Part shown: one piece after another, positions 1-64,000 of the stretch
How positions within the stretch are numbered: the first letter of the stretch is position 1
How the letters are laid out: each line of letters begins with the position of its first letter
DNA from: Pseudovirgaria hyperparasitica
Taxonomy: Eukaryota
Reading direction: 5' to 3' (one strand)
Assembly (NCBI GenBank): GCA_010093815.1
Contig: ML996575.1
DNA length: 64,000 nucleotides
Program-made: the position numbers and the translations under genes
Notes under the pieces: model-generated
The model's database searches: none
Told to the model about the DNA's origin: nothing
Seen by the model: the letters and a program-made list of their open reading frames with translations, nothing else

Positions 1-1654
1 ATCAGTTACATGCCTCTCTGCACAAAGTCCTGTTCGCCGACGGAGATCGGTGGTGCTCGGTGGTGCTCGGTGTTTTCACTGCATTCTAGGCTCATACGTG
101 CGCTTTCGCGAACAGGCCCTCTGCGAGTTTGCTTTGCTAACGCCTTGAGTACTTGTCGATATCAACAAGGCAGCGGGCGGCATTCGGTCATGGAGGCTGC
201 GTAAGATGCAACTTAGTGTGGCTTGTGAACATCTAATCTTTCGTAATGATAGACGGGCCTTTTACGATCTTAGCACTCATTATGAATTGCGATAGATAGT
301 AGAAGATAGGTATAGACAACACTTTTGATATTGGCTCGTAATATGTGTCTAGGAACCAATCTATAATATTTTATTCAACTCATGTACACATGATATAATA
401 CTATAATGATGATAACATAAAGATAGATGACCACAAGCTTATCGAGAAGATGTTTACACGAACCGTCAGACCAGTACCTGTGGTATTCAGGAGCATGCAA
501 TGCGTCCATAACCACTACCTTCTATCAGTGATCGCGTGCCATCAGGCCATCGCGATATCTGACTGACCCAAAGCGGCGATTCTCTGCCGTCATACCAAGT
601 CACAACCGATATCCAACGCTTCCCCTAGGGCAACTTGTCCATGATTCCTTTCGCAGAGAGCATTAAAGAAGAGGCTGTGCACGTCCATGATGCAGATTCG
701 ATCCAACCCTGTTCAGCTGGGCAAGGTGTTGAAGTGCCGATACCAGGTTCTAGGTAATTGATGTCGACTCCGGAACATCCTGGGATAGCCATGTACCGGG
801 ATTTTTCAAAATGCAAGGTCAAGTTGTGAATGATGCACGGACTGCGGAACGTTGGCAACGGGCGCAATATGAGCAAGGCAACCCATGCAGAATGGATATT
901 GGCTATAGGCACAAAGAGAGCGACAAACTCTGCTACGGCAATCAGGATAATAGTCATTTACATGTCCAAGGAAGTCCTAGTTCGGTCATAGAAAGAGGAT
1001 ACTGGTCAAAATCGTGCTTCTTATCCGGTCAGGCCATCATCTGTTACTTAGTCCTGTCCAGGCTTAGGATCTACCGTGGTAGTAAGATGATCTATAAATA
1101 AGCACTTTCAAAAAGGCCAAGATTTTGTGATTCTAACGACTATGACCCATCCTTCATTGCCGTCACCCATTAAGCGTTGTACGGGCGCTTAGCACCAGCT
1201 CTAAGTTCAGGATCACTACGGTTCAGAGCCTAGCATCGTTGGATTGTGGAGATCTATTCCTTTCTCTGTAGCCGGCCATTCCACTGCTGCAGTATAGTTT
1301 GACATTTCGTGGTGTCCCATGTGCACATAACATCATCGCGGGTCGCCTCGCTTAGCGTCGTCCTCAGTCCATTCAGCAGCTTCATCAATCAATCCTACTC
1401 CAAATAAGTACTTTGGTGCTTGGCCAACATGAGTTAGGTCTTGTAGACATGTATCCGATAGCCCGGCTCGTACTGATCAGAGCCCATTACAAGATAAACA
1501 AACCCCCACGTTTCCTGATCAGACAAGAGCGCCGTAGCTATATTGAGATCCGTGCAGCGGGGAAGTTTTCACGAGATAAACGTGCCAGTATCCGGAATGG
1601 TCCACTGTTCTAGTCTATCAACGACTTTCGGCCGTAACGCGGAGAAAAGGCCCG

Positions 1655-2869
1655 TTAGGCGAGTTGTGCCAGTATTCGATCCTCAACCCCGTCTAGAATC
1701 CAGCGATGCTCCATCACTTCAAGGTTTTCCGCTTCATTGAGGAATAGCTTGTCCGGATCCTGGTCCGGACCCATAGCGCCAGGATTAGGATTCATTTGTG
1801 CCATCTGCTGCGTTACTTGATTGGCAGCTAGAAAGGTTGATCAGCGACATTCAATAACGGTTTCGACGCTTCCGAGTACCAATCGGCACACTGTGATGAG
1901 AAAGAGCTATTCTGGGAACTTACAATTATTACTGCCGAGGATGAAGTTGTAGACAGGCTGAAGGCCAAATAATGTTAGGAAATACCATGACAAACTGGAG
2001 ACCCATCTGACGTCGAGGTCGCGAGTACCCACCCCCGATTGCAGCATTGACTTGAATTGCGGCGTGAGAGGGAAGGGGAGTTTCACTGTTCGGTATGGTG
2101 TTAGCGTCTTCGAATGTGATGGAAACAAAAGTAGACACGGCGTCATTAGCCATGAACGTTCCAACAAAGTGCCAGCACAAGGAACAAAAACTGAGGCCTC
2201 TCAAAGCGTCCTAACACTGCTAATTTCCCGTGAAGTAGACGCATGTGTATGCGTCCGTAATCGAACTGGACGCGCGAAGTGCAATCGATTGACGCTTGAC
2301 ATTGTGAAGGACTTACTTATAACGAAGCCCGAAAAGAAGGCATTGATCCACCCCATGATCAAAGTCTGTGGAATCATCATAGTCATCTGGCCTTTCATCA
2401 TTCCCATCATGCCTTCCATGGCCGCGGGGTCTGTCATAGGGTTCGGGCGTGGCTTCCCTCTGCCCTCGGGATCTGCTAGGAATTTTCCCTCTTTGAAGTC
2501 TGACACCATTTGGGCGCGTCGATTTTGAAAAGAAGACGGTGACAGCTGGTTACCGTTCTGCCGTAGGTTCACTCCTCGTATCAGCGATCGGTGTTGTCGT
2601 ACGTTGGGTAGAGGTTGTTTCTTAGGCGTGCTCTGGAGGAGTATGGTGGCGTAGTGGCGGAGAATCCCGGTAAGTATCTGGGAAGTATGAGTACAAAGGC
2701 CCTGTAGATGGGAATATACGAGCTCATACCATGACGACAGTGATAGGTAACAGGATCCAATAGCTAAAGATGTTGTTAGGCGATTGTCTCTACAGGAGAA
2801 GATAATTGAGAGGATTGCATACAAGAGCGCCGGATCCCTTTGGATCGTTTGGACTACTGGTTGCCCCAT
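1655..2869 (-). CDS. EMC3: ER membrane protein complex subunit 3 (DUF106/Oxa1 superfamily), 5 exons
   Basis: Hand-spliced exons 2869-2823, 2763-2730, 2677-2317, 2085-1924, 1827-1655 with GT..AG introns. Translation gives RDPALFYWILLPITVVMILTGILRHY, PQTLIMGWINAFFSGFVIMKLPFPLT..FKSMLQSGV.TRDLDVRWVSSLSWYFL and ..NEAENLEV..H.WILDGVEDRIL, which I recognise as EMC3. Confidence 0.95.
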
Positions 2870-3135
2870 GGTAGAAGAATTGAACAGCTGCAGTTGCTGT
2901 CAAGCCTTGAATAATTGCTAAAGAGTGCGATTGACGTCGAGGTCGTGAAGCTTCAAGGACGAGAGCTCGGACCATGGCTACTTGAAGCCTTTCTTGATGC
3001 CTGAGGCTAAGCTATCGCCCAGCTTTCGGCCACATCTCATCATCCTCATGCGCTTTGCATTTCCGCAAGACTTACAAAAAATCAAAGAGCGTTTGCATAC
3101 CCGGCTCTACCTGAACGTGTCTTTGATATTCGAAG

Positions 3136-3983
3136 ATGTCTGCAACGACAAAAATTGCCGTCCATTCTCTAGCAGGTAAGCCAAACATTCGCATAATGTC
3201 ACATCCATTTCTGTGCATACCACCTTCCAACCAAAGCTTCTGCCCAAATAGCCTCATATGTACATGTTTACAGACCTCACTGACATTGCTCCATAGACCT
3301 CAAGAACACCACCGATGATGCTCTCCCGGTCTATCTCACACACTCCCCTATCCACTTCACTCAAACACACACAAAGTCAGATGTCCGTCTAGTCCTAGGC
3401 TACGTCGCCGTTTTAATCGCCGGCGCTCTCTTCTGGCTCGACTGGAAACAAGGTTGGACAGTTTCCAAACCGTACACCCTCCCGGCCGTCCTCGTATACT
3501 TCACCCTCAACTCCGCATTCACATACTGGATATGGGCAGTCGAGAAGGGACTCATCTTCGAAGGCGTCGCGAAGACGGGTGAAAAGGTACACTTTGCCTC
3601 CCCGGTAAACTAACACATAGTCGAAGCAGTTGACGCATCCTCCATCTCTTGAATTCCCTAGATACTAACTTCCCCGCCTCCAGATCTCCATAGCGTCATC
3701 CACGAAAAAACACACCCCAATCTACAACCTCACCGTCACAATAACCCCCAAATCCGGCAAGCCGACGTGCTTGACCCCAGCTGCGCCCTTCTCGCAGTGG
3801 TTCACCGCAGATGGCTATTTTATCGCCAAGCCGTTCCAGCAATGGCTATGCGCGTCCATCCCGCTCGTCGGCGCACAGGACCCGAACAACGTAGTGGAAG
3901 ACATTGGACGAGGCAGTGTGATCGAGGACGCGGGCGCGAGCGGCGTGAAGACTCCGGGTGGTAGAGTGCGGAGAAAGGCGTGA
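3136..3983 (+). CDS. SPC2: Signal peptidase complex subunit 2 (SPC25 family), 3 exons
   Basis: Exons 3136-3175, 3297-3586, 3684-3983. Translation includes DLKNTTDDALP.YL, DVRLVLGY, two hydrophobic segments, YFTLNSAFTYWIWAVEKG and APFSQWFTADGYF. Confidence 0.9.
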
Positions 3984-4543
3984 TAGAAAAATATGTGTGC
4001 GTGCTCTCTTGCGAAGGGCCAAGTCAATTCGCGGGAGCCAGCCGATTTGTGCAAGAGACACTGTGTAGCTTCAATTGAGGGCTTGTCTAGAGCACAAATA
4101 ACATATGTTATGCGTCGCGTCATAATAGCATTGGCTTCTACTAATGTGGAAAAGGTGCAAATTACGTATTTTCCGCACTGCAGCTTTGCGTTAGTATCAG
4201 AACTCACTCACGCATAAGGCTACATAAAGCCGCGCTATTCGATGGAGATAAATTGCAGGCGTACGGGGCGGAAAGAATGAGGATGGAATTCTGTGGTCAG
4301 ACTAGAAACGTTCTTATATGCTAGATTCGCTATCAAGGCAATATATACATCAAGAGAAGTAGGTGTGCCTGCACGGCCCGACCGCTAAACGCCAGAAAGA
4401 ACCTTCCACGCCGGGAGAAAATGCTGCAAATGGAATTGATCGAACTCAGCTTTCGCTTTCCTGCAGCGCTCACTACCCCTGAGCTTTACATATACGCATC
4501 AAATTTTCTCCTTCCCTCCCGCCTCTGGGCCCCTAATTCTCCC

Positions 4544-5743
4544 TCACTCGTCCATTTCCATCATCCCCAATAACTCCAATTCTGTTGTGACAATCCTCTC
4601 GAACTCGCCTCTGTCCATCCCAACGCTCTTTGCCAACCTGAACAGGCTTTTGATATCCGTTCCAATGTGCTGTTTGACCGCCACCTCAGCCTGCGCCTGC
4701 TTGGCTGCCTGCTCCTCAAGCTTAGTGATGCTGCCCACAGAACTACCGCGGGATATGGGGCGGGGTTGAGAGAGCGAAGGCGTCGCTACGGGCGTAGGCT
4801 CTTGCGGAATTTGATGCTCATCACTAAGGCCATCATAGGCGTGGGGCATGCTGGAATCATATCCATGGCGTCCAATGTTGCTAGTCTCGACCGGCTCGTA
4901 CTGCGGCGGGTGGTATGCGGAGTGAGAAGGTGCGTGGTGGTTCAGTGTCGATGGTGGGGCGTCAGGAACCTCTTCATCTGGATCGTGTGGATCCATCGCG
5001 GGCTGGACCTCATTTGCATACCTTGCGAAGTATTCGAGTTCGGATGTTCGAGAACTTTGTAGGGTGGAATTATTAGAAGGGCCACGAGCGTTGGGTGCAG
5101 GGGAGAGTTTCGCAGGTGTACGGCCAGGTGTACGATCGTATGAAGCCCAATAGTCATCTTCGTCGTCCTCATCCTTTGGGGCTGGAGATGTAGGTTGTAG
5201 AGAGGTATCTGGGTGGTGGTTTGGAGGAGGATAGAGTGAAGAGGAGTCAGCGTTTACTGTTGCTTCCGTGGCACTGGCGAACCAGGCTGATCCATCTTCT
5301 TTGTCTTCTAGGGAGCGTAACTCTGTGAGTCGCCAGCCATCTCCACCGCCTGCTTCATCGCCTGTTACCCATAGAAATATGGGGACAAGTCTGAACTCTG
5401 ACAAGTCTAAACGGGCATGGAGAGTCTCGCTGTCCAGCCGTCGGAACTTGACATCATCGACATCTTCAAGCTCAATCTCACCAGACACCGGGTGTGGCTC
5501 TAAACTCATGCTCTCCACTATGGATGGGAGCTTTGAGGCTCTTTGAGCATCCCAGTTCAGTAATTTCAACCATGATCCTTCTGAGTGTGTGCCCGAGGGC
5601 ATAAACTGTACACGTTGACGTAGGATAGGTGATAGGAGAGGTAGTAAGGCAGGAGGAGGTCGTTCTGAAACAAATGCGGTTGGAAGGCAGGCGAGAAGAG
5701 GCGGTAATAGCTCTCGAGGTTGTGGTGGCGGAATGAGCTGCAT
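4544..5743 (-). CDS. Conserved-looking fungal protein of unknown function (about 399 aa, intronless)
   Basis: Long open frame from ATG at 5743 (MQLIPPPQPRELLPPLLACLPTAF..PPPALLPLLSPILRQRVQ). Acidic DDEDDYWASYDRTPGRTP segment and a helical C-terminus (VKQHIGTDIKSLFRLAK..G.DR.EFERIV..EL). Confidence 0.8.
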   Translation of the reverse strand: MQLIPPPQPRELLPPLLACLPTAFVSERPPPALLPLLSPILRQRVQFMPSGTHSEGSWLKLLNWDAQRASKLPSIVESMSLEPHPVSGEIELEDVDDVKFRRLDSETLHARLDLSEFRLVPIFLWVTGDEAGGGDGWRLTELRSLEDKEDGSAWFASATEATVNADSSSLYPPPNHHPDTSLQPTSPAPKDEDDEDDYWASYDRTPGRTPAKLSPAPNARGPSNNSTLQSSRTSELEYFARYANEVQPAMDPHDPDEEVPDAPPSTLNHHAPSHSAYHPPQYEPVETSNIGRHGYDSSMPHAYDGLSDEHQIPQEPTPVATPSLSQPRPISRGSSVGSITKLEEQAAKQAQAEVAVKQHIGTDIKSLFRLAKSVGMDRGEFERIVTTELELLGMMEMDE

Positions 5744-5984
5744 AGTGTATGGTATGTAGAAGATGAGACGAGTCTTTCCCTTGGAACGTTTCTGTAGGTA
5801 GCTGTAATTGCACAGCAATCAGGATTGTTAGATAGGTGAGCGCGGGCCCAGCACAGAGCGACGTGAAAGACAAGTGCAGACGAGTGTGTATAGATGTTCA
5901 ATTTTCATATACGAAAAGGAAGATAGCACACAGTGACATGTAGGTAGGCGAAAGTCACAAAAGATCTTAGGCCATGGGATGCGG

Positions 5985-6019
5985 TCAAGTTCAAGTTCAA
6001 GTTCAAGTTCATGTTCATG
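5985..6019. repeat. Hexamer microsatellite (TCAAGT)4 decaying into TCATGT
   Basis: Directly visible tandem units. Confidence 0.8.
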
Positions 6020-6739
6020 GTCATCTGAATCTTTTTACGCGGACGACTGACATATGCTCGGCGACTGGCACACTAGCGTCCGTTAGACCGACAGCACACG
6101 GCTGCCTCTTCCGGCAGTAATGAACAGGGCAGAACTGCGCTAGAACCGGCTTGCATAAGTGCCCTAGAAGGAACACATTGTGTTTTTGTGAGTTCTTACA
6201 CTTGATCCATCACATCGCTGTGGACGACAGTCAAGTCGATCTCGGGGACTTGAGATCGGACTGTTGGAGATTCTCTGCCGATGCCGTCATCCGTCCTCTA
6301 CGTTAGCACAACACACTAACACAATTATGCCGCGTGCACCCTAGCACCGAAGTCAAGCTAAGGTCGCGCGGTCCTGAGCCTGAGAGACATATTCACCCTA
6401 AAGAAGCCTTGGGCAAATGACGAGGTCTTATCTGCATTCACACAAAGGTTGTCAGGACATGGTGGGAGAGCGATAGATCTTTAGGTTCTATTCGGATGAA
6501 GCCTACTTATGGCTCTCGATGTCATTATTGAGCATTTGTAATAGTGAGCCACGGACGTCGAAGCAATTGGTCTGGCCGTGAATATGCTCCCTTTGGTAAA
6601 CCTACTGTGCGCTTGAGTGGAGGGAATAAGATAGCTACTCGGGTACACGATACCAGTTGAACATACCCGGCCATTTCTATATCTATACATGAGCACTTCA
6701 TGCTGTCTCGAATGCCTGTCTGCAACGACCATGCACGGA

Positions 6740-6783
6740 TTGTGCCCTCGTTGTGCCCTCGTTATGCCCTCGTTGTGCCCTCG
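6740..6783. repeat. 11-bp minisatellite (TTRTGCCCTCG)x4
   Basis: Four adjacent copies, one carrying a G>A change. Confidence 0.9.
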
Positions 6784-7397
6784 TTGCATTTGCACTCAGA
6801 GTCGAGAAGCTCGTCCATGCCAACATACATGCATGGCAAGCGACGAGAAGCAATGCATATGCTCGTGTGCTGAGTGAGACGTTGGTAGGTGAAGGTAAAT
6901 CTATAATATGAGGCTTATGTACTGTTTGGGTATGGTATCTTCTTTCATTGGGATGATGTCTATAGGAGGAAGCTATGTGACAGAAGAAGCCTACTGTAAC
7001 CTTTGCCAAGGCACTAATCCGTGCCTACCACGATAACAGTACGGAGAAAGTGAATGGATAAGCGATTTTTATTTGAGGAACATTTCAGCGTCCACTTCAG
7101 GGTTAGCGCCAAGCCGGAACGCTTTATGGACTTACTTGCCCGATACCTTACTACCCGACTTCTTACTACTACTTCCGATATTGACATGCGGCGTTGGGGT
7201 GGATTGCAAAAGTTTAGCTGGGATATGTTTGTTCCTTGTTGAAAGTCTCATTTTGAAGCTGACTAGTTCTCAATTTTCAGGTCTAGGGTTAGTTGTGAGA
7301 CGCTTGAAGCGTAGGGAAGAAAGATTCAGTCACACGCTGCTTGTGTACATTTCCTTCCCCCCCGGTAATCGCATTGTCCCTTGGAGCAGCAGCACCC

Positions 7398-8300
7398 ATG
7401 GCCAGCTTACGAAGTCTTCCCAACGAGATGTTTGATCAAATCCTTGAACAGTTCATGCACTCAAAACGCCACCACGTTGGCTCCACGCTAAATCGGCCTG
7501 TCGTTAGACAGTTAGACTACAAAAATTTCGTCGATATTGGTCGTCGTAGCCTCTGACAGCGGAGATATAGAGGATTTAGAACCTGATTCTGACGTCTCGA
7601 AAACCGTCGACTAGGGTGGTTTCGCCAAACAGACCATCGCATAATGCCAACATAGGCAGGGAGGGAGGTTATCTGTTCCTTTTGCTTTCCTCATAGGCCC
7701 CTCTCCTTGCACTCCTTGTCATATGTATTCAAGTCCTTCGTCTTTGCTTTCCCTTATTCTAACAGCTGCTCGTAACCGTAATCAGGTTTAGCATTATTTG
7801 TATCATTATTTCGCATGAAGTCATCCTCATATGACTAGATAAGGTAGGCTGCCTTGAGAGGGACGTACCATCGATACGACTCATGATGATAGATACTTTC
7901 GTGTCTTCAATCTCAGCTATTTACACAAGGTACAGAAGTTTGTATTCTCTCAAGAATTTTGAGACCCAGACCACCCTCTTCACCTTCTCTGGTCTAGCGT
8001 CAAGTGTGTAGCCTGGTTTCGGGAACCGGGTGATAGCCTTTGGTCCTCCACCGCTGAAGTGAACGGAGATGCATGAATCAAAAGATCCTTCCAGATACCC
8101 GTTCAATCTCCCTAGGATAGAACATTTGGAAGGCAGCTCGAAACGAAGGCTACAATTTCTTCCTCTACGCCGAGAACCTGAACCAATCAAGCTCTGCACT
8201 CGTCATAGCCCTCAGTCTCGGCGATGTTGTCATACACAGTTACCGAGGGGTTCTGTCAAAAGCTCTAGAGGAGGTGGGCCTGATAGTAAATGAATCAGGC
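7398..8300 (+). pseudogene. Possible decayed F-box protein gene
   Basis: ATG at 7398 gives MASLRSLPNEMFDQILEQF, an F-box-like L..LP.E....I motif. The frame stops at 7556 and only stop-interrupted fragments follow. The 3' boundary is approximate. Confidence 0.4.
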
Positions 8301-8599
8301 CAAGATCTGTTGGTTTGTGGTGGCTCGAGGGGATCGTATCGCTTTCAGAGCTTCAAGACGAGCATTGCAGGACGAGGGCTGTCGATAGATTACATCCATG
8401 CTATCATCGATAGATAACAGCACACAGCTAGGTGGCTATAGTGATCTTGAATGTCAAGGGCGATTTTTGTGGTGTGCTGTCTATGAAGTTATCAGCGCCA
8501 GTCTTGGCACGATGCTTATCAACGGGCTTATGCACACCCCAAGTTATTTGAGCACTTTGAGTATCATGCTATGGACTAGATCTGAATTCCAGAAAAGAT

Positions 8600-8790
8600 G
8601 AGGAATATTGAAATCATTTTGAAAACTTTTTCTTTAACAATCCCTAAATAATCTACTACTAGAGGTTCTGCTTAGAACACTAAGTTTCTACCTTCTTCTA
8701 TTCCTTCTTTTAAGATAAGCGAGAGGTCAATAGTTTATTAGGCTTAGCTCTAGAGACTAATATGATAGAGGAATTTAAGAATAAGAGGCG
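8600..8790. mobile_element. Short AT-rich, TpA-enriched RIP-like relic
   Basis: Local excess of TA/TAG/CTA and few CA/TG compared with the flanks. No recognisable termini. Confidence 0.35.
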
Positions 8791-9733
8791 AGGTATGCGG
8801 AGTGCCAAGAGTTGCGCTGGAAGACTACCTCCGCTACAGAATGGATCCATGCTTTGACCTGTCGTTCAGTCTCCCCGGAAGTAGGCGCGCAACAGCCCTT
8901 TCTCTAGTCTCCCGGGCATCTTATAATTAATTATAGATAATCTGTGCACTGCTAAGCACTAGATGCATCGACGAGCACTGACGGCCACTTGAACCTGAAT
9001 GTCCATAATAAGCCTTGTGTCTTGTGAGATGTCAGCCCCGCGAGCAGCCTAGGCAGCATCCATTCTCTGCTCCTTCCGTCTATGCTCCATTCCCTTCTCG
9101 CGTGCCTGCCTCTTTCTTCAGTCCACCCACACACTCACTAAGTACAACACCGTCATTCTGTAATCAAATTCATCCATACCGTGGACACTACCTCTCTCCC
9201 TCTCTACCCTTCACTTTGCACACTCTACACACCCTGCACACTCACCATCGCCCTATTTCCGTCATAATCCACCAAAGCCGACCGAACTCACTTGCCCACT
9301 GCGCCTCATTTTGCTCGTCCCCGGTCGCCGCGGCTTAGTTCTCTATCCCGTTTCATCATCACCGCCCACCCATTTCTTTGGCGCGTGCAGCCCCCGGTTC
9401 GCCGATACCTAGCCCATCCTGCCAACCCTACCTGCTCGACACGCTCTCTTCATTTTCAAAGTTGCCTCTGTTGAGAACCTTACTACCTATTCTGCAAACG
9501 TCCATCTGCTCCAAACCGCCAAAAGGAGGACTCTTTCCACCCTTCGCCCAGCTAAATACGGCCTTACATGATCTTTGGAGCCGGTCCATTCTTCGACCGG
9601 GTCGCGTTAGCATATTGAGGACATTGGAACTGCCTTTGGACTTCGAGGAATAGCTGCACTTGAAAGTGCAAGTCGCGATTCCGCCCGAGAGCGCATTGCT
9701 CTAATCGGCGACCTCATATCTTGCCTCCTCGTC

Positions 9734-12700
9734 ATGTCTGCCGTGGACTCTGCAGCTCCGCGCACTCGGAATGGCAGTCAGAGCCCCAGTCATGGCCACA
9801 GCCATAATAATACCCAGTCGAGCAATCACTTTGCGCCGAACCATACAAACGATCAATTCCTGACAGTCACACAGCCAGACTTCATTTTCACTGACGAGCC
9901 AGGATCACTGGATTTTGGCAATCTCACTGTCTATGATTTCAACAACGATATGTCGGGCTATGATGGCGACGCATCTACCACCGGTGGCTCATATAGCTCC
10001 ATGAGGAATGTGTACCAGGATTCGCAGAATGACCTCCGCGCAGATCAGAACTCCTCTTTTCTTACTAGTCATTCTGTCGGCAACAGCTTGTCCCCAAACC
10101 TAGCCGAACATATCAGTCCTGACGCATACACTAGCGAATCCCTTACGGACTACTCACGATATGCAAGCCCCAACATGGACGACGCTCTCTTTGGTGATCA
10201 GTTTGGATCACTATTACACCTGAAGGATCACAATCAGTCAGGATCATATCTTTATGGGCAACCAACTTTCCCATCGCAGATGGAAAATAGATTTCAGGAT
10301 CCCTCGTCGCTCAACTCTTCACGTGCCACGTTGTCCTCTGTAAACAAGTCTGGAATACAGCTGATATCGCCAAGCTTGACGACAAGTTCAAGTCCCGCTT
10401 CGCATGATCACCAAGCAGCCCCTACTTTCGCCACCAATGAACTAACCTCACATGGCCTACATCTGAATGCGGCACTTCAGAAACAACAAGGCCCGGCGCT
10501 TACCAATAGTCCTGCAAACACAATGGGAGGAGTCCAAAATCCGAACCATTTGACGAGTCCAATTGTTCGGATTGACTACAGCCATGGAGATCATTCCGAC
10601 CAACATGACATGGGGTTGAATCTCACGCTAGATTCTGGCAAGCGATCTGCCCAGCATTTATCGCCGTATGCGAATGAGTCATCCGACGATGAGATCGAAA
10701 ACACACATGGATCCATCAATAATAGCTATGCGGGTAGATCTATCTCCGTACCTGTGCCCGAGCGAAACGATGACGGATCTTGGGCTACAGAGGGAGCAAA
10801 TTCTCAGGCTGGTATCAGTCCGATAGGTCGCAGCAGACTTAATGAGCAATCCATTGTCTCACTCAAAGAACAGGAGGAACAGATTCTTCTAGCTGGGAAA
10901 AATAAGGAGGTAGAAGAATGGCTCTCTCATAGTGATGTAGGCAGCGATGTTGAAGGCCCGGTCAGGCGGAAAATCAAAGACTCCAATCGAAGGAGAGCCA
11001 GAAGTTTCAACGACATAGCGAGTCAAGCGAAGTCAGGCACATACCTTGGATTGGGCGTCCAAACTGCAATACTCCACGATCGTAGTATACCCGGTCCAGG
11101 AGTGTACATTGACGAGCGCAGTGAATATGACGAGGACGATGAGGAAGGGGAACGAGTCACGGATGTATCGTTGGAAGATGACGAAATGCCATTCAATCCG
11201 GAGAGCGTGAACTCTTCCTCTTATTTCCCCGCTTCTGAGCAAGACTTCATCGAAGCTGTTCCGGCGAAGCCCTGGGCCGATTCATCATGGCCTAATGGAA
11301 AGTCCAGCGACCGTTATCAGCCACCGACGTCGAATCAAGCGATGTCAAGATTCATAACTCGTGCAAAAGAAGTCGATCATGCTTCTTTGGCTGCAACCGT
11401 TGGCTCATCTCGACGCAGGAGTGAGTCGGAACTAGGGAGTCTATACGGTGCTGTTGGGATTTCCAAACCAGTTGCACCGACCAACTTAGCAGAAGCACGC
11501 GGTAAGCCGAAGGAAAAGCGTGAACGAAGGCCTAGCATACTCGAAAGCATTATCAAACGCAAAGACACTAATGCTCTAAAGCGTAAGGGAAGCCAGCCTT
11601 CTCCGTCACAGCCGGCCGAGTCAGGTCAGGCTAACACGAAGAACGCCCAGGGCATAGCCACACCCCCTAAGCGGAAGCACAGCTGGAGCTCCAAGGGTCC
11701 CAGGGTAGATACGAGCCCTCTGCCCAGCCAAAAAGACCTAGGTCTAAGCACAGGTCCTAATCTTCCCACAACTTCCGGGCCACTGAAGACTTTGGGAAAA
11801 GTCATACAAAGACATCGCAGCCGGAGCGACTTGGGGAAATCGCCGGGCCTAGCTACACTTATGACACAACATGGTGGTCCTCCTATGTTGTCATTAGCTT
11901 CACCATTAGCAGACAATGACACCAAGTTCGGTCCACCTGCTCTAACAACTGCCGTTGCCGCCAAGGACGAGGAGGACAGTAACGCAGGCGACGACATACA
12001 CGAAATGCACACTATGGATCTCAAGATTCGAAACGACCCGATCATACCAACAGCTGAGGGTTTCAAGACGCATGCTCGGCAGCTAAATCCTCGATTAGTT
12101 GAATACATGGTGGAAAGGGTGACTCAGGAACAGATGCGACGATACAAGCGGCTGCTTGACTTCAAAGTCAAGCACTGCAATGCTGTCAGGCACAGGAATT
12201 GTTCCGCACAAAACTTCTGTCTCTCTCTCGGTGGGGAATCTAAGATCCTGCCACCGCGAGCTAGCAATAAGGATGGTGACGCACCGTTCGTCGGGTTTCA
12301 GATAACCACTCCTGGATCCTCAGATGAAGACCTCATCGCTGCGAGTGAGGGCACAGTCGTGGCAGCCCAATTCCCACCCGGCGTCCCACTGCCACCTGTG
12401 AAACGCCTACCTGCCGAATTCGAATGCCCTTTGTGCTTTAAAGTAAAAAAGTTTAACAAGCCGTCAGATTGGACAAAGCATGTGCATGAAGATGTTCAGC
12501 CTTTCACCTGCACATTTCCCAATTGTGGGGAGCCCAAATCATTCAAGCGCAAAGCTGATTGGGTTCGGCATGAGAACGAGCGGCACAGACAGTTGGAGAA
12601 TTGGACCTGCAACATTGGCGACTGCACGCACACTTGCTACCGCAAGGACAACTTTGTACAGCACTTAGTGCGTGAACATAAGTTGCCAGAGCCTAGAGCC

Positions 12701-13612
12701 CGAACGGGCCGTGCCAGCAATACCGGCGCCAACGGGCATATCGAAGGAAGCGGACCATATCGCTTGGGAATATCTAGCAATGATCCTTCCGATGATGTAT
12801 GGGCGCTTGTCGAGCGTTGCCGACGGGACACCGCTAAGCAACCCAAGGACGAGCCTTGCAGGTTCTGCGGCAATATCTGCACCAGCTGGAAGAAGCTGAC
12901 TGTGCATCTCGCAAAGCACATGGAGCAAATTAGTATGCCTATTCTGCCTCTTGTCGAGCAGAAGCATGTCAACGCGGACACCATTGTCAGTCCCGTCGTC
13001 GACATCCCGCAACATTCCGATCAGATCCACACACCTAGTCGGTCTCCAGCATCTCACCACGGCCCCCACTCTGCTGGTCCGAGAGATCACAGCTATCCAC
13101 CACAGTTCCTCCAAAGATCCACCGCCACGGCTATGCCACCTAATGACATCAGCACGTACCCTCCTCCGCAACTTCACCATATGGTATCGCAGTCGCAGGG
13201 TGATTATCCGTCGTATTCCAGAGCGAGAGACGCCAATACACAGCATAATGCATATACCAACGTCTTGCCCGTATCTGGACCGAGTTGGACCGAGTCAAGC
13301 CAAATCAATCATGCTCCACACTATGCTCCACAACCACCACCCATCACGCCAGTATCAGGCTCAGGATTTGGCAGCAACCCTGTCTACGAATCCCCCACAG
13401 TCGAGACGCACAGCTTGCCGGGACCTGCATATGCCCAGCAATGCTTTCCGACAACAGCGTCAAATTCGACGTCAGGCGCAGGGGACGTTACTATGCGAGT
13501 CCCATCACATGTTGGCTACGGCCAGAGCGCAAACGCATTCCAACAGTCTGATTACCAGCTGCATCCTTACATGTCTCAGCAGGAACAAGCAGGTCTATAC
13601 AGGCAGTACTAG
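9734..13612 (+). CDS. C2H2 zinc-finger protein (1292 aa, single exon), putative transcription factor
   Basis: Fingers FECPLCF..KPSDWTKHVHED, FTCTFPNC..FKRKADWVRHENERH, WTCNIGDC..RKDNFVQHLVREH and CRFCGNIC..KLTVHLAKH, set in S/N/P-rich low-complexity sequence. Confidence 0.92.
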   Translation: MSAVDSAAPRTRNGSQSPSHGHSHNNTQSSNHFAPNHTNDQFLTVTQPDFIFTDEPGSLDFGNLTVYDFNNDMSGYDGDASTTGGSYSSMRNVYQDSQNDLRADQNSSFLTSHSVGNSLSPNLAEHISPDAYTSESLTDYSRYASPNMDDALFGDQFGSLLHLKDHNQSGSYLYGQPTFPSQMENRFQDPSSLNSSRATLSSVNKSGIQLISPSLTTSSSPASHDHQAAPTFATNELTSHGLHLNAALQKQQGPALTNSPANTMGGVQNPNHLTSPIVRIDYSHGDHSDQHDMGLNLTLDSGKRSAQHLSPYANESSDDEIENTHGSINNSYAGRSISVPVPERNDDGSWATEGANSQAGISPIGRSRLNEQSIVSLKEQEEQILLAGKNKEVEEWLSHSDVGSDVEGPVRRKIKDSNRRRARSFNDIASQAKSGTYLGLGVQTAILHDRSIPGPGVYIDERSEYDEDDEEGERVTDVSLEDDEMPFNPESVNSSSYFPASEQDFIEAVPAKPWADSSWPNGKSSDRYQPPTSNQAMSRFITRAKEVDHASLAATVGSSRRRSESELGSLYGAVGISKPVAPTNLAEARGKPKEKRERRPSILESIIKRKDTNALKRKGSQPSPSQPAESGQANTKNAQGIATPPKRKHSWSSKGPRVDTSPLPSQKDLGLSTGPNLPTTSGPLKTLGKVIQRHRSRSDLGKSPGLATLMTQHGGPPMLSLASPLADNDTKFGPPALTTAVAAKDEEDSNAGDDIHEMHTMDLKIRNDPIIPTAEGFKTHARQLNPRLVEYMVERVTQEQMRRYKRLLDFKVKHCNAVRHRNCSAQNFCLSLGGESKILPPRASNKDGDAPFVGFQITTPGSSDEDLIAASEGTVVAAQFPPGVPLPPVKRLPAEFECPLCFKVKKFNKPSDWTKHVHEDVQPFTCTFPNCGEPKSFKRKADWVRHENERHRQLENWTCNIGDCTHTCYRKDNFVQHLVREHKLPEPRARTGRASNTGANGHIEGSGPYRLGISSNDPSDDVWALVERCRRDTAKQPKDEPCRFCGNICTSWKKLTVHLAKHMEQISMPILPLVEQKHVNADTIVSPVVDIPQHSDQIHTPSRSPASHHGPHSAGPRDHSYPPQFLQRSTATAMPPNDISTYPPPQLHHMVSQSQGDYPSYSRARDANTQHNAYTNVLPVSGPSWTESSQINHAPHYAPQPPPITPVSGSGFGSNPVYESPTVETHSLPGPAYAQQCFPTTASNSTSGAGDVTMRVPSHVGYGQSANAFQQSDYQLHPYMSQQEQAGLYRQY

Positions 13613-14876
13613 AACTAGGATTTTCACTAGCAAGGTGATGCGCACATGCATTGTAGACGCCGGGCATGTCGACACGAAGAACATGATGACATGAAACACT
13701 AAAGACGTGAAACATTAAAAGATATGAAACATTAAAGCGATCGATTTTAGCGCGTACTGAAACATACACAGTGGAGACTATGGAATCTATCTATAATGAT
13801 AGCAGTATGTTTGGCAAACAATGGTTTAGTCTATTTATGTGGATATTTTTGTTTGTATTTATGAATTTGTTCTAAACGGTGAAGGGGCTGATGGATACCC
13901 ATATCTGGCTTTTTTTGTAATGTTGATCACCACACTATTTTTGAATGCGAAGGTGCTGGCTGTAGATTCTTGGCTTGAGCGCGTTCGGCAATCGGATACC
14001 CTGTTTTGTTATCCACTAAGCGATCTACCTAGTACCCAGTATGCCGATCGCCTAGGCGGGAAAGTTGGTCTTGCTCGTGCATAGATGTAATTTGGGATAA
14101 AGAATGCAATCCTTTTCTGGATATTCGTGGCGAAGACCAAAATATGTGGGAGGTCGTAACGAAGCATTATGGACTCGATCAAACATACAGGACCCACCCA
14201 GTCATCATTTGCTAGTAGCCATTATACTCTATGTGATGAAGCATGCATGTGCTCTACGTAGAATAAGCGGGTCGTCGCAAACATAGCAAAACATCTTGGG
14301 AGGCGTAGCTCGCCAGGGACAGTGTTGGAGGAGCACGAAGGTACATTTAGGTGTCACAGATGGAAGGGGAACAGGGGCGGGCCGCTCCAACCTATGCTGA
14401 CGGACATGCATCCATGCCTGCAATTGCAGCTGTGGGTTCGGGGCGCAGACTGAAGATGCTAGACATGGTTCGCTTACAGGTCACGACGTCAAGGAGCCGA
14501 TGCTTGGAAGTGGCTGGCTTGAATGAAGACATCCATGAAGCGCATTATGTGAGTGCACACGTCGGGGCAAGAACAGTCTTTTTTAAGGGAATAGACACTA
14601 AGTTGGATGCGCAGTTCGCTGGGCGCGTACGGGTGGAGATTCACAGCCGATCGGCTGCAGGATGGGATATTTTTGTTGCATTCGTGATGGACGTTGCATG
14701 GAGTGGATAAGCATGTATGTCACTGACACCATCGCTATCGCTGTTGCTGCCATAGTCGCTGTTAGAGTCGCCGTCATGGTCCTTCGTGTTGTTTTCTTCA
14801 CGAGTGAGAGAAGGGAGGAAGCAATCCATTGCTTTGCACTGCCTCAATCTACTGTATACTGTACTGAATACGGACC

Positions 14877-14925
14877 AGCCAATCAGAGAAGCATGTTCAC
14901 TAGCTTGCTTATACAACCAATCAGC
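14877..14925 (+). promoter_or_regulatory. Pair of CCAAT boxes (AGCCAATCAG, AACCAATCAG) upstream of the second zinc-finger gene
   Basis: Two matches to the RRCCAATCA HAP/NF-Y consensus 38 bp apart, followed by a pyrimidine-rich tract typical of fungal transcription starts. Confidence 0.4.
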
Positions 14926-15665
14926 GTCGAGAATCTGGGCTGACCGGTGCAGCCACCTACCTCTATCCAGACCTCGCTCAACTCTCTATCTCACTCACTC
15001 ACTCTGCACCAGGCAGCAACATCATCGTCTGTTGTTTGCCTTTTGCGGCTTTTCGACATGGTTCTTCCGCTTTGTCCATCACTGCCAGCGCGACTAGGAA
15101 GCCTCATTCGTTGCTGTCCTTCTAGTCTTCCGAGGGTTCACGTCTCGTTACGCATGTTCCACCCATGCTGGACGGCCACGCAAAGCGTCAGCATAAATGT
15201 ATTCTCCACGCTAAGAGTCTGCGCCTACTGCCTTTTCCCACACCGGTATGCTCTTCATAGCTTATTCTTGCCGTGTACTTGCTATGCATGTCCGACCAAC
15301 CCTGATTCTCTTGAGCAATCTACTGTCCTCAATCAGGCTGGAGCGGTGTATGGAGTCAAGTACTAATGCGAAGCAAAGCCTCCGCATGGTCGAGAGGACA
15401 TGATCGAGCTCCCATTCTCTTACCAGTCAGCCTGAGCTCTCGTACCAAGTGCCGCACACGAGGCTGAAAGACACACTTCTGGGAGGCACACTTTCACTTT
15501 TCCTTACTTGGGCTCACCGATCTGTCCTCCTTTGGCCTTGTCTATTCACTGCCCCAAATCTTGTCTTCAACTACTGCGGCTACTTTCCATCTGGTCAGAC
15601 ATCGGACGCTGAGCTGAACCCTTCCAAACACTTTCATGCTAACGGGTGTTCGAAGCGTCTAGACG

Positions 15666-18600
15666 ATGGCCCAACACAGTTCCTTCACATATCCTTACTC
15701 GCCGGATGACGCCGTAAGCATTCACCAACACCTGATCCTAATTCTCCGATTGGACTGACCCTGATTCAGTATTACGACCACAACCAACCGGGCACGTCCC
15801 CACTTCGACAGTCTCCTTGGAAGAATAGGGAGCTGCCCGGTCCAGCGTCATTCAGACACGCTGCTGGCTTAGGTCTCTGTCATGATAACAGACCTACACT
15901 TGTGACTCACGCCGTCCCGGCTGTCAACATTCATCGAGCTGGCTCTATCCCTGGACTAGAAGGTATTCGTCTCTCTCCACTATCTCCGAGAAATTCAGGA
16001 CCGCAGGTAGATCCTGTCACCAACTGGATCGAAAGCAAAGAAGAACCGTGGAGCAGTATTCGCTTTCGTACAGACACCCACTTTCCTCCCATGGGTACAA
16101 ATCTGGCTCATTACCAGAATTCCCTCCCGAATTCTAACAACTATCGTCATGGCCCTAGCTCCGTAGAGAGCAACGATACTGTACCTACGCACTCGGACTC
16201 CGGATATGGCACGGCTTATACATACCCTACTCCAGTCATGGACCAAATGAATCGGACACCGGAGATGCCCGATCTTTCCTACAAAATGGATAGTGTTTCA
16301 TTACCGCGAAGGCACTCCCACGTGCTCGAGACTGACAGGAGGAGTGATGGTCCCATCAATTCACGTGATCGATCTAGGTCAAGAACCTCGCAACGGCGCT
16401 CGGCGCCTGAAAAGTGCCTCGTGCCAGGCTGTAATGAGATTTCAAAGTGTCCCTCAGATGCCAAGTATGTCTGATGAAATCCACTTGATATTGTCGAAAG
16501 ACTGACATCGTGCTTAGAAAGCATCGTTTGAAACATGAGAAGCCTTTCCACTGTGACGTCCGTAACTGTAAACGAACCCATGGTTTCACTACAATCAACG
16601 ATCTCAACAGACACAAGAAAAGTGTGCACAAGATTGGGGGTACGACGAAGTCTTATAAGTGTGTAGCCTCACATTGTAAGAACAGAGACAAGGAATGGCC
16701 GCGCCTAGACAACTTTAAGCAGCATGTGGTCCGCATGCATCCAGACGACGACCTAGATGATATAATTAGGAGGTTCGTTCCCTTCCAATTTACACTCTTA
16801 CGGGTACTAATCCTCCAGGTCCGAATGTCGCCGCACTGGCGACCAGTCCCGGTCACTTACACCCCAACAGCTGTCCATTGCTTCCATGGACAAAAGCTCC
16901 CTGGTCGCAGGCATGGATGACATTGCAAGGCATCCTTCCATTCCCACCGGTAGTCCCTCTGCTCTCTTTTCGCCCGAGCTTGGCACTAGGAACTGGGATC
17001 CGAACGCGCCGAATCCGTTCGAAGGCACATACTCCAGTACAAGCCGTCGCACCGGCAGTACTTATCCATCATATGAAGGAGGCCAAGGGTTTGGTCACGA
17101 TTACGCAGATGTGATGAGTTACAAGGTCAGTCCTCTGAGCATGGAACCCGCTGCCACGAGTGTGGTAGCTTCTTCTGGGCTCAACACGCTGGCCGCGGCC
17201 GTGGCCGTGGCCTCGACCGTTGGGAGTGAGGCTTTAGATAAGAATGAGATCCCTGACGTGGGAAACAGGACTGGGGAGCATCTTCCAGAGCCTACGAGCA
17301 CCAGCAGTCAAGTCAGCAACAACTGCATCAGCAATGGGCACAACCCCAAGGACCCGGAGACCGCGACCCAGACAGTGGGACTGAGCCCACTCGCCAAGGC
17401 CATCGCCCAGGGCCTCATGAGCTGTAAAGACAATGACAGTCTTGCACAACGAATTCTTACAGTTTTGACTGATAATGCCATTGTCAACAACACTTCGTCT
17501 TCTCCCCCCGCAGCTCTTACGAAAATTTCCGGATTGCCATCCTCGAAGCGCTCCGTCTCCACCCCTTATCCTTCACCGTCATCTCCGATTGCCCCTTCAA
17601 CCGACTTCGACTCTGTTCGCGATGCCCTTACGACTATCCTCAAATGTTCTCCGCCGATTCCTCCCACCTCCACCGCGACGGGAAGATCATCGTTAACAAC
17701 ACCATACTCTGCCCGCAAGAATAAGCATTGCTCCCGCTGCAAGAGCCACTTCGCCCGTGCATGTGAACTGCGCAAGCACGAGCGCCGTCACCAGCGGCCT
17801 TACGGATGCACACATCCCAAATGCCACAAGAAGTTCGGCAGCAAGAGCGACTGGAAGCGCCACGAGAACAGCCAGCACTTCCAGAATGAGGGATGGCGGT
17901 GCGAGATTCGGAACGACAATCATGGTGATCCTATTAGGAGAAAGGAGGTCCCGATGCAGACGACAATACATGAACCCGTAAACGATCCCGCCGCCGTCTG
18001 CGGCCTCCTCTTCGACAAAAGATCATCTTACCTCTCTCACCTCTCTAGCATCCATCGTATTCCTGTCCCCGATCATTTCAATCCAGCCTTAATTCATGGC
18101 CTATCCTCATTCTCTCCGCCATGTCGTCTCCCGTCTCCACTACGCAACGTCCTCATCAAAACACGCATCGGTCGCAACTACCAATCAAGCTTCTGGTGCG
18201 GCTTCTGCCGTGTCATTGTGCCCCTGAACGGTCGACGAGCAGATGCCTGGGACGAGCGGTTCAACCACATTGATGCGCATTTCACAAAAGAAGGAAAGGG
18301 CATCGGGGAATGGTGGTGCGTGGAGGAGCGTCGAGTCAAGGGCCAACCCGAGAGCAATCCCAATCCCTCACCTTCTATCAAAAACGACGACAACAACAAT
18401 TTGATAACAGCGGACACTAACGACAATAAGAACGACAATAACGATAACGTGAGCGCTGCCACCAATGAAGATAGCATAGAGCCGCCCGCCACCAACGACA
18501 CCGCCTTCTCCGCCCCACCGTCTCCCACGCCCGCACTCCAGCGCAAACACAGTCGCTCTCTAGATGAGGATGACACAGACACAGAAACAGACGCAACACC

Positions 18601-18787
18601 ACGACCGAAGCGCCCGCAACGAGACGAGAGCCACGACGCAAGAGACGTGGACACGTTCTGCTGCCGCTGCAAGCGAGGCCCATTCCGGCGTCGGCTCTAC
18701 TCGAACTGCATGGACTGCGAGCATGAGTTTTGTGTCGAATGCGAGTATATCGACCACGGCGGTGCGTACGAGTATGAGATGACCTAG
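15666..18787 (+). CDS. C2H2 zinc-finger protein, 4 exons
   Basis: Exons 15666-15713, 15770-16464, 16518-16772, 16819-18787 join in frame. Fingers include CLVPGC..CPSDAKKHRLKH, FHCDVRNC..GFTTINDLNRHKKSVH, YKCVASHC..WPRLDNFKQHVVRMH, CSRC..RACELRKHERRH and YGCTHPKC..FGSKSDWKRHENSQH. Also FWCGFC..WDERFNHIDAHF and a C-terminal Cys cluster. Confidence 0.9.
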
Positions 18788-19283
18788 CAGAGGCTTGCTG
18801 CTGTTACTACTGCTGTTTCTGGGAAGGCGCTGGGATGTAAACCAATTTTTTTTTTGGTGTACTACAATTTTTCGATTACTACTTTCTTTTTTTGTATGGA
18901 TTCAAATGATCATTCGGGGATTGTGTTTTTTTCCCCTTTGGATATGGCATGATTGCTACAAGGGATTCTGTTTTTTTATGACATAATGGCTTGAGGGTCA
19001 TCGGCAACAAGAGATGGGATTGGCGCCGCTTTTTGGGCCTGTATTGTATTTTCGAGAGACGGCATCTCCCTGGGGAATTTCTCACGTGCTATGAATTGGT
19101 TGGTTGGATGTGCTATACTGTTATCAACACTATTTTTCCTTTCCATTTTTCACCCATCTGTCAGCTTTCGCCATTCAACGAATCCCATTTTCTTTTTCTC
19201 TTATTCTTCCTTTCGATAGATACCATGTATGAATTTCAATGTAGTTGAGGCGTGAAAAGAAAAGGGTCGTTATGCCCTTGTAA

Positions 19284-21081
19284 TCAGTCTTTTTTGCCAC
19301 CATTCTTCTTCCATTCTGCGGCCCGATGAGTCCTCCGTGTCTTCCCGCCCGCCCCGGCAGCCTTTTTGCCGCCCTTGTTATTACCACTCCCCTTGAACTT
19401 GAAGCCAGTCTTGCCCTGACTGGCCGTTGCGCGGTGCCCTTCAAATACAAAACTCTCCGGCGTGCGCGCAACACCCTCCGCGCCACCAAACTTCCCACTC
19501 CTTGCCGCTGCCGCGCCGGCACGGCCAAGCAATTTCCCCGTGCGTCCGAGCGCCGACTTTTCCGCCTGGCTCATCTTCGGGTTGTACATGCCTTTGCCTT
19601 TCCCTGTCCCTGGTGCTGCCTGCGCGCGTCGATTCACGGCCGGATGGGAAGCGTCCTTGGGATTGCGCTTCATGCTCTTCGCGCGCGTGACGCGCAGCGA
19701 GCGCGGCAGCATAGGCGGGAAGGCCTTGCCGTCGAGGAGGAGGGCCTTTTCGACGCCGTTCTGGTCCGCGAATTGGACGTAGGCGAAGCCCTTGCCGACG
19801 CGGGTTTTTGCGTCGCGGACGACGCGCACGCTTTCGATGGTGCCGGCCGAGGCGAGATGTTTCCAGAGGCCCTCCTCGACATCGGCGGCAGGCTTGGGTT
19901 TGCGTGGTTTGCCGTCGGAGGATGCGGCGGCTGCTGCGCGGAGGGCGGTTTCGTCGTCGACGAAGCCGAGGTTGCCGATGAAGACGCAGCGGCGGTGGTC
20001 TATTTGTTGGGGGTGGGAGACGTGATCGACGCGGATGTGGCGGTCGAGGACGACGGTACCGTTGAGCTTTGGTGCGGCGGCGGAGGCGGCTTTGACGGTG
20101 GAGTAGACGACGTAAGCATGTGTGGATTTCGTGGTTTCGGCCATGAGATCTTTCTTGGCGAAGGCAGCTTTTTTGGGGAGGGGTGTGGAGAAGGCGGTGG
20201 AGCGGAAGCGAAGTGATTCGACTTTGTGAGGGGGCGTGGATGGCGGGAGCGTTGAGAGAAAGGAGGAGAGGTGGGCGAGGAGAGTCTTTTTAGCGGTCTT
20301 GGAGGTGATGGCTGCGGTAGATACGTTGCCGAGGAAGACAGTGCGCGAGGCTTTGTCTAGTTCGTCTGGTGTTTTAGGAACGGCCGCGAGAGACTCATGT
20401 TGTGGTGGCACAAATGTGTCGGCGTCGTCTTCAGGTGCATCATCGTCTCCATTGCCGTCGGTTTCCATAGAGGGATCGCCAGTTCTTTGATCGCGTTTCG
20501 GGCGCTTCTCTTGACGGAGTTTGGCTTCTTCTTTCTGCTCCTCCTCGGCTAGCTTCTGTAGATAAACATCCTCGAGATCATCTTCGTTCTCCTTCCGCTT
20601 TCGTTTCCGCGTTGACTTCTCCGATTTTGTATCAACGATGTCGTGTAACTGCATGGGGGTTGACTTTGTATTTTCGCCCTCGTCTGAAGTTTCCTCAGAA
20701 GAGTCTTCTAGGACTTCATCGCCGTCTACAGCTACTCCACCCTCAGAATCAGTCGCATCTGGAGCTTCCGTATCCGAGCTAAGCTCAGATAGTTCTTCAT
20801 CGTTCTCAGCATCTTTGGTAGCTTTTGTTGAGACTTTCTCTGCAGCGTGATATCGACTTTTCGGGAGAGGCTGTACAGGTCCAAGCTGTTCCAGTCAGTT
20901 AAGGCACAGTGTAGTTTCAGATTGTGAGGCTGCTCACACTGGCCGAAAATAAAGAAGCGAGGGCGGGATCAACAGCTTTCTGGTCCACGGCAAAAGCAGA
21001 GGTTCTGTGTTCCTTTGAACTCTTAGCAGCGGGACTTGAGTCAGTTCTGGAGCCTCCTTTCAGCGACTTGCTTTTGCCCAT
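19284..21081 (-). CDS. NOP12: Nucleolar protein 12 (two RRM domains), 2 exons
   Basis: Exons 21081-20938 and 20885-19284. Motifs DPALASLF, RTVFLGNV, VESLRFRS, HIRVD, RCVFIGNLGF, VRVVRD..TRVGKGFAYVQF, LPRSLRVTRAK, VFEGHRA. Confidence 0.95.
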
Positions 21082-21789
21082 GATTGGAGGTCGGAAGTCT
21101 TTGTTGGATACTGTACAATGGATGTATTTACGTGCCAATGAAAAATCCATTGTATGCGCGGGCGGTGAAGCTAGATCCGGCAGAAAAGGATCTTGGCAAG
21201 CACCCTCCCATGGATGGAATAGCTGGACGCTGCCCGCGCATCCGTCACGAGTTGTGGAGCTGCCCAGGTGGTTTATGCTACAGTAGTAGCTCCTCTCAAG
21301 TGTGTGTGTTCGCCGTCTTCTCTCCCCCAATCCTCCTCAGCTGCCATTCTTCACGCACTGTCTATGTCGCAACCACGCTCTCAACTATACGACAAATACT
21401 TGGATTCCTACAGCTCAATTTCCTCTTCCCAGGAACCCCTCTGCTCCCCCGAATTTGGGCCTCGGAACACGATCCTTCTTTTCCTTCCCCGATCTCGCTG
21501 GGATCGCTCAGCGCGCGCAGAGAAGTTGTCTAGCTGTAAGTTGTTTCTGATTATGTATGGGTTTGAAGATGCGCGACATTGGTAGTCAAGGTGTATCATC
21601 ATCTCGACGCTGTACTCCGTATGTCACTGATTTTCATACTGGTGCACCCACTCTCGCTCGCGTCATTCAGCGGCGGCAGTTTTCCCCCACCGCACAATCA
21701 ACCGCCATCCTTCATAGAAACAATGCTAATCGTGTAACTATTCATATAGAGCAATCGATCACGTCACACCTCAGCGTGCGCAATCCGCA

Positions 21790-24112
21790 ATGTCGGAGCT
21801 GGCTGTCCCAATACCGGTCTCTGCTAATATGCCCCGATCCGATAGACAAGCCTCAACATCTCCAGATCTCCCTGATACACAAAGCCCACCAGACCATACT
21901 ATGAATATCACCACATCCCTAGACATTCGCAGCGATGCGGACACAAGCAGTTTGAGCGATTTTGCTGAGGGCTCTGAGGATCATGAGGATCCAGTTCCAT
22001 TCTCGAGCACCGCATCAAACGTCGAAGAGAATGATTCGGAAGCAGAGACTGAGCGACTTGAAAACACCCCTCGAAAGCCGCTCGCCACAGGCCTCTATAT
22101 CGCGAATGTTGGAACAAATCTGAGCAGACTCTCCACACCCACTCCTATGGAAACAAGATCACCTCCAGAATCGCCCATTACGCCTGTAGAAGAGACCAAA
22201 GTTCCGACATTGGACGACAAGGGCGGCGATGAGCACGCTCTGGGCGTTCAGCAGAGCCTCGCAACAATATCAGAAGCAGCTCCTATGGTAGACAATTCCA
22301 GTCGCAAACGAAAAAGATCAACACCAGAAGATCAAAAACGCCCAGCCACAGGTTCTGACGAGCCAGCGCCCAAGCGAAGTGGATCTTTCAGGGCCGATCT
22401 GAACGGAAACAAGTCACACATCATGAATACCTTCGCAGACGTAGAAGTACCAGATGATACAGGCGAGCATGAGCATACTACACGGCCTACAGAGGATCCA
22501 GAAGTCGAACTAGGTGAGGACACCACGGAGACCGCAGAGGAAGTCGCAGAGACGGCAACAAGACTTCCAAGAAGTCGCAAAGGCAAACGGAAGGGCAAGA
22601 AAATTGTCGAAACTACAGAAAAGGAACCCCCCTTGGACTCTGGCGATATCCCTGATGTAGAAGATGCAGATAATGGTGAAGAGGAGGACGATGCCGCTTT
22701 GGACGAAGAACGTGAGCTCGTGATGCCCATATTTTTCTTTATATACTGATCGTGGAGCTCTAGTCGCTAAGAAGAAAGACGCAATGGACAAACTGAGTTC
22801 TATCAGAGAGAAGTTCATAGTGTTTCGCGAAAAGTACGTCTCGATTGTTCGCATGGGCAAAATTAAGGCTAATTATCACTTAGGGTCCTAGAAGAGCAAC
22901 TGAATAACGTCAATCTCGAAATCGAATCCCTTGAAGCCGCCGAACCCACACATACTGATTTCCTAGCCATGTTAAAGTGTATTGACGAGAGACGGGACGA
23001 AAAAATTGCCCACGAAAACAAACTCCTCTCATATAAAGTAAAAACACTAAAAAGAACTACAATCGCAGAACGACACCAGATACAAAGTCAGTATTTTCAG
23101 TCCGTGCGGGATATCAAGGATCGATCCATGGAGGCCTGTCAAAAGCGGCTGAATCAGTTGCAAAAAGAAAGGAGGCGTGTAGGAACTGAAGAGGTGGACT
23201 ATGCCTTACTGTTCAATCCCAAGCGATCCGACCAGATTAGACATCAAACAGCCATTAACCGCGAGGTATCGATTTTGGCTGGTGTTGCGAAATACCGTGG
23301 CTTCCCCGCGGCGCCCGATGTAACGGTCGCGAGAGACTCTGAAGTTGATGATGATCTCAAGGCTATGAATGTAAGTTCTCGGCTTATTGATTTATGGTTC
23401 ATGGTCTAAGCTTTTCTAATATACTATTCAGATACAAAAAGACCCAGTTACACAGACCGCTATGAACGCCTATCCTGCGATTGTTTCCAATACTATGAGG
23501 GCGGGCAATCAAGTGGCGGATGAGTCATTCCTTCAGAGAAACCCTTGGGCAAATCCACAACATCCTGCACATCAATTACAAGCCAACATCGCAACATCTT
23601 CACATCCACGCTTCAATCCTCTAGTCACGCCAGCCAGTCAAAAACGTACAGTCGATATCACCGCTCCAAATGGCTCGGTTTCAACCATTGAAGCGGCGTC
23701 CAACCCTCCGTCTTCAGCAGCCGGACCTGGGCAGAATGGCTCGGAACCTGTCAGAGCTCGCAAGAACGAGTCAAGCTCACCAATCTTGCCTTTCAAGCGA
23801 CCAAGTAATCACGAGACGCCCAGAATGACACCTTCGGCTTCACGTGCATATTCGAACAATTCGTCTCCAGTCCCAAACAACTGGAAGAACAGTCACAAGG
23901 ACAGCACAGTCGAATATTCCTATGCAAGTCCTATGACAAATAAAGGCACGGACAATCAGCGCACTTTTGGCCTTGCCAATGCCGCTGCGTCAGCCATGGC
24001 GGCCGGCCATGAACATCCACTTGGGGGATCCTCGCGCAACAAGACGCCTATGGGACAAAGAAGCAGCGGGCTGAGTGTTGGAACCGCTGGGAATAGTGCT
24101 TTTGGACGATAG
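21790..24112 (+). CDS. DEP1: Sds3-family Rpd3L histone deacetylase complex subunit, Dep1-like (about 719 aa), 4 exons
   Basis: Exons 21790-22711, 22764-22833, 22884-23370, 23432-24112 total 2160 nt in frame. Motifs NDSEAETERLE.TP, the coiled-coil AERHQIQSQYFQSVRDIKD and REVSILAGVAKY.GFPAAP. Confidence 0.82.
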
Positions 24113-24991
24113 GCTATGCTCAAGCATATGAGATTCGCTCGTCACTCACTTCTCACTACTCATATTCTTTAATGACCGGTGTACCGCGGCGTACATTCAT
24201 GGCCTATTTCTTGCGGCGTTTCGGATTGTCCATTGTGTTCAAGGCATGTGCTTTGTCCCTGGATATACCACGTGAGCGACGTCGTACGACTACTTGACGC
24301 TTTCTTTCTACCTTCTCGTTTCGTCTGTTTAACATGCATATGGGATGGGACCTTTTGGCCAAGTAACGTCTCACCTCTACAAATTTTTGATAGATCGACG
24401 GTAGCTGGATCCATCTCTTTCAATGGATTGGCATAATGAATGGGCCTCAGGATTGAGCAACGTCTCTTGTACAGTACAAAGATATCCAACGTTATACACT
24501 CTTCCACAGTATGCCATGATCCGATATTACTTTGTTCTCTGCTCGGACATGTCGCGTGGGTGGAGACTAGCTCGAACGAGGGTGAATGCAACTAGTTGTG
24601 CAAGGCCGCGTGGCTTCAACGCGTGCCATTAGGTAGAAGGATTCTACTCTAATTGCAATATCAGATAATGCGTTGATGAATGTTCACCACGTACAATGGA
24701 GTATTCACCAGCGATGTATGCGTTCGGGAGTTCAAATGATAAGTGAAAATGAGCATGAGCTTTCTATAAATCCGTTAAAGGTGGATGTGCGTACCCAGAT
24801 GGTCCAAACTTAGTGCCCGTGCCACTCCTCCGCGCCGGCCGGGATGCTAGGCCGACTCGCTGAGCATTGATCCATAGGTAATTAGCTCCCAAGCCTCCAG
24901 GTGTCCAAACGTATCACCATAATCACTTTCCCTATCATTCCCTACATCAGCACTCATTCCTCGAACCTTCTCCTCCACACATCCATGCATC

Positions 24992-27900
24992 ATGCGGCTA
25001 CTACAGGGCATACTGCTGCCCGCCTTGCTCGCGGCCATAGCTAGTATGGTAGGTGGCGTGTCCGCTAAGAAGGACAAACCCTCCCTTACGCGTACCGAAT
25101 TCAAGACCGAACCTGGGAACCTTTTCTACTTCGAGGATTCTCAGGTTGTGCTTATGATAGAAGTGGAAGAGGGCAAGGTTTGGAGAACAGATAATGAGGG
25201 CGACGAATGGAACGTGGTCGACGATATCAAGAGCAGTGATAAGCCATACGCACTCCTTAAGAACCAATACGATAGCAATGTGGCTGTAGCCTTGGGCAAG
25301 CGCAAGATACACTGGATCACCTATGATAAGGGAAAATCCTGGAGACAATTCACAACAGATGAACATCCAAGTCAAGTGACGATACCCATCGCGTTTAATG
25401 CTGCGGATAACAAAAAGCTTCTCTACTCATCACTAGAAAAATGCCTTGGTACTGTGTGCATTGGAAATGTTGGTCTTAGTCCCGTCCCTTAAAGTTCGTA
25501 CCTATAGCTAATATTCTCTCTATAGACATATTATACCGATGACGGTTTCGAGAGCACAAAAATATTGATCCAGAAGCGCAAGCTATGTGAATGGGCGGTA
25601 GCGACCGATCTGATCGCTGAGCGTGGCGACATCAACGAAGACCGTATACTATGTATCGTCGAAGGGAAATATGGCTCACATTCGCCGTCTAAGTACAGAC
25701 TATTATATTCCGACAAGTGAGTAGGAAGATGTGGCGGCATGAACGGGCGCTGACAGTCCTAGCTACTTCGAGGACCAAACCGAGATGAAAATTGATGGCC
25801 AAACGATGACGGGGTTTGCCAGTATCGCAGCTGTCAAAGGCTTCCTCGTTGTCGCTGCCGCGACCCCGGGCTCTCACGAACTTGCCCTTTATACTTCAAT
25901 GGATGCGGAAACCTGGCATAAAGCAGAATTTGGGGACCACCATGTCGAAGAGAGCGCATACACAGTACTGGAATCCACGAATTACAGCATCCAAGTAGAT
26001 GTGCAGACTGCAGACTTCACGCCTATGGGTGTGCTATTCTCTAGCAATTCCGAGGGACGATTTTTCACGAACAATGTCGAGCACACAAACCGTAATGAAC
26101 GAGGCTTCGTTGACTTCGAGAAAGTTTCCAATATACAAGGAGTCATAATAGTCAACGTTGTCAAGAATTACAAAGATTTACAAGGAATTGGGGGCTTCTT
26201 TGGTGAAGAAAAGCAGCTAATAACACAGCTTAGTTTTGATGATGGCCGGACATTCCATGATCTCAAATACAAGGACAAGGCGCTTCATCTTCACTCCGTC
26301 ACGGATCTCGCGAACAGCGGCAGGGTATTCTCCAGCCCGGCCCCTGGTCTAATCATGGGGGTTGGTAATACCGGCGACTCCCTGAAACCTTACAAAGACG
26401 GCGACCTTTACGTGTCTGACGACGGTGGTCTTACCTGGAACAAAGCTCTAGAAGAAGCCCATAAATACGAATTCGGTGACCAAGGATCTGTTCTGGTGGC
26501 TGTTTTCGACGAGGGCCCGACTAAAGAGATCCGATACTCTTTGAAACATGGCAAGGATGAGTGGCGTACACTTGAACTTGAGAATGAAATGAGAGCTGTG
26601 GAACTCACAACCAATACCGATTCGACAAGCTTGCGCTTTATTCTTATTGGGACAGAAGGATCTGGTAAGAAGAAACAGTGGGTCAGCTATACCATCAATT
26701 TCGATGACATGCACGAGCGAGATTGTGGCGAGAAAGATTTCGAAACTTGGCACGCTCGCGTCGACGAGGATGGGAACGCCATGTGTATCATGGGTCGAAA
26801 GCAATCCTTCCACAGGCGCAAGGCGGACGCCGATTGCTTCGTAAAGGAGTTTGAGAAGCCTGAACTAGAATGGGACATATGCGAGTGTACTGAAGCTGAT
26901 TACGAGTGCGACGCTGGTTTTACACCAGAATGGAGTGGTGAAGGTGATAAGAAGGAAAAGAAATGCGTCGTTGCCGGACGGCTGGATCCGCCTGATGATG
27001 CTTGCCAAGGCGACGATGAAACATTCATGGGAAGCTCTGGGTGGCGCAAGATTCCCGGAAACCAATGCAAAGGTGGTACCAAAAAAGATAAAGAGATGGA
27101 GCACGAATGCAGCGAGACCAAAAATCCTCCCGGGAGCGGCAAGATTTCAACTGAGATTACATCTTTCCCCGAAGACAACCTTGCCGAGTACTATTATCTT
27201 GAGAGGAACGGCCGACAAGGCGACGATGAGACTGTCGTTATGCGAACCACGGACAACACTGTCTATATTACTCGCGACCATGGAAAGACCTGGGGGCGGC
27301 CCAAGGCCATTGGTGACGACGAAATCGTCGCGATATACCCTCACCAATACTTCAATGACGTTGTGTATTTCATTACAGCGAGCAAAAAGGTCTATTACTC
27401 AAAGGATCGCTGCAAGACAATTCATGACTTCGAAGCTCCGTCAGGTCCCAACAGGGCCGGCCTTCAGATTCTCCAATTCCATCCAAATAAAGACGGCTGG
27501 CTCATCTGGACTGGTCAGGACAAAACGGGGACGCCTCAAGCATGGAAAACACAGAGAGATGGCTTGGAATGGCATGCTCTAGCACGTGCCGTGAGCAAAT
27601 GTCAATTCATGTTCAGTGACGTTGGACATGACGTGGATGAACAGCTTGTATACTGCGAGCAGCACACTAACGAAGATCCGAGTGCGCCGCTCCAGCTTGT
27701 CTCGAGCAAAGACTGGTTTGCGAACAAGGACGTCGTTTTCGATGATGTTGTCAGCTTCGCAACCATGTCGGAGTTCATAGTCGTTGCGTCCAAAACGGAA
27801 GACCGCAAAAACCTCAAATTGGACGCCAGCATTGATGGCAAGAACTTCGCTGATGCTCAGTTCCCGCCCAAATTTACCGTCGAGCATCAACAAGCCTACA

Positions 27901-29555
27901 CTGTACTTGACAGCTCTACTCACTCTGTATTCCTTCACGTTACCGTCAATGCACACAGTAACTCTGAATATGGAACCATAATCAAAAGTAACAGTAACGG
28001 CACGTCCTATGTCCTGAGCGTTAATGAGGTCAATCGAAACGAAGAGGGCTACGTAGACTTTGAAAAAATGCAAGGCCTCGAAGGAGTGGCTATCATCAAC
28101 GTCGTCCAGAACAAAGAACAAGTCGACAACGGTGCCGGGAAAAAGAAGCGCACACTTATTACCCATAACGATGGCGCTGACTGGGCTCTTTTGTCTAATG
28201 TGAAGGACGCTAAGGGGGAGAAGAACCTTTGCAATGATAACGGATGTTCCCTTCACCTCCACGGATACACCGAGCGCTCTGATCCTCGAGCTACATTTTC
28301 GTCTGCATCCGCAGTCGGTCTCATGATGGGTGTGGGTAATGTGGGTACCGAGCTTAGCAGTCCGAGTGACGCCAATACCTTTCTGACCCAAGACGGAGGC
28401 GTTACATGGAATCAAGTTAAGTCGGGTCCTTATATGTGGGAATATGGAGACCAGGGATCGATCATTGTTCTCGTGAAGAAGAACGAAGCAACAGATCACG
28501 TTCTATACAGTACTGATGAGGGCGACTCCTGGACGGAATACCCCTTCACCAGTTCCGATTCTTGGAATATCGAGCTCATCACTACGGTACCTAGTGATAC
28601 GTCGATGAATTTTCTCTTGTGGGGTAAACAAGTCAAGGGTAAAAACCGTGGTAAGCTTGGTACGGTGAATCTTGACTTTTCCGGCCTCTTCGATCGTAAA
28701 TGTGAGCTTGATGACGACAATCCTCTGGCGGGCGACTACGAATTTTGGACCCCAAAGCATCCGTCTCAAGACACTGAATGCTTGTTTGGGCACATTGCCA
28801 AATACCATCGAAAGAAGCGTGGTGAACTGTGTTACAATGGTGAACGTCGATTCGACGATGTGCACGAACAAGAGAAGTGTGAATGTACTCGTCGCGACTG
28901 GGAATGGTAAGTCATAGTTTAGATGTCTCACCCAACAGAACTGATACATTTGAGTAGTGATTATAACTACGAACGCCAGAACGATGGTTCATGCCTACTT
29001 GTGGAAGGTTTGTCGCCATCTGATCCCAAGGACGTGTGTCAAGACAAGGATGTGGTTGAGTATCATACCGTCACCGGCTATCGTAAAGTGCCGATCTCGA
29101 CCTGTGAAGGTGGCCGGGATTTACGGGCAGAGACCCTACCGTGCCCAGGCCATGAAGAAGAGTACAACGAGAAGCATGGCACATCTGGCTTCGTTATCTT
29201 CCTCGCGATAGTTCTCCCAATTACAGCAGCCGCTGGTGTCGGGTACTGGGTATACCAGAATTGGGACGGCAAGTTTGGCCGCATCCGACTGGGCGACGGC
29301 TATAGTTCGTTCGACAGCAACAGTCCATGGATATCATGGCCCATCGCGGCCGTCTCCGGCCTCATTGCCGTTCTCGCTACGATCCCATTACTGGTCGGCA
29401 GTCTGTGGCGAAGTGCAAGCAGCAGATTCGGTGGCGGCCGTGGCTACGGAAGCCGGACGTACACGAGTAGAGCCTCGTTTGGCCGCGGCGACTATGCGAT
29501 CGTGGATCCGGACGAAGGTGAACTGCTTGGTGATGACAGTGACGAGGACGTCTAG
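24992..29555 (+). CDS. VPS10: Vacuolar sorting receptor Vps10/Pep1 (about 1469 aa), 4 exons
   Basis: Exons 24992-25468, 25526-25716, 25763-28906, 28958-29555. Signal peptide, two VPS10 propellers with BNR repeats (S.DGG.TW; GFVDFEK/GYVDFEK; YEFGDQGS/WEYGDQGS), Cys-rich 10CC regions (GWRKIPGNQCKGG, GYRKVPISTCEGG), one TM helix and an acidic tail. Confidence 0.97.
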
Positions 29556-30547
29556 TAGTCGGTGAATCTGGGTTTTTTTTGGGAAGCACAGGCATAGGAT
29601 GGGTAGAACACAAGGTTGAACCCAATTTCTGAGAGGGGAGGCTCGGTGCCTTCCCTTTCAAAGTGTAGTTTTAGTTCCTTTTTTGAGCGCTGCGCAATCT
29701 GCTTCTCGAATGTCTTTCGTGCCATGAAACTATGTGTGTGTGCGTGTGTGTCAGCTTGGTGCATGACTGCTGTACTGTTTGATCATTCACAATGTCTAGC
29801 TAATTAGCCTTGACATTGTCAAATGGTCTTCCCCCCCTTAGTGCACTGTTCTATCTACCATCATCTCGAGATCACATTCGCGAAACCTCTTATTGCACCG
29901 GTGTTAATACAATAAGCTAGCATCGCTGACTATTCCCCACAGTTATATAGATGGCTGTGCCATTCATTCATGTCACATTCTAGTCCCAACTCCATCCTAC
30001 GAAAACTTCATAAGACCATGTATACATACCAGATCATATATGAATCGTCACAGAGTAGTTCACTACCTACGCAAACACAGACATGAACACGCGCAAACAA
30101 CATCTGCACAGACTTTTGCTTGCTTGATGCAACCTCGCTCAATGAGGGTTCGGTCAATTGGCGATCTATGAGACACTGTACGATTACATTGGATCTGGTA
30201 CGAGGCATTGGAAAGGCGTTTACAAGCAGTTCTTATGGGTTGGATGGACTCTTCGGTGGTTGGGGACTGGGTGGAGATTGTAGGTTGGTAGCAGCGCTGT
30301 GATGATAGTGGTTCTGATATTGTGGGTTTGCAGGAGTCGTGAGTTTAGAGTTTGGTATGGAAGAGCTAGATGTATAAGGAGCTATTTCACCACTTTCATG
30401 TAAAAAAAAATAGAGATCTCTTGGCTATGCGGCTCAGTGAGGCCTAGAAAATTTGGGATATCTGTTAAAATCGTACACTCTTCAAATCTGCGTACACTCT
30501 TAAAAACTGCGCGACACATGCTACATCCATGAACCATCCTCTTACAA

Positions 30548-31431
30548 TTACACCTGTCTTACATCCTTCAGCTCTACAGCATGCATATCCAATCTTTCAG
30601 AGCTCATGCCCAAGGCCGTCTCTTTGTCCCTGGCGCTAAACTTGCCAGTTCTACAGAGTTTACTTTCAGTGACCCACACTCGGAGCCATATCAGGTACTT
30701 CACAATTATGAAGATGACGCATGCACCCACAAGTATTCCAATGATGTATCCTGCAGTGATGCCGCTGCCATGCTCTTGTATGTCAAGGAAATCGTAAACA
30801 TAGAACCCTTGCGTAGCGTGGGTCAAGTATGCGAGACCGAGATAGAGCGCGAGCAGGATGATGATTGGGATGAGGTGCCACCATGGAAGAGGGGACGTTC
30901 GCGGGATTATGATCTCAAGCAGCGCATAGACGGCGTTCAGGGCGTGTTGGGAGGTATTTGACCACGTTGCGAAAGGGGTCTCGAAGGAGCTGTATAAAAG
31001 GGTCCAGAAGACAACTATGGCCACTTTTTAGGAGACAGTCACATATGCGCTCACCATGCTGCAGACTTACTTGTAACGATCCACGGGTACACCGTAATGG
31101 TGCTGTACAGTACCTCGTGGAGTGTCTGTAAGACGACTCCCCAGTCTTTCAGCGCTTCCCTTCCCTTGAGCCAGTATGTGCCGGTATGTATCGCTGCGAA
31201 GAGCCCGTATCCCGCGATCCCCCAGTAGGTCAATACTGTAAAGTATGAGAAATTCCTGCCTGCTTTGCGGTCACCGTGCGTGCCGTCCCAGCCAAGAGTG
31301 AAAAAGATTGTGAACCAAGCATAGAGGGCGAACACTGCTCGAAATGCGAAAAGAACGAGAGGGGACAGTAACCACGAGGTCACCCATCGCGACGTAGGAT
31401 CGAAAGGGCGCGATGCAAGAGAGAGGCGCAT
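30548..31431 (-). CDS. FAR-17a/AIG1-like multi-pass membrane protein, 2 exons
   Basis: Exons 31431-31071 and 31014-30548. Motifs FSYFTVLTYWG, PWIVTIVFW, WSNTSQHALN, YLGLAYLTHATQGFYVYDFLD. The Thr and His pair matches the AIG1/ADTRP-like pattern. Confidence 0.75.
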
Positions 31432-32336
31432 TCTCAACGGACGGCGCAGAGATAACAGTTTGCTGGAGGAGGAAGTGTGTTATGCCATGTGGGAGTAGGT
31501 TTCAGTTGTTTGCTGCTGCGGGAATTTCTTTGAAAACCGGTTCAACGCCGGGGGCTCTATATTTGGGAAATTGGCCGCACATGCAATGATCGCTTGGGGC
31601 CCCGAACGTACCTAAACAGGAGATCTGGCCAGTACAGAGAGTCGTCACTCGTGAAGCGTTTGCGACGAGCCCGTATTGACGATTGACTATCATTTCTACA
31701 ATACACTAGGGCACGCTACGTGGATGGATCCGGATGCTGAAGCTTGGCTCGTTCCTGTCAGGCGTGTCCCGCTTTTTGGGCGCGAACGCCAGATCGCGTC
31801 GGGCCGAAAGGGACGATTCCCTTGACTTATTGCACTTTCTCTCGACGTCGAGCGTCCTCCGCCCTGCATATGACAATAGTAGATCAAACCCACCCTTACT
31901 CCACGCCGCTCATTATGTTTGTGCTATACGGTATCTGAGCATGGCAGAGCATGAAGCCGTTTTTGAAGGGTGGAACGAGCGAATCGTGCATACCGAGATC
32001 TAGGGATCGCAATTCCTTTCGTTGATCGAACCGAATGTGCGGAGTAGAAGGTGGTCCTATTAGCATGATAATTAGTCATGCAGCTGTTCTTCCTTGTTGA
32101 TTGTTGCCTAGAATAGAGATGGGCGGTAGACCTCAAGGATTGATAACTGACCGGCCGCACCGATCCATCGAGGGCGCTTTCAGCTTGCAGCCTTTAAGAG
32201 AGCCCTTCGTCAAGGCTCACACTTCAAATACCACTCATCAGAGACTCTCTTTAGTTTCCATCTTGTTGACCGCACTCTTCTGAGTCCACCGGTCAAACAA
32301 AACGCAACTGTTGCTGAGACTCTCGGCGTGCATGCC

Positions 32337-32867
32337 ATGCCTCCTTCACGCCAACCCACCAGCCGATCAGATGCGGGAAGATCGCTTCGAGAGAGACTCA
32401 CTCAGCCTTTGCAGAGCATCGCCTCCAAACAGCGTGCCCCCTCGCCACAAAGATACCCCTGGAAAATCGGCATTTACAATGGGGTGACCTGGCCAAAATT
32501 GAAGGCTCACCTCGAAACCTTGTTCCCCGGCACAGAGTTCAAGGAGAGAACGGTAATCGAGCGCGCTCTGGTGAAGGAGAGGCTATGGTGGCTAACGGTC
32601 AATCCTACAGAAGGGAGACTATTGGATAGTCAAAGTTCCAGCACCATCCACAACAGTGAGTGCACTTCCCTTGCATTGCCAACGTACAAAGATCTCGATT
32701 GACGTTTCCAGGATCGCAAAAACGAGATACTACAGCTGAGAGATGATAATCGCGCTAGAGAACCATCGCTTACGCCCGAGCCCGGAATGCATATCAAAGT
32801 TCCAGTCGAGGGAATGGCAAATGACCCATCTTCGGCCCCCGAGGGTGGGGCAGGTGGTGCGCCATAG
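32337..32867 (+). CDS. Small protein of unknown function (138 aa), 3 exons; first gene of the trio
   Basis: Exons 32337-32552, 32611-32655, 32712-32867, both introns phase 0 (GTAATC..CTAAC..CAG and GTGAGT..TTGAC..CAG). Core: YPWKIGIYNGVTWPKLKAHLETLFPGTEFKERTKGDYWIVKVPAPSTTDRKNEILQLRD. Confidence 0.7.
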
Positions 32868-33146
32868 GCTGAAAGCGCAGCTCAAGTGGAGTATGTCACA
32901 AGGATGATGCTGCGTAATCGTTCCTCCGAGCGAAGGGTGGCTAAATCATGGGTGCACCAAAAAGTCGGACATGTGTACAGCCACACACAACGCATTGTTG
33001 AAGCAAGACAACGTAAGGCTGACACTGTAAATTTGTTCAAAAGAATAACTACATCGCGATCGTTCATATCTCCTCTAGCATAACTTTCCTTAAGTAGTAA
33101 ATTCTATGCAAGCACAACAACCATTGGTCTTCACTATTTGTTCAAA

Positions 33147-35018
33147 ATGTTCTTGGTTGACCATCAGCTTGCGGAGTCGATCCGAGGAGCCCACAAGTAT
33201 CCACAGAACATCATTACAAGAACGTTAGATGCATGTGCCTGGACATTAACAAGCGCAACCACTTCACTAGACAAAGCGACACCTTCGTTGTTTGTAAAAC
33301 GCGAAGAAGAGGTAGACCTGACGTTCCGCGATATAGACCCTCAGGAAGGTATTTAGAACAATGTCCACTATGTCACAAGCACACAATCTGACTCGAATCC
33401 TCAGGCCTCAAAAAGACCAACATTCATCTGGAGGGCAAAGAATTGGAATGGCTCGGCGTACAGTCGAGAATGAATGAAGAGTGCCCACGCAAGCCTCCGT
33501 TTATATATGCTCAGAGGAGGGATCCGAAATGTCGTTTTATGTACGTCTCAAGAAACATGCGTGCGAATTACCAGCAAAGCACTAATCTTTAGCAGCTACA
33601 TATACGGTATTCACAGCAGAGCGGCTCTAAAGGTGTCCAGAAGCATGCTCACAAACGTTCTCTCGTATCATGAGGTCATGCCAGCGTACTTGGACTTTAT
33701 TTTAGCATTCGGATTGAAGTACGAACCAGATGATCTCAAATTCAGTGCCTTCATGGAGCAGACTACTTTATCAGCACCACGTGGACCTGTCACAACAGAG
33801 CTAGGCCGAAGCGGACGGCAGTTCCAGCTATGTTACAATCTACGGACCGCGACCAAGAAATCTGAGGAGAACGGCTTGGGTAATCATCAGGAATGGTCCA
33901 TCCAACCAGCTGCAATCCACCATCAGTTTGATGTAATCGAAGGCACTACCCTCTGGATAGTCACAAAAGGGGGTCGCGATTTATACCACCGTTATAAGGA
34001 TTTCTCTGCATCAAGCGTTCGGCCAAGTGGCTTGGCTTTCACATCACCAGAAGAGTGCCTGCGATCGAGCCTCTCAACACATCTAATGTTCTGTCGTTGG
34101 GCTACGGAGGGTTGGCGATGGTTCTTGAAGTGGCTTGAAATGACTGTTGAGGAAGAGGTAGGGCAAAGTACTCGCAGACATTATCACTCTGTTAATGTGA
34201 CGTTAGACTCAGCTCGCCGGCTATAGCCCATCGAAGAATTACAGATCCGAGCACCTTATGCGGTTGCATCGGCATTTAGACAAAGCCGCAGGAATCGTCA
34301 TTGCATTGGAGACGAATGTGGAGATCTTGACCTTACTTCGCGAATACTATTGTAAGCTGGTCAGCAGACATGATTATCCATCAGCCTTGAAAAATGCCTG
34401 CAGCGACGACTTGCATTGCTTCGATACCAAACTTGGTGTCATGGTGCATAATTCCAAGATGGAACTGTTCAGGGCAAAATCACTCGTGGAAATCGTTAAA
34501 GATCGAAAAGAATTGGTATGATTGACGATCTGGAAGCCACACTTGTCACACATACTAACGCACTCCAAGATAGTGCAACACTTGCAGACTCAGGCTTCTG
34601 AGAGAATAGAAGCTGTCAGCAATCGTATGGAACGGGAAGCTATTGCAGTCAGAATGTTGACAATTGTCTTTGGAGTATATCTACCGGGCAGTTTCGTATC
34701 GGTCAGTGTTACCACCATTACTATGCTTTCTCTGATGGTTCTAATGTGAATCAGGCCTTCTTCTCCACCGACGTTGTTCATTACTCCGCCAATGATAATG
34801 AGAAGGTGGTGTTCTCATCAATAGCACTGGACAGATGGCTTCAGCTGACAGTTCCTTTGACTGCGCTCACTTTGATATTCGTCTATTGGTCACACTCTTT
34901 CGCGAACAAGTCAGCGATGTTTAACAAGTTCATGCTCGCAAATGCTCGGGGTATAGCACGCTCGGTTGGCTCATTTGCTCTTCGAAAACGTGCCTCGACA
35001 GACTCAACGATGGTTTAA
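33147..35018 (+). CDS. Fungal CorA-like protein with two C-terminal TM helices (about 534 aa), 6 exons
   Basis: Exons 33147-33348, 33405-33540, 33596-34157, 34207-34515, 34570-34701, 34755-35018 total 1605 nt in frame. Motifs DPKCRFIYI, MLTNVLSYHEVMPAYLDFILAFG, FQLCYNLR, WSIQPAAIHHQFD, a long stalk helix, TM1 VRMLTIVFGVYLPGSFVSAFFSTD and TM2 WLQLTVPLTALTLIFVYW. Confidence 0.82.
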
Positions 35019-35957
35019 GGGATGTAGGAGACTAATATACAAATGTACATATATATTTACGATACCGCACCAAACATCAGGAGTTGTCTAAATGTGTTAA
35101 AAGAAATGAGTCGCCAGCACTTGCCGCCGCTATACAACTGTTTTGAGATACACATGCTTGTCTACGATTTGGAGCCATGCAAATGGTTCTAAGATGATTT
35201 GAGTCTCAGCGCGAGAAGATGTCGCAGTGAACATCAAGATGCTCGTCGGCAGTAATGCCTCATTCTAGCATTGCATCGATCGGGGCTTGCGGCATGTGGC
35301 GTACTAGCATAGCCTCAAGATCACACATGAAACCTTGTCAGCAGCACTTCCCAGCAAAGTGTCATTGTGGAGAGGCCATCTCTCGCACACCAATGACTGC
35401 GTGTGTCCACAGGCCAGGTTGTAGTAGATTCGACTTACTAGCCTCTCGTAAAAAAAGAATGCCAAGGGTACGAAGCAAGAGATGGAAGTCGGGGTGACGT
35501 GCATGTGAAGCTCGCCCGGTCAGAATCGTAGACGTGTTAGGGCCGGGCAGCGTGCTGTGATAAAAGGAAGGAGGAAAGAGCTGGGTGCTTTGCGAGCTCA
35601 CCGCTTACCATGCAAAATCCGAGGGTATGCTTGATTTATGGTAATTTACAATCTTATCAGTCTTCTACCACCTGCAAAGCTACTATGCAGATGCAGACTA
35701 AGCGGGGCTTCTCGCAGCCTTGTCTGCGTGGATGTACCCTCATCGTACCTCTGGAAAGGCAGCAGGATTTCCATATACCTCTTAGATCCTTCTGTCGTTC
35801 ACTTTTCATCCGTTTGAATCGGCGATTATCTAGCGTATCTCTTTCATGAACTCCATATTCACTCTTGAAGGCCCGTCTACGGGTTTAACCGTCCGATCGG
35901 CCCCACGAGGCTGAGCCTCGCTCAATTTGCAGCGGTTTCACTTTGACAAAGATCAAG

Positions 35958-38900
35958 ATGCAGTTCGCTACGGCACATACGCCCCATACATTTCCCAGCA
36001 TTGTCGATACGTTCAAGAGAAAGCTCGAAAGCTTGAGGACGAAGGCATACTGTGGTCGACAATATATACTCGTTGATCGGCTCCAAGACTGGCTTAACAC
36101 GAGAGAAGAATCTCAGGAGCATACCAATATCAGGAGACTGCTAAGTGTTGCCTTCTCAGATATATATCAAAAGGTGGATTCTCGCCAGCTATCGCAATCC
36201 TACATAGTCTTTGCTATTCTCATGGAGCACGACTATGGGCATCATATTGACAAATTCCTCGATGCCAATATAACGGACAGTCGCCTCAGTGAAGATCTGA
36301 GTATGGCTGAATTGCAGCGGAATCTTGGTGGCGAAGCGCCGCAAATTATCGACGCTTTTTACAATAGCAGATGGGCCTTCTGTCCGGCTCGTTTTGAGCT
36401 TGATTCGCATACAATAGTGAGGTCTCGCGATCAAATCATACCCTACTGCTCTCGCGAAAGAATTAATGAGGGCGGTACCGCAGATGTCTGGCAAGTGACC
36501 ATCAAAGAAGATATGCTGTCAAGCGATATGAAAGATCGGATGACTCAGTTCCGATTCGAATGTGCTGGGCATGGCATAGTAAGTGGAATCGAAGTAAGTG
36601 GTATTTCTCCGCTCATCGCCAACAGTGTTACCGGCTCGCCATCAAGGGCTACGCAGAGAAAGATTATGAAGTGTTTAATTGGGAAAGAGAAGCGTTCAAT
36701 GTACTGCGAGGTCAAGCAGGAATGGTCCAATGCTTCGGCTCATATGAGATCGATGAGATCAACCCTGAATATCGCAGAGGCCAGGACCTCCGCAACTTTG
36801 CTCTCATCCTCGAGTTCGGAGAACGCGATCTCATGAACTACCTCGAAGATACATCTCAAATTCCCCCTATCTTGCCGGAAGAGATATTTTCGTTCTGGAA
36901 TGAGTTGTTCAAGGTCTCCGATGCTCTCAGTCAGTTTCACCATACAAAGTACCGAAACGCTGATACTAGCACATACTTATCTGGGTATGTCTTACGATAG
37001 TGATAGAGAAAGGTATTGACATCCATCTACAGGTGGCATTCTGATGTCAAACCAGAAAACATCTTAAGAGTTAATGGTGAATTCAAGTTGGCTGACTTTG
37101 GATTCTCAAAGTTTAGGAAATTCGAAAAGAAAGAGGTAGTTCCTTCGGAGTATATTTATGGAGGCACATTTGCATACGGTACAGATTATTGGCCTAGAAA
37201 AGAACATGTTCTGATTGGACTGTAGGAGCACCTGAATGCGAAGCCATGAGACAAAATCGTGGCACCACTACCAACGTTACTCAGACCATTGACACGTGGT
37301 CTTTTGGCTGTGTCCTATCGGAAGCTGCGACATGGCTTGCTCTTGGCTACCAGGGACTAGAACAGTACCAAGAGTTCCGTATTGGCGTTGTACGTGACCT
37401 TCGCCGCCGACACGCACCAGAAGATAGGAGTAAACGGGGTATTCAGATCCCCAGATCGGACAGCTCGTTCCATGACGGCTATAGGGTTTTACCTCAGATC
37501 CGTCTCTGGCACGATTATGTTCGCAACAGCACCAGGCGTACTGATACCATCACAGACCGTGTCTTAACATTAGTAGAGGATCACCTGTTGTTGGAGGATC
37601 CTCACGCACGTTATTCCTCAAACCAGCTTTCGGATGCACTCAAGATTGCAGAGTGGGAGGCCAGACAGGATGTTCAAGCTCACTTCGCTGACCAAAGGTT
37701 GCGTCAAATTGCACCAGAGCTCCAGCAGCGGCTTGTGACTATTGAGCAGACGGCAGCTGCCCGCCAAGGTACTTCCAATAGCAACCTGACCGTCATGTCT
37801 AAAGATACCACTCCTCTTGAAAGCGAAAAGACCGCTAGAGACAAAGGTATCATTTTGGGGCCACTTCCTACCAGGAACTATCGAAAATCGCAGCGTGCGG
37901 GCAAGACAGAATGGATAGAGAAGAACCCACTGTCTAGGACTGCGCACAGGAATCCTGAAACGATGATGAATACAATACCTTTGGCCCATTTGACTGAAAG
38001 TCCCAACACCTATGATGTGGACATAGATGAGCCTGGTCCATCAGATCGATGGGAAAGTCGTAATGTGCCACTACCGGCACCACTAAAAATCAGGACTAAG
38101 GAAACCTATGCGCACAAGGAGAATGGAGGTACATACGGTCGTGGCCTTACGAGTCCCCAGACTTTGGAGCTCTCTCCGCATCCTCATATGTCAAGTGTTC
38201 CTTCCATGGTGACACACCCAGACTATCCTGGGTTACACAATACACATGAGATACGTTCTAACCCACATCCGAACTTTGCCACTCCTCAGGTGCTTATCAA
38301 TATACTAAATACTTCCGCATCTAGGCCTGAGGATACAAGGGACCCGGGGGGGCAAATTCACCCAGCCACCCCGCCCAACTCACCAGAGACCAAGATCAAG
38401 AAATACGAGCAGAAGGGATTTGACCCGATGGATTCACTGATCTCATCCAGGAGTGAGCCGCAAGAAGGCCCGTCAGATACTGCAATATTGTTGAACGAGG
38501 AAAAAATACTATTACAGTCCCCGGTGCCAATAGAAGAGGAACCGTCTAACGTCAGCATTCAAATAGATGAATATGCCACCGTTACCGACGTTAGAAACAA
38601 ACACCCAGAACTGGACATCTTCATCGTTCGCCGCGAGCTTGAACGTAAGAATCCAGGACTTATTCGATCCTGGTTGATAAATTCTCCGCGGAACAAGAGG
38701 CTAAGCTACTTTGTGTCGAATAGGGACATTGTAAGTAGAAGATCTGTCGCGTGACTCGCCAAGGATTCTGACTCCTATGTCGCAGGTATTTGTGGTTGAC
38801 AACGCGCCGACCATGCGACCATGGTGGGCTCTCGTATCTTTTGTAGTGGAGACTATGGCGATGAATCTCACTGGCCTGGATAAAGATGGCTTGGATCTTC

Positions 38901-39582
38901 TTTTCACTGGAACGGACAAATTTAGACTCAAGGGCAAGAAGGCAGACGCACCAAGCAAATTCCTAAAGAATATTCGCGAAGCCACCCCAAATGATCGCTC
39001 TATGAACACGGACATGGCCGCATCGCTCGGCACTATCTTTGACGAGTATATCAGAACACCCCAAGAAAAGGGTATGACGCTTCTTGTGTTCACTGACGGC
39101 TTGTGGACCGGAGGTGCCGAAGATGATGCCGTCGAGAAAGCCTTGGTGAAGTTTATCACACGCACAAAGGATTACAAGATGGATCGTCAAATGAAGCGCC
39201 GCTTCAGTATAGAGTTCATATACTTTGGACACGACCAAAAAGCGATAGATCGCCTGCGGGCCCTGGACGATGAGATCAAGACAAAACACGAACTCCCGTA
39301 AGTCTTCCATCCTAGTCATCATGTAGCCAGCCGCCCGACTGACAAATGTTCAGCGATATCGTCGACCACGAACCCTGGACCGGAGATGTCGATAAAATGA
39401 TCACCGGTAGCTTCCTTGAATCGAAAGATGTTCAGAAACCCGATGCCGGACTTTCGCCTCCCGGACTTTCGAGAGTGGACAGTAACACCCCTTCAATGAA
39501 TTCCCTCTCCTCTCCGACACAGCCCAGCAAGCGATCTTCCTTTTTCGGAAATAGGAAGGGTAAAAGTGCTGAAACGAGGTGA
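35958..39582 (+). CDS. Ser/Thr protein kinase fused to a C-terminal vWA domain (about 1123 aa), 6 exons
   Basis: Exons 35958-36578, 36626-36984, 37033-37178, 37226-38730, 38786-39297, 39354-39582 total 3372 nt in frame. Kinase motifs EGGTADV, LAIK, WERE, WHSDVKPENIL, LADFG, YGAPE, DTWSFGCV. vWA motifs VFVVDNAPTM, DKDGLDL.F, LLVFTDGLW, SIEFIYFG..LRALDD. The start codon is uncertain. Confidence 0.88.
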
Positions 39583-40145
39583 AGTCTCACCACCCATAGG
39601 CAAACACATTTTGGCGTAGCGTTTTATTAGAATATGGATCCTGGTTGATACCCGCATGTCTGCATACTAGAAAGACTGCACTAAGGAGTTCGGATCTGAT
39701 TGTGGATCTTGCTTTCGATGCGTGAAAAAATGTTGGCCTGAGTGACTTTAGTCTCGAAAGTGGGGTGTAGTTGAGGTGGTCATATTGCTGTGTGTATGTA
39801 TTGTCTTTCTACGCAGTTGTAGTGGTTTTCTGTGATATAATAATAGTATTTAATGTGTAGATCAGTGAATGAAAGAATGTACCTATGTGTGTCATAGTGT
39901 GCCTGTGGTAAGGAGATATCTGCATATGACATCATTTATGCTCCGCGACACTGTATGCCAGGTTCGTAAGATGCAGCGTAGGGTCACACATGAAGAGTTT
40001 CGATGTAGTAGAGAGAATGAAGTTGAAAGACTGATTAGCTGTTAATGTCCAGGAATTTGAGCAAGCTTAAAGCTTGCTGAGATCTTCCAGTCAAACTCAT
40101 CACCATCATAAGACCCGGAGCTTGCTTGGACTACAGCATCTTTTA

Positions 40146-40201
40146 TGAAAGTCTTCTACTTCTTCTTTTTTCTTTTTCTTCTTCTTCTTCTCTTTTTCTT
40201 C

Positions 40202-40232
<31 letters not shown>
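40146..40232. repeat. Polypyrimidine/(CT)n/(CTT)n tract
   Basis: About 80 nt of almost pure C/T, including (CT)n. Confidence 0.85.
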
Positions 40233-40689
40233 CTAGGAGGAAGTTTGGAATGTGTACTATTGGATATATACTTGTGGGAGCTGTGTGTCACAGAGTACGT
40301 ATCCAGACTAAGGAAGAAAACACACATAGGAAAAACCATGGCTTTTGTGTGAAAACGTCGTATCGTATCTATATAAGACAAAAATAGAACATGGACGTAG
40401 CCAAGCAGACCGTAGCCTGAGTGTGGTATACAAAAAGACAAAAGAAACGAAAACCGAATGGCACACGATGCCGTCGTCAGGAAAGAAAGGTATATGCCGC
40501 CCCTTCCCCTTTTGCCCCAAGTCAAACCAATCGAAATCCATCCAAAAACACCAAACATCAGCGCCCAAAGCCAGCGTACAACGTATAATATAATACACCA
40601 ATCAACGATACAAACCTCTCATAATTCATGATCATGACGCACACCACTCTCCCAACCCAATCATACACCCACCACCAACATTTCCCATC

Positions 40690-42416
40690 TTACACCCTGT
40701 CCCCAAAATACCCCTTCTCCAACACCACCGGCCCAGGCGACGTCCCCACAGGCGTCGAATACCGCGAACTCCCCTCCGACAACCGCACCCCGTCCAACCG
40801 CACGACCACCACCCCTTCCTTCTCACTCCCGTCATCCCCTTCTGGCCCTACTACATCCCACCCTTGATCCTGCTCCTCCTGCTCCTGCTCACTCCTCAGC
40901 GCCGGATGCGAACGCATGTCATCGCCCGCGTGTCTACCAAGACCGGCATTCATCTCCACATCCCCTTCGCGCTCCGCATACCCGAGTCCGGTCCCGGCCC
41001 CGGTCCCATCCCCCACCCTCACCGTCCACCGCCCCGTAAGTTGCGAGAAGAACTCACATGTGCGGAACGCGTTTCGGAAGCCGCCGTGGACGCGCACGGG
41101 CGGGATCATGGGTGGGCCGGAAGCGGGGCCGAGGGATGTGATGCGATCATTATCGTCATCATCGTCATTGTTGTTGTTATGGTGGTGGTTGTAGTGGTTG
41201 TTGTTTGATTTGTCGGCCGAGGGCGCGGTGGCAGCGGCGACGATGGTGATGATGCGGGATCTGAAGGAGGCGTAGGCGCGCGTGAGGAGGGAGTTGCGCA
41301 GGAAGGTTTTGATGTAGGGGGCGCAGGCGACGGCGATGGCGAGGTGGTTTTCGATGGTGGAGCAGAGCATTAACTGGCCGTATTGGACTGTTGGGGTGGG
41401 AGAGTTAGTATGGGGGTAAAAGAGGTACGGGGAGACATACAGGCCATGTCGCCAGTGGATTTTATTTCGTACATGATCCAGACGCGCAGCGCGGAGGCGA
41501 TGAGGACGCTATTGTAGGAAATCTAAGTTAGTATGGGACTACTATGCAAGCATCCAGGGAAGAATAGGGCAACTCACACAAGCCCCAGCCCAAACACGAA
41601 GTACAACCCAACCTTACTCGCCCTAGAAACCTGGAGATTCCATGTAAACACCACCGGCATCGCATACAGCACTGTATCAATGCCCATCATCAGGAACCCA
41701 TTCGAGATCGAAAAGTCCATAAATCTGATATTCGAACATGTGCCAGGCACGGTGGGGTCGAAGATGCGGGCCATGGGCACGCACTGGGCGAGTACGACGA
41801 TGATGGAGGAGGCGCCGAAGCCGACGGAGACAAAGGTCATGAAGTGGATGAAGTAGTGTGCGGGTGTGCTCATGGTGAGGTCGCGGTAGAATTGCAGGAG
41901 GGAGAGCTTGACGAGCATGTTGCAGGAGAGATAGAAGATGTTTGTGACGAGGACGGCCTGTTTGGGTATGTTAGTGGAAATATGGTATGCGCGGGGAGAG
42001 GGTGGAGGAGTACTGACCTGGCGCATGCGGATACCATTTAGGAATTCTAGATCGCTTTCGTGGGTACCGAGTCCGAATGATGTGCCTGAGACGTCGATAT
42101 CAGTGGTGAATTAGAAGATGACAAAAGTGATCTTACTGATTATGAGGCCAAGAGACATTGCAATTCCAAAGACCTTCAACAGTTTATTAGCTATTGCAAC
42201 AGATCACGTAGTTGTCGCCCATACAGTTGCCGCGAGAATAAACCCTGAAGCAGTCAGCGAAGTGGACTATCGAAGCTGGTCTATTATCATACAATCATGT
42301 TGCTTATAAGTCCCACTCAAGATTTTCCGTTGGAGTAACCTGACCGTCACAGCGCCAAATGACAGGACAGACATGGCGACACTAACGCCAATGACAGCAT
42401 TCTGCCTGGGCAACAT
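40690..42416 (-). CDS. PTH11-like (fungal rhodopsin-domain) 7-TM receptor without CFEM, multi-exon
   Basis: ATG at 42416 (MLPRQNAVIGVSVAMSVLSFGAVTVRL..HDWFILAA). Motifs FGLGTH, LVKLSLLQFYRDL, LAQCVPMARIFDP..PGTC, DTVLYAMPV..WNLQ..K..L..VFGLG and CSTIENHLAIAVACAP. Several short introns. Confidence 0.85.
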
Positions 42417-43884
42417 GGCTCTGGTGTATTGTGGATGTCAAGATACAAGAAGTCTATAACGACAATGGCACAAGGGCACAACGAAGCCCAGTCCTATATG
42501 ACTGCGGATTGGGGATATATGGCATTCGACGAAAACCTGGGGACGGTAGATGAGACTTGGACACTGAGCAATGACCATTCGTCGCCCTGATATATGGACG
42601 AGCCATCGGAGCATTGTTTTGACAACTGCAAAAATCAGGGCAATTCATGTAGAGTCCGCAGCGTTTACAGGAAAAAGAACAGTGGGGCTGATACTGCACA
42701 CTGCAAGCACGGAGTCCGGAGCAGGCATGTCTGGGTGGTCGGCGAGGTTGTTAGTATGCAGTAGAGTCTGTATAAAGGTAGGTCGAGCACCCAATGGAAT
42801 AACATAAGCATAGTCCACTCCATCAGTGAGTAATCACTGCATATCATGATCATAATGAAGAATTTATGGCGCGAGTCAACCCAAATCCACGACCCAAAGT
42901 ACAACCTGACAGTCACAGAAAAGGTAAACTAACAGCGGGACAGAGGCAGGCAAAGGCATATCAACATGTATCGAGAAGAAAACAAAAGACTTGAAGTGGC
43001 GATGATTAGAATAAGATAAATGTTTATTTTTACACCACGAACCGCTCTTCCCGCGGCGCGCGCAGTCCATTCGAGTTACAACAGTACACTTACACTATCA
43101 CTTGAGCTCGTGGCAAATGTGCGACCACAATGATACCTCAACCCGCATTTTACATGCATTGGCCTGCATCTACGGAGAATGGATTGTGATAGCGCGATTG
43201 GTTGAGGTTTACTAGCGTTCCGGGGAAGCGATTCCCGGTCCTGCGGATCAAGCCGTGCTTGCCAAGATATCTAGTCGAGTCGACATGAGAGTCCGGTAGC
43301 GCGGTAGATCCCATTGGTGTCAGGTAAGGTAGCGATCTGTTGTGTCTATCGATTATTGAGTATCGATACGAAGTTCCAGGATAGAATTTGCGGACATGGC
43401 CTTGACAAGCAATATGAAAGGCTGTTTGGTGCTCATCTATCCGCGCGATATCAGCAATCGGCTTGAGAAGAAGGTCCGTCTTAGCCTTCAACATTGGCAT
43501 GACCATGATGAATGGCCAGGGCTCAGCTGAGAGGTTCATGCAAGGTACGATCATCAGTGAGGCTGCATTGCCGCGTTGAGCCCTGACCAGCGCATTCTTT
43601 GCATTGCGTACACTGCAGGGCATTCCTTGCTCCCCACGCGATCCTCAATGGGGCAAACCGATCTGTGCCATCCCACCCACAGATCTCGGCTGTGGTGGTG
43701 GTGGTCGTCGTCGTGCATGGTGAATTATTCCACCGGACTTCGCCATTGGTCCCACTCGTCTAGCGATTCAATATTTTTTCTGGCAAGCCGACCAATCTTA
43801 GAAGGCCAATTAGATGCCTTCGTCGCTGCTTAAGACGATTCGAAGCGTCGATGCCGGGCGATGCATATTAGCCAGGGGCGTGGA

Positions 43885-45215
43885 TCATCCATTCCTGCGT
43901 TTGCATTGCGCAGCGACTACACTGATATCGTCAAGTTTGCCTGACCAGCTCGATCAGTCCCAAGTCTTGATCTCTGCGACAAATGATGAAACTCACCTCC
44001 TTCAATAGACAGACCTTCCTCAACAGCCTTCTCCATGTACGGACTCTCAGCAAATGGATCTTCGGCAATCTTCCTGGCCTCTTTGACCAATTCTTCTGCA
44101 ACGTAATGCATGCCTTGCGCGTGGCTCTCTTCGCCAGGGTCCTTTCCTCTCTCTTTCGCGACCTCGCCATTGTTCCACTTGCGCAGGCTTTCCAGCACGA
44201 AGTCGACAATCTCATGTTCCCAGAGGTTGTCCACTACGCCGTCGGACATGGCAATGACAACATCATCTTCTTCAAGCTCCATGCGATTCATGACCGCAAT
44301 CTCAGTGGGTGTGTCTGGGCTATTCGTGCCGAGTTGACGCGGGCAATCGAACCAGTGCCACTGCTCTTTCGTCTTGAACAACGTGTTTCCATCCTTTGGC
44401 CTGATTACCAGAACCTGCGAGTCCCCAAGCTGCGTCACATATAATATAGGCTTTGAAGGATCGTCCTTGTCCGCGCCCAGTAACGCACTACAAGCGGTAG
44501 TCGTGCCTTGCCATTCATTCGTAGCCTTCTTTGTATTCTCATACGCCTCCTGCAGGTATCGCACCGGGTTCGGCTCTGCGTCTCTCCCATACTGATCTTT
44601 CTCTGCCTCCAGCGCCCAGAAGTGAAGTATCAGGCGGGCCCATAGTCTGGAAGAGCAAAACTTGTTAGTTGGTAATCCCGTGCAACGTACGACCTTTTTG
44701 GGGCTTCGCCAGCCGCTGTGCCTCACTCACGCTGCATGCCCCTTTTCTCGGTGCGCCCAAGCCCCGACGCCATCGTTTGCACAGATGAAATTATCAGACA
44801 CTAGCACTGCGTCGTCTCCGTTTGTGATACCGCGTATCATCTCGCCATCGTAGTATGAGCGCCGGTCTCGGCTGCGGTGGTGCGTGCTGAGCGGGTCCGA
44901 AAAGCTGCCGCTGGGGTAGGATAGAAAGGGCGGAGGAAAAGGTCGAGACGGGCGCTTTGCAAAGAGTGCGTACCCGGCTTCGAAGTAGAAGGGAGCCTTT
45001 GACTTCAGAGCTTCCTCAGAAGGTGCCGGAGTAGTGGTGCCACCTGTAAGCCTCCGGTCCGAGTTGGACTGCTTCTCGCTGCTATAACATCGCGCAGATA
45101 GCCTTGCAGGTAGTCTGATGCGGGAGGACAAGGTCGATAGGCAACGGCGCGTCACGTTTGAAGTCTGCAAGAAAGCGCCGGGCTGCGAAGGTGCTGTTGA
45201 TCGAAATATGTACAT
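43885..45215 (-). CDS. PTC7: PTC7-type PP2C (PPM) phosphatase, probably mitochondrial, 3 exons
   Basis: Exons 45215-44731, 44646-43997, 43940-43885. Motifs NGDDA, ANDGVGAW, GTTT, QLGDS, EQWHWFDCPRQLGTNS, SDGVVDNLW, SPY, GGKLDDISVV. R/S-rich N-terminus resembles a presequence. Confidence 0.88.
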
Positions 45216-45664
45216 CGAGGCGATAAGTGTCGATAGTGTTGATGACAGGCTTGCCTGTCGCGAAAACTGCGCAAGAAAAGAGCTACAAGACAGAAGCGCG
45301 ACCCATCTGGGCGCATTTATCAAGAAAATCCAAGCAGCAGAGGACCAAAGGTGAAGATTGTTGAGAGCATTCACGAGTATTGAGGCTCTGGCCGGAATCT
45401 AAGACGTCACGTGAGCGGCATTGTGACGGCAGCTAACCAGAAGTGTGCATAATAAGTATATTTCTGCTGGTCCCGTCCAATCCCGTAATCAGCGATTTAT
45501 TGATGCCAGAACGCAAGCGTCTCTTTCGGTATTGTACGCGTTGAAGCGTGCTGATACAAGCATCCGACCGTACATTATTATGTACGGCCAATTTACAAAA
45601 TCCCCGGCGCCATAGATGCATGCGAAGAACGATGACGGCATGAAAACAGATCCACCTTCTTCAC

Positions 45665-46230
45665 TCAGTTATCATACACCGGTCTCCTCTTCACAAACTC
45701 TTCTAGGTCCCACTTCGTAGCAACCCCAAGGACAAATCTCCTGCTACCATCCGTGACAACCGCAAAATCCTGCGTCTCGCCCTCGAGCCCCGAACCACGG
45801 CCAGCGAAGAAAGCCTCGAGATCTTCCAGCGGCGTGTCCATCGTGATGACTTTATACACCCGGCCCTTCCGTCGGAACTTCAACATTGCGCTTTCCACTG
45901 GGTCATTCTCGCGGACTTTGCCATCCTTCAGCAGCTCTTTCAATCGTGGAATGCTCAGGTACCCGAGTAAGGCGCGGTTCTCCTGAGAAGTGACAGTGAG
46001 GTGTGTGTAGTCGCGTTCGAAGGCACTCATCATAGCGTGTGAGATTGGTTGCGATGGCTTGACGGAGAGCGCAGGAGGAGGGTCGAGGTCTTCAACAGTG
46101 GCCTGCGGTCGGTGAGTTGGTTGCGACACTATGCGTGAGTTTTGTGACTTACGCCCCGGAACTTGTTTGCCCATGGCGACTTATCGCGCACGGCAGATGT
46201 GCCAGTCGAAGATGACAATGTGGCAGCCAT
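45665..46230 (-). CDS. Small CBS-domain protein (171 aa), similar to the C-terminal domain of cystathionine beta-synthase, 2 exons
   Basis: Exons 46230-46153 and 46102-45665. Motifs GATVEDLDPPPALS, AFERDYTHLTV, LLGYLSIPRL, YKVITMDTPLEDLEAFF, FAVVTD..RRFVLGVATK.DLEEFVKRRP. Confidence 0.85.
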
Positions 46231-46598
46231 TTTATACCTGCCAGCAGAGGTTCTCTGTAAGTTTGAATGCTTGAAGCTGCTCGAGGGAGAGGTACTCACG
46301 CAGAGGCGAGGCACAGTGGGGTTGCGGGGCTGGTGCCTTATTGTTAAGGCAACAATGCCTCCCTCGTCTTTAGACTCCTATCCAATTCGACTATTCACGG
46401 CAGAACACCCACACTTATAGCAATATCTGCACAGCACAGATTTACAAGTAGAAAATAGCGCTAAATTAACAGTTACGCTTATCTACGTGGACAGACCAAA
46501 TTCGACATACGCGACTACGACTCAGCCCGATCCTTGGTACCTGCCATCACACCCTATACCAGGGCACCAAGCATTTCAATCCCAATCCCAAACATAAC

Positions 46599-47230
46599 CT
46601 ATCTAACCAAAACCCAAGCCATACCACCAACAACAGCAGTAGCCCAAATACCAGCAACGCCCCAGGCACCCGAAACACCAGGCGCCCTCAGCCCAGCAGC
46701 AGCACCCTCAGAGTTGGTAGGACTGCTGCTAGACGCACTGTGGCTCGCGCTGTGGTCAGCACCATTGGTAGTACCCGGAAGAAGCGAAGTCAAGGAAGCC
46801 AGCCCAGTGGGAATCAGAGTGGCGAGATGCGAGGGAACAAGGTCGGTAACCTGGCCGGGGAGATCGCTTGGGAGAATACCAGAGGGCAGCAGGCTGGAGG
46901 CGATGGCAAGGGCGGACTCAGCGGCAGCGGTGTTGTAAGGGTATGCGATGTCGCCGCCTGCAGCAAGATGTTAATATAATGTGTTCTCTGTCATTCTTTT
47001 GTTCAGGTAGCCATACCGTTGTCGCATGTAGGGAGGTCAGCGATGGTTCCGCAAGTCTCGCCAGATCCACAGCACCAGCCGTTGTTGCAGTCGACGTAGT
47101 CATCACCACAGAGAATGGATGGGTCAATGTCCTGGGAGACCTGACGCTTGTTGAAGGAGAACTGCTTCGCCGGAGAAGAGGCAGCAGCGGCTACGGCCGC
47201 GAAGGCAAAGATGATGGAAGAGGCATGCAT
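46599..47230 (-). CDS. Small secreted, probably GPI-anchored protein with a 6-Cys N-terminal module, 2 exons
   Basis: Exons 47230-47017 and 46957-46599. Signal peptide, Kex2-like KR, C..C..WCC..C..C, S/T-rich stalk, SEGAA omega-like site and hydrophobic C-terminus. Confidence 0.8.
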
Positions 47231-48201
47231 TTTGAAAGATGGTGTATCTAACTACAAAGAGACAAAAATGAGGGAGTGAGTGAGTGAGTGATTGAAGCAC
47301 TGAATGAAGCCTTTGGAAGGGAATCGAAGTGTGGTAGTACAACAACGAGGAAACGACAGGGCAAAGAGAGTGGACGGTATAGCGTCCCTTTAAAGGACAT
47401 CCACTCCTATGTCGAAGCCGTGGGAAAAGGAGTGTGTTTCATTATGACTTGCCTGTCTATGGCTAGACTCGCTCAATCGCCTTCATCAAGATGGCGGGCT
47501 TGGGGCCAATACAAGCTTTGATAGTGGGCCTGAGGCTGAAAACCGCCCAATCAGTGCATGCGTTCGGCCGACCAAGCGCCAGAGTCGATACACACTCGTA
47601 CTGGTACTGGATCCTAGGATCGCGCTGGAGACGCCCGTCATTTGGAACCGATAGTTGCGCTTACCAATATACGCTTCGTGGGACCTACTAGTAGGCTAGC
47701 ACACTGACTTTTGGGCGCTTGGAGAGTCAGTACCGCGAAGCGGGAACCACAGACCGCAAAACAAGCCTTTGCGGCTGACTTGGCTTTACTTGGCGATGAC
47801 ATGCACGAACCGTCAGATCGTAATCGAGGACGGGGACGGGGACGGGGATCCGGGATCAAAAGATGTCTACGATTAGAGTAATACCTAAAAGTGAAGCTCT
47901 ACATACATCTTCGCTCTCTAACTACTCTAGCCACTGTCATTACATTACATCTGACTACAATCTATCTGTTCAGCCACTGACAGCAAAACCTTCGCTTAAA
48001 AGGCTATCCCTAGTAAAGACATCCTCAGGAATACGAGACTAGGGAATCAGAAGTTCAGCAGAAGGGACATATCTTGAACTGAGCCAGCCTGACTGGAAAT
48101 TCGTTCGTTCACAGCAGAACATTGATGGAAGTCTTGCAAGTATGGCGGAAGCATGTAAAGGAACTTCAGGACCGCTTTAGCACGGACAAGTCCGACATAT
48201 A

Positions 48202-51091
48202 CTAGAGACTGGTAAAGACAAGCTTGGGATTTTCGCCGACGACCAAAGTTTTGATCTTTGGTAAGAGCTCTAGTATCCTAAATGGCTTTGCTATCGTATC
48301 ATCTGCCCCAGCCTCCCTCGCGCGTGCAACTTGTTCGCCTCTCGCATTGGCGCTGACTACGATGATTGGCACATGTCTTTTGATCTCGCCTGTTCGCTGA
48401 TACTCGCGAATCTTGCGTGTACAGGTTAAGCCATCCATCACCGGCATCTCTACGTCCATCAGGATTACTGTGAGACTGAGGGGTGGCTCCGATTGCGCTG
48501 CCGAATCCCAGATTTCGGTACGACGAATATATTCCAAGGCTTCGGCACCATGATTGCTGATGTGGACTTTACAGCCTGCCTTGCGCAGCTGTTGCGAGAG
48601 TACTTTTTGCTGTTCAGAACTGTCAGCGTGTGTGGATTATGCTATGCAGACTTACATTGACTATATTGTCTTCAACAAGTAATACCGCGTAACTATCCTT
48701 GACAGGCTCCACTTTGATGTCTGTGATATTGGGCGGAAGACGTGATTGACTAAGTGTACGACTCCTAGTTCTCAGTATAGCGGGTCTCTCGGGCGGAGGC
48801 GCTGTCCGAGTTGCGATAAAGAATGCAAATGTCGTACCAACGCCTGGCTCGGATCGGATCCCTATGGCTCCGCCTTGTAGTTCGGCGAGCTTCTTGGAGA
48901 TGAAAAGACCCAAGCCACTACCACCGTAAGTAATATGCGTTTTTGGCGTAGCTTGTGCGAATTTGTTAAACAGTATGCTTTGCTCTGCTAGTGATAGCCC
49001 GCAACCAGTGTCAGAGCATTCCATCCGAACAAACACTCTCCTCCCGGAGCCCCAGTCCTCTCCGGTGAGGAAATCGCCTACCGTGTGAGTTATGGGAACA
49101 TACGGAAAGCCATCGCCAGCTGGAGATGAAAATTTACTCGCGGAAGCGCTCAATCTGACATGGATCTTTCGTGTAGGCCTGTTGCGTGTAAATTTGATTG
49201 CATTCGTTAGAAGGTTAATAAGAATCTGCAGAACCCGAGACGGATCTATCATCACCCAGTCGGCTTCCAGCTCGTGAATGGATGGATCCTTGTCGGTTGT
49301 CAATTCGATACCGTTGTTCTTGCATTCAACTTCAAACATGTTCATGGCATCTCTCACAATGGTTGCTGGTTTTGAACGAACTGGAGTAATCGCAAGAAGA
49401 TTCGAGTCCATCTTGGACAAGGTTAAGACGTCATCAATCACGCGTTTCTGATGGAGCGAGCACGCTGTGATGGTGTTGAGTGAATCCAGGCATAGCTTTA
49501 TCTCGCTATCAATTTGTTCGCGCTCGGTACCTGTCATCGATCGAGACACCAGTGAAAGCATGCTCTTCAAAGTATCGATAGTAGAGTCTGCACACTGAAG
49601 GACGGCCGAAAGTGGGTTCCGCATCTCGTCTGATGCTCAAGTCAGTCTTTTCAGTGCCTATGCGACGCTTGAAAACGTACGTGAGGTCATGTCAATAAAA
49701 GCTTCGTGTTTTCGCTTCTCCTCCAGTGCTTCTTCGACTCGGCTTTTCAGTATATCTTCAGCCCACTTGAACCGAGAGATATCGGTCATAGTGCCGAAGA
49801 TTGACATGATGTTGCCGTCATTGTCCAGCTCTGGAAAAGCTTGACTTTCTCCCCAAACTTGGCGCGGAACACTGTCGCCAAGATCCCATGTTCGATTAAA
49901 TCGTACTTGCACACGGGTCATGACCTTCTCACTTTCAAGTGTCTCCCACTGCTTTCTGAACAGGGGCAGGTCTTCCTCAAATACTGCTGCTCGCCAATTG
50001 ATGTTCTGTACGTCATCCCCAAGAAGGTGCTGGTGCCCAGTAAACTCGTAGGCAAAGTTGTTGCAATACATCAATTGTCTTGTAGAGTCCAGAATATAAA
50101 TACCCATTGGTGCCAGACTTGCGAAGCGCGTGAATCGGTGTTCACTTTTCCGCAGGCGCTCGAGAGCTTCAGCCCTTTTGACAGCCTCGTCCTGCACACG
50201 CTTCTGTGCATTAATGTCAACGGTATTTCCAGCCACACTTACCAGATTTCCCATCTCATCCATGATAGGGACACAGGCGGACAGCACCCAAGTCACATCA
50301 TCGACTCCTGGATCATCCTCACTCGGAGGGCGATAGTTGATACCCTTCCATCTCATCTCGAACGTAATGCTATGGCCTTGAACCAATTTGTTCCATTGTG
50401 CAATAACCAAATCTCTGTCTGGGGGATAGACGAGATCCATAAACGAGTAATCAGTGTGGAGGTCTTCAAGCTTTGGATGTAGGCTAAGACGATACCAGGA
50501 GTCCTAGAAGTATGTCAGACTGGGATTAGCTGAGACGCTGGTTCAGCTCACGTTCGCACGAATCAGAGTACCCTCAGGGGAGTATTCAAAAGTCCCAACA
50601 TCACTCATCTCCATCATCGTGTAAAGGCTGGCTAGTCGTTGGTCATAACGTTTTATGTCTTGCAATCTGTGCTTAGCATCTTCGACCGAAAGACTATCGG
50701 GCCCTACGCCAACTGCCAGCCCAAATTCTATCTTTTTGTGAGATTGGGGCACCTGTCTCAGAGCACGTATGCATCTCCAACGCCCGCGGATATTGAAAGC
50801 GCCCCAAGTCGCGTCTGCGAAATCATACTCTTTTCTCCAGAGCGCGACTGTTTGACACCAGGCACGAAATCTGTGACTCGCCTCTTCATCCTTGTTTATT
50901 GTATCTGCTATCTTGTCCTGTCGGAATGCGGTATTGCCAGATACGATCCTGAAAGGGACTATTGCAGTAAGGTCAATTGGCACGAAGAAAGTTGGTCTAG
51001 GGTCTGCGTCAAGGAAGTCGTGCAGAGAAGGTAGCGCGTCTTGTTCCAAAACGTGATCCGTGATTCCTATAGATGTCGAGTCTGCGACCAT
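48202..51091 (-). CDS. Hybrid sensor histidine kinase (PAS/PAC repeats-HisKA-HATPase-receiver), multi-exon
   Basis: Spliced H-box FIDMTS(H)EMRNPLSA, N-box QILINLLTNAIKF, DTGCG, YGGSGLGLFIS, GVGTTF. Receiver motifs LLVEDN, ILMDVEMPVMDG, SANAR, KPF. Upstream PAS-like segments (DLVYPPDR, FEMRW). Confidence 0.93.
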
Positions 51092-52033
51092 TTGCTTCCC
51101 AGGTTTGCTTTGAATTTGGTATAAGGCGCGAGTTCGACACTAAATGCAGAAAATCCGAACAAGGATAACTCCATCAATGACGAGCGGGTAGAAATAACCT
51201 AGTTAGGGCAGGATATGCTTCGAGGAAGAGTGTTTTGGAGCGAGTAAGGACTGTAAGGTATCTGTAGCATTGCCATACTACATCGCAGCGAAAGAGTGAG
51301 GAATTTGAGTGCAGGCTACTACCTACATGTAATCTATCGTACGCTCCTGCCCCTGTTGTTCATGTAACGAAGCTACCATATGTTCTGTATAAAGCACGTC
51401 CACGGATCAAGAGTCGATAAATGGATAGGCTTCATGATTGATTCGAAGTATTCAATTCTTTGAAGTCCGATTTATGAAGCCGCCCGGTGTGTTAATATGC
51501 CGGTTCGGCACATAAGCGTAGACAGGACAAGTTCACCTACTTTTCCCACGCGTTCATACGTATATGTATTCATCTCATAAGTCAGTGATGCAAGTATGAG
51601 CACGTCGAATGGTGAACTCCGTTCCCTCGATCCTTGTGTCTCGTTAGGTATATGCAGTGGCGCTCCAGTGATATCCTGACTGTCATGACCAGGCACATTT
51701 CCGTGGTCTTCAGTGCCATGTTCGACATACAATCGTTGAGACAACACATGTACTGGGTGGATGGAAATGTATGGAGCAACAATAAAAGAACAGACTCAGG
51801 TAGAACCAAGGTCAAGCCAGGCTCTAGCCGCTAATGACCTAGTGCAACTGAGCTAGAGGTGGCTTGGCTTGACCTTGGGTCCCGATTTTCGAAAGACAAC
51901 ACTATTCTTCGATTATTGTGCTCACTTGAGTATTCGCACGTTCGGATAAATACATTTCCATCAGATGGCCACAGCGAAGACTGCTGTCGTATCGTGCATT
52001 CCTTAGAGGCACACGCTGCTCTCAAGGTCCCAG

Positions 52034-54502
52034 ATGCTACATGTCCTCGCAAACTTCCGCCAGCTCCAAGCCTCTTCCCTAGCTTCTAGATGCACGTATC
52101 TTCTCCGTCACACCCGCAATATTGCAGATAAATCAGATCAGGAACGCCCCTTTGACGAAGAGACCCTTGATCGAACCACAGCCCATGCAGGTCTCAGTGA
52201 TGCCGATGTGCGCAGGGTGCAAGATGTCGTTGGCGCAGCGCTCCGCAAACGCAGAGCAGCTGCGGAACCATACGTGAAAGCGCACAGAAAATATCGCGCA
52301 TCAGCACCTTATAAAAAGTTGGTACGGGCGTTCGAGTTGGCGGAGGTTCAAAAGAAGGGGAAGCTCGTCAGGTCAGAGCTATGGGATGCCTACACAAATG
52401 CAAGATACCGTCTAGGCAGCGAACTACCCTCTTTGCTATCAGAAAAAGCATGGGCTCTGCTATGGAGATCGCAAGATAGCATACCCTCGAATCCAGGGCT
52501 TCGTGCAACCCGCCTTAGATTATTGGCGGCTGATCGCGAGAAAGCGGGCTTCACAACCACATTTGCAGAAAGAATTGCCAAGGTTGAAGCCCTCTTCAAT
52601 AAGGGTCACAGAGAAGAAGCTCTACAGCAATGGTCGGATGAACATAATGAACCGACCGAGGAAGGTGATGGCTTCAGAGCCGAACATTTGAGCCTAGGAA
52701 TTCGTCTGTACCAGAAGATAGGCGACTGGGACAGGACAAAGGCATTACTTGAAGAGCTCTATAAGAACAACTCAGAGTATGATTTGAAAGTAATGGATGA
52801 GTTCATTGCCGTTCACAGTGGTCGCTTGGTCGGTCATGAAGAGATCTGGGAGCTGTATACCTGGGTTAAGTCGGTCCTCAATGATCGCATGTCTTTGGCA
52901 CAACGTGAGAGTCTGTTCGGCATATTTCACGCTCGCGGCTTTCCCGTCCACGCGGTGACCGTTCTAGAAGATATGATACGTCACGAGCAATTCGGTGATT
53001 GGACAGCTGAGACGGCACGTCTAATGTTGGACAGGATCAGTATTCTATATGCTGCCTGCACAGACACTGATCAAGTCAATGAGGTATCCTTGACTGCTCT
53101 ATCCTTTCTTCCTCTTGAATACAGCCTCGTTCTTTTCAAAAGATGGCTTCACGAAATTGTTGTTCGAGGTCAGACGCGAGCCTCTACCAAAATTGTAGAA
53201 CTCATGTATGAACGAGGCTTGATTCCCCGTACTTATCATTTGAACCTGCTATTGATGTGTTTATGGCGAAGTAACAACGGTACGATGCATTCTCAAGCGG
53301 AAGCAATCGCCTTGCAGATGTTGGGCGCAAGAAGGAGGACTCTGAAGCACGGGAAACGCACCGGACGTCAGAGGTCAAGCAGGGAGGAGCGAGAGGAGGA
53401 TATGCCGGCAAAAGCTTCAAGCTACACTGGCAGTGACCAGACTCCTAGCACCCAAAACGAGAACACAGGACCCATCGACGCTGATACCTCAGCAATCAGA
53501 AAGGCAATGTCAAAGAAAATTGAGCCTTTCTTTGAGAAGCGACAAGTACCACCAGCTGACCCCAAGACTCTCGCACAGCTTCTGCAGTACTATACTAAAG
53601 CAAGTCGCCTTTTCGACGCCCAACAACTGATGGAGTACCTGGACGATGTTGAGCGAGAAGCGGAAGACGGACCAGCCTTCCTCGCTGAATCATCCCTTTT
53701 AGACGCGAAGGTCTACTACTATATCACCGTTGGTCGAGATGAGGAAGTATGGCATGACATCATGAACATGTCGCCGGGAATGGGGATGGCAAGATACAAT
53801 GCTTCTGTTTACTATAGACTGTGGTCAGATCTTCGAAACGCTCGTCACATCCAAGAACATGACACGAGCCGACCAGATCCTCGAGCGTTGTTGGCACACA
53901 TGATCGAATGGCATCAGACAACACATCCGTCCGAGAGAGTCAGGATTTCCAAGCGTTTCATAACACTCGCCACGAGGTATACTGATCTCCCATATCTGGT
54001 CGCCACCTGCTTTCGTCAAGGCTCTGATCTGTCTGGCGCCCTCGTCGCCATGCATGTCCTCCACAAACATTTTGGCCTGGCGCCCACCCCACGGATGCTA
54101 AAGGCTCTGTTCAATCAGCTCGTCGCACTCGCTCTTCCTACCGCTACGGCCGAGGATCGTCGTGAGAACAGCCGACGTGGTGGACGATGGGGATATACTA
54201 TGGTCAAAATGCTACGTTTGTACCATAATCTCTTGCTGCAACGCGTGCAATCGACCGAATTCGCGCCAAGAACTTCCGTTATCGACCTCGAGTTCAATCC
54301 GCCACTGGAAGCCGGTGGCTCGTCGCTGAGGGTATTCAACCACGCTGAATCGACGCTCGACACGTTGTCGGAGCTAATTCGCTTCATCATGGTGCGCATG
54401 TACGATCGGTCAGACGTGGAGAAGATGATTGAGCAGGCAAAGGCGGATATTGGGGTGCCCGACATGAGCACAGGAGATGTCGATGCTCTGCACGTGAGAT
54501 GA
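52034..54502 (+). CDS. Helical-repeat (PPR-like) protein, probably mitochondrial (822 aa)
   Basis: Single long ORF with an R/S/L-rich presequence-like start. PPR-like segments such as KIVELMYERGLIPRTYHLNLLLMCLWR and ALVAMHVLHKHFGLAPT. Confidence 0.7.
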   Translation: MLHVLANFRQLQASSLASRCTYLLRHTRNIADKSDQERPFDEETLDRTTAHAGLSDADVRRVQDVVGAALRKRRAAAEPYVKAHRKYRASAPYKKLVRAFELAEVQKKGKLVRSELWDAYTNARYRLGSELPSLLSEKAWALLWRSQDSIPSNPGLRATRLRLLAADREKAGFTTTFAERIAKVEALFNKGHREEALQQWSDEHNEPTEEGDGFRAEHLSLGIRLYQKIGDWDRTKALLEELYKNNSEYDLKVMDEFIAVHSGRLVGHEEIWELYTWVKSVLNDRMSLAQRESLFGIFHARGFPVHAVTVLEDMIRHEQFGDWTAETARLMLDRISILYAACTDTDQVNEVSLTALSFLPLEYSLVLFKRWLHEIVVRGQTRASTKIVELMYERGLIPRTYHLNLLLMCLWRSNNGTMHSQAEAIALQMLGARRRTLKHGKRTGRQRSSREEREEDMPAKASSYTGSDQTPSTQNENTGPIDADTSAIRKAMSKKIEPFFEKRQVPPADPKTLAQLLQYYTKASRLFDAQQLMEYLDDVEREAEDGPAFLAESSLLDAKVYYYITVGRDEEVWHDIMNMSPGMGMARYNASVYYRLWSDLRNARHIQEHDTSRPDPRALLAHMIEWHQTTHPSERVRISKRFITLATRYTDLPYLVATCFRQGSDLSGALVAMHVLHKHFGLAPTPRMLKALFNQLVALALPTATAEDRRENSRRGGRWGYTMVKMLRLYHNLLLQRVQSTEFAPRTSVIDLEFNPPLEAGGSSLRVFNHAESTLDTLSELIRFIMVRMYDRSDVEKMIEQAKADIGVPDMSTGDVDALHVR

Positions 54503-54563
54503 GAGCTGTATATACCTAAATTAGCCTGTACATACCTGTACATAATTATGTACAGGTAGGTTG

Positions 54564-55235
54564 ACGTACCTACTAATGAGCCAACCTACTAATGAACCAT
54601 GTGATTTGAGTACAACTCCAAACGCCTATATTAATAACTATATACTTAAAATAGTATAAATTTATATAAATAAGCCTTATCTACCTCCTTAGAGACTATC
54701 TATCTAGTCTATATAAATTAAGTCTCTAATTTCTAAGCTTTTTCGTATATTTAATAGCTTAAACTATCTCTACTACTATCTCCTTCTTCTTATTATTTAT
54801 AGTCTTCTTTATATATATAATATTTATAAATTACTTATTAAGGTCTATTTTAATCTTCTTCTACTTTCTCTTTTAGACTAGACTATTATTTTAAGTCTTA
54901 AGCTTAGCTATATATATCTCTAATTATCTAATATTAGCTATTAGCTATTCTATAGACTATACTAATAAGAATAGTAGATCTTAAGTCTTATTTAATAGCT
55001 TACTATTAGATTAGAGTACCTCTACCCTATAATATATATCTTAAGAGCTATAAGATATATTAGCTAGATTCTATTACTATATAGAGAGAGATAGAGTCCT
55101 TAGATACTTATCTAAAAGCCTTCTTAGAAGAATAAAAACTTGATTTTAGCTACTAGATATAGGAACTTTAGTAAATTTAATATAGTAAAATTAATTAACG
55201 TATCTATCTAACCTATCTATCTACTATATACACCA
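54564..55235. mobile_element. RIP-mutated transposon relic, possibly one end of a pogo/Fot1-like DNA transposon
   Basis: Abrupt switch to very AT-rich, TpA-saturated, CpA/TpG-depleted DNA with no ORF. The left edge ACGTACCTACTAATGAGCCAACCTACTAATGAACC starts with ACGT and has an internal direct repeat, as Fot1/Pot2-type TIRs do. No matching second TIR was seen. Confidence 0.65.
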
Positions 55236-55425
55236 GCCTAGTGCTGAATAAGATCTAAGTAATGGGGATTACCTAATAGAAATCCCATAAACAATACATC
55301 CTAGTGCACGAGGTCGACCACCCACCTTGCTAATCACAAGTACTTGAAGGCTCGCTATTCACCTTTTCCAGAGTAGAGGTTAAGCAACCTCTTCACCTAC
55401 AGGCCTTCCACCTCTGCAACACATC

Positions 55426-56266
55426 ATGAGTTCATTGCAGTACCTCGGGTCTACTTCAGACTTCCTAAATCTCGGCCCGGATGCAGTCGTTAAGATGCCT
55501 AAGAAGGTTTGGGGTGGGAACCCTAATCATGAACTTAGGAACGAAGAAAACGTGACCGCGCTGAAAGTTGAGCGGCAAATCATTGAAAGTCTAGGAAACC
55601 ACCCAAGGATTGTTCCGTTTGTCACGCTTTCCCTCTAACTGCAATCGCAATGGGCTAAGTCTTGGTGACAGATATCTCGGGCCATACAAACAAACAGGTA
55701 TCAAACTGGCCAAAGCAGACCACGGCAACTTGCAAGCATACATCGATAACAACAACCAACATCTAGCTACTACTCTACGCTGGAAGTGGGTCCTACAGGC
55801 CGCCGAACCTATCGCCTATCTGCACAGCCAGGGTGTCATCCATTCCGACCTACGCCCCGAAAACTATTTGGTACATTCGGCGGAATGCGATCTCTGGCTG
55901 TGCGACTTTGGGGGATCAATGTGTGAGAAACTGGGATTAGATGGTGGCCACCTACCTGACGACCCGTTCTACGACCCTCGATTACCATGGGAGTCGACTC
56001 CTGCTACTGATATTTTTAGCTTGGGGTCCATCTTATATACCATCATGACCGGACATTGGCCCTTCAGGACCGGGCCAGCGCCACGTGGTGCTGAAAAGGA
56101 CGCCTTCATGGAGGAAGCAAATAAATTCTTTGCAGCAGGGCAATTTCCAGACATATCTAATGTTCCCGGTGGGAAGGTTATCAAGGGGTGTTGGGATCAT
56201 ACATACAGCTCAGCTGACGAAGTGGTGAAGGCCATCAGGCTGGAAATGGCAAGGATGAGCATGTAG
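55426..56266 (+). CDS. Minimal stand-alone protein kinase (261 aa), 2 exons
   Basis: Exons 55426-55616 and 55672-56266. Motifs VVKMP, VERQIIESLGNHPRIV, YLHSQGVIHSDLRPENYL, LCDFGGS, TDIFSLGSILYTIMTGHWPF, VIKGCW. Confidence 0.88.
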
Positions 56267-56499
56267 GGGACTTTCCTTCTACGCTTTCTTCACGCTCGCT
56301 AAGACGTAGAAATCGGACAGCCAGTAGGAGTCGCCGGTATATCAGCTCTCTGGAAGTCCAGACCGTCGCTTTATCGGGAAGATCTCTCTTAAAACTAAAA
56401 ACGAATGTAGTGCCATTGGATGAACCCGAGTTGGAATTAAGTAAATGATCCTCCGGTTGCCGTAAGTTTCGTGGCTTTAGGAGGTTTCTCGAACTTATC

Positions 56500-56886
56500 G
56501 CTGGTTTCATACGTGGTCTTCTATCTAACGAGAAGGTTCTAGCCGCTTTATATTTCTCTTAGCATTTAAGTTATTGTAATAAACCTCTACTTAGTGGTCT
56601 AAATAAGGGCTTATTACTCTAGACTTTATCTTAATATATAAGGTATAAAGATTATAAATACATAAGGTATCTAAGACTCTTAAAGTAAAAGTAAATAGAT
56701 TCTTATAGTAGGGTATTAATAAGATATATCTATTCTATTAATATTATCTAGTAGAGAGAACCCTATAAATCTATCTTTACTACTTTATAGAATTTACCTC
56801 TAGGGTTTAGCTAACCCTGGGTTCATTTCTGACCTAATTAGGTTTAGCGCCACGAATTCGCCAGCGAATTCGTAGTCCCTTACTAA
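56500..56886. mobile_element. Second RIP-mutated relic, between the kinase and HET genes
   Basis: AT/TpA-rich tract at about 56520-56810, followed by several short inverted repeats. Confidence 0.55.
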
Positions 56887-56974
56887 TAGACTTGAATCGG
56901 ACTCTCACCCATTGCCACTTCTCTGGAATTGCATCCTACATTATTGTTATTCACAGACTTTAGGTATAGACAAA

Positions 56975-59332
56975 ATGAACGCCGCAGTATTGCAAAGTGT
57001 TTATTCGTCTCTCGAGTCCATCGTAGAGCTTCCGAAAACCACCAGGCTTTGCTCTGCATGTCGAATGCTAAGCTTTGAGGGGTTACAGAACGGATACGAG
57101 CACCCATGGGATCATGAGAGAATCGCTCGATCGGGCCAGGCCTGCCGACTTTGCCGATTGATCGTGTGCTCCATGGGTAGGCTCCAAATTCCCGAAGTAG
57201 ACAGCTACAAACTGGACAGCAAATACGAGTCCGCATTACACCAACTCCGAACACTGCCAGCGATCTCGCGCCATCAGAATCCTGTCGGGCTTCCTTACGA
57301 GACTTTTACTGTTGTAAAGAAGGTCACGTGGAGCAGAGCCAACTATGTAGCTCCAGCAGGAGCTCAGGTCTGCAGAGGAAATTTCAACCAAGGGGAGACC
57401 ATTTCGATAACAGCCCCTCCAAGTAAGGAGTTTGCGAAATTTGATGATGTTATTTAAGCTTTTCTAGCCTCAAACTATGCTCGAGACGGCCTGGTACCTT
57501 CGCGAAGTGTCGACTCCGCTTCAAGTCAGCCAATATACGACAAAATTCGGAAGTGGCTAGGCGAATGTGTTGCCAGCCATAAAGAATGTCGTATCCAAGA
57601 GTTAGCTGACCCTTCCGATAGAGAGGCGGCTTATCTACCGACTCGCGTTATCGATTTGGGTCCTCCAGCGGACGGATCGTGGAAACCACGACTTTTGATA
57701 ACATCAGGAGAGAAAAATCGTTTCGTAGCGCTCAGCCATCGGTGGGGAAGGAACGAGATACAAACCGTAGAACAAAATATCGATGAGTTCCAGGCGAAAC
57801 TCCCGATGCAAAACCTCTCTCGTACTTTCCAAGACGCCATAGAGGTCACAAAACAGCTTGGATGCCGATACCTCTGGGTTGATTCTCTTTGCATCATACA
57901 AGACGATAAAGACGATTGGGCGCGAGAGTCTGATCTCATGGGCTATTATTTTAGTTCATCGTATTTTACAATCGCTGCTGTGGGCGCGAAAGAACAGTCG
58001 GGATGCGACCAGGGGTTATTTGACTGTCGGGATTTAGATCCTTTGGCTGTTTCTGTGGCGCTTCCCCTTCGAATCGATCCTCTATTCAAACTATCCGAAA
58101 CAGTCTTCAAGAGCTCCAAAGAGGCTTTCGTATGGAAATTTCGCTACCTCAAATCCAGCCTCCCCTCCGAGAACATGGTTACTGTCTGCCCTCGCAGATT
58201 ATCGATCCCAAAGAGGTTGATACTTACCGAATGGCATTGGAGAGCATGGATCTTCCAGGAGAGGATCCTTTCTAGAAGGGTGTTATATTATACAACCGGT
58301 AAGTTGTATTGGGATTGTTTCCAAGAAAAGGGCGAGGAAGAGGGGACAGATCCTCAATTATCTTATCGTGAATCGTTGCTCCTGCGACGTGAAGACCAAC
58401 CTTCTACGTTGACCTTATGGGGCAGAATTGTGACAGATTACTCAAGGGCTAAGATGACGTACAACAAAGACCGACTCAAGGCTATCAGCGGACTCTCAAA
58501 TCGGCTACATCATTCTTTTGATGTCATAATTCACGCTGGCATTCTCGAAGATAAGACCTACCAGGGCCTCCTCTGGTTCACCAAGAGCCCGCAGGTTCAG
58601 CCATTTCAAGACTTCCACGCTCCTTCATGGAGCTGGGCGTCAGTCAATGCGCCTGTTGTCACCGAGCTTTTCGGTACCCCAAAGTCTTGCGATATATTGG
58701 CTCGGAACGTATCATACACTACCAAAGACGGGTGTAAAAACGGTGGTGAGCTAGGTCTTTGCAGTGGAACTTGTATCTCTGGGGAGACACATTTCGTGTC
58801 CGCAGGAAGGATGGTGAAAAGGGGCGCAAGATTAAGGGAATTGAAGTTGGAAACACCAGAGGGAGAGGTGGGCTCCGAGGCTCTTTACAACGACGAAATT
58901 CTTTCACACTTGCTCGGTACAGCAAACTTTGACGGTGTCGGTCCTAGCTTTTTTATACCGCGATATGATGAATGTATGAACAGACTATTCTTCCCACGAC
59001 CACTTCCGGTTCCAGAGCATACCGAAACTGTGCTCGATCAATGCGGTTGCATCATTGGGTTCTATATTCCCGATTCGGCGCGGGAACAAGACTCGGAGCG
59101 TTGGTTGTTCTGTGTGGCAATAAAGTCCTGGGATAATTATATAGCAAGAGAATGTGCAAAAGCAAGTGGATGCAGCGGTGAGAATCACGTTGCGCGCGAA
59201 AAATGCATCGAGGTCTTGGGCTTGCGATCTGTTGAGGGTCACAATGGAGTTTACCAGAGGATAGGGAGAGGAAGAATTATTTGCAACGCTTGGTTAGCGG
59301 AATGTGTGGAGGACTCATATACCATCCTATGA
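56975..59332 (+). CDS. Heterokaryon incompatibility (HET) domain protein (about 770 aa), 2 exons
   Basis: Exons 56975-57422 and 57468-59332. N-terminal LCSAC..CRLC, W..EC..SH..C, LPTRVIDL, FVALSHRWG, TFQDAI..LG.RYLWVDSLCIIQDD..DW..ES..M, TIAA, RAWIFQERILSRRVL, DRLKAISGL, APSWSWAS, YQRIG. Confidence 0.95.
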
Positions 59333-61270
59333 CAAGAATATCAAATTGATTCATTCTAACGGTAGTAGAAGATGTTGCAAATTACCACGTTAAATAGTTC
59401 TGAAATCGACCTAAAGATCTGGGGAGCAGGGCCTTGAGGAATGGTAGGAGGACATAGTTTGAGAGAACCTGTATGCTTGGTGATGTGGTAGAGCATAACT
59501 AACATGTATCACACTCTGCACACTGTAAATCTAGCGTTGCTTACGACCAGTCTGCCAATAAATAACTTATTTACTGAACACTGAACCTGAACAACATTAA
59601 GACTTGTTGAAAGCAGCCCTTTCCCCATACTCCCTAGGAGCAGGCTCAGGCTTTACTTGCTCTTCGTAGATTGCAACGTTCTCTTCTTCTTCTTCTTTGC
59701 TTTCGTTGGCCCCCAAATGCCCCAATCATCATCATCAGCAGATGGAGGAACAGACTAAGGTGCACCTCCGCCCCATAGAGCGCAATCTTGTCCTTCTTTT
59801 TCTTCTTCGTGGGTGGCATGGTCGTATCCCAGCTGACGTCGCTGCTTTCTTGAACCGCCAAGTCTTCGATAGGAGGAGGAGGCGGAGGAGAAGCGGTGTG
59901 TTGTTTGCAAGCGCGGCGTCTATACGAGCCTCCATTGCAGTATTACACATGATACCGAAATCAGCGAGGCATGCCTCGTCGCTGCATTCGTTGCCTACGC
60001 AGAAGTGGCACAGTGACGAGTACATGGTTGTCAGTTGGTTCGAGGAAGATATTCATCACATATGATTATGGTTCAGGGAAACTATTCAATGGATAGCAGC
60101 GCCTCATTCATCACGAAACTTCCGAGAATCTGGAGTATTACCGACTTGCCCACGCCATGCGTCGGATATGCACAGCCTCCACTCCCGTATTCCCGTCGAA
60201 ACATATATACCACGGGGCTCTCGAGAATTGCGACTCAGCGTGGGACTACAGCGCACCGTGAGCTTCAAGCGGAGCACTCACTCTTGTGTGCTGAGGAACA
60301 CTACACAAGTCTTATATATAGTTCAGAGTATACCATTGTAGCTACACTGAATAAACCAACGTCTGGCAGATGTTCGAACGAGTAGCGAGAGGCCACAAAA
60401 GACCTATTACCCTTGTCACTCGTGACCAATTTGTACCACAGAAGATACTCGAGGGGAAGTAAGGGATGTTCTGGTACGCCTGTACAGTACCGTAAACACA
60501 AAATACATGCCGACCTGAATCGAGAACAATTGTGCTTGGGGCGTGCTAGAGCCGACCGTGCAGCTTGTCGCATATTTGCTCGTGTCAAGATATGGATGGG
60601 TACACTGCACGCTCGTGAACTGGCTCATGTGGCGTGCTACGTCAAGGGTTGTAATTACAAAAGGCGTTCTTTTTTGTACAGGTAATTACCTTGGCCCGAG
60701 GAATCTCTACTTCCAACACACACTTCAGCCTTGTCTTATCGCGATAATCGAAATTCGAGAATGGATCCTTGAATCGTGTTGGAGTGGGGAATCGGCCCTT
60801 TTCCCACAGCCCTAGACTGGCGCCATTGTCCTCGAACCGACGCCGGACAATGGACGACAAACCTCGACGACATCAACAATGACGATAGCAGCAGCGACGG
60901 GCTACTGGATCTTCCCAACAGTGGGGAATTTTCGACTTCAGCTGTGCAGGCTTGCCGGCAGTCATCGGGCATTATCCGGATCCGTCCATTTCTCATAATC
61001 ATGATACTCTCTGACTGACTGACCCATGGCTCGCGAGCAGAGGGTGTCATTCTCCGCTTCAATCATCTTTCTTCCTCCCTATTTGCCTATTTGCTCTGCC
61101 ACCGCAAGGTCTCTACGACACCCATGAGAAAATCCCCATTGCCAGACCAGACACACGGAGCATCAACATCATTCCGCTTTCCATGGTGCCTAGCAGACAC
61201 ACCAGCCCAGAGGATCCCGATCTACCCAGAATAGCACCTCTTCCGGTCCCCCAAGCCCACCCAGGCATGC

Positions 61271-61306
61271 AGTAGCGGTAGCAGTAGCAGTAGTAGCAGT
61301 AGTAGT
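61271..61306. repeat. (AGT/AGC)n microsatellite
   Basis: Directly visible tandem trinucleotide/hexamer units. Confidence 0.7.
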
Positions 61307-61894
61307 CACACGCAAGTACTCAAGCCATCATAATGCGCTGTATAGCACGAGTATCGCGTAAACGGCGCACAAACCCTCCACCCGCGCCTCCCGTTCCCTT
61401 CTTGATTTGCTCCGGTGCCACCGAACTGGCCGAGTCGGGTGCGCAATGGCTTCGTCTGAGGGACCCTCTGTGGCGCTGCGATATCCATTGTGGGCACGAT
61501 GACACCTATCCACCGCGCTCCAAACTCCATATGGCGTCTCACTGTGTAGCTACTTGTCTAGTTCTGCACGGTTATTCAGTGACCCAGGCCTCTCTGGACA
61601 CATGGCCGCGGCGTTCGTGTCTGACTCGTCTGCAGTACATATTCCCTCACTCGTTACCTTGTCCATTCCTGGGATGGTTCCTGGAATTACCTCATTTCAG
61701 ACGAGGTGTCACGCGTGTCAGTGCATTGTTGTATGTGAATGTGCTGTTAATGCCTGTAGGGAGTGTTGACGGCGAGTTTGTGAAAACAGCATAAGAGTGC
61801 CGTTCCGGCGTGGGTTTTTTTTTTCATATTGGGGTCTGTCAAGCTTGCTCCGGTCAATAATTTCATTGCTGCTGTCTCTACTTGAAATCTCGAA

Positions 61895-63240
61895 ATGGTT
61901 GCTCTTTTCCATTTTGTCTGGCTGACTCTGCTGGCTCTTGTATCAGCTCAAAGTCGAGGCTATGGACGAGGTCGCTTTGGTCCAAGAGGAGTAGACCCAG
62001 CGCATGTCATGCTCAAGCCTTCATCGAGACGGAATGTTCCTCCACAACTCACGGGAAGACGACTTCGGACGAGGAGCTATGGTCCGATATTCCCAAAAGT
62101 CTTGATCATCTCACAGGTAATCACTCCTCGTCGAACACACTCACGCAAAGACTGACAGTACCAGTTCAACTACGAGCAAGAAGCCATATTCAAGTACTTC
62201 CCAGAGCTCCTACAACAATCATATGAGGTCCCTGGATTCTCTCCTCTATACCCCGACGTAAATTGCAATAACGCCGGCACATTGTGCTCCATGACCAACG
62301 GCGAAGGAGGTAAGATTCCCAACACCCCTAATTTATCATCTCAGAGACCACCTTATCTCTACACTAAGAATTTCCTCTAACACACACCTCAGAAGCCAAC
62401 GCCGCAGCCAGCATCACCGCCCTCCTCTACGCCTCCCACTTCGACCTCACACACACCTACATCATCCTCACCGGGATCGCCGGCGTCAACCCTTCCCTCG
62501 GCACTACTGGCACCGTCGGCTTCGCCAAATACGCCGTCCAGCTCGACCTCACCTACGAATTCGACGCCCGCCAAATCCCCCAAAACTTCTCCTCCGGCCT
62601 CGTCCCCCAGGGCAACACCAAGCCCGTCTCCTACGACCCCAGCATCCCCCCTCAAGACACCCGCTCCGCCTACCCACGCAACATCTACGGCACGGAAGTA
62701 TACACCCTCAACGGCAACCTGCGCGACAAGTTCCGCACCCTCGCCAGCAAAGCCCCCCTCAACGACACCACTGCCGCCGCCTCGTACCGCGCAAAATACG
62801 ACCAGAAAGCCGCCCGCGCCCCGCCTTCCGTCCTCGCGTGCGACTCCCAGACTAGCAACGTGTACTGGTCCGGCAGCAAGCTGACCGCCGCCTTTTCCGC
62901 CTACACTCAGCTGCTAACCAACGGCTCTGGCGCGCTCTGCATGAGCCAACAGGAGGACAACGCCAGTCTAGAGGGTCTACTGCGCGGCCACGCGGCGGGC
63001 AAGATTGATTTCGCCCGGGTGTCGATTCTGCGTGCCGCAAGTGACTTTGTGCAGGCGCCCAAGGGGGTCGAGGAAACGGATCATTTGCTGGTTAATCAGC
63101 AAGGGGGATTCAGTGTTGCGTTGGAGAACATCGGGATCGCTGCGCGGCCGGTTGTGAAGGATGTTTTGGGGAATTGGGCGGCGTATGAGGGCGGGGTGAA
63201 GAGTGGGAATAAGGTTGGGAGTTTGCTGGTCAGTTATTAG
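61895..63240 (+). CDS. Purine nucleoside permease (NUP family) homologue with signal peptide (about 404 aa), 3 exons
   Basis: Exons 61895-62116, 62165-62309, 62393-63240 total 1215 nt. Motifs PKVLIISQF, VPGFSPLYP, GEGEANAAAS, FDLTHTY..GIAGVNP, YGTEVYTLN, YWSG, QEDNA, LRAASDF. Confidence 0.9.
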
Positions 63241-63910
63241 GGGGGGGGGAGGAAAGGGGGGTGTTACTGTTGGCCTTGCTTCTGATGTTCGTGCAATGTC
63301 GGCTACATAGCGAGGCGTTATGGCGTTTCTCACCGAGCTGGGCCGGTCGAGTTGAGCATATAGCCATTTTGCGCAGATTATGATACCAGATCTTGCATTA
63401 CCTTGCTTTACCTATCCCTCTCCTTCCCCACCATATCCATCCATCATTCACAACCCCTTACCCCATTCTACCCTACCCGGCACATCCACGTCGCCCCTTT
63501 TTCGACCCTCCAACCCTATATATATTCCCCCCTTCCTTGCCCCCTTCCATCCTTTCCTTCTTCTCTCCCACAGAGAACACACACACACACCACAAACACG
63601 AAACGCAGAATGCCAAAGGAGGTTACATGCTCTCGCCAAAGTGCGGGACGAAAATAGGAATGTCTCCGGTTGCTGCATCGGTACGAAAAATGCGTGTGCG
63701 TTTATTTAGCTTGATGGTGTCTCATACACGCTAGTAGAGTTGTGAGACAACATGATGTCTGGGTGGGTGTGTTGGGGTTCTTTCGGTGGTGAAGAGTAGC
63801 AGCAGGTGAGGAATGGTGATGAAGATTGTGGTGATGATAATCATCACAATCAGCAGAAACGGGCGCGGGCACAGGCATCGCGACTGCAATCGGTTTTGGG
63901 TGATGATCGT

Positions 63911-63948
63911 TTACTCATCGTCCCCCCTTGTTTCGCTGGTGCTGTTTT
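63911..63948 (-). CDS. Possible last coding exon of a gene extending beyond the window
   Basis: On the minus strand a pyrimidine-rich intron-like end (CTAAAC/TTAAC..CAAG) is followed by ..NSTSETRGDDE-stop. Too short to identify. Confidence 0.2.
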
Positions 63949-64000
63949 CTTGGGTAAGGAAAAAGAAAGTTAAGTTTAGAAAGGGTTTTGGAAAGAGTTA

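Follow-up and report, generated by a model that had tools for sequence, protein, structure and literature searches.

A conserved three-gene cluster of filamentous ascomycetes encoding a small protein, a CorA-fold membrane protein and a protein kinase

The window is a stretch of 64,000 nt from contig ML996575.1 of Pseudovirgaria hyperparasitica. It has three spliced genes with open reading frames on the same (+) strand, g1 (138 aa), g2 (534 aa) and g3 (1123 aa), separated by 279 bp (g1-g2) and 939 bp (g2-g3). The coordinates are in Table 1. All introns of the three genes are canonical GT-AG, and contigs from two public runs (X1, X2) have the predicted introns spliced out in 12 of 12 cases; these runs represent one sample of one study with an unrecorded library type, and their contigs are called cDNA-like. 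Intron 3 of g2 is 49 nt (positions 34158–34206). The spliced contigs place its acceptor 6 nt upstream of the site initially predicted, which gives the g2 length above. The g2 and g1 proteins are identical to the deposited models P0100 and P0102, respectively. The gene models and the splicing bear out a sequence-only reading of this DNA, which had described three co-oriented, intron-containing genes with these spacers. The same reading placed the genes between a FAR-17a/AIG1-like and a PTH11-like gene. The PTH11-type assignment is solid (PF20684, E 1.3e-24), but the FAR-17a/AIG1-like assignment is weak (PF04750, E 0.0034, below the cut-off). A PP2C gene is found 3.6 kb downstream in the P. hyperparasitica window and is outside the conserved pattern described below.

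Table 1. Positions of g1, g2, g3 and their features in the window
Feature	Position	Strand	Exons or basis
g1, 138 aa	32337–32867	+	exons 32337–32552, 32611–32655, 32712–32867; both introns absent from spliced contigs
g1 basic N-terminal motif, aa 16–27, S-L-R-E-R-L-T-Q-P-L-Q-S	32382–32417	+	alignments
g1 conserved core, aa 40–99	32454–32747	+	reaches over all three exons
g2, 534 aa	33147–35018	+	exons 33147–33348, 33405–33540, 33596–34157, 34207–34515, 34570–34701, 34755–35018
g2 most conserved cytoplasmic loop, aa 182–195, L-G-R-S-G-R-Q-F-Q-L-C-Y-N-L	33801–33842	+	alignment
g2 first hydrophobic helix and pore-motif position, aa 427–453	34639–34772 (intron 34702–34754 inside)	+	alignment, hydropathy
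g2 second hydrophobic helix, aa 476–496	34839–34901	+	model helices, hydropathy
g3, 1123 aa	35958–39582	+	exons 35958–36578, 36626–36984, 37033–37178, 37226–38730, 38786–39297, 39354–39582; five introns confirmed
g3 SAM-like helical bundle, aa 78–143	36189–36386	+	exon 1 model, pLDDT 86.3
g3 protein kinase domain, aa 169–514	36462–37641 (introns inside)	+	translation, Pfam
g3 basic conserved motif in otherwise variable linker, aa 593–620	37876–37959	+	alignment
g3 vWA-like domain, aa 878–1068	38786–39414 (intron 39298–39353 inside)	+	weak concordant signals

The g1 protein had been taken for an orphan. It belongs instead to a family of small proteins that is conserved and positioned upstream of g2. 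Exon 2 encodes a W-x-F/V-x-V-P motif, which in related loci is also found after exon 1, and the intron positions are conserved. At the basic N-terminal motif the alignments give a family consensus of R-R-x-T-x-P-F, a candidate phospho-acceptor or docking site. The structure neighbours of g1 in the Atlas are small alpha/beta domains, every one of them below the bar.

An AF2 model of g2 has a pLDDT of 83.3. When compared by Foldseek, it matches Thermotoga maritima CorA with E 5.6e-11 and probability 1.00 over about 450 aligned columns, and its identity to CorA is 8–11%. Many CorA chains match at probability 1.00, with TM (target) values of 0.49–0.58. The model clearly displays a full CorA architecture, with an alpha/beta domain at the N terminus, then a long stalk helix and a pair of membrane helices at the C terminus. 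Hydropathy of the second helix is clear in the orthologues P0019 and P0011 and slightly below threshold in P0100. The closest known proteins by whole-chain fold are thus those of the CorA/Mrs2/Alr1/ZntB group (MIT superfamily, PF01544). The earlier label of g2 as CorA-like is upheld by this fold but not by the Pfam CorA profile, which has no match to P0100 at E values up to 0.1. The orthologues are also below the PF01544 cut-off of 27 bits, with P0019 best at 26.4 bits and P0011 at 14.1. The database's precomputed annotation assigns a different domain, the fungal PF26616.1 "CorA-like transporter domain", to P0010, which is 97% identical to g2, and to 83 of the 83 matches listed; in g2 this would be the N-terminal domain. 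A further difference from the MIT superfamily is that g2 has g1 and a kinase as fixed neighbours.

The residues R184, G186 and Q190 in the cytoplasmic loop of g2 are invariant in 34 sequences, and a ligand- or phospho-binding role for this loop is a speculation. At the place of the CorA motif Y-G-M-N, g2 has Y-L-P-G-S-F-V-S-A-F-F-S-T-D, so that GMN is replaced by S-T-D. The comparison uses the place of GMN in CorA, where the first membrane helix ends. F450, S451, T452 and D453 are each kept in at least 90% of the 34 sequences.

From the N to the C terminus, g3 has a SAM-like domain, a Ser/Thr kinase, about 360 aa of linker and a divergent vWA domain; the SAM-like and vWA-like parts would be protein-interaction domains. 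Its orthologues are 980–1360 aa in length. The best VIA-align match of the SAM-like region is the SAM domain 8ucy_A, with a Z of 5.5 that is below the level for a firm call (rmsd 2.1 Å over 63 residues), and SAM domains are the majority of the 50 matches listed for the exon 1 model. Other matches are weak, i.e., a SAM domain is best by Foldseek with E 0.48 and Pfam SAM_2 has E 0.096. The SAM assignment is therefore a weak one and may serve as a lead only. As read from the translation, the kinase is intact with every catalytic residue kept: the beta-3 Lys lies in Y-R-L-A-I-K, the catalytic loop reads H-S-D-V-K-P-E-N, and both D-F-G and Y-G-A-P-E are present. The catalytic residues are invariant in seven orthologues, and Pkinase (PF00069) is above the cut-off in all nine full-length orthologues scanned. 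Exon 3 alone gives E 1.6e-7 and 31.4 bits against a cut-off of 31.7. The closest solved kinase structure is that of TTK/Mps1 (E 3.6e-11). Within the linker motif, R576, K579, R582, A592, R594 and L598 are invariant (P0001 numbering).

The C-terminal region has a MIDAS-like pattern of D-N-A-P-T ... T-D-M ... T-D-G. In 16 aligned sequences the Asp is invariant, Ser or Thr is present at +4 in all 16 and T-D-G is kept, while G, A, D or P takes the place of the first Ser in D-x-S-x-S. The vWA exon scores E 0.0041 and 17.7 bits against vWA-TerF-like (PF10138; cut-off 29.4). In the 16 aligned domains there is one match each to VWA (E 5.9e-7), VWA_2, Copine and vWA-TerF-like, and all vWA matches in the full-length g3 relatives scanned are below the cut-offs. 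A profile of the domain weakly matches the vWA domain of anthrax toxin receptor 1 (E 0.0073) and integrin I domains (E about 0.8–1) in the PDB, and the named Atlas neighbours are vWA families only (score 0.91). These several weak but concordant signals point to a divergent vWA domain. In the kinase-vWA fusion proposed earlier, the kinase part is thus confirmed by its complete catalytic residues, but the vWA part rests on these weaker signals. The kinase of Cudoniella, like that of two metagenome proteins, bears ankyrin repeats and has no vWA match.

The sequence-only reading also proposed that the three genes form a module, and named gene-neighbourhood conservation and tree congruence as checks. 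A synteny survey was anchored on relatives of g2 and includes 79 metagenome loci, which form 60 clusters at 97% nucleotide identity. A g1-like ORF is present 0.5–1.3 kb upstream in 28 of the 30 clusters that have at least 1500 bp of upstream DNA, and is on the same strand in 27. When all loci were searched in six frames with a g1 HMM, every match was upstream of g2. On the other side, where at least 2000 bp of downstream sequence is available, a same-strand kinase or N-terminal domain of g3 type lies 0.7–2.2 kb downstream in 20 of 24 clusters; of the 17 clusters with 6 kb or more, 14 have the vWA domain as well. The four clusters with no downstream g3 are L027, L040, L057 and L063, from which it follows that the kinase is not obligatory in cis. 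L027 has a kinase on the opposite side and the opposite strand that is without vWA, and L040 and L057 have g1 and g2 without a downstream g3. The flanking genes vary from locus to locus, and no fourth conserved gene was found among 143 flank ORFs of 23 loci.

The g2-g3 pair is present in at least 12 named species from five classes of Pezizomycotina, where adjacency was read from the order of locus tags or accessions rather than from DNA, or from merged gene models. Fonsecaea erecta has all three genes by consecutive tags (AYL99_01928, _01929 and _01930). The pair is given by consecutive tags or accessions in Capronia epimyces, Cladophialophora immunda, Pyrenula sp., Peltula sp., Alternaria panax, Pyrenochaeta sp., Venturia effusa and V. 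inaequalis. CorA and kinase are in merged gene models in Colletotrichum fructicola, C. orbiculare and Cudoniella acicularis. The second membrane helix is left out of these fused models, which are probably artefacts of merged annotation. The distribution among the named matches listed is patchy, with none from Saccharomycotina, Basidiomycota or the common model moulds.

Trees of g2 and g3 from 18 loci have 7 of 15 splits in common, with a Robinson-Foulds (RF) distance of 16. The mean RF of 10,000 label shuffles is 29.7, no shuffle is as low as 16, and the Mantel r between g2 and g3 is 0.68. The congruence is as proposed, but it is expected for any two linked genes and carries no information on function. 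The main result is the gene neighbourhood. Adjacency, order and strand are kept across the five classes, and the conservation of g1>g2>g3 order and strand while the flanks differ bears out the module and strongly supports a functional one. Since order and direction are maintained in many distantly related fungi, it is very probable that g1, g2 and g3 act together. The probability that they are chance neighbours is practically nil; chance adjacency is refuted by the 28 of 30 and 20 of 24 clusters, by tag adjacency in nine species and by merged models in three.

Linkage could also reflect shared transcription, through a bicistronic g1-g2 RNA or a shared promoter or chromatin domain, with products that work in unrelated processes. 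A single spliced contig does cover g1 and g2, from about the g1 start codon through the short spacer to the g2 3' end, but its extent is deduced from record length and a contig over two genes is not proof of one transcript. A common transcript would itself usually signal a common function. Local regulation alone hardly accounts for a same-strand g3 some 1 kb downstream of g2 in most clusters, where the flanks are unrelated, and this explanation is highly improbable.

Another explanation is an ordinary divalent-cation homeostasis unit. In this case g2 would be a CorA/ZntB-type transporter of a metal other than Mg2+, tuned to supply by g3 and g1, and the genes would be clustered for co-regulation only. 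The complete CorA fold, with cytoplasmic domain, stalk and two membrane helices, is consistent with it, and so are purifying selection on all three genes, the kept g1 intron positions and a cation-efflux gene near one locus (L013). CorA-superfamily members with altered filter motifs carry other cations. However, a fixed three-gene order at such evolutionary depth is unusual for housekeeping transporters, S-T-D matches no characterised filter that we know of, and the lack of yeasts of the Saccharomycotina, Basidiomycota and common model moulds among the named matches listed counts weakly against it. A homeostasis unit is unlikely.

The explanation proposed here is that g1, g2 and g3 make up a single functional cassette conserved in filamentous ascomycetes, in which a membrane channel of CorA type is under kinase control and has a small partner of its own, and we give this about an even chance of being correct. 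The g2 protein would form an oligomeric pore with a selectivity other than that of Mg2+ channels. The g1 protein would be a regulatory subunit bound to the cytoplasmic funnel of g2, since these two genes are the most tightly linked and stay together in loci that lack g3. The g3 protein would dock via its vWA and/or SAM-like domain and would phosphorylate the g1 Thr motif or the g2 cytoplasmic domain, such that the pore is switched between closed and open states. The output would be a conditional ion flux. The anatomy of the cassette is consistent with a logic of kinase, CorA-type membrane protein and small adaptor or substrate, and kinase gating as its mechanism falls a little short of an even prospect; without GMN and under the Pfam CorA cut-off, g2 may even be no channel. 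A distribution that is wide but patchy, together with the tight clustering, suggests an accessory stress or defence switch and not a housekeeping transporter. No published description of the cassette was found in the literature, and if this reading is true it represents an undescribed signalling unit.

Several known systems are similar in part. In animals, TRPM6 and TRPM7 are TRP channels fused to an alpha-kinase in one polypeptide. A cation channel functionally coupled to its own kinase is also what is proposed for the cassette, but in the fungi the CorA-fold protein and the kinase, which is of conventional type, each have a gene of their own, and the two genes adjoin. The TerY-P triad of bacteria consists of a vWA protein, a Ser/Thr kinase and a PP2C phosphatase. 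The vWA of g3 is likewise coupled to a Ser/Thr kinase and, with that of one orthologue, scores best, although weakly, on a TerF-type vWA model. In TerY-P these are separate genes, whereas in g3 the vWA and kinase are fused and of eukaryote type, and the cassette adds a CorA-type partner and g1. Among the 143 flank ORFs of the 23 loci there is no PP2C near the module, and the cassette proteins have no match to the PADLOC TerY-P model. Membership in TerY-P is therefore not sustained, and as no PP2C is conserved beside the module the parallel raised earlier is a loose analogy only.

The other prokaryotic parallel drawn earlier was with type III CRISPR. A CorA-family membrane effector of these systems is reported to be activated by SAM-AMP (PMC12255297). 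There, a divergent CorA protein acts as a signal-activated effector beside a signal-making enzyme, and the same logic is proposed for the cassette. The CRISPR system belongs to prokaryotes, is linked to Cas10 and has a nucleotide ligand as its gating signal, while the cassette is eukaryotic with a protein kinase as neighbour. In PADLOC, g2 and its orthologue have no match and the g3 kinase matches generic kinase models only; by sequence g2 is not a member of the CRISPR CorA effectors. No prokaryotic relative turned up when 185,579 prokaryote genomes were scanned with a pattern, which is a weak negative.

The cassette may also be viewed, in line with the sequence-only reading, as a non-self-recognition or regulated-cell-death system, perhaps an incompatibility locus, with g3 as sensor or trigger, g2 as lethal membrane effector and g1 as inhibitor or adaptor. 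This reading is possible but rather doubtful, and cell death or immunity as the output of the cassette is likewise on the unlikely side. Fungal two-gene death or incompatibility modules include gasdermin with protease and NLR with amyloid effector, in which a membrane-targeting effector gene adjoins an activator or sensor gene and the two are inherited as a unit. A trigger gene beside a membrane-effector gene in the cassette would resemble these and bacterial death modules. The cassette, however, shares no domain with the fungal modules, has a kinase as the would-be activator and a third small gene, and has no known death phenotype. Domain scans of g1, g2 and g3 gave no HET, NLR, HeLo, gasdermin, TIR or patatin domains, and PADLOC gave no match for g1, g2 or the vWA exon. 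HET or NACHT genes are neighbours in 4 of 23 loci, which is not clearly above expectation for such abundant families. The g2 protein is well conserved, with 36–43% full-length identity across 33 aligned relatives and up to 58% between classes in the exon 3 part among the matches listed. Such conservation is not what a hypervariable recognition gene would show. Across classes the order of the genes is stable, in contrast to fast-turnover recognition genes.

Other observations are more favorable to a role in recognition or death, among them the patchy distribution in the named matches listed and a kinase whose C-terminal interaction domain differs among relatives (mostly vWA, ankyrin repeats in a few). 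The P. hyperparasitica genome also has additional, near-identical g1-g2 copies on small contigs, two of which are truncated. In Morchella importuna, mimpvic32 is reported as a mapped candidate for vegetative incompatibility, linked to it by bulk segregant analysis (PMC8940278). It is similar to g2 as a fungal protein with a CorA-like domain, a comparison at the domain level, but it is 765–773 aa, is from Pezizomycetes, and has as neighbour a candidate, mimpvic33, that is without a recognised domain (PMC8940278). Long-lived g2 allele classes in Bipolaris maydis and V. inaequalis were considered and rejected; the within-species divergence there consists of gene-model differences only. Alternaria isolates have two g2 classes that are 88% identical and represent alleles or paralogues. 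The differences between them are spread along the protein with a peak at residues 520–560 of 603, which would place the peak approximately around the two C-terminal membrane helices.

The three genes of the cassette are g1, which encodes a small protein, g2, which encodes a predicted CorA-fold membrane protein, and g3, which encodes a protein with a SAM-like domain, a kinase domain, a linker and a vWA-like domain. Joining of the exons confirms the arrangement of three co-oriented genes, with gaps of 279 and 939 bp, that had been read from the sequence alone. Pseudovirgaria hyperparasitica belongs to the order Acrospermales in the Dothideomycetes, and two of its deposited proteins match the models. 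P0102 is g1, and its accession adjoins that of P0100, which has the same letters as g2 except for one acceptor choice in our first model. A deposited model of g3 was not found among proteins of at least 878 residues.

Positions of the cassette genes and of other genes and open frames in the window
Feature	Position	Strand	Structure or product	Remarks
g1	32337–32867	+	3 exons, 138 aa	Open frame with canonical GT-AG joins
g2	33147–35018	+	6 exons, 534 aa	Open frame with canonical GT-AG joins
g3	35958–39582	+	6 exons, 1123 aa	Open frame with canonical GT-AG joins
PP2C gene	43150–45398	−		PF00481, E 1.8e-8
Histidine kinase gene	48623–51139	−	PAS / HisKA / HATPase_c	
Long open frame	9611–13612	+	1333 aa	
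Long open frame	52007–54502	+	831 aa	
Kinase-domain open frame	55595–56266	+		PF00069, E 9.5e-16
HET-domain open frame	57458–59332	+		PF06985, E 4.2e-26

Contigs from two public sequencing runs, X1 and X2 (one sample from one study), contain 80% of the words sampled from the stretch. All 12 predicted introns are absent from these contigs, each with GT..AG ends, and the contigs look like cDNA-derived contigs, the library type being unrecorded. They revise intron 3 of g2 to positions 34158–34206 (49 nt), which gives the 534-residue g2 model. One contig of 2603 letters includes both g1 splice joints, the 279-bp spacer and the entire g2, and extends to approximately 295 nt beyond the g2 stop, as inferred from the record length. 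A contig spanning two genes is no proof of a single transcript and is only a hint of a bicistronic g1-g2 RNA. A separate contig spans g3 from position 35450 on, which makes the 5' leader 500 nt or longer. Splice-like joints at 35312/35438 and 36915/36977 have CT..AC ends (GT..AG on the minus strand) and are seen in X2 contigs only; this suggests spliced antisense transcripts over the g2-g3 spacer and within g3 exon 2. The contigs also differ from the window at positions 32517, 32828, 32852, 32893 and others, with A>G at 4 of 11 places in X1 and 7 of 18 in X2. These could be strain differences, copy differences or RNA editing.

The g2 protein gave no Pfam match in the copy scanned, either with single exons or with P0100; the precomputed family of its relatives is PF26616, "CorA-like transporter domain". 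An AlphaFold2 model built from 34 sequences has a mean pLDDT of 83.3 and matches Thermotoga maritima CorA by Foldseek over approximately 450 columns (E 5.6e-11, probability 1.00), with a TM score by target of 0.49–0.58 and a sequence identity of 8–11%. The g2 family has a nearly invariant F-S-T-D motif where the first membrane helix ends, the position of G-M-N in CorA channels. The fold together with this replacement argues that g2, as modelled, has a CorA fold without being a canonical Mg2+ channel. Identity among relatives is 36–43% over the whole length and reaches 58% across classes in the part encoded by exon 3. Such conservation between classes would be unexpected of a recognition gene that evolves fast.

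The N-terminal domain of g3 is modelled with a pLDDT of 86.3, and its residues 78–143 are SAM-like. In a VIA-align comparison of this segment (Z 5.5, rmsd 2.1 Å over 63 residues) SAM domains make up most of the best 50 rows; the resemblance has an E value of 0.48 by Foldseek and 0.096 by Pfam (SAM_2), and a sequence profile of the N-terminal domain found nothing meaningful in the PDB. The SAM-like assignment is a lead and not firm. The kinase domain has a complete set of catalytic motifs, invariant in seven orthologues, and its nearest solved relative is TTK/Mps1 (E 3.6e-11). A linker of approximately 360 residues follows, with one conserved basic motif. This motif, at positions 37876–37959 (aa 593–620), has six residues invariant in the seven orthologues within an otherwise variable linker and may serve for docking, as a pseudosubstrate or for localisation. 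The vWA-like domain is indicated by several signals, each weak but concordant. Its MIDAS site retains the Asp, the S/T at +4 and T-D-G and has lost the first Ser, and the vWA exon alone had no match by sequence in the PDB. Some relatives of the g3 kinase, P0022 from Cudoniella acicularis and the metagenome proteins P0206 and P0207, have ankyrin repeats and no vWA match, so the interaction domain C-terminal to the kinase may be exchangeable.

The sequence-only reading had taken g1 for an orphan. This does not hold, since an exhaustive HMMER search with g1 exon 1 finds a conserved small-protein family: besides the two copies in P. hyperparasitica, seven small proteins of fungi belong to it, including AYL99_01930 of Fonsecaea erecta. 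A further match, a 228-aa protein with the g1 motif behind an N-terminal extension, was set aside, and two bacterial repeat proteins (P0103 and P0111) were judged spurious. The family shares a basic motif, R-R-x-T-x-P-F, and a core, Y-x-x-Y-x-x-L-x-W-E-K-L-x-x-F-L. The first exon ends at the same position in related loci, and an exon 2 with W-x-F-E-V-P-E-x-L-T comes next in 17 of 27 loci other than the window; one further locus is intronless. Most database models of g1 (P0104, P0106, P0108, P0109 and P0112) read through the first intron into unrelated residues. The family is in this way systematically mis-annotated, which may be why g1 seemed an orphan. Neither single exons of g1 nor the deposited proteins P0102 and P0105 matched a Pfam family.

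The order and strand of the three genes recur in other fungi. In named genomes, where adjacency was judged by the order of locus tags or accessions and not by DNA, Fonsecaea erecta has three consecutive tags for the kinase (AYL99_01928), the CorA-like protein (AYL99_01929) and the small protein (AYL99_01930). Among the matches listed, a g2 relative directly adjoins a g3 relative in Capronia epimyces, Cladophialophora immunda, Pyrenula sp., Peltula sp., Alternaria panax, Pyrenochaeta sp., Venturia effusa and V. inaequalis. The CorA-like protein and the kinase are merged into single gene models in three further species, Colletotrichum fructicola, C. orbiculare and Cudoniella acicularis. True fusions, as these models of 1439, 1191 and 1542 aa might suggest, were rejected in favor of annotation merges because the junction in one of them (P0007) skips the second membrane helix and other Colletotrichum assemblies have separate models. 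With the window, adjacent and merged models cover at least five classes, Dothideomycetes, Eurotiomycetes, Lichinomycetes, Sordariomycetes and Leotiomycetes; single-gene matches add Geoglossomycetes and Lecanoromycetes among the matches listed. Every listed match of named source falls within leotiomyceta.

When metagenome contigs were scanned with the alignment of g2, 79 loci in 60 clusters at 97% nucleotide identity were obtained; all are anchored on g2, and the contigs carry no taxon. An HMM of nine g1 sequences, run in six frames over all loci, matches only upstream of g2. A g1-like open frame is present in 28 of the 30 clusters that extend 1500 bp or more upstream, in 27 on the same strand and 0.5–1.3 kb away; five of the matches (E 0.001–0.013) were accepted because of position only. 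Downstream, tblastn finds a same-strand N-terminal domain or kinase of the g3 type at 0.7–2.2 kb in 20 of the 24 clusters with at least 2000 bp, and the vWA domain in 14 of the 17 with at least 6 kb. There are four exceptions. Locus L027 has no vWA and carries its kinase on the opposite side and strand, L040 and L057 have g1 and g2 only, and L063, the most distant g2 relative, has neither neighbor. The flanks are of unrelated content, with 143 open frames of at least 160 aa in 23 loci that include chaperonin, MFS transporters, peptidases, SRP72 and ClpB, and local synteny beyond the cassette is kept in one lineage only. No fourth recurrent gene and no PP2C was present among these 143 frames. 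The three genes therefore form a conserved unit.

For 18 loci, the trees of g2 and of g3 have 7 of 15 splits in common (Mantel r 0.68). Their Robinson-Foulds (RF) distance is 16, the mean with shuffled labels is 29.7, and none of 10,000 shuffles was as low. A likeness so far beyond that of shuffled labels fits co-inheritance, which is expected of any two linked genes. The recurrence of g1-g2-g3 amid differing flanks strongly supports the proposal that the genes are a module; the role proposed with it, in non-self recognition or cell death, is a possible one.

The same genome has further copies of part of the cassette. A second intact g1-g2 pair (P0010 and P0101) is on a 25-kb contig, with a g2 that is 97% identical, and two truncated g2 copies (P0099) are on contigs of up to 73.5 kb. 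Variant letters in X2 contigs at 34005–34391 fit expression of the second copy. The extra g1-g2 copies on small contigs may represent a segmental duplication or an assembly artefact. A mobile cassette was considered and rejected, as the region 29000–43000 has neither direct nor inverted repeats of 25 bp or longer.

The module had also been likened to type III CRISPR CorA effectors and to the TerY-P triad of bacteria. Membership in these systems is not borne out: PADLOC has no model that matches g1, g2 or the vWA exon, and only its generic kinase models match the kinase. A PP2C gene lies 3.6 kb downstream of g3, past a PTH11-type gene. A TerY-P triad that includes it was dropped because of the lack of PP2C in the flanks of the 23 loci. 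Scans for prokaryotic relatives gave 33 pattern-matched stretches for g2 and 105 for the vWA exon, none confirmed by tblastn; being pattern-based, these are weak negatives. The likeness of the cassette to a signal-activated CorA effector (PMC12255297) is in logic only. A CorA-domain gene of Morchella is a mapped, unvalidated candidate for vegetative incompatibility (PMC8940278); its likeness to g2 is the CorA domain.

Alternaria g2 proteins fall into two classes (P0056 versus P0072 and cluster members) that are 88% identical and differ at 70 of 603 residues. The differing residues occur throughout the protein and peak at 520–560 (17 of the 70), a region that we place tentatively around the two C-terminal membrane helices. 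Both classes are seen under the labels A. alternata and A. tenuissima, and arborescens is also among the members. The classes may be old alleles or paralogues. Apparent within-species divergence of g2 in Bipolaris maydis and Venturia inaequalis was rejected as gene-model differences because it is concentrated in blocks.

An accessory function in stress or defence is suggested by how tightly the genes cluster, by their patchy occurrence and by the extra copies that the genome has on small contigs. The simplest mechanism would be a pore regulated by phosphorylation, with g1 as a regulatory subunit or substrate and g3 tethered via its vWA domain, its SAM-like domain or both; all steps beyond anatomy and linkage are ones that we infer. 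The g1 protein, with its basic Thr motif, remains with g2 even where g3 is absent. A more specific reading, which we regard as unlikely when taken with all its steps, is an ancient immune-type death switch across seven classes of filamentous ascomycetes, a counterpart, made of eukaryote-type parts, to the signal-activated membrane effectors of bacteria. A cue would be sensed by the vWA domain (ankyrin in some lineages), upon which the SAM-like kinase would oligomerise and phosphorylate the R-R-x-T motif of g1. The g1 protein would then be released from the putative CorA-fold pore, and the freed g2 would depolarise the cell. Inhibitor and pore would be made together, perhaps from one bicistronic mRNA, and in some genera, such as Alternaria, divergent allele classes of the pore would make this an allorecognition locus.

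No description of the g1-g2-g3 combination was found in the freely accessible literature. In our view the parts and the logic of the cassette are of familiar kinds, and their arrangement, deeply conserved, is undescribed. Gene order in filamentous ascomycetes decays fast (mesosynteny), and to our knowledge few multi-gene cassettes are conserved, apart from metabolic clusters and a handful of modules for incompatibility or death. A non-metabolic trio with fixed order and strand over five classes is strong guilt-by-association for an undescribed pathway. It gives a context to the fungal CorA-like family PF26616 without the Mg2+ filter, to the kinase-vWA family now auto-named "MPS1-like", and to a small protein family that is usually mis-annotated because its models extend into the first intron. 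A direct test of the hypothesis is feasible in tractable carriers or by transfer into fungi not known to carry the cassette, such as yeast and Neurospora. If the output is cell death or allorecognition, the cassette would represent a new effector and trigger class in fungal immunity; if ions are what it controls, it would add a case of a channel that has a kinase of its own.

Other features of the window and of related loci are of separate interest. The two long open frames have no Pfam family at E ≤0.001, their best matches being a C2H2 finger (E 0.007) and Clr5 (E 0.16). A histidine kinase gene is present on the minus strand. The kinase-domain frame is just upstream of the HET-domain frame, and this pair is 16–20 kb downstream of the cassette. 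Four metagenome loci (L036, L039, L008 and L015) likewise have HET or NACHT genes beside the cassette.

Follow-up and report, generated by a model that had tools for sequence, protein, structure and literature searches.

The locus and its transcripts

We analysed a stretch of 64,000 nucleotides, hereafter the window, of contig ML996575.1 of Pseudovirgaria hyperparasitica (assembly GCA_010093815.1; the contig is labelled C11 in our analysis). On its plus strand a gene for a CorA-like protein with two transmembrane segments (TM1 and TM2) is the middle member of a conserved trio that encodes a small protein, the CorA-like protein and a kinase-vWA protein:

32337..32867, + strand: small protein gene, 138 aa, exons 32337-32552, 32611-32655 and 32712-32867 (record P0224; both introns skipped)
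32868..33146, + strand: spacer of ~280 nt between the small and CorA-like genes, with six ATGs, bridged by one spliced contig per run
33147..35018, + strand: CorA-like gene, 534 aa, two TMs, Pfam PF26616 (from gene model, splice joints, homolog labels and fold); exons 33147-33348, 33405-33540, 33596-34157, 34207-34515, 34570-34701 and 34755-35018
35958..39582, + strand: Ser/Thr kinase-vWA gene, 1123 aa, six exons, 35958-36578, 36626-36984, 37033-37178, 37226-38730, 38786-39297 and 39354-39582 (5/5 introns skipped in run contigs)

Spliced contigs came from two public runs of one sample, which are not registered as RNA and whose contigs are spliced nonetheless. All five introns of the CorA-like gene, each 49-56 nt long, are skipped in the contigs of both runs. 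These contigs fix the acceptor of intron 2 (33541-33595), ruling out one placed 3 nt earlier, and they fix intron 5 at 34702-34754, where it interrupts YLPGSFVSAFFSTD after VS; each of three alternative in-frame splice choices for intron 5 would still end in FFSTD. The 534-aa product is identical to the annotated record P0064, labelled a hypothetical protein of Pseudovirgaria hyperparasitica by NCBI and CorA-like by UniRef. Its hydropathy is moderate, with 19-residue peaks of 1.77 in TM1 and 1.34 in TM2.

The contigs that bridge the spacer span 32712-33346, from the last exon of the small gene into exon 1 of the CorA-like gene. In another fungus, an intron-free contig (L032) holds both complete frames 296 nt apart, and two further intron-free contigs (L033 and L034) begin ~45 nt ahead of the CorA-like ATG. 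A two-gene or overlapping transcript of the small and CorA-like genes fits these contigs, which are not proof of it. Run X2 also contains antisense introns, seen as CT..AC-ended skips, at 35312-35438 between the CorA-like and kinase genes and at 36915-36977 inside kinase exon 2.

The small protein has a conserved core of ~65 aa, with a predicted beta-alpha-beta-beta-alpha order over residues 40-103. It returned no Pfam match, no usable Atlas match and no Foldseek match at E 0.001; its best VIA Z was 5.9, among ACT/ferredoxin-like folds, and no family was assigned. In six of nine sequences (including P0212-P0218), five of them closely related, the core ends in a PS[VL][ST]PEP-like tail, PSLTPEP in the window, which is a possible phosphorylation site. 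The kinase-vWA protein comprises an N-terminal domain, a kinase with intact LAIK, HSDVKPEN, DFG and APE, a low-complexity linker and a vWA-like domain. The window copy matches vWA-TerF-like at E 0.003, and its homologs match Pkinase and VWA. The C-termini of these kinases vary, being vWA, or ankyrin in P0011 and L052.

Elsewhere in the window, a protein kinase ORF lies near a HET-domain ORF on the plus strand (55595-59329), perhaps as one kinase-HET gene or as a pair. Three long open frames have no Pfam match at E 0.001: 9611-13609 (1333 aa), 16811-18784 (658 aa) and 52007-54499 (831 aa). Ordinary neighbours are a Vps10/sortilin gene (24992-29555), a fungal rhodopsin-domain protein (41577-42110), a PP2C phosphatase (43917-44726) and a PAS histidine kinase (48626-50503).

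A CorA fold with STD in place of GMN

The structure was predicted with AlphaFold2 from a 42-sequence alignment for P0001, the protein of a second copy of the gene on contig C50, which differs from the window protein at 15 of 534 residues. The model has a mean pLDDT of 84 and a pTM of 0.76. It shows an alpha/beta N-terminal domain, an unbroken helix from 366 to 449 that forms the stalk and TM1, and a second helix starting at 469. This is the architecture of the CorA/MIT structural superfamily, an alpha/beta domain with a stalk helix running into TM1 and then TM2, and it bears out the large soluble N-terminus, stalk helix and two C-terminal TMs described in the sequence-only reading. That reading had proposed a structure prediction followed by Foldseek against CorA and ZntB as a check, and a CorA fold was indeed obtained by both Foldseek and VIA-align. 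Foldseek returned 69 matches at E <=0.001, the best at 5e-10, and the displayed rows were all CorA structures. Among the 48,161 chains searched with VIA-align, the top nine were all CorA-superfamily chains (CorA, CmaX, ZntB and Mrs2; Z 12-18), led by M. jannaschii CorA (4ev6; Z 17.8, rmsd 7.3, 306 aligned) and T. maritima CorA (5jrw; Z 17.2, rmsd 5.1, 327 aligned), with CmaX at Z 16.5 and E. coli CorA, ZntB and Mrs2 also present. The first unrelated chain followed at Z 11.9 with an rmsd of 22.6. Identity in the matches to CorA-superfamily chains is 7-14%. A PDB sequence search with the 42-sequence profile gave four weak endoplasmin matches only (E 0.7-1.6), which were discarded. At residues 442-460, the stretch that holds the motif described below, the pLDDT is below 50, so the model does not give the filter geometry.

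The feature that sets the protein apart lies at the outer end of TM1:

34764..34772, + strand: codons of S451-T452-D453, at the GMN site (from profile alignments and family frequencies)

In CorA-type channels, the glycine carbonyls and asparagine side chains of GMN form rings that hold Mg2+ (PMC11919701, PMC3629940). GMN is reported to be needed for permeation: its disruption impairs Mrs2, and N443A blocks Mrs2 uptake (PMC11919701). That GMN is lost at the end of TM1, with YLPGSFVSAFFSTD standing in its place, had been noticed from the sequence; the string is present in the spliced gene, and two profile alignments now show the exact register. In these alignments, of profiles against two GMN-bearing proteins from the same genome, S451-T452-D453 falls ungapped onto G-M-N when counted from the TM1 proline, the second alignment being short and not significant by itself. 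There is no G-x-N anywhere in the 534 residues. The observed feature is confirmed as real and, judged by its sequence, the protein fails the GxN test that defines Mg2+ channels.

The same triplet is found throughout the family. Of 209 proteins, 140 have rows that span the motif, the remaining 69 being fragments or models without that stretch; the first 62 proteins behind this count were found by exon 3 alone, which lacks the motif. The triplet is STD in 117 of the 140 rows, GTD in eight and another in 15, and it is GMN in none, with residue frequencies of 92% for S, 95% for T and 90% for D. We relied on this count because the one from 80 metagenome loci (55 STD, no GMN) is circular, one of the search patterns having contained the motif. 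STD is present in both deep clades of a FastTree tree of 79 rows. The 140-row count, taken together with a dN/dS of 0.05-0.12, shows, as far as sequences can tell, a family-wide change and not decay.

The rest of TM1 resembles that of CorA-type channels, in that the family has the P-x-T-F pattern followed by a polar Thr/Ser stripe. T434, T437, T444 and T448 are each found in 95-96% of 79 aligned proteins; the window copy departs from this stripe with F437, S444 and A448. Matched by spacing from the TM1 proline, the stripe resembles T295, T299 and T305 of T. maritima CorA, pore threonines required for transport (PMC3629940). Strong conservation also extends to the cytosolic residues R184, S185, H222, D225, W233, H275, W281 and W286.

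Compared with CorA, CmaX, ZntB, Mrs2 and Alr1 (2-TM-GxN superfamily, PF01544; 4ev6, 4i0u, 7nh9, 5n9y, 8ts1), the protein shares the fold of the whole chain, the two C-terminal TMs, the TM1 P-x-T-F, the Thr stripe and the spacing from proline to motif. It differs in having STD for GxN, a larger cytosolic domain, conserved kinase and small-protein neighbours, and no match to PF01544 or TIGR00383.

The family, its linked partners and copies in the genome

A search with exon 3 found 62 homologs among 427 candidates, and all 62 are marked PF26616. By their labels we take them to be from Dothideomycetes, Eurotiomycetes, Leotiomycetes, Sordariomycetes and lichen fungi. A profile search returned 919 cluster representatives at E <=1e-30, 150 of which were listed, and in the nearest Atlas clusters PF26616 is found on 58-84% of members, all eukaryotic and mostly Ascomycota. 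Membership in PF26616 rests on these precomputed marks of homologs (including P0001) and on the UniRef label, not on a direct model score. P0064 has no match to PF01544 or TIGR00383 above the curated cut-off; 14 of the 62 homologs bear a precomputed PF01544 mark. The CorA-like protein sits in a known Pfam family, labelled as a CorA-like transporter domain, and that label includes neither the STD signature nor the linked partners. The sequence-only reading had recognised neither STD as a signature shared by this whole family nor the gene as part of a conserved trio. Our literature search, with subscription papers and bioRxiv supplements outside its scope, found nothing on the PF26616 family or the trio; a text match to 'cora' in PMC8195603 was merely 'coral'. 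In prokaryote genomes, 45 pattern matches yielded no confirmed relatives, which, being pattern-based, is weak evidence of absence. PADLOC gave no match for the CorA-like or small protein, and its matches for the kinase were to generic kinase domains.

The CorA-like gene evolves slowly. In seven of ten close-locus pairs its dN/dS is 0.05-0.12, two of the seven having a dS of about 2 or more, and the other three pairs are saturated; for pieces of the kinase, dN/dS is 0.10-0.23 in six pairs. The branch of the window copy is long, at 1.14 against a median of 0.58 in the 79-row tree.

A metagenome scan confirmed 180 relatives, and the best 80 loci, which form 57 groups at 90% DNA identity, were used to examine linkage. 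Sixteen groups have 5 kb or more of flank on each side; among these, the kinase lies within 5 kb in 15, the small gene in 13 and both in 13. L109, a long-flank group, has neither partner, and no small gene was detectable in three. Where 3 kb downstream was available, a kinase was present in 19 of 22 groups, co-oriented and downstream in 17 and divergent and upstream in two. With at least 1.2 kb upstream, the small gene precedes the CorA-like gene in 25 of 29. As a control, the kinase profile had no matches in 167 kb of more distant flank. The trio is also reflected in gene models that merge the CorA-like protein and the kinase, in three of the 62 homologs and in a further three representatives. 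The small protein opens one of these merged models, and in one the kinase is followed by ankyrin repeats; a separate model joins a HET domain to a CorA-like protein. We take the merged models as adjacency rather than true fusions.

The other neighbours of the trio change from locus to locus. This was seen in 76 of 133 long ORFs from 21 long loci, a set that omits overlapping frames and the bulk of the CorA-like and kinase ORFs. HET-domain genes occur at four of the 21 loci, a raw count with no background rate for comparison, and a CHAT protease and a long WD40 protein at one each. A RING-finger gene lies downstream of the CorA-like gene at two loci without a kinase (L070:3446-4243 and L109:14550-15437). 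By analogy with the vWA-PP2C-kinase triad of bacteria, a PP2C gene that lies 4 kb beyond the kinase in the window was considered as a fourth member and rejected, since no PP2C is found among the 76 flank ORFs of the 21 long loci.

PF01544 matches 13 places in the genome, and the CorA-like locus at 33147-35018 is not among them. Nine distinct genes of this set end TM1 in GMN and one in SMQ, and two have no motif in the stretch examined. The nine GMN genes and the SMQ gene (L019-L031) exceed the usual fungal CorA-type set of Alr1, Mnr2, Mrs2 and Lpe10. Among the GMN-bearing genes are one of FGMN and one of WGMN type, marks of the Alr and Mnr clades (PMC4945025). Two GMN-less paralogs of the CorA-like gene were found:

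C13:151213-154761: paralog with STD, a kinase downstream and the same intron position in TM1
C3:1051164-1055997: paralog with ETN and a divergent kinase

Among its paralogs, the kinase of the window is closest to the one at the C13 locus. No small gene was detected beside either paralog with the small-gene profiles.

A rearranged copy of window 29141-36161, 98% identical and with internal deletions, is on the 25-kb contig C50 (C50:1476-6893; L010 and L011). In it the small and CorA-like genes are intact and the kinase is reduced to a stub. C50 letters occur in the run contigs, and the copy is apparently expressed. Its CorA-like protein, P0001, is 97-99% identical to the window protein, with 15 non-synonymous and 10 synonymous codon differences. 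Fragments of exons 3-4, 720 bp long, are found at C35:61155-61870 and C42:20778-21493, and the small contigs C50, C35 and C42 are mosaics of shared segments. Of 22 differences between runs and window, 13 match the C50 copy, one matches the C35 fragment and eight match neither; A-to-I editing was rejected as their source, given the 13 C50 letters and the one from C35. Four full-depth run differences lie in kinase exon 1 (window 36079-36512), three of which change a residue, with none listed elsewhere in the kinase, and four A>G differences lie in and after the small gene (window 32517-32893). Both sets are absent from the C50 copy where it covers them, and they may reflect another strain, another copy or an assembly error.

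What the CorA-like protein may do

The reading we favour, tentatively and at a little short of an even chance, is that the protein is a putative kinase-controlled cation pore with an acidic mouth, through which a stress or defence module would act. Given how strongly the outer-mouth triplet and the Thr stripe of TM1 are constrained, the CorA-fold subunit probably still assembles a pentameric pore, with GMN rewritten as STD. By general channel chemistry, an acidic Asp ring would favour Ca2+ or non-selective cation flux. With Asp replacing the Asn ring, five carboxylates would stand at the outer mouth and could make the pore less selective or Ca2+-permeable. The CorA-like protein would be the membrane output of the three-gene module and the kinase-vWA protein its switch, with the small protein serving as a dedicated adaptor or as a brake; once triggered, the pore would admit cations, leading to a stress signal or to cell killing. 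The pentamer, the conductance, the ion preference, the direction of control and the defence role of the module are all things that we infer. A gated pore with altered selectivity is a plausible role. By analogy, the protein could also be a membrane-depolarising effector, and the low dN/dS is a misfit for a fast-evolving recognition gene. Evidence against the favoured reading includes this slow evolution, F437 and A448 and the long branch of the window copy, the locus without partners (L109), the expressed-looking C50 copy with only a kinase stub, and the merely occasional occurrence of HET/NLR-type neighbours.

Pointers to a role in defence or cell death are the movable cassette, the paralogous cassettes, the variable kinase C-termini and two precedents, a CRISPR CorA effector and clustered fungal cell-death genes (PMC12881547). 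The first is the type III CRISPR CorA effector of Bacteroides fragilis, thought to work by depolarization (PMC10600005, PMC11229360). Like the protein described here, it is a CorA-family membrane protein found with dedicated neighbours, in its case redeployed as a regulated effector. Unlike it, the effector is bacterial and activated by SAM-AMP from Cas10, and its GxN status is not stated in the portions of those two papers available to us. The CorA-like locus has neither Cas10 nor SAM-AMP-degrading neighbours; its gene is eukaryotic and spliced, with a small protein and a kinase-vWA protein beside it. The second precedent, the RIPK3-MLKL pathway of necroptosis and the two- or three-gene cell-death clusters of fungi (PMC12881547), shares with the trio the logic of a kinase-switched membrane cation channel and the clustering of genes. 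The trio differs in that no HeLo/4HB, gasdermin, NLR or amyloid motif was seen in it, and in that its putative pore is of CorA fold. CorA is not mentioned in the available text of that review.

A fungal CorA-domain gene has been tied to vegetative incompatibility, namely mimpvic32 of Morchella importuna, which has divergent alleles and was identified by bulk segregant analysis (PMC8940278). It is an incompatibility candidate, for which the available text of PMC8940278 does not show a causal role. We rejected it as a member of the STD family and place it in another subfamily, since it keeps GMN (supplementary figure 1 of PMC8940278); it is also ~770 aa long, and no kinase is annotated in the supplementary workbook as available (PMC8940278). 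For the CorA-like gene, a dN/dS of 0.05-0.12, which was measured between close loci and not in a population sample, speaks against the divergence expected of a het or vic gene. Values this low show nothing of the diversification by which het genes are typically marked, and evolution at such a slow pace counts against a polymorphic het determinant.

A bolder form of the favoured reading is doubtful. Here the trio would be a regulated cell-death or immune cassette widespread in filamentous ascomycetes, in which the kinase opens an Asp-ring CorA-fold pore, Ca2+-permeable or non-selective, and the small protein, whose frame comes first on a common or overlapping transcript, keeps the pore closed; the scheme would be RIPK3-MLKL-like, made from the scaffold of a magnesium channel, with the layout of a toxin-antitoxin operon.

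Among the rivals, it is rather unlikely that the CorA-like protein is a sensor or scaffold which conducts barely or not at all, the kinase-vWA protein being the output. The linkage data would fit this equally well, the conserved cytosolic residues could bind a ligand or partner, the window copy has Phe at a TM1 Thr conserved at 96%, and disruption of GMN impairs Mrs2 (PMC11919701). However, a mere anchor would have no need of S-T-D at 90-95% or of a Thr stripe at 95-96%.

We consider it unlikely that the protein is a homeostatic transporter of another ion, such as Ca2+, Mn2+, Zn2+ or a monovalent one, with its own kinase and regulatory subunit and no link to defence or cell death. Strong purifying selection and transcripts in ordinary run contigs agree with such a role, and vWA domains bind divalent cations. 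To our knowledge, on the other side, fungal Alr1, Mnr2 and Mrs2 do not need a linked kinase, and the shifting neighbours, the several divergent paralogous cassettes in one genome and the variable kinase C-termini are unlike housekeeping transporters. Members of the CorA superfamily have been reported to switch substrate through TM1 residues (PMC3629940), which also favours a transporter of this kind.

Import of Mg2+ in the manner of Alr1, with STD standing in for GMN, is highly improbable. The fold and TM1 pattern are retained and 38 of 42 aligned members touch PF01544 at E <=0.1, but P0064 scores nothing against PF01544 or TIGR00383, and GMN is reported to be essential, N443A blocking uptake by Mrs2 (PMC11919701). 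The claim of the sequence-only reading that this is not a housekeeping Mg2+ importer is upheld by the nine genes of the same genome that keep the motif, FGMN and WGMN types included. A decaying CorA copy with chance neighbours is close to refuted: the long terminal branch, the family residues lost from the window copy and the broken or partial copies on C35, C42 and C50 would suit it, but the frame is intact with 5/5 introns spliced, STD is conserved across ascomycete classes, and a kinase is linked in 15 of 16 groups against no matches in the 167-kb control flank.

GMN is regarded as a universal and essential signature of CorA-type channels. In the large fungal family described here, a different motif has become fixed under purifying selection, which makes the STD family a natural experiment on how ion choice depends on the filter. 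Fungal CorA-like genes have been treated simply as Mg2+ transporters (PMC10694956, PMC9040847). Since genes of this kind are tallied as magnesium transporters in genome papers, some of those assignments may be mistaken; the CorA expansions of PMC10694956 are a possible example, if they belong to the STD family. The triggers and executioners of most fungal cell-death clusters are unknown, and should the trio prove to be a kinase-gated pore, it would represent a new class of effector for fungal signalling or cell death. The value of the finding lies in a filter rewritten across a whole family and in the conserved three-gene unit to which it belongs.
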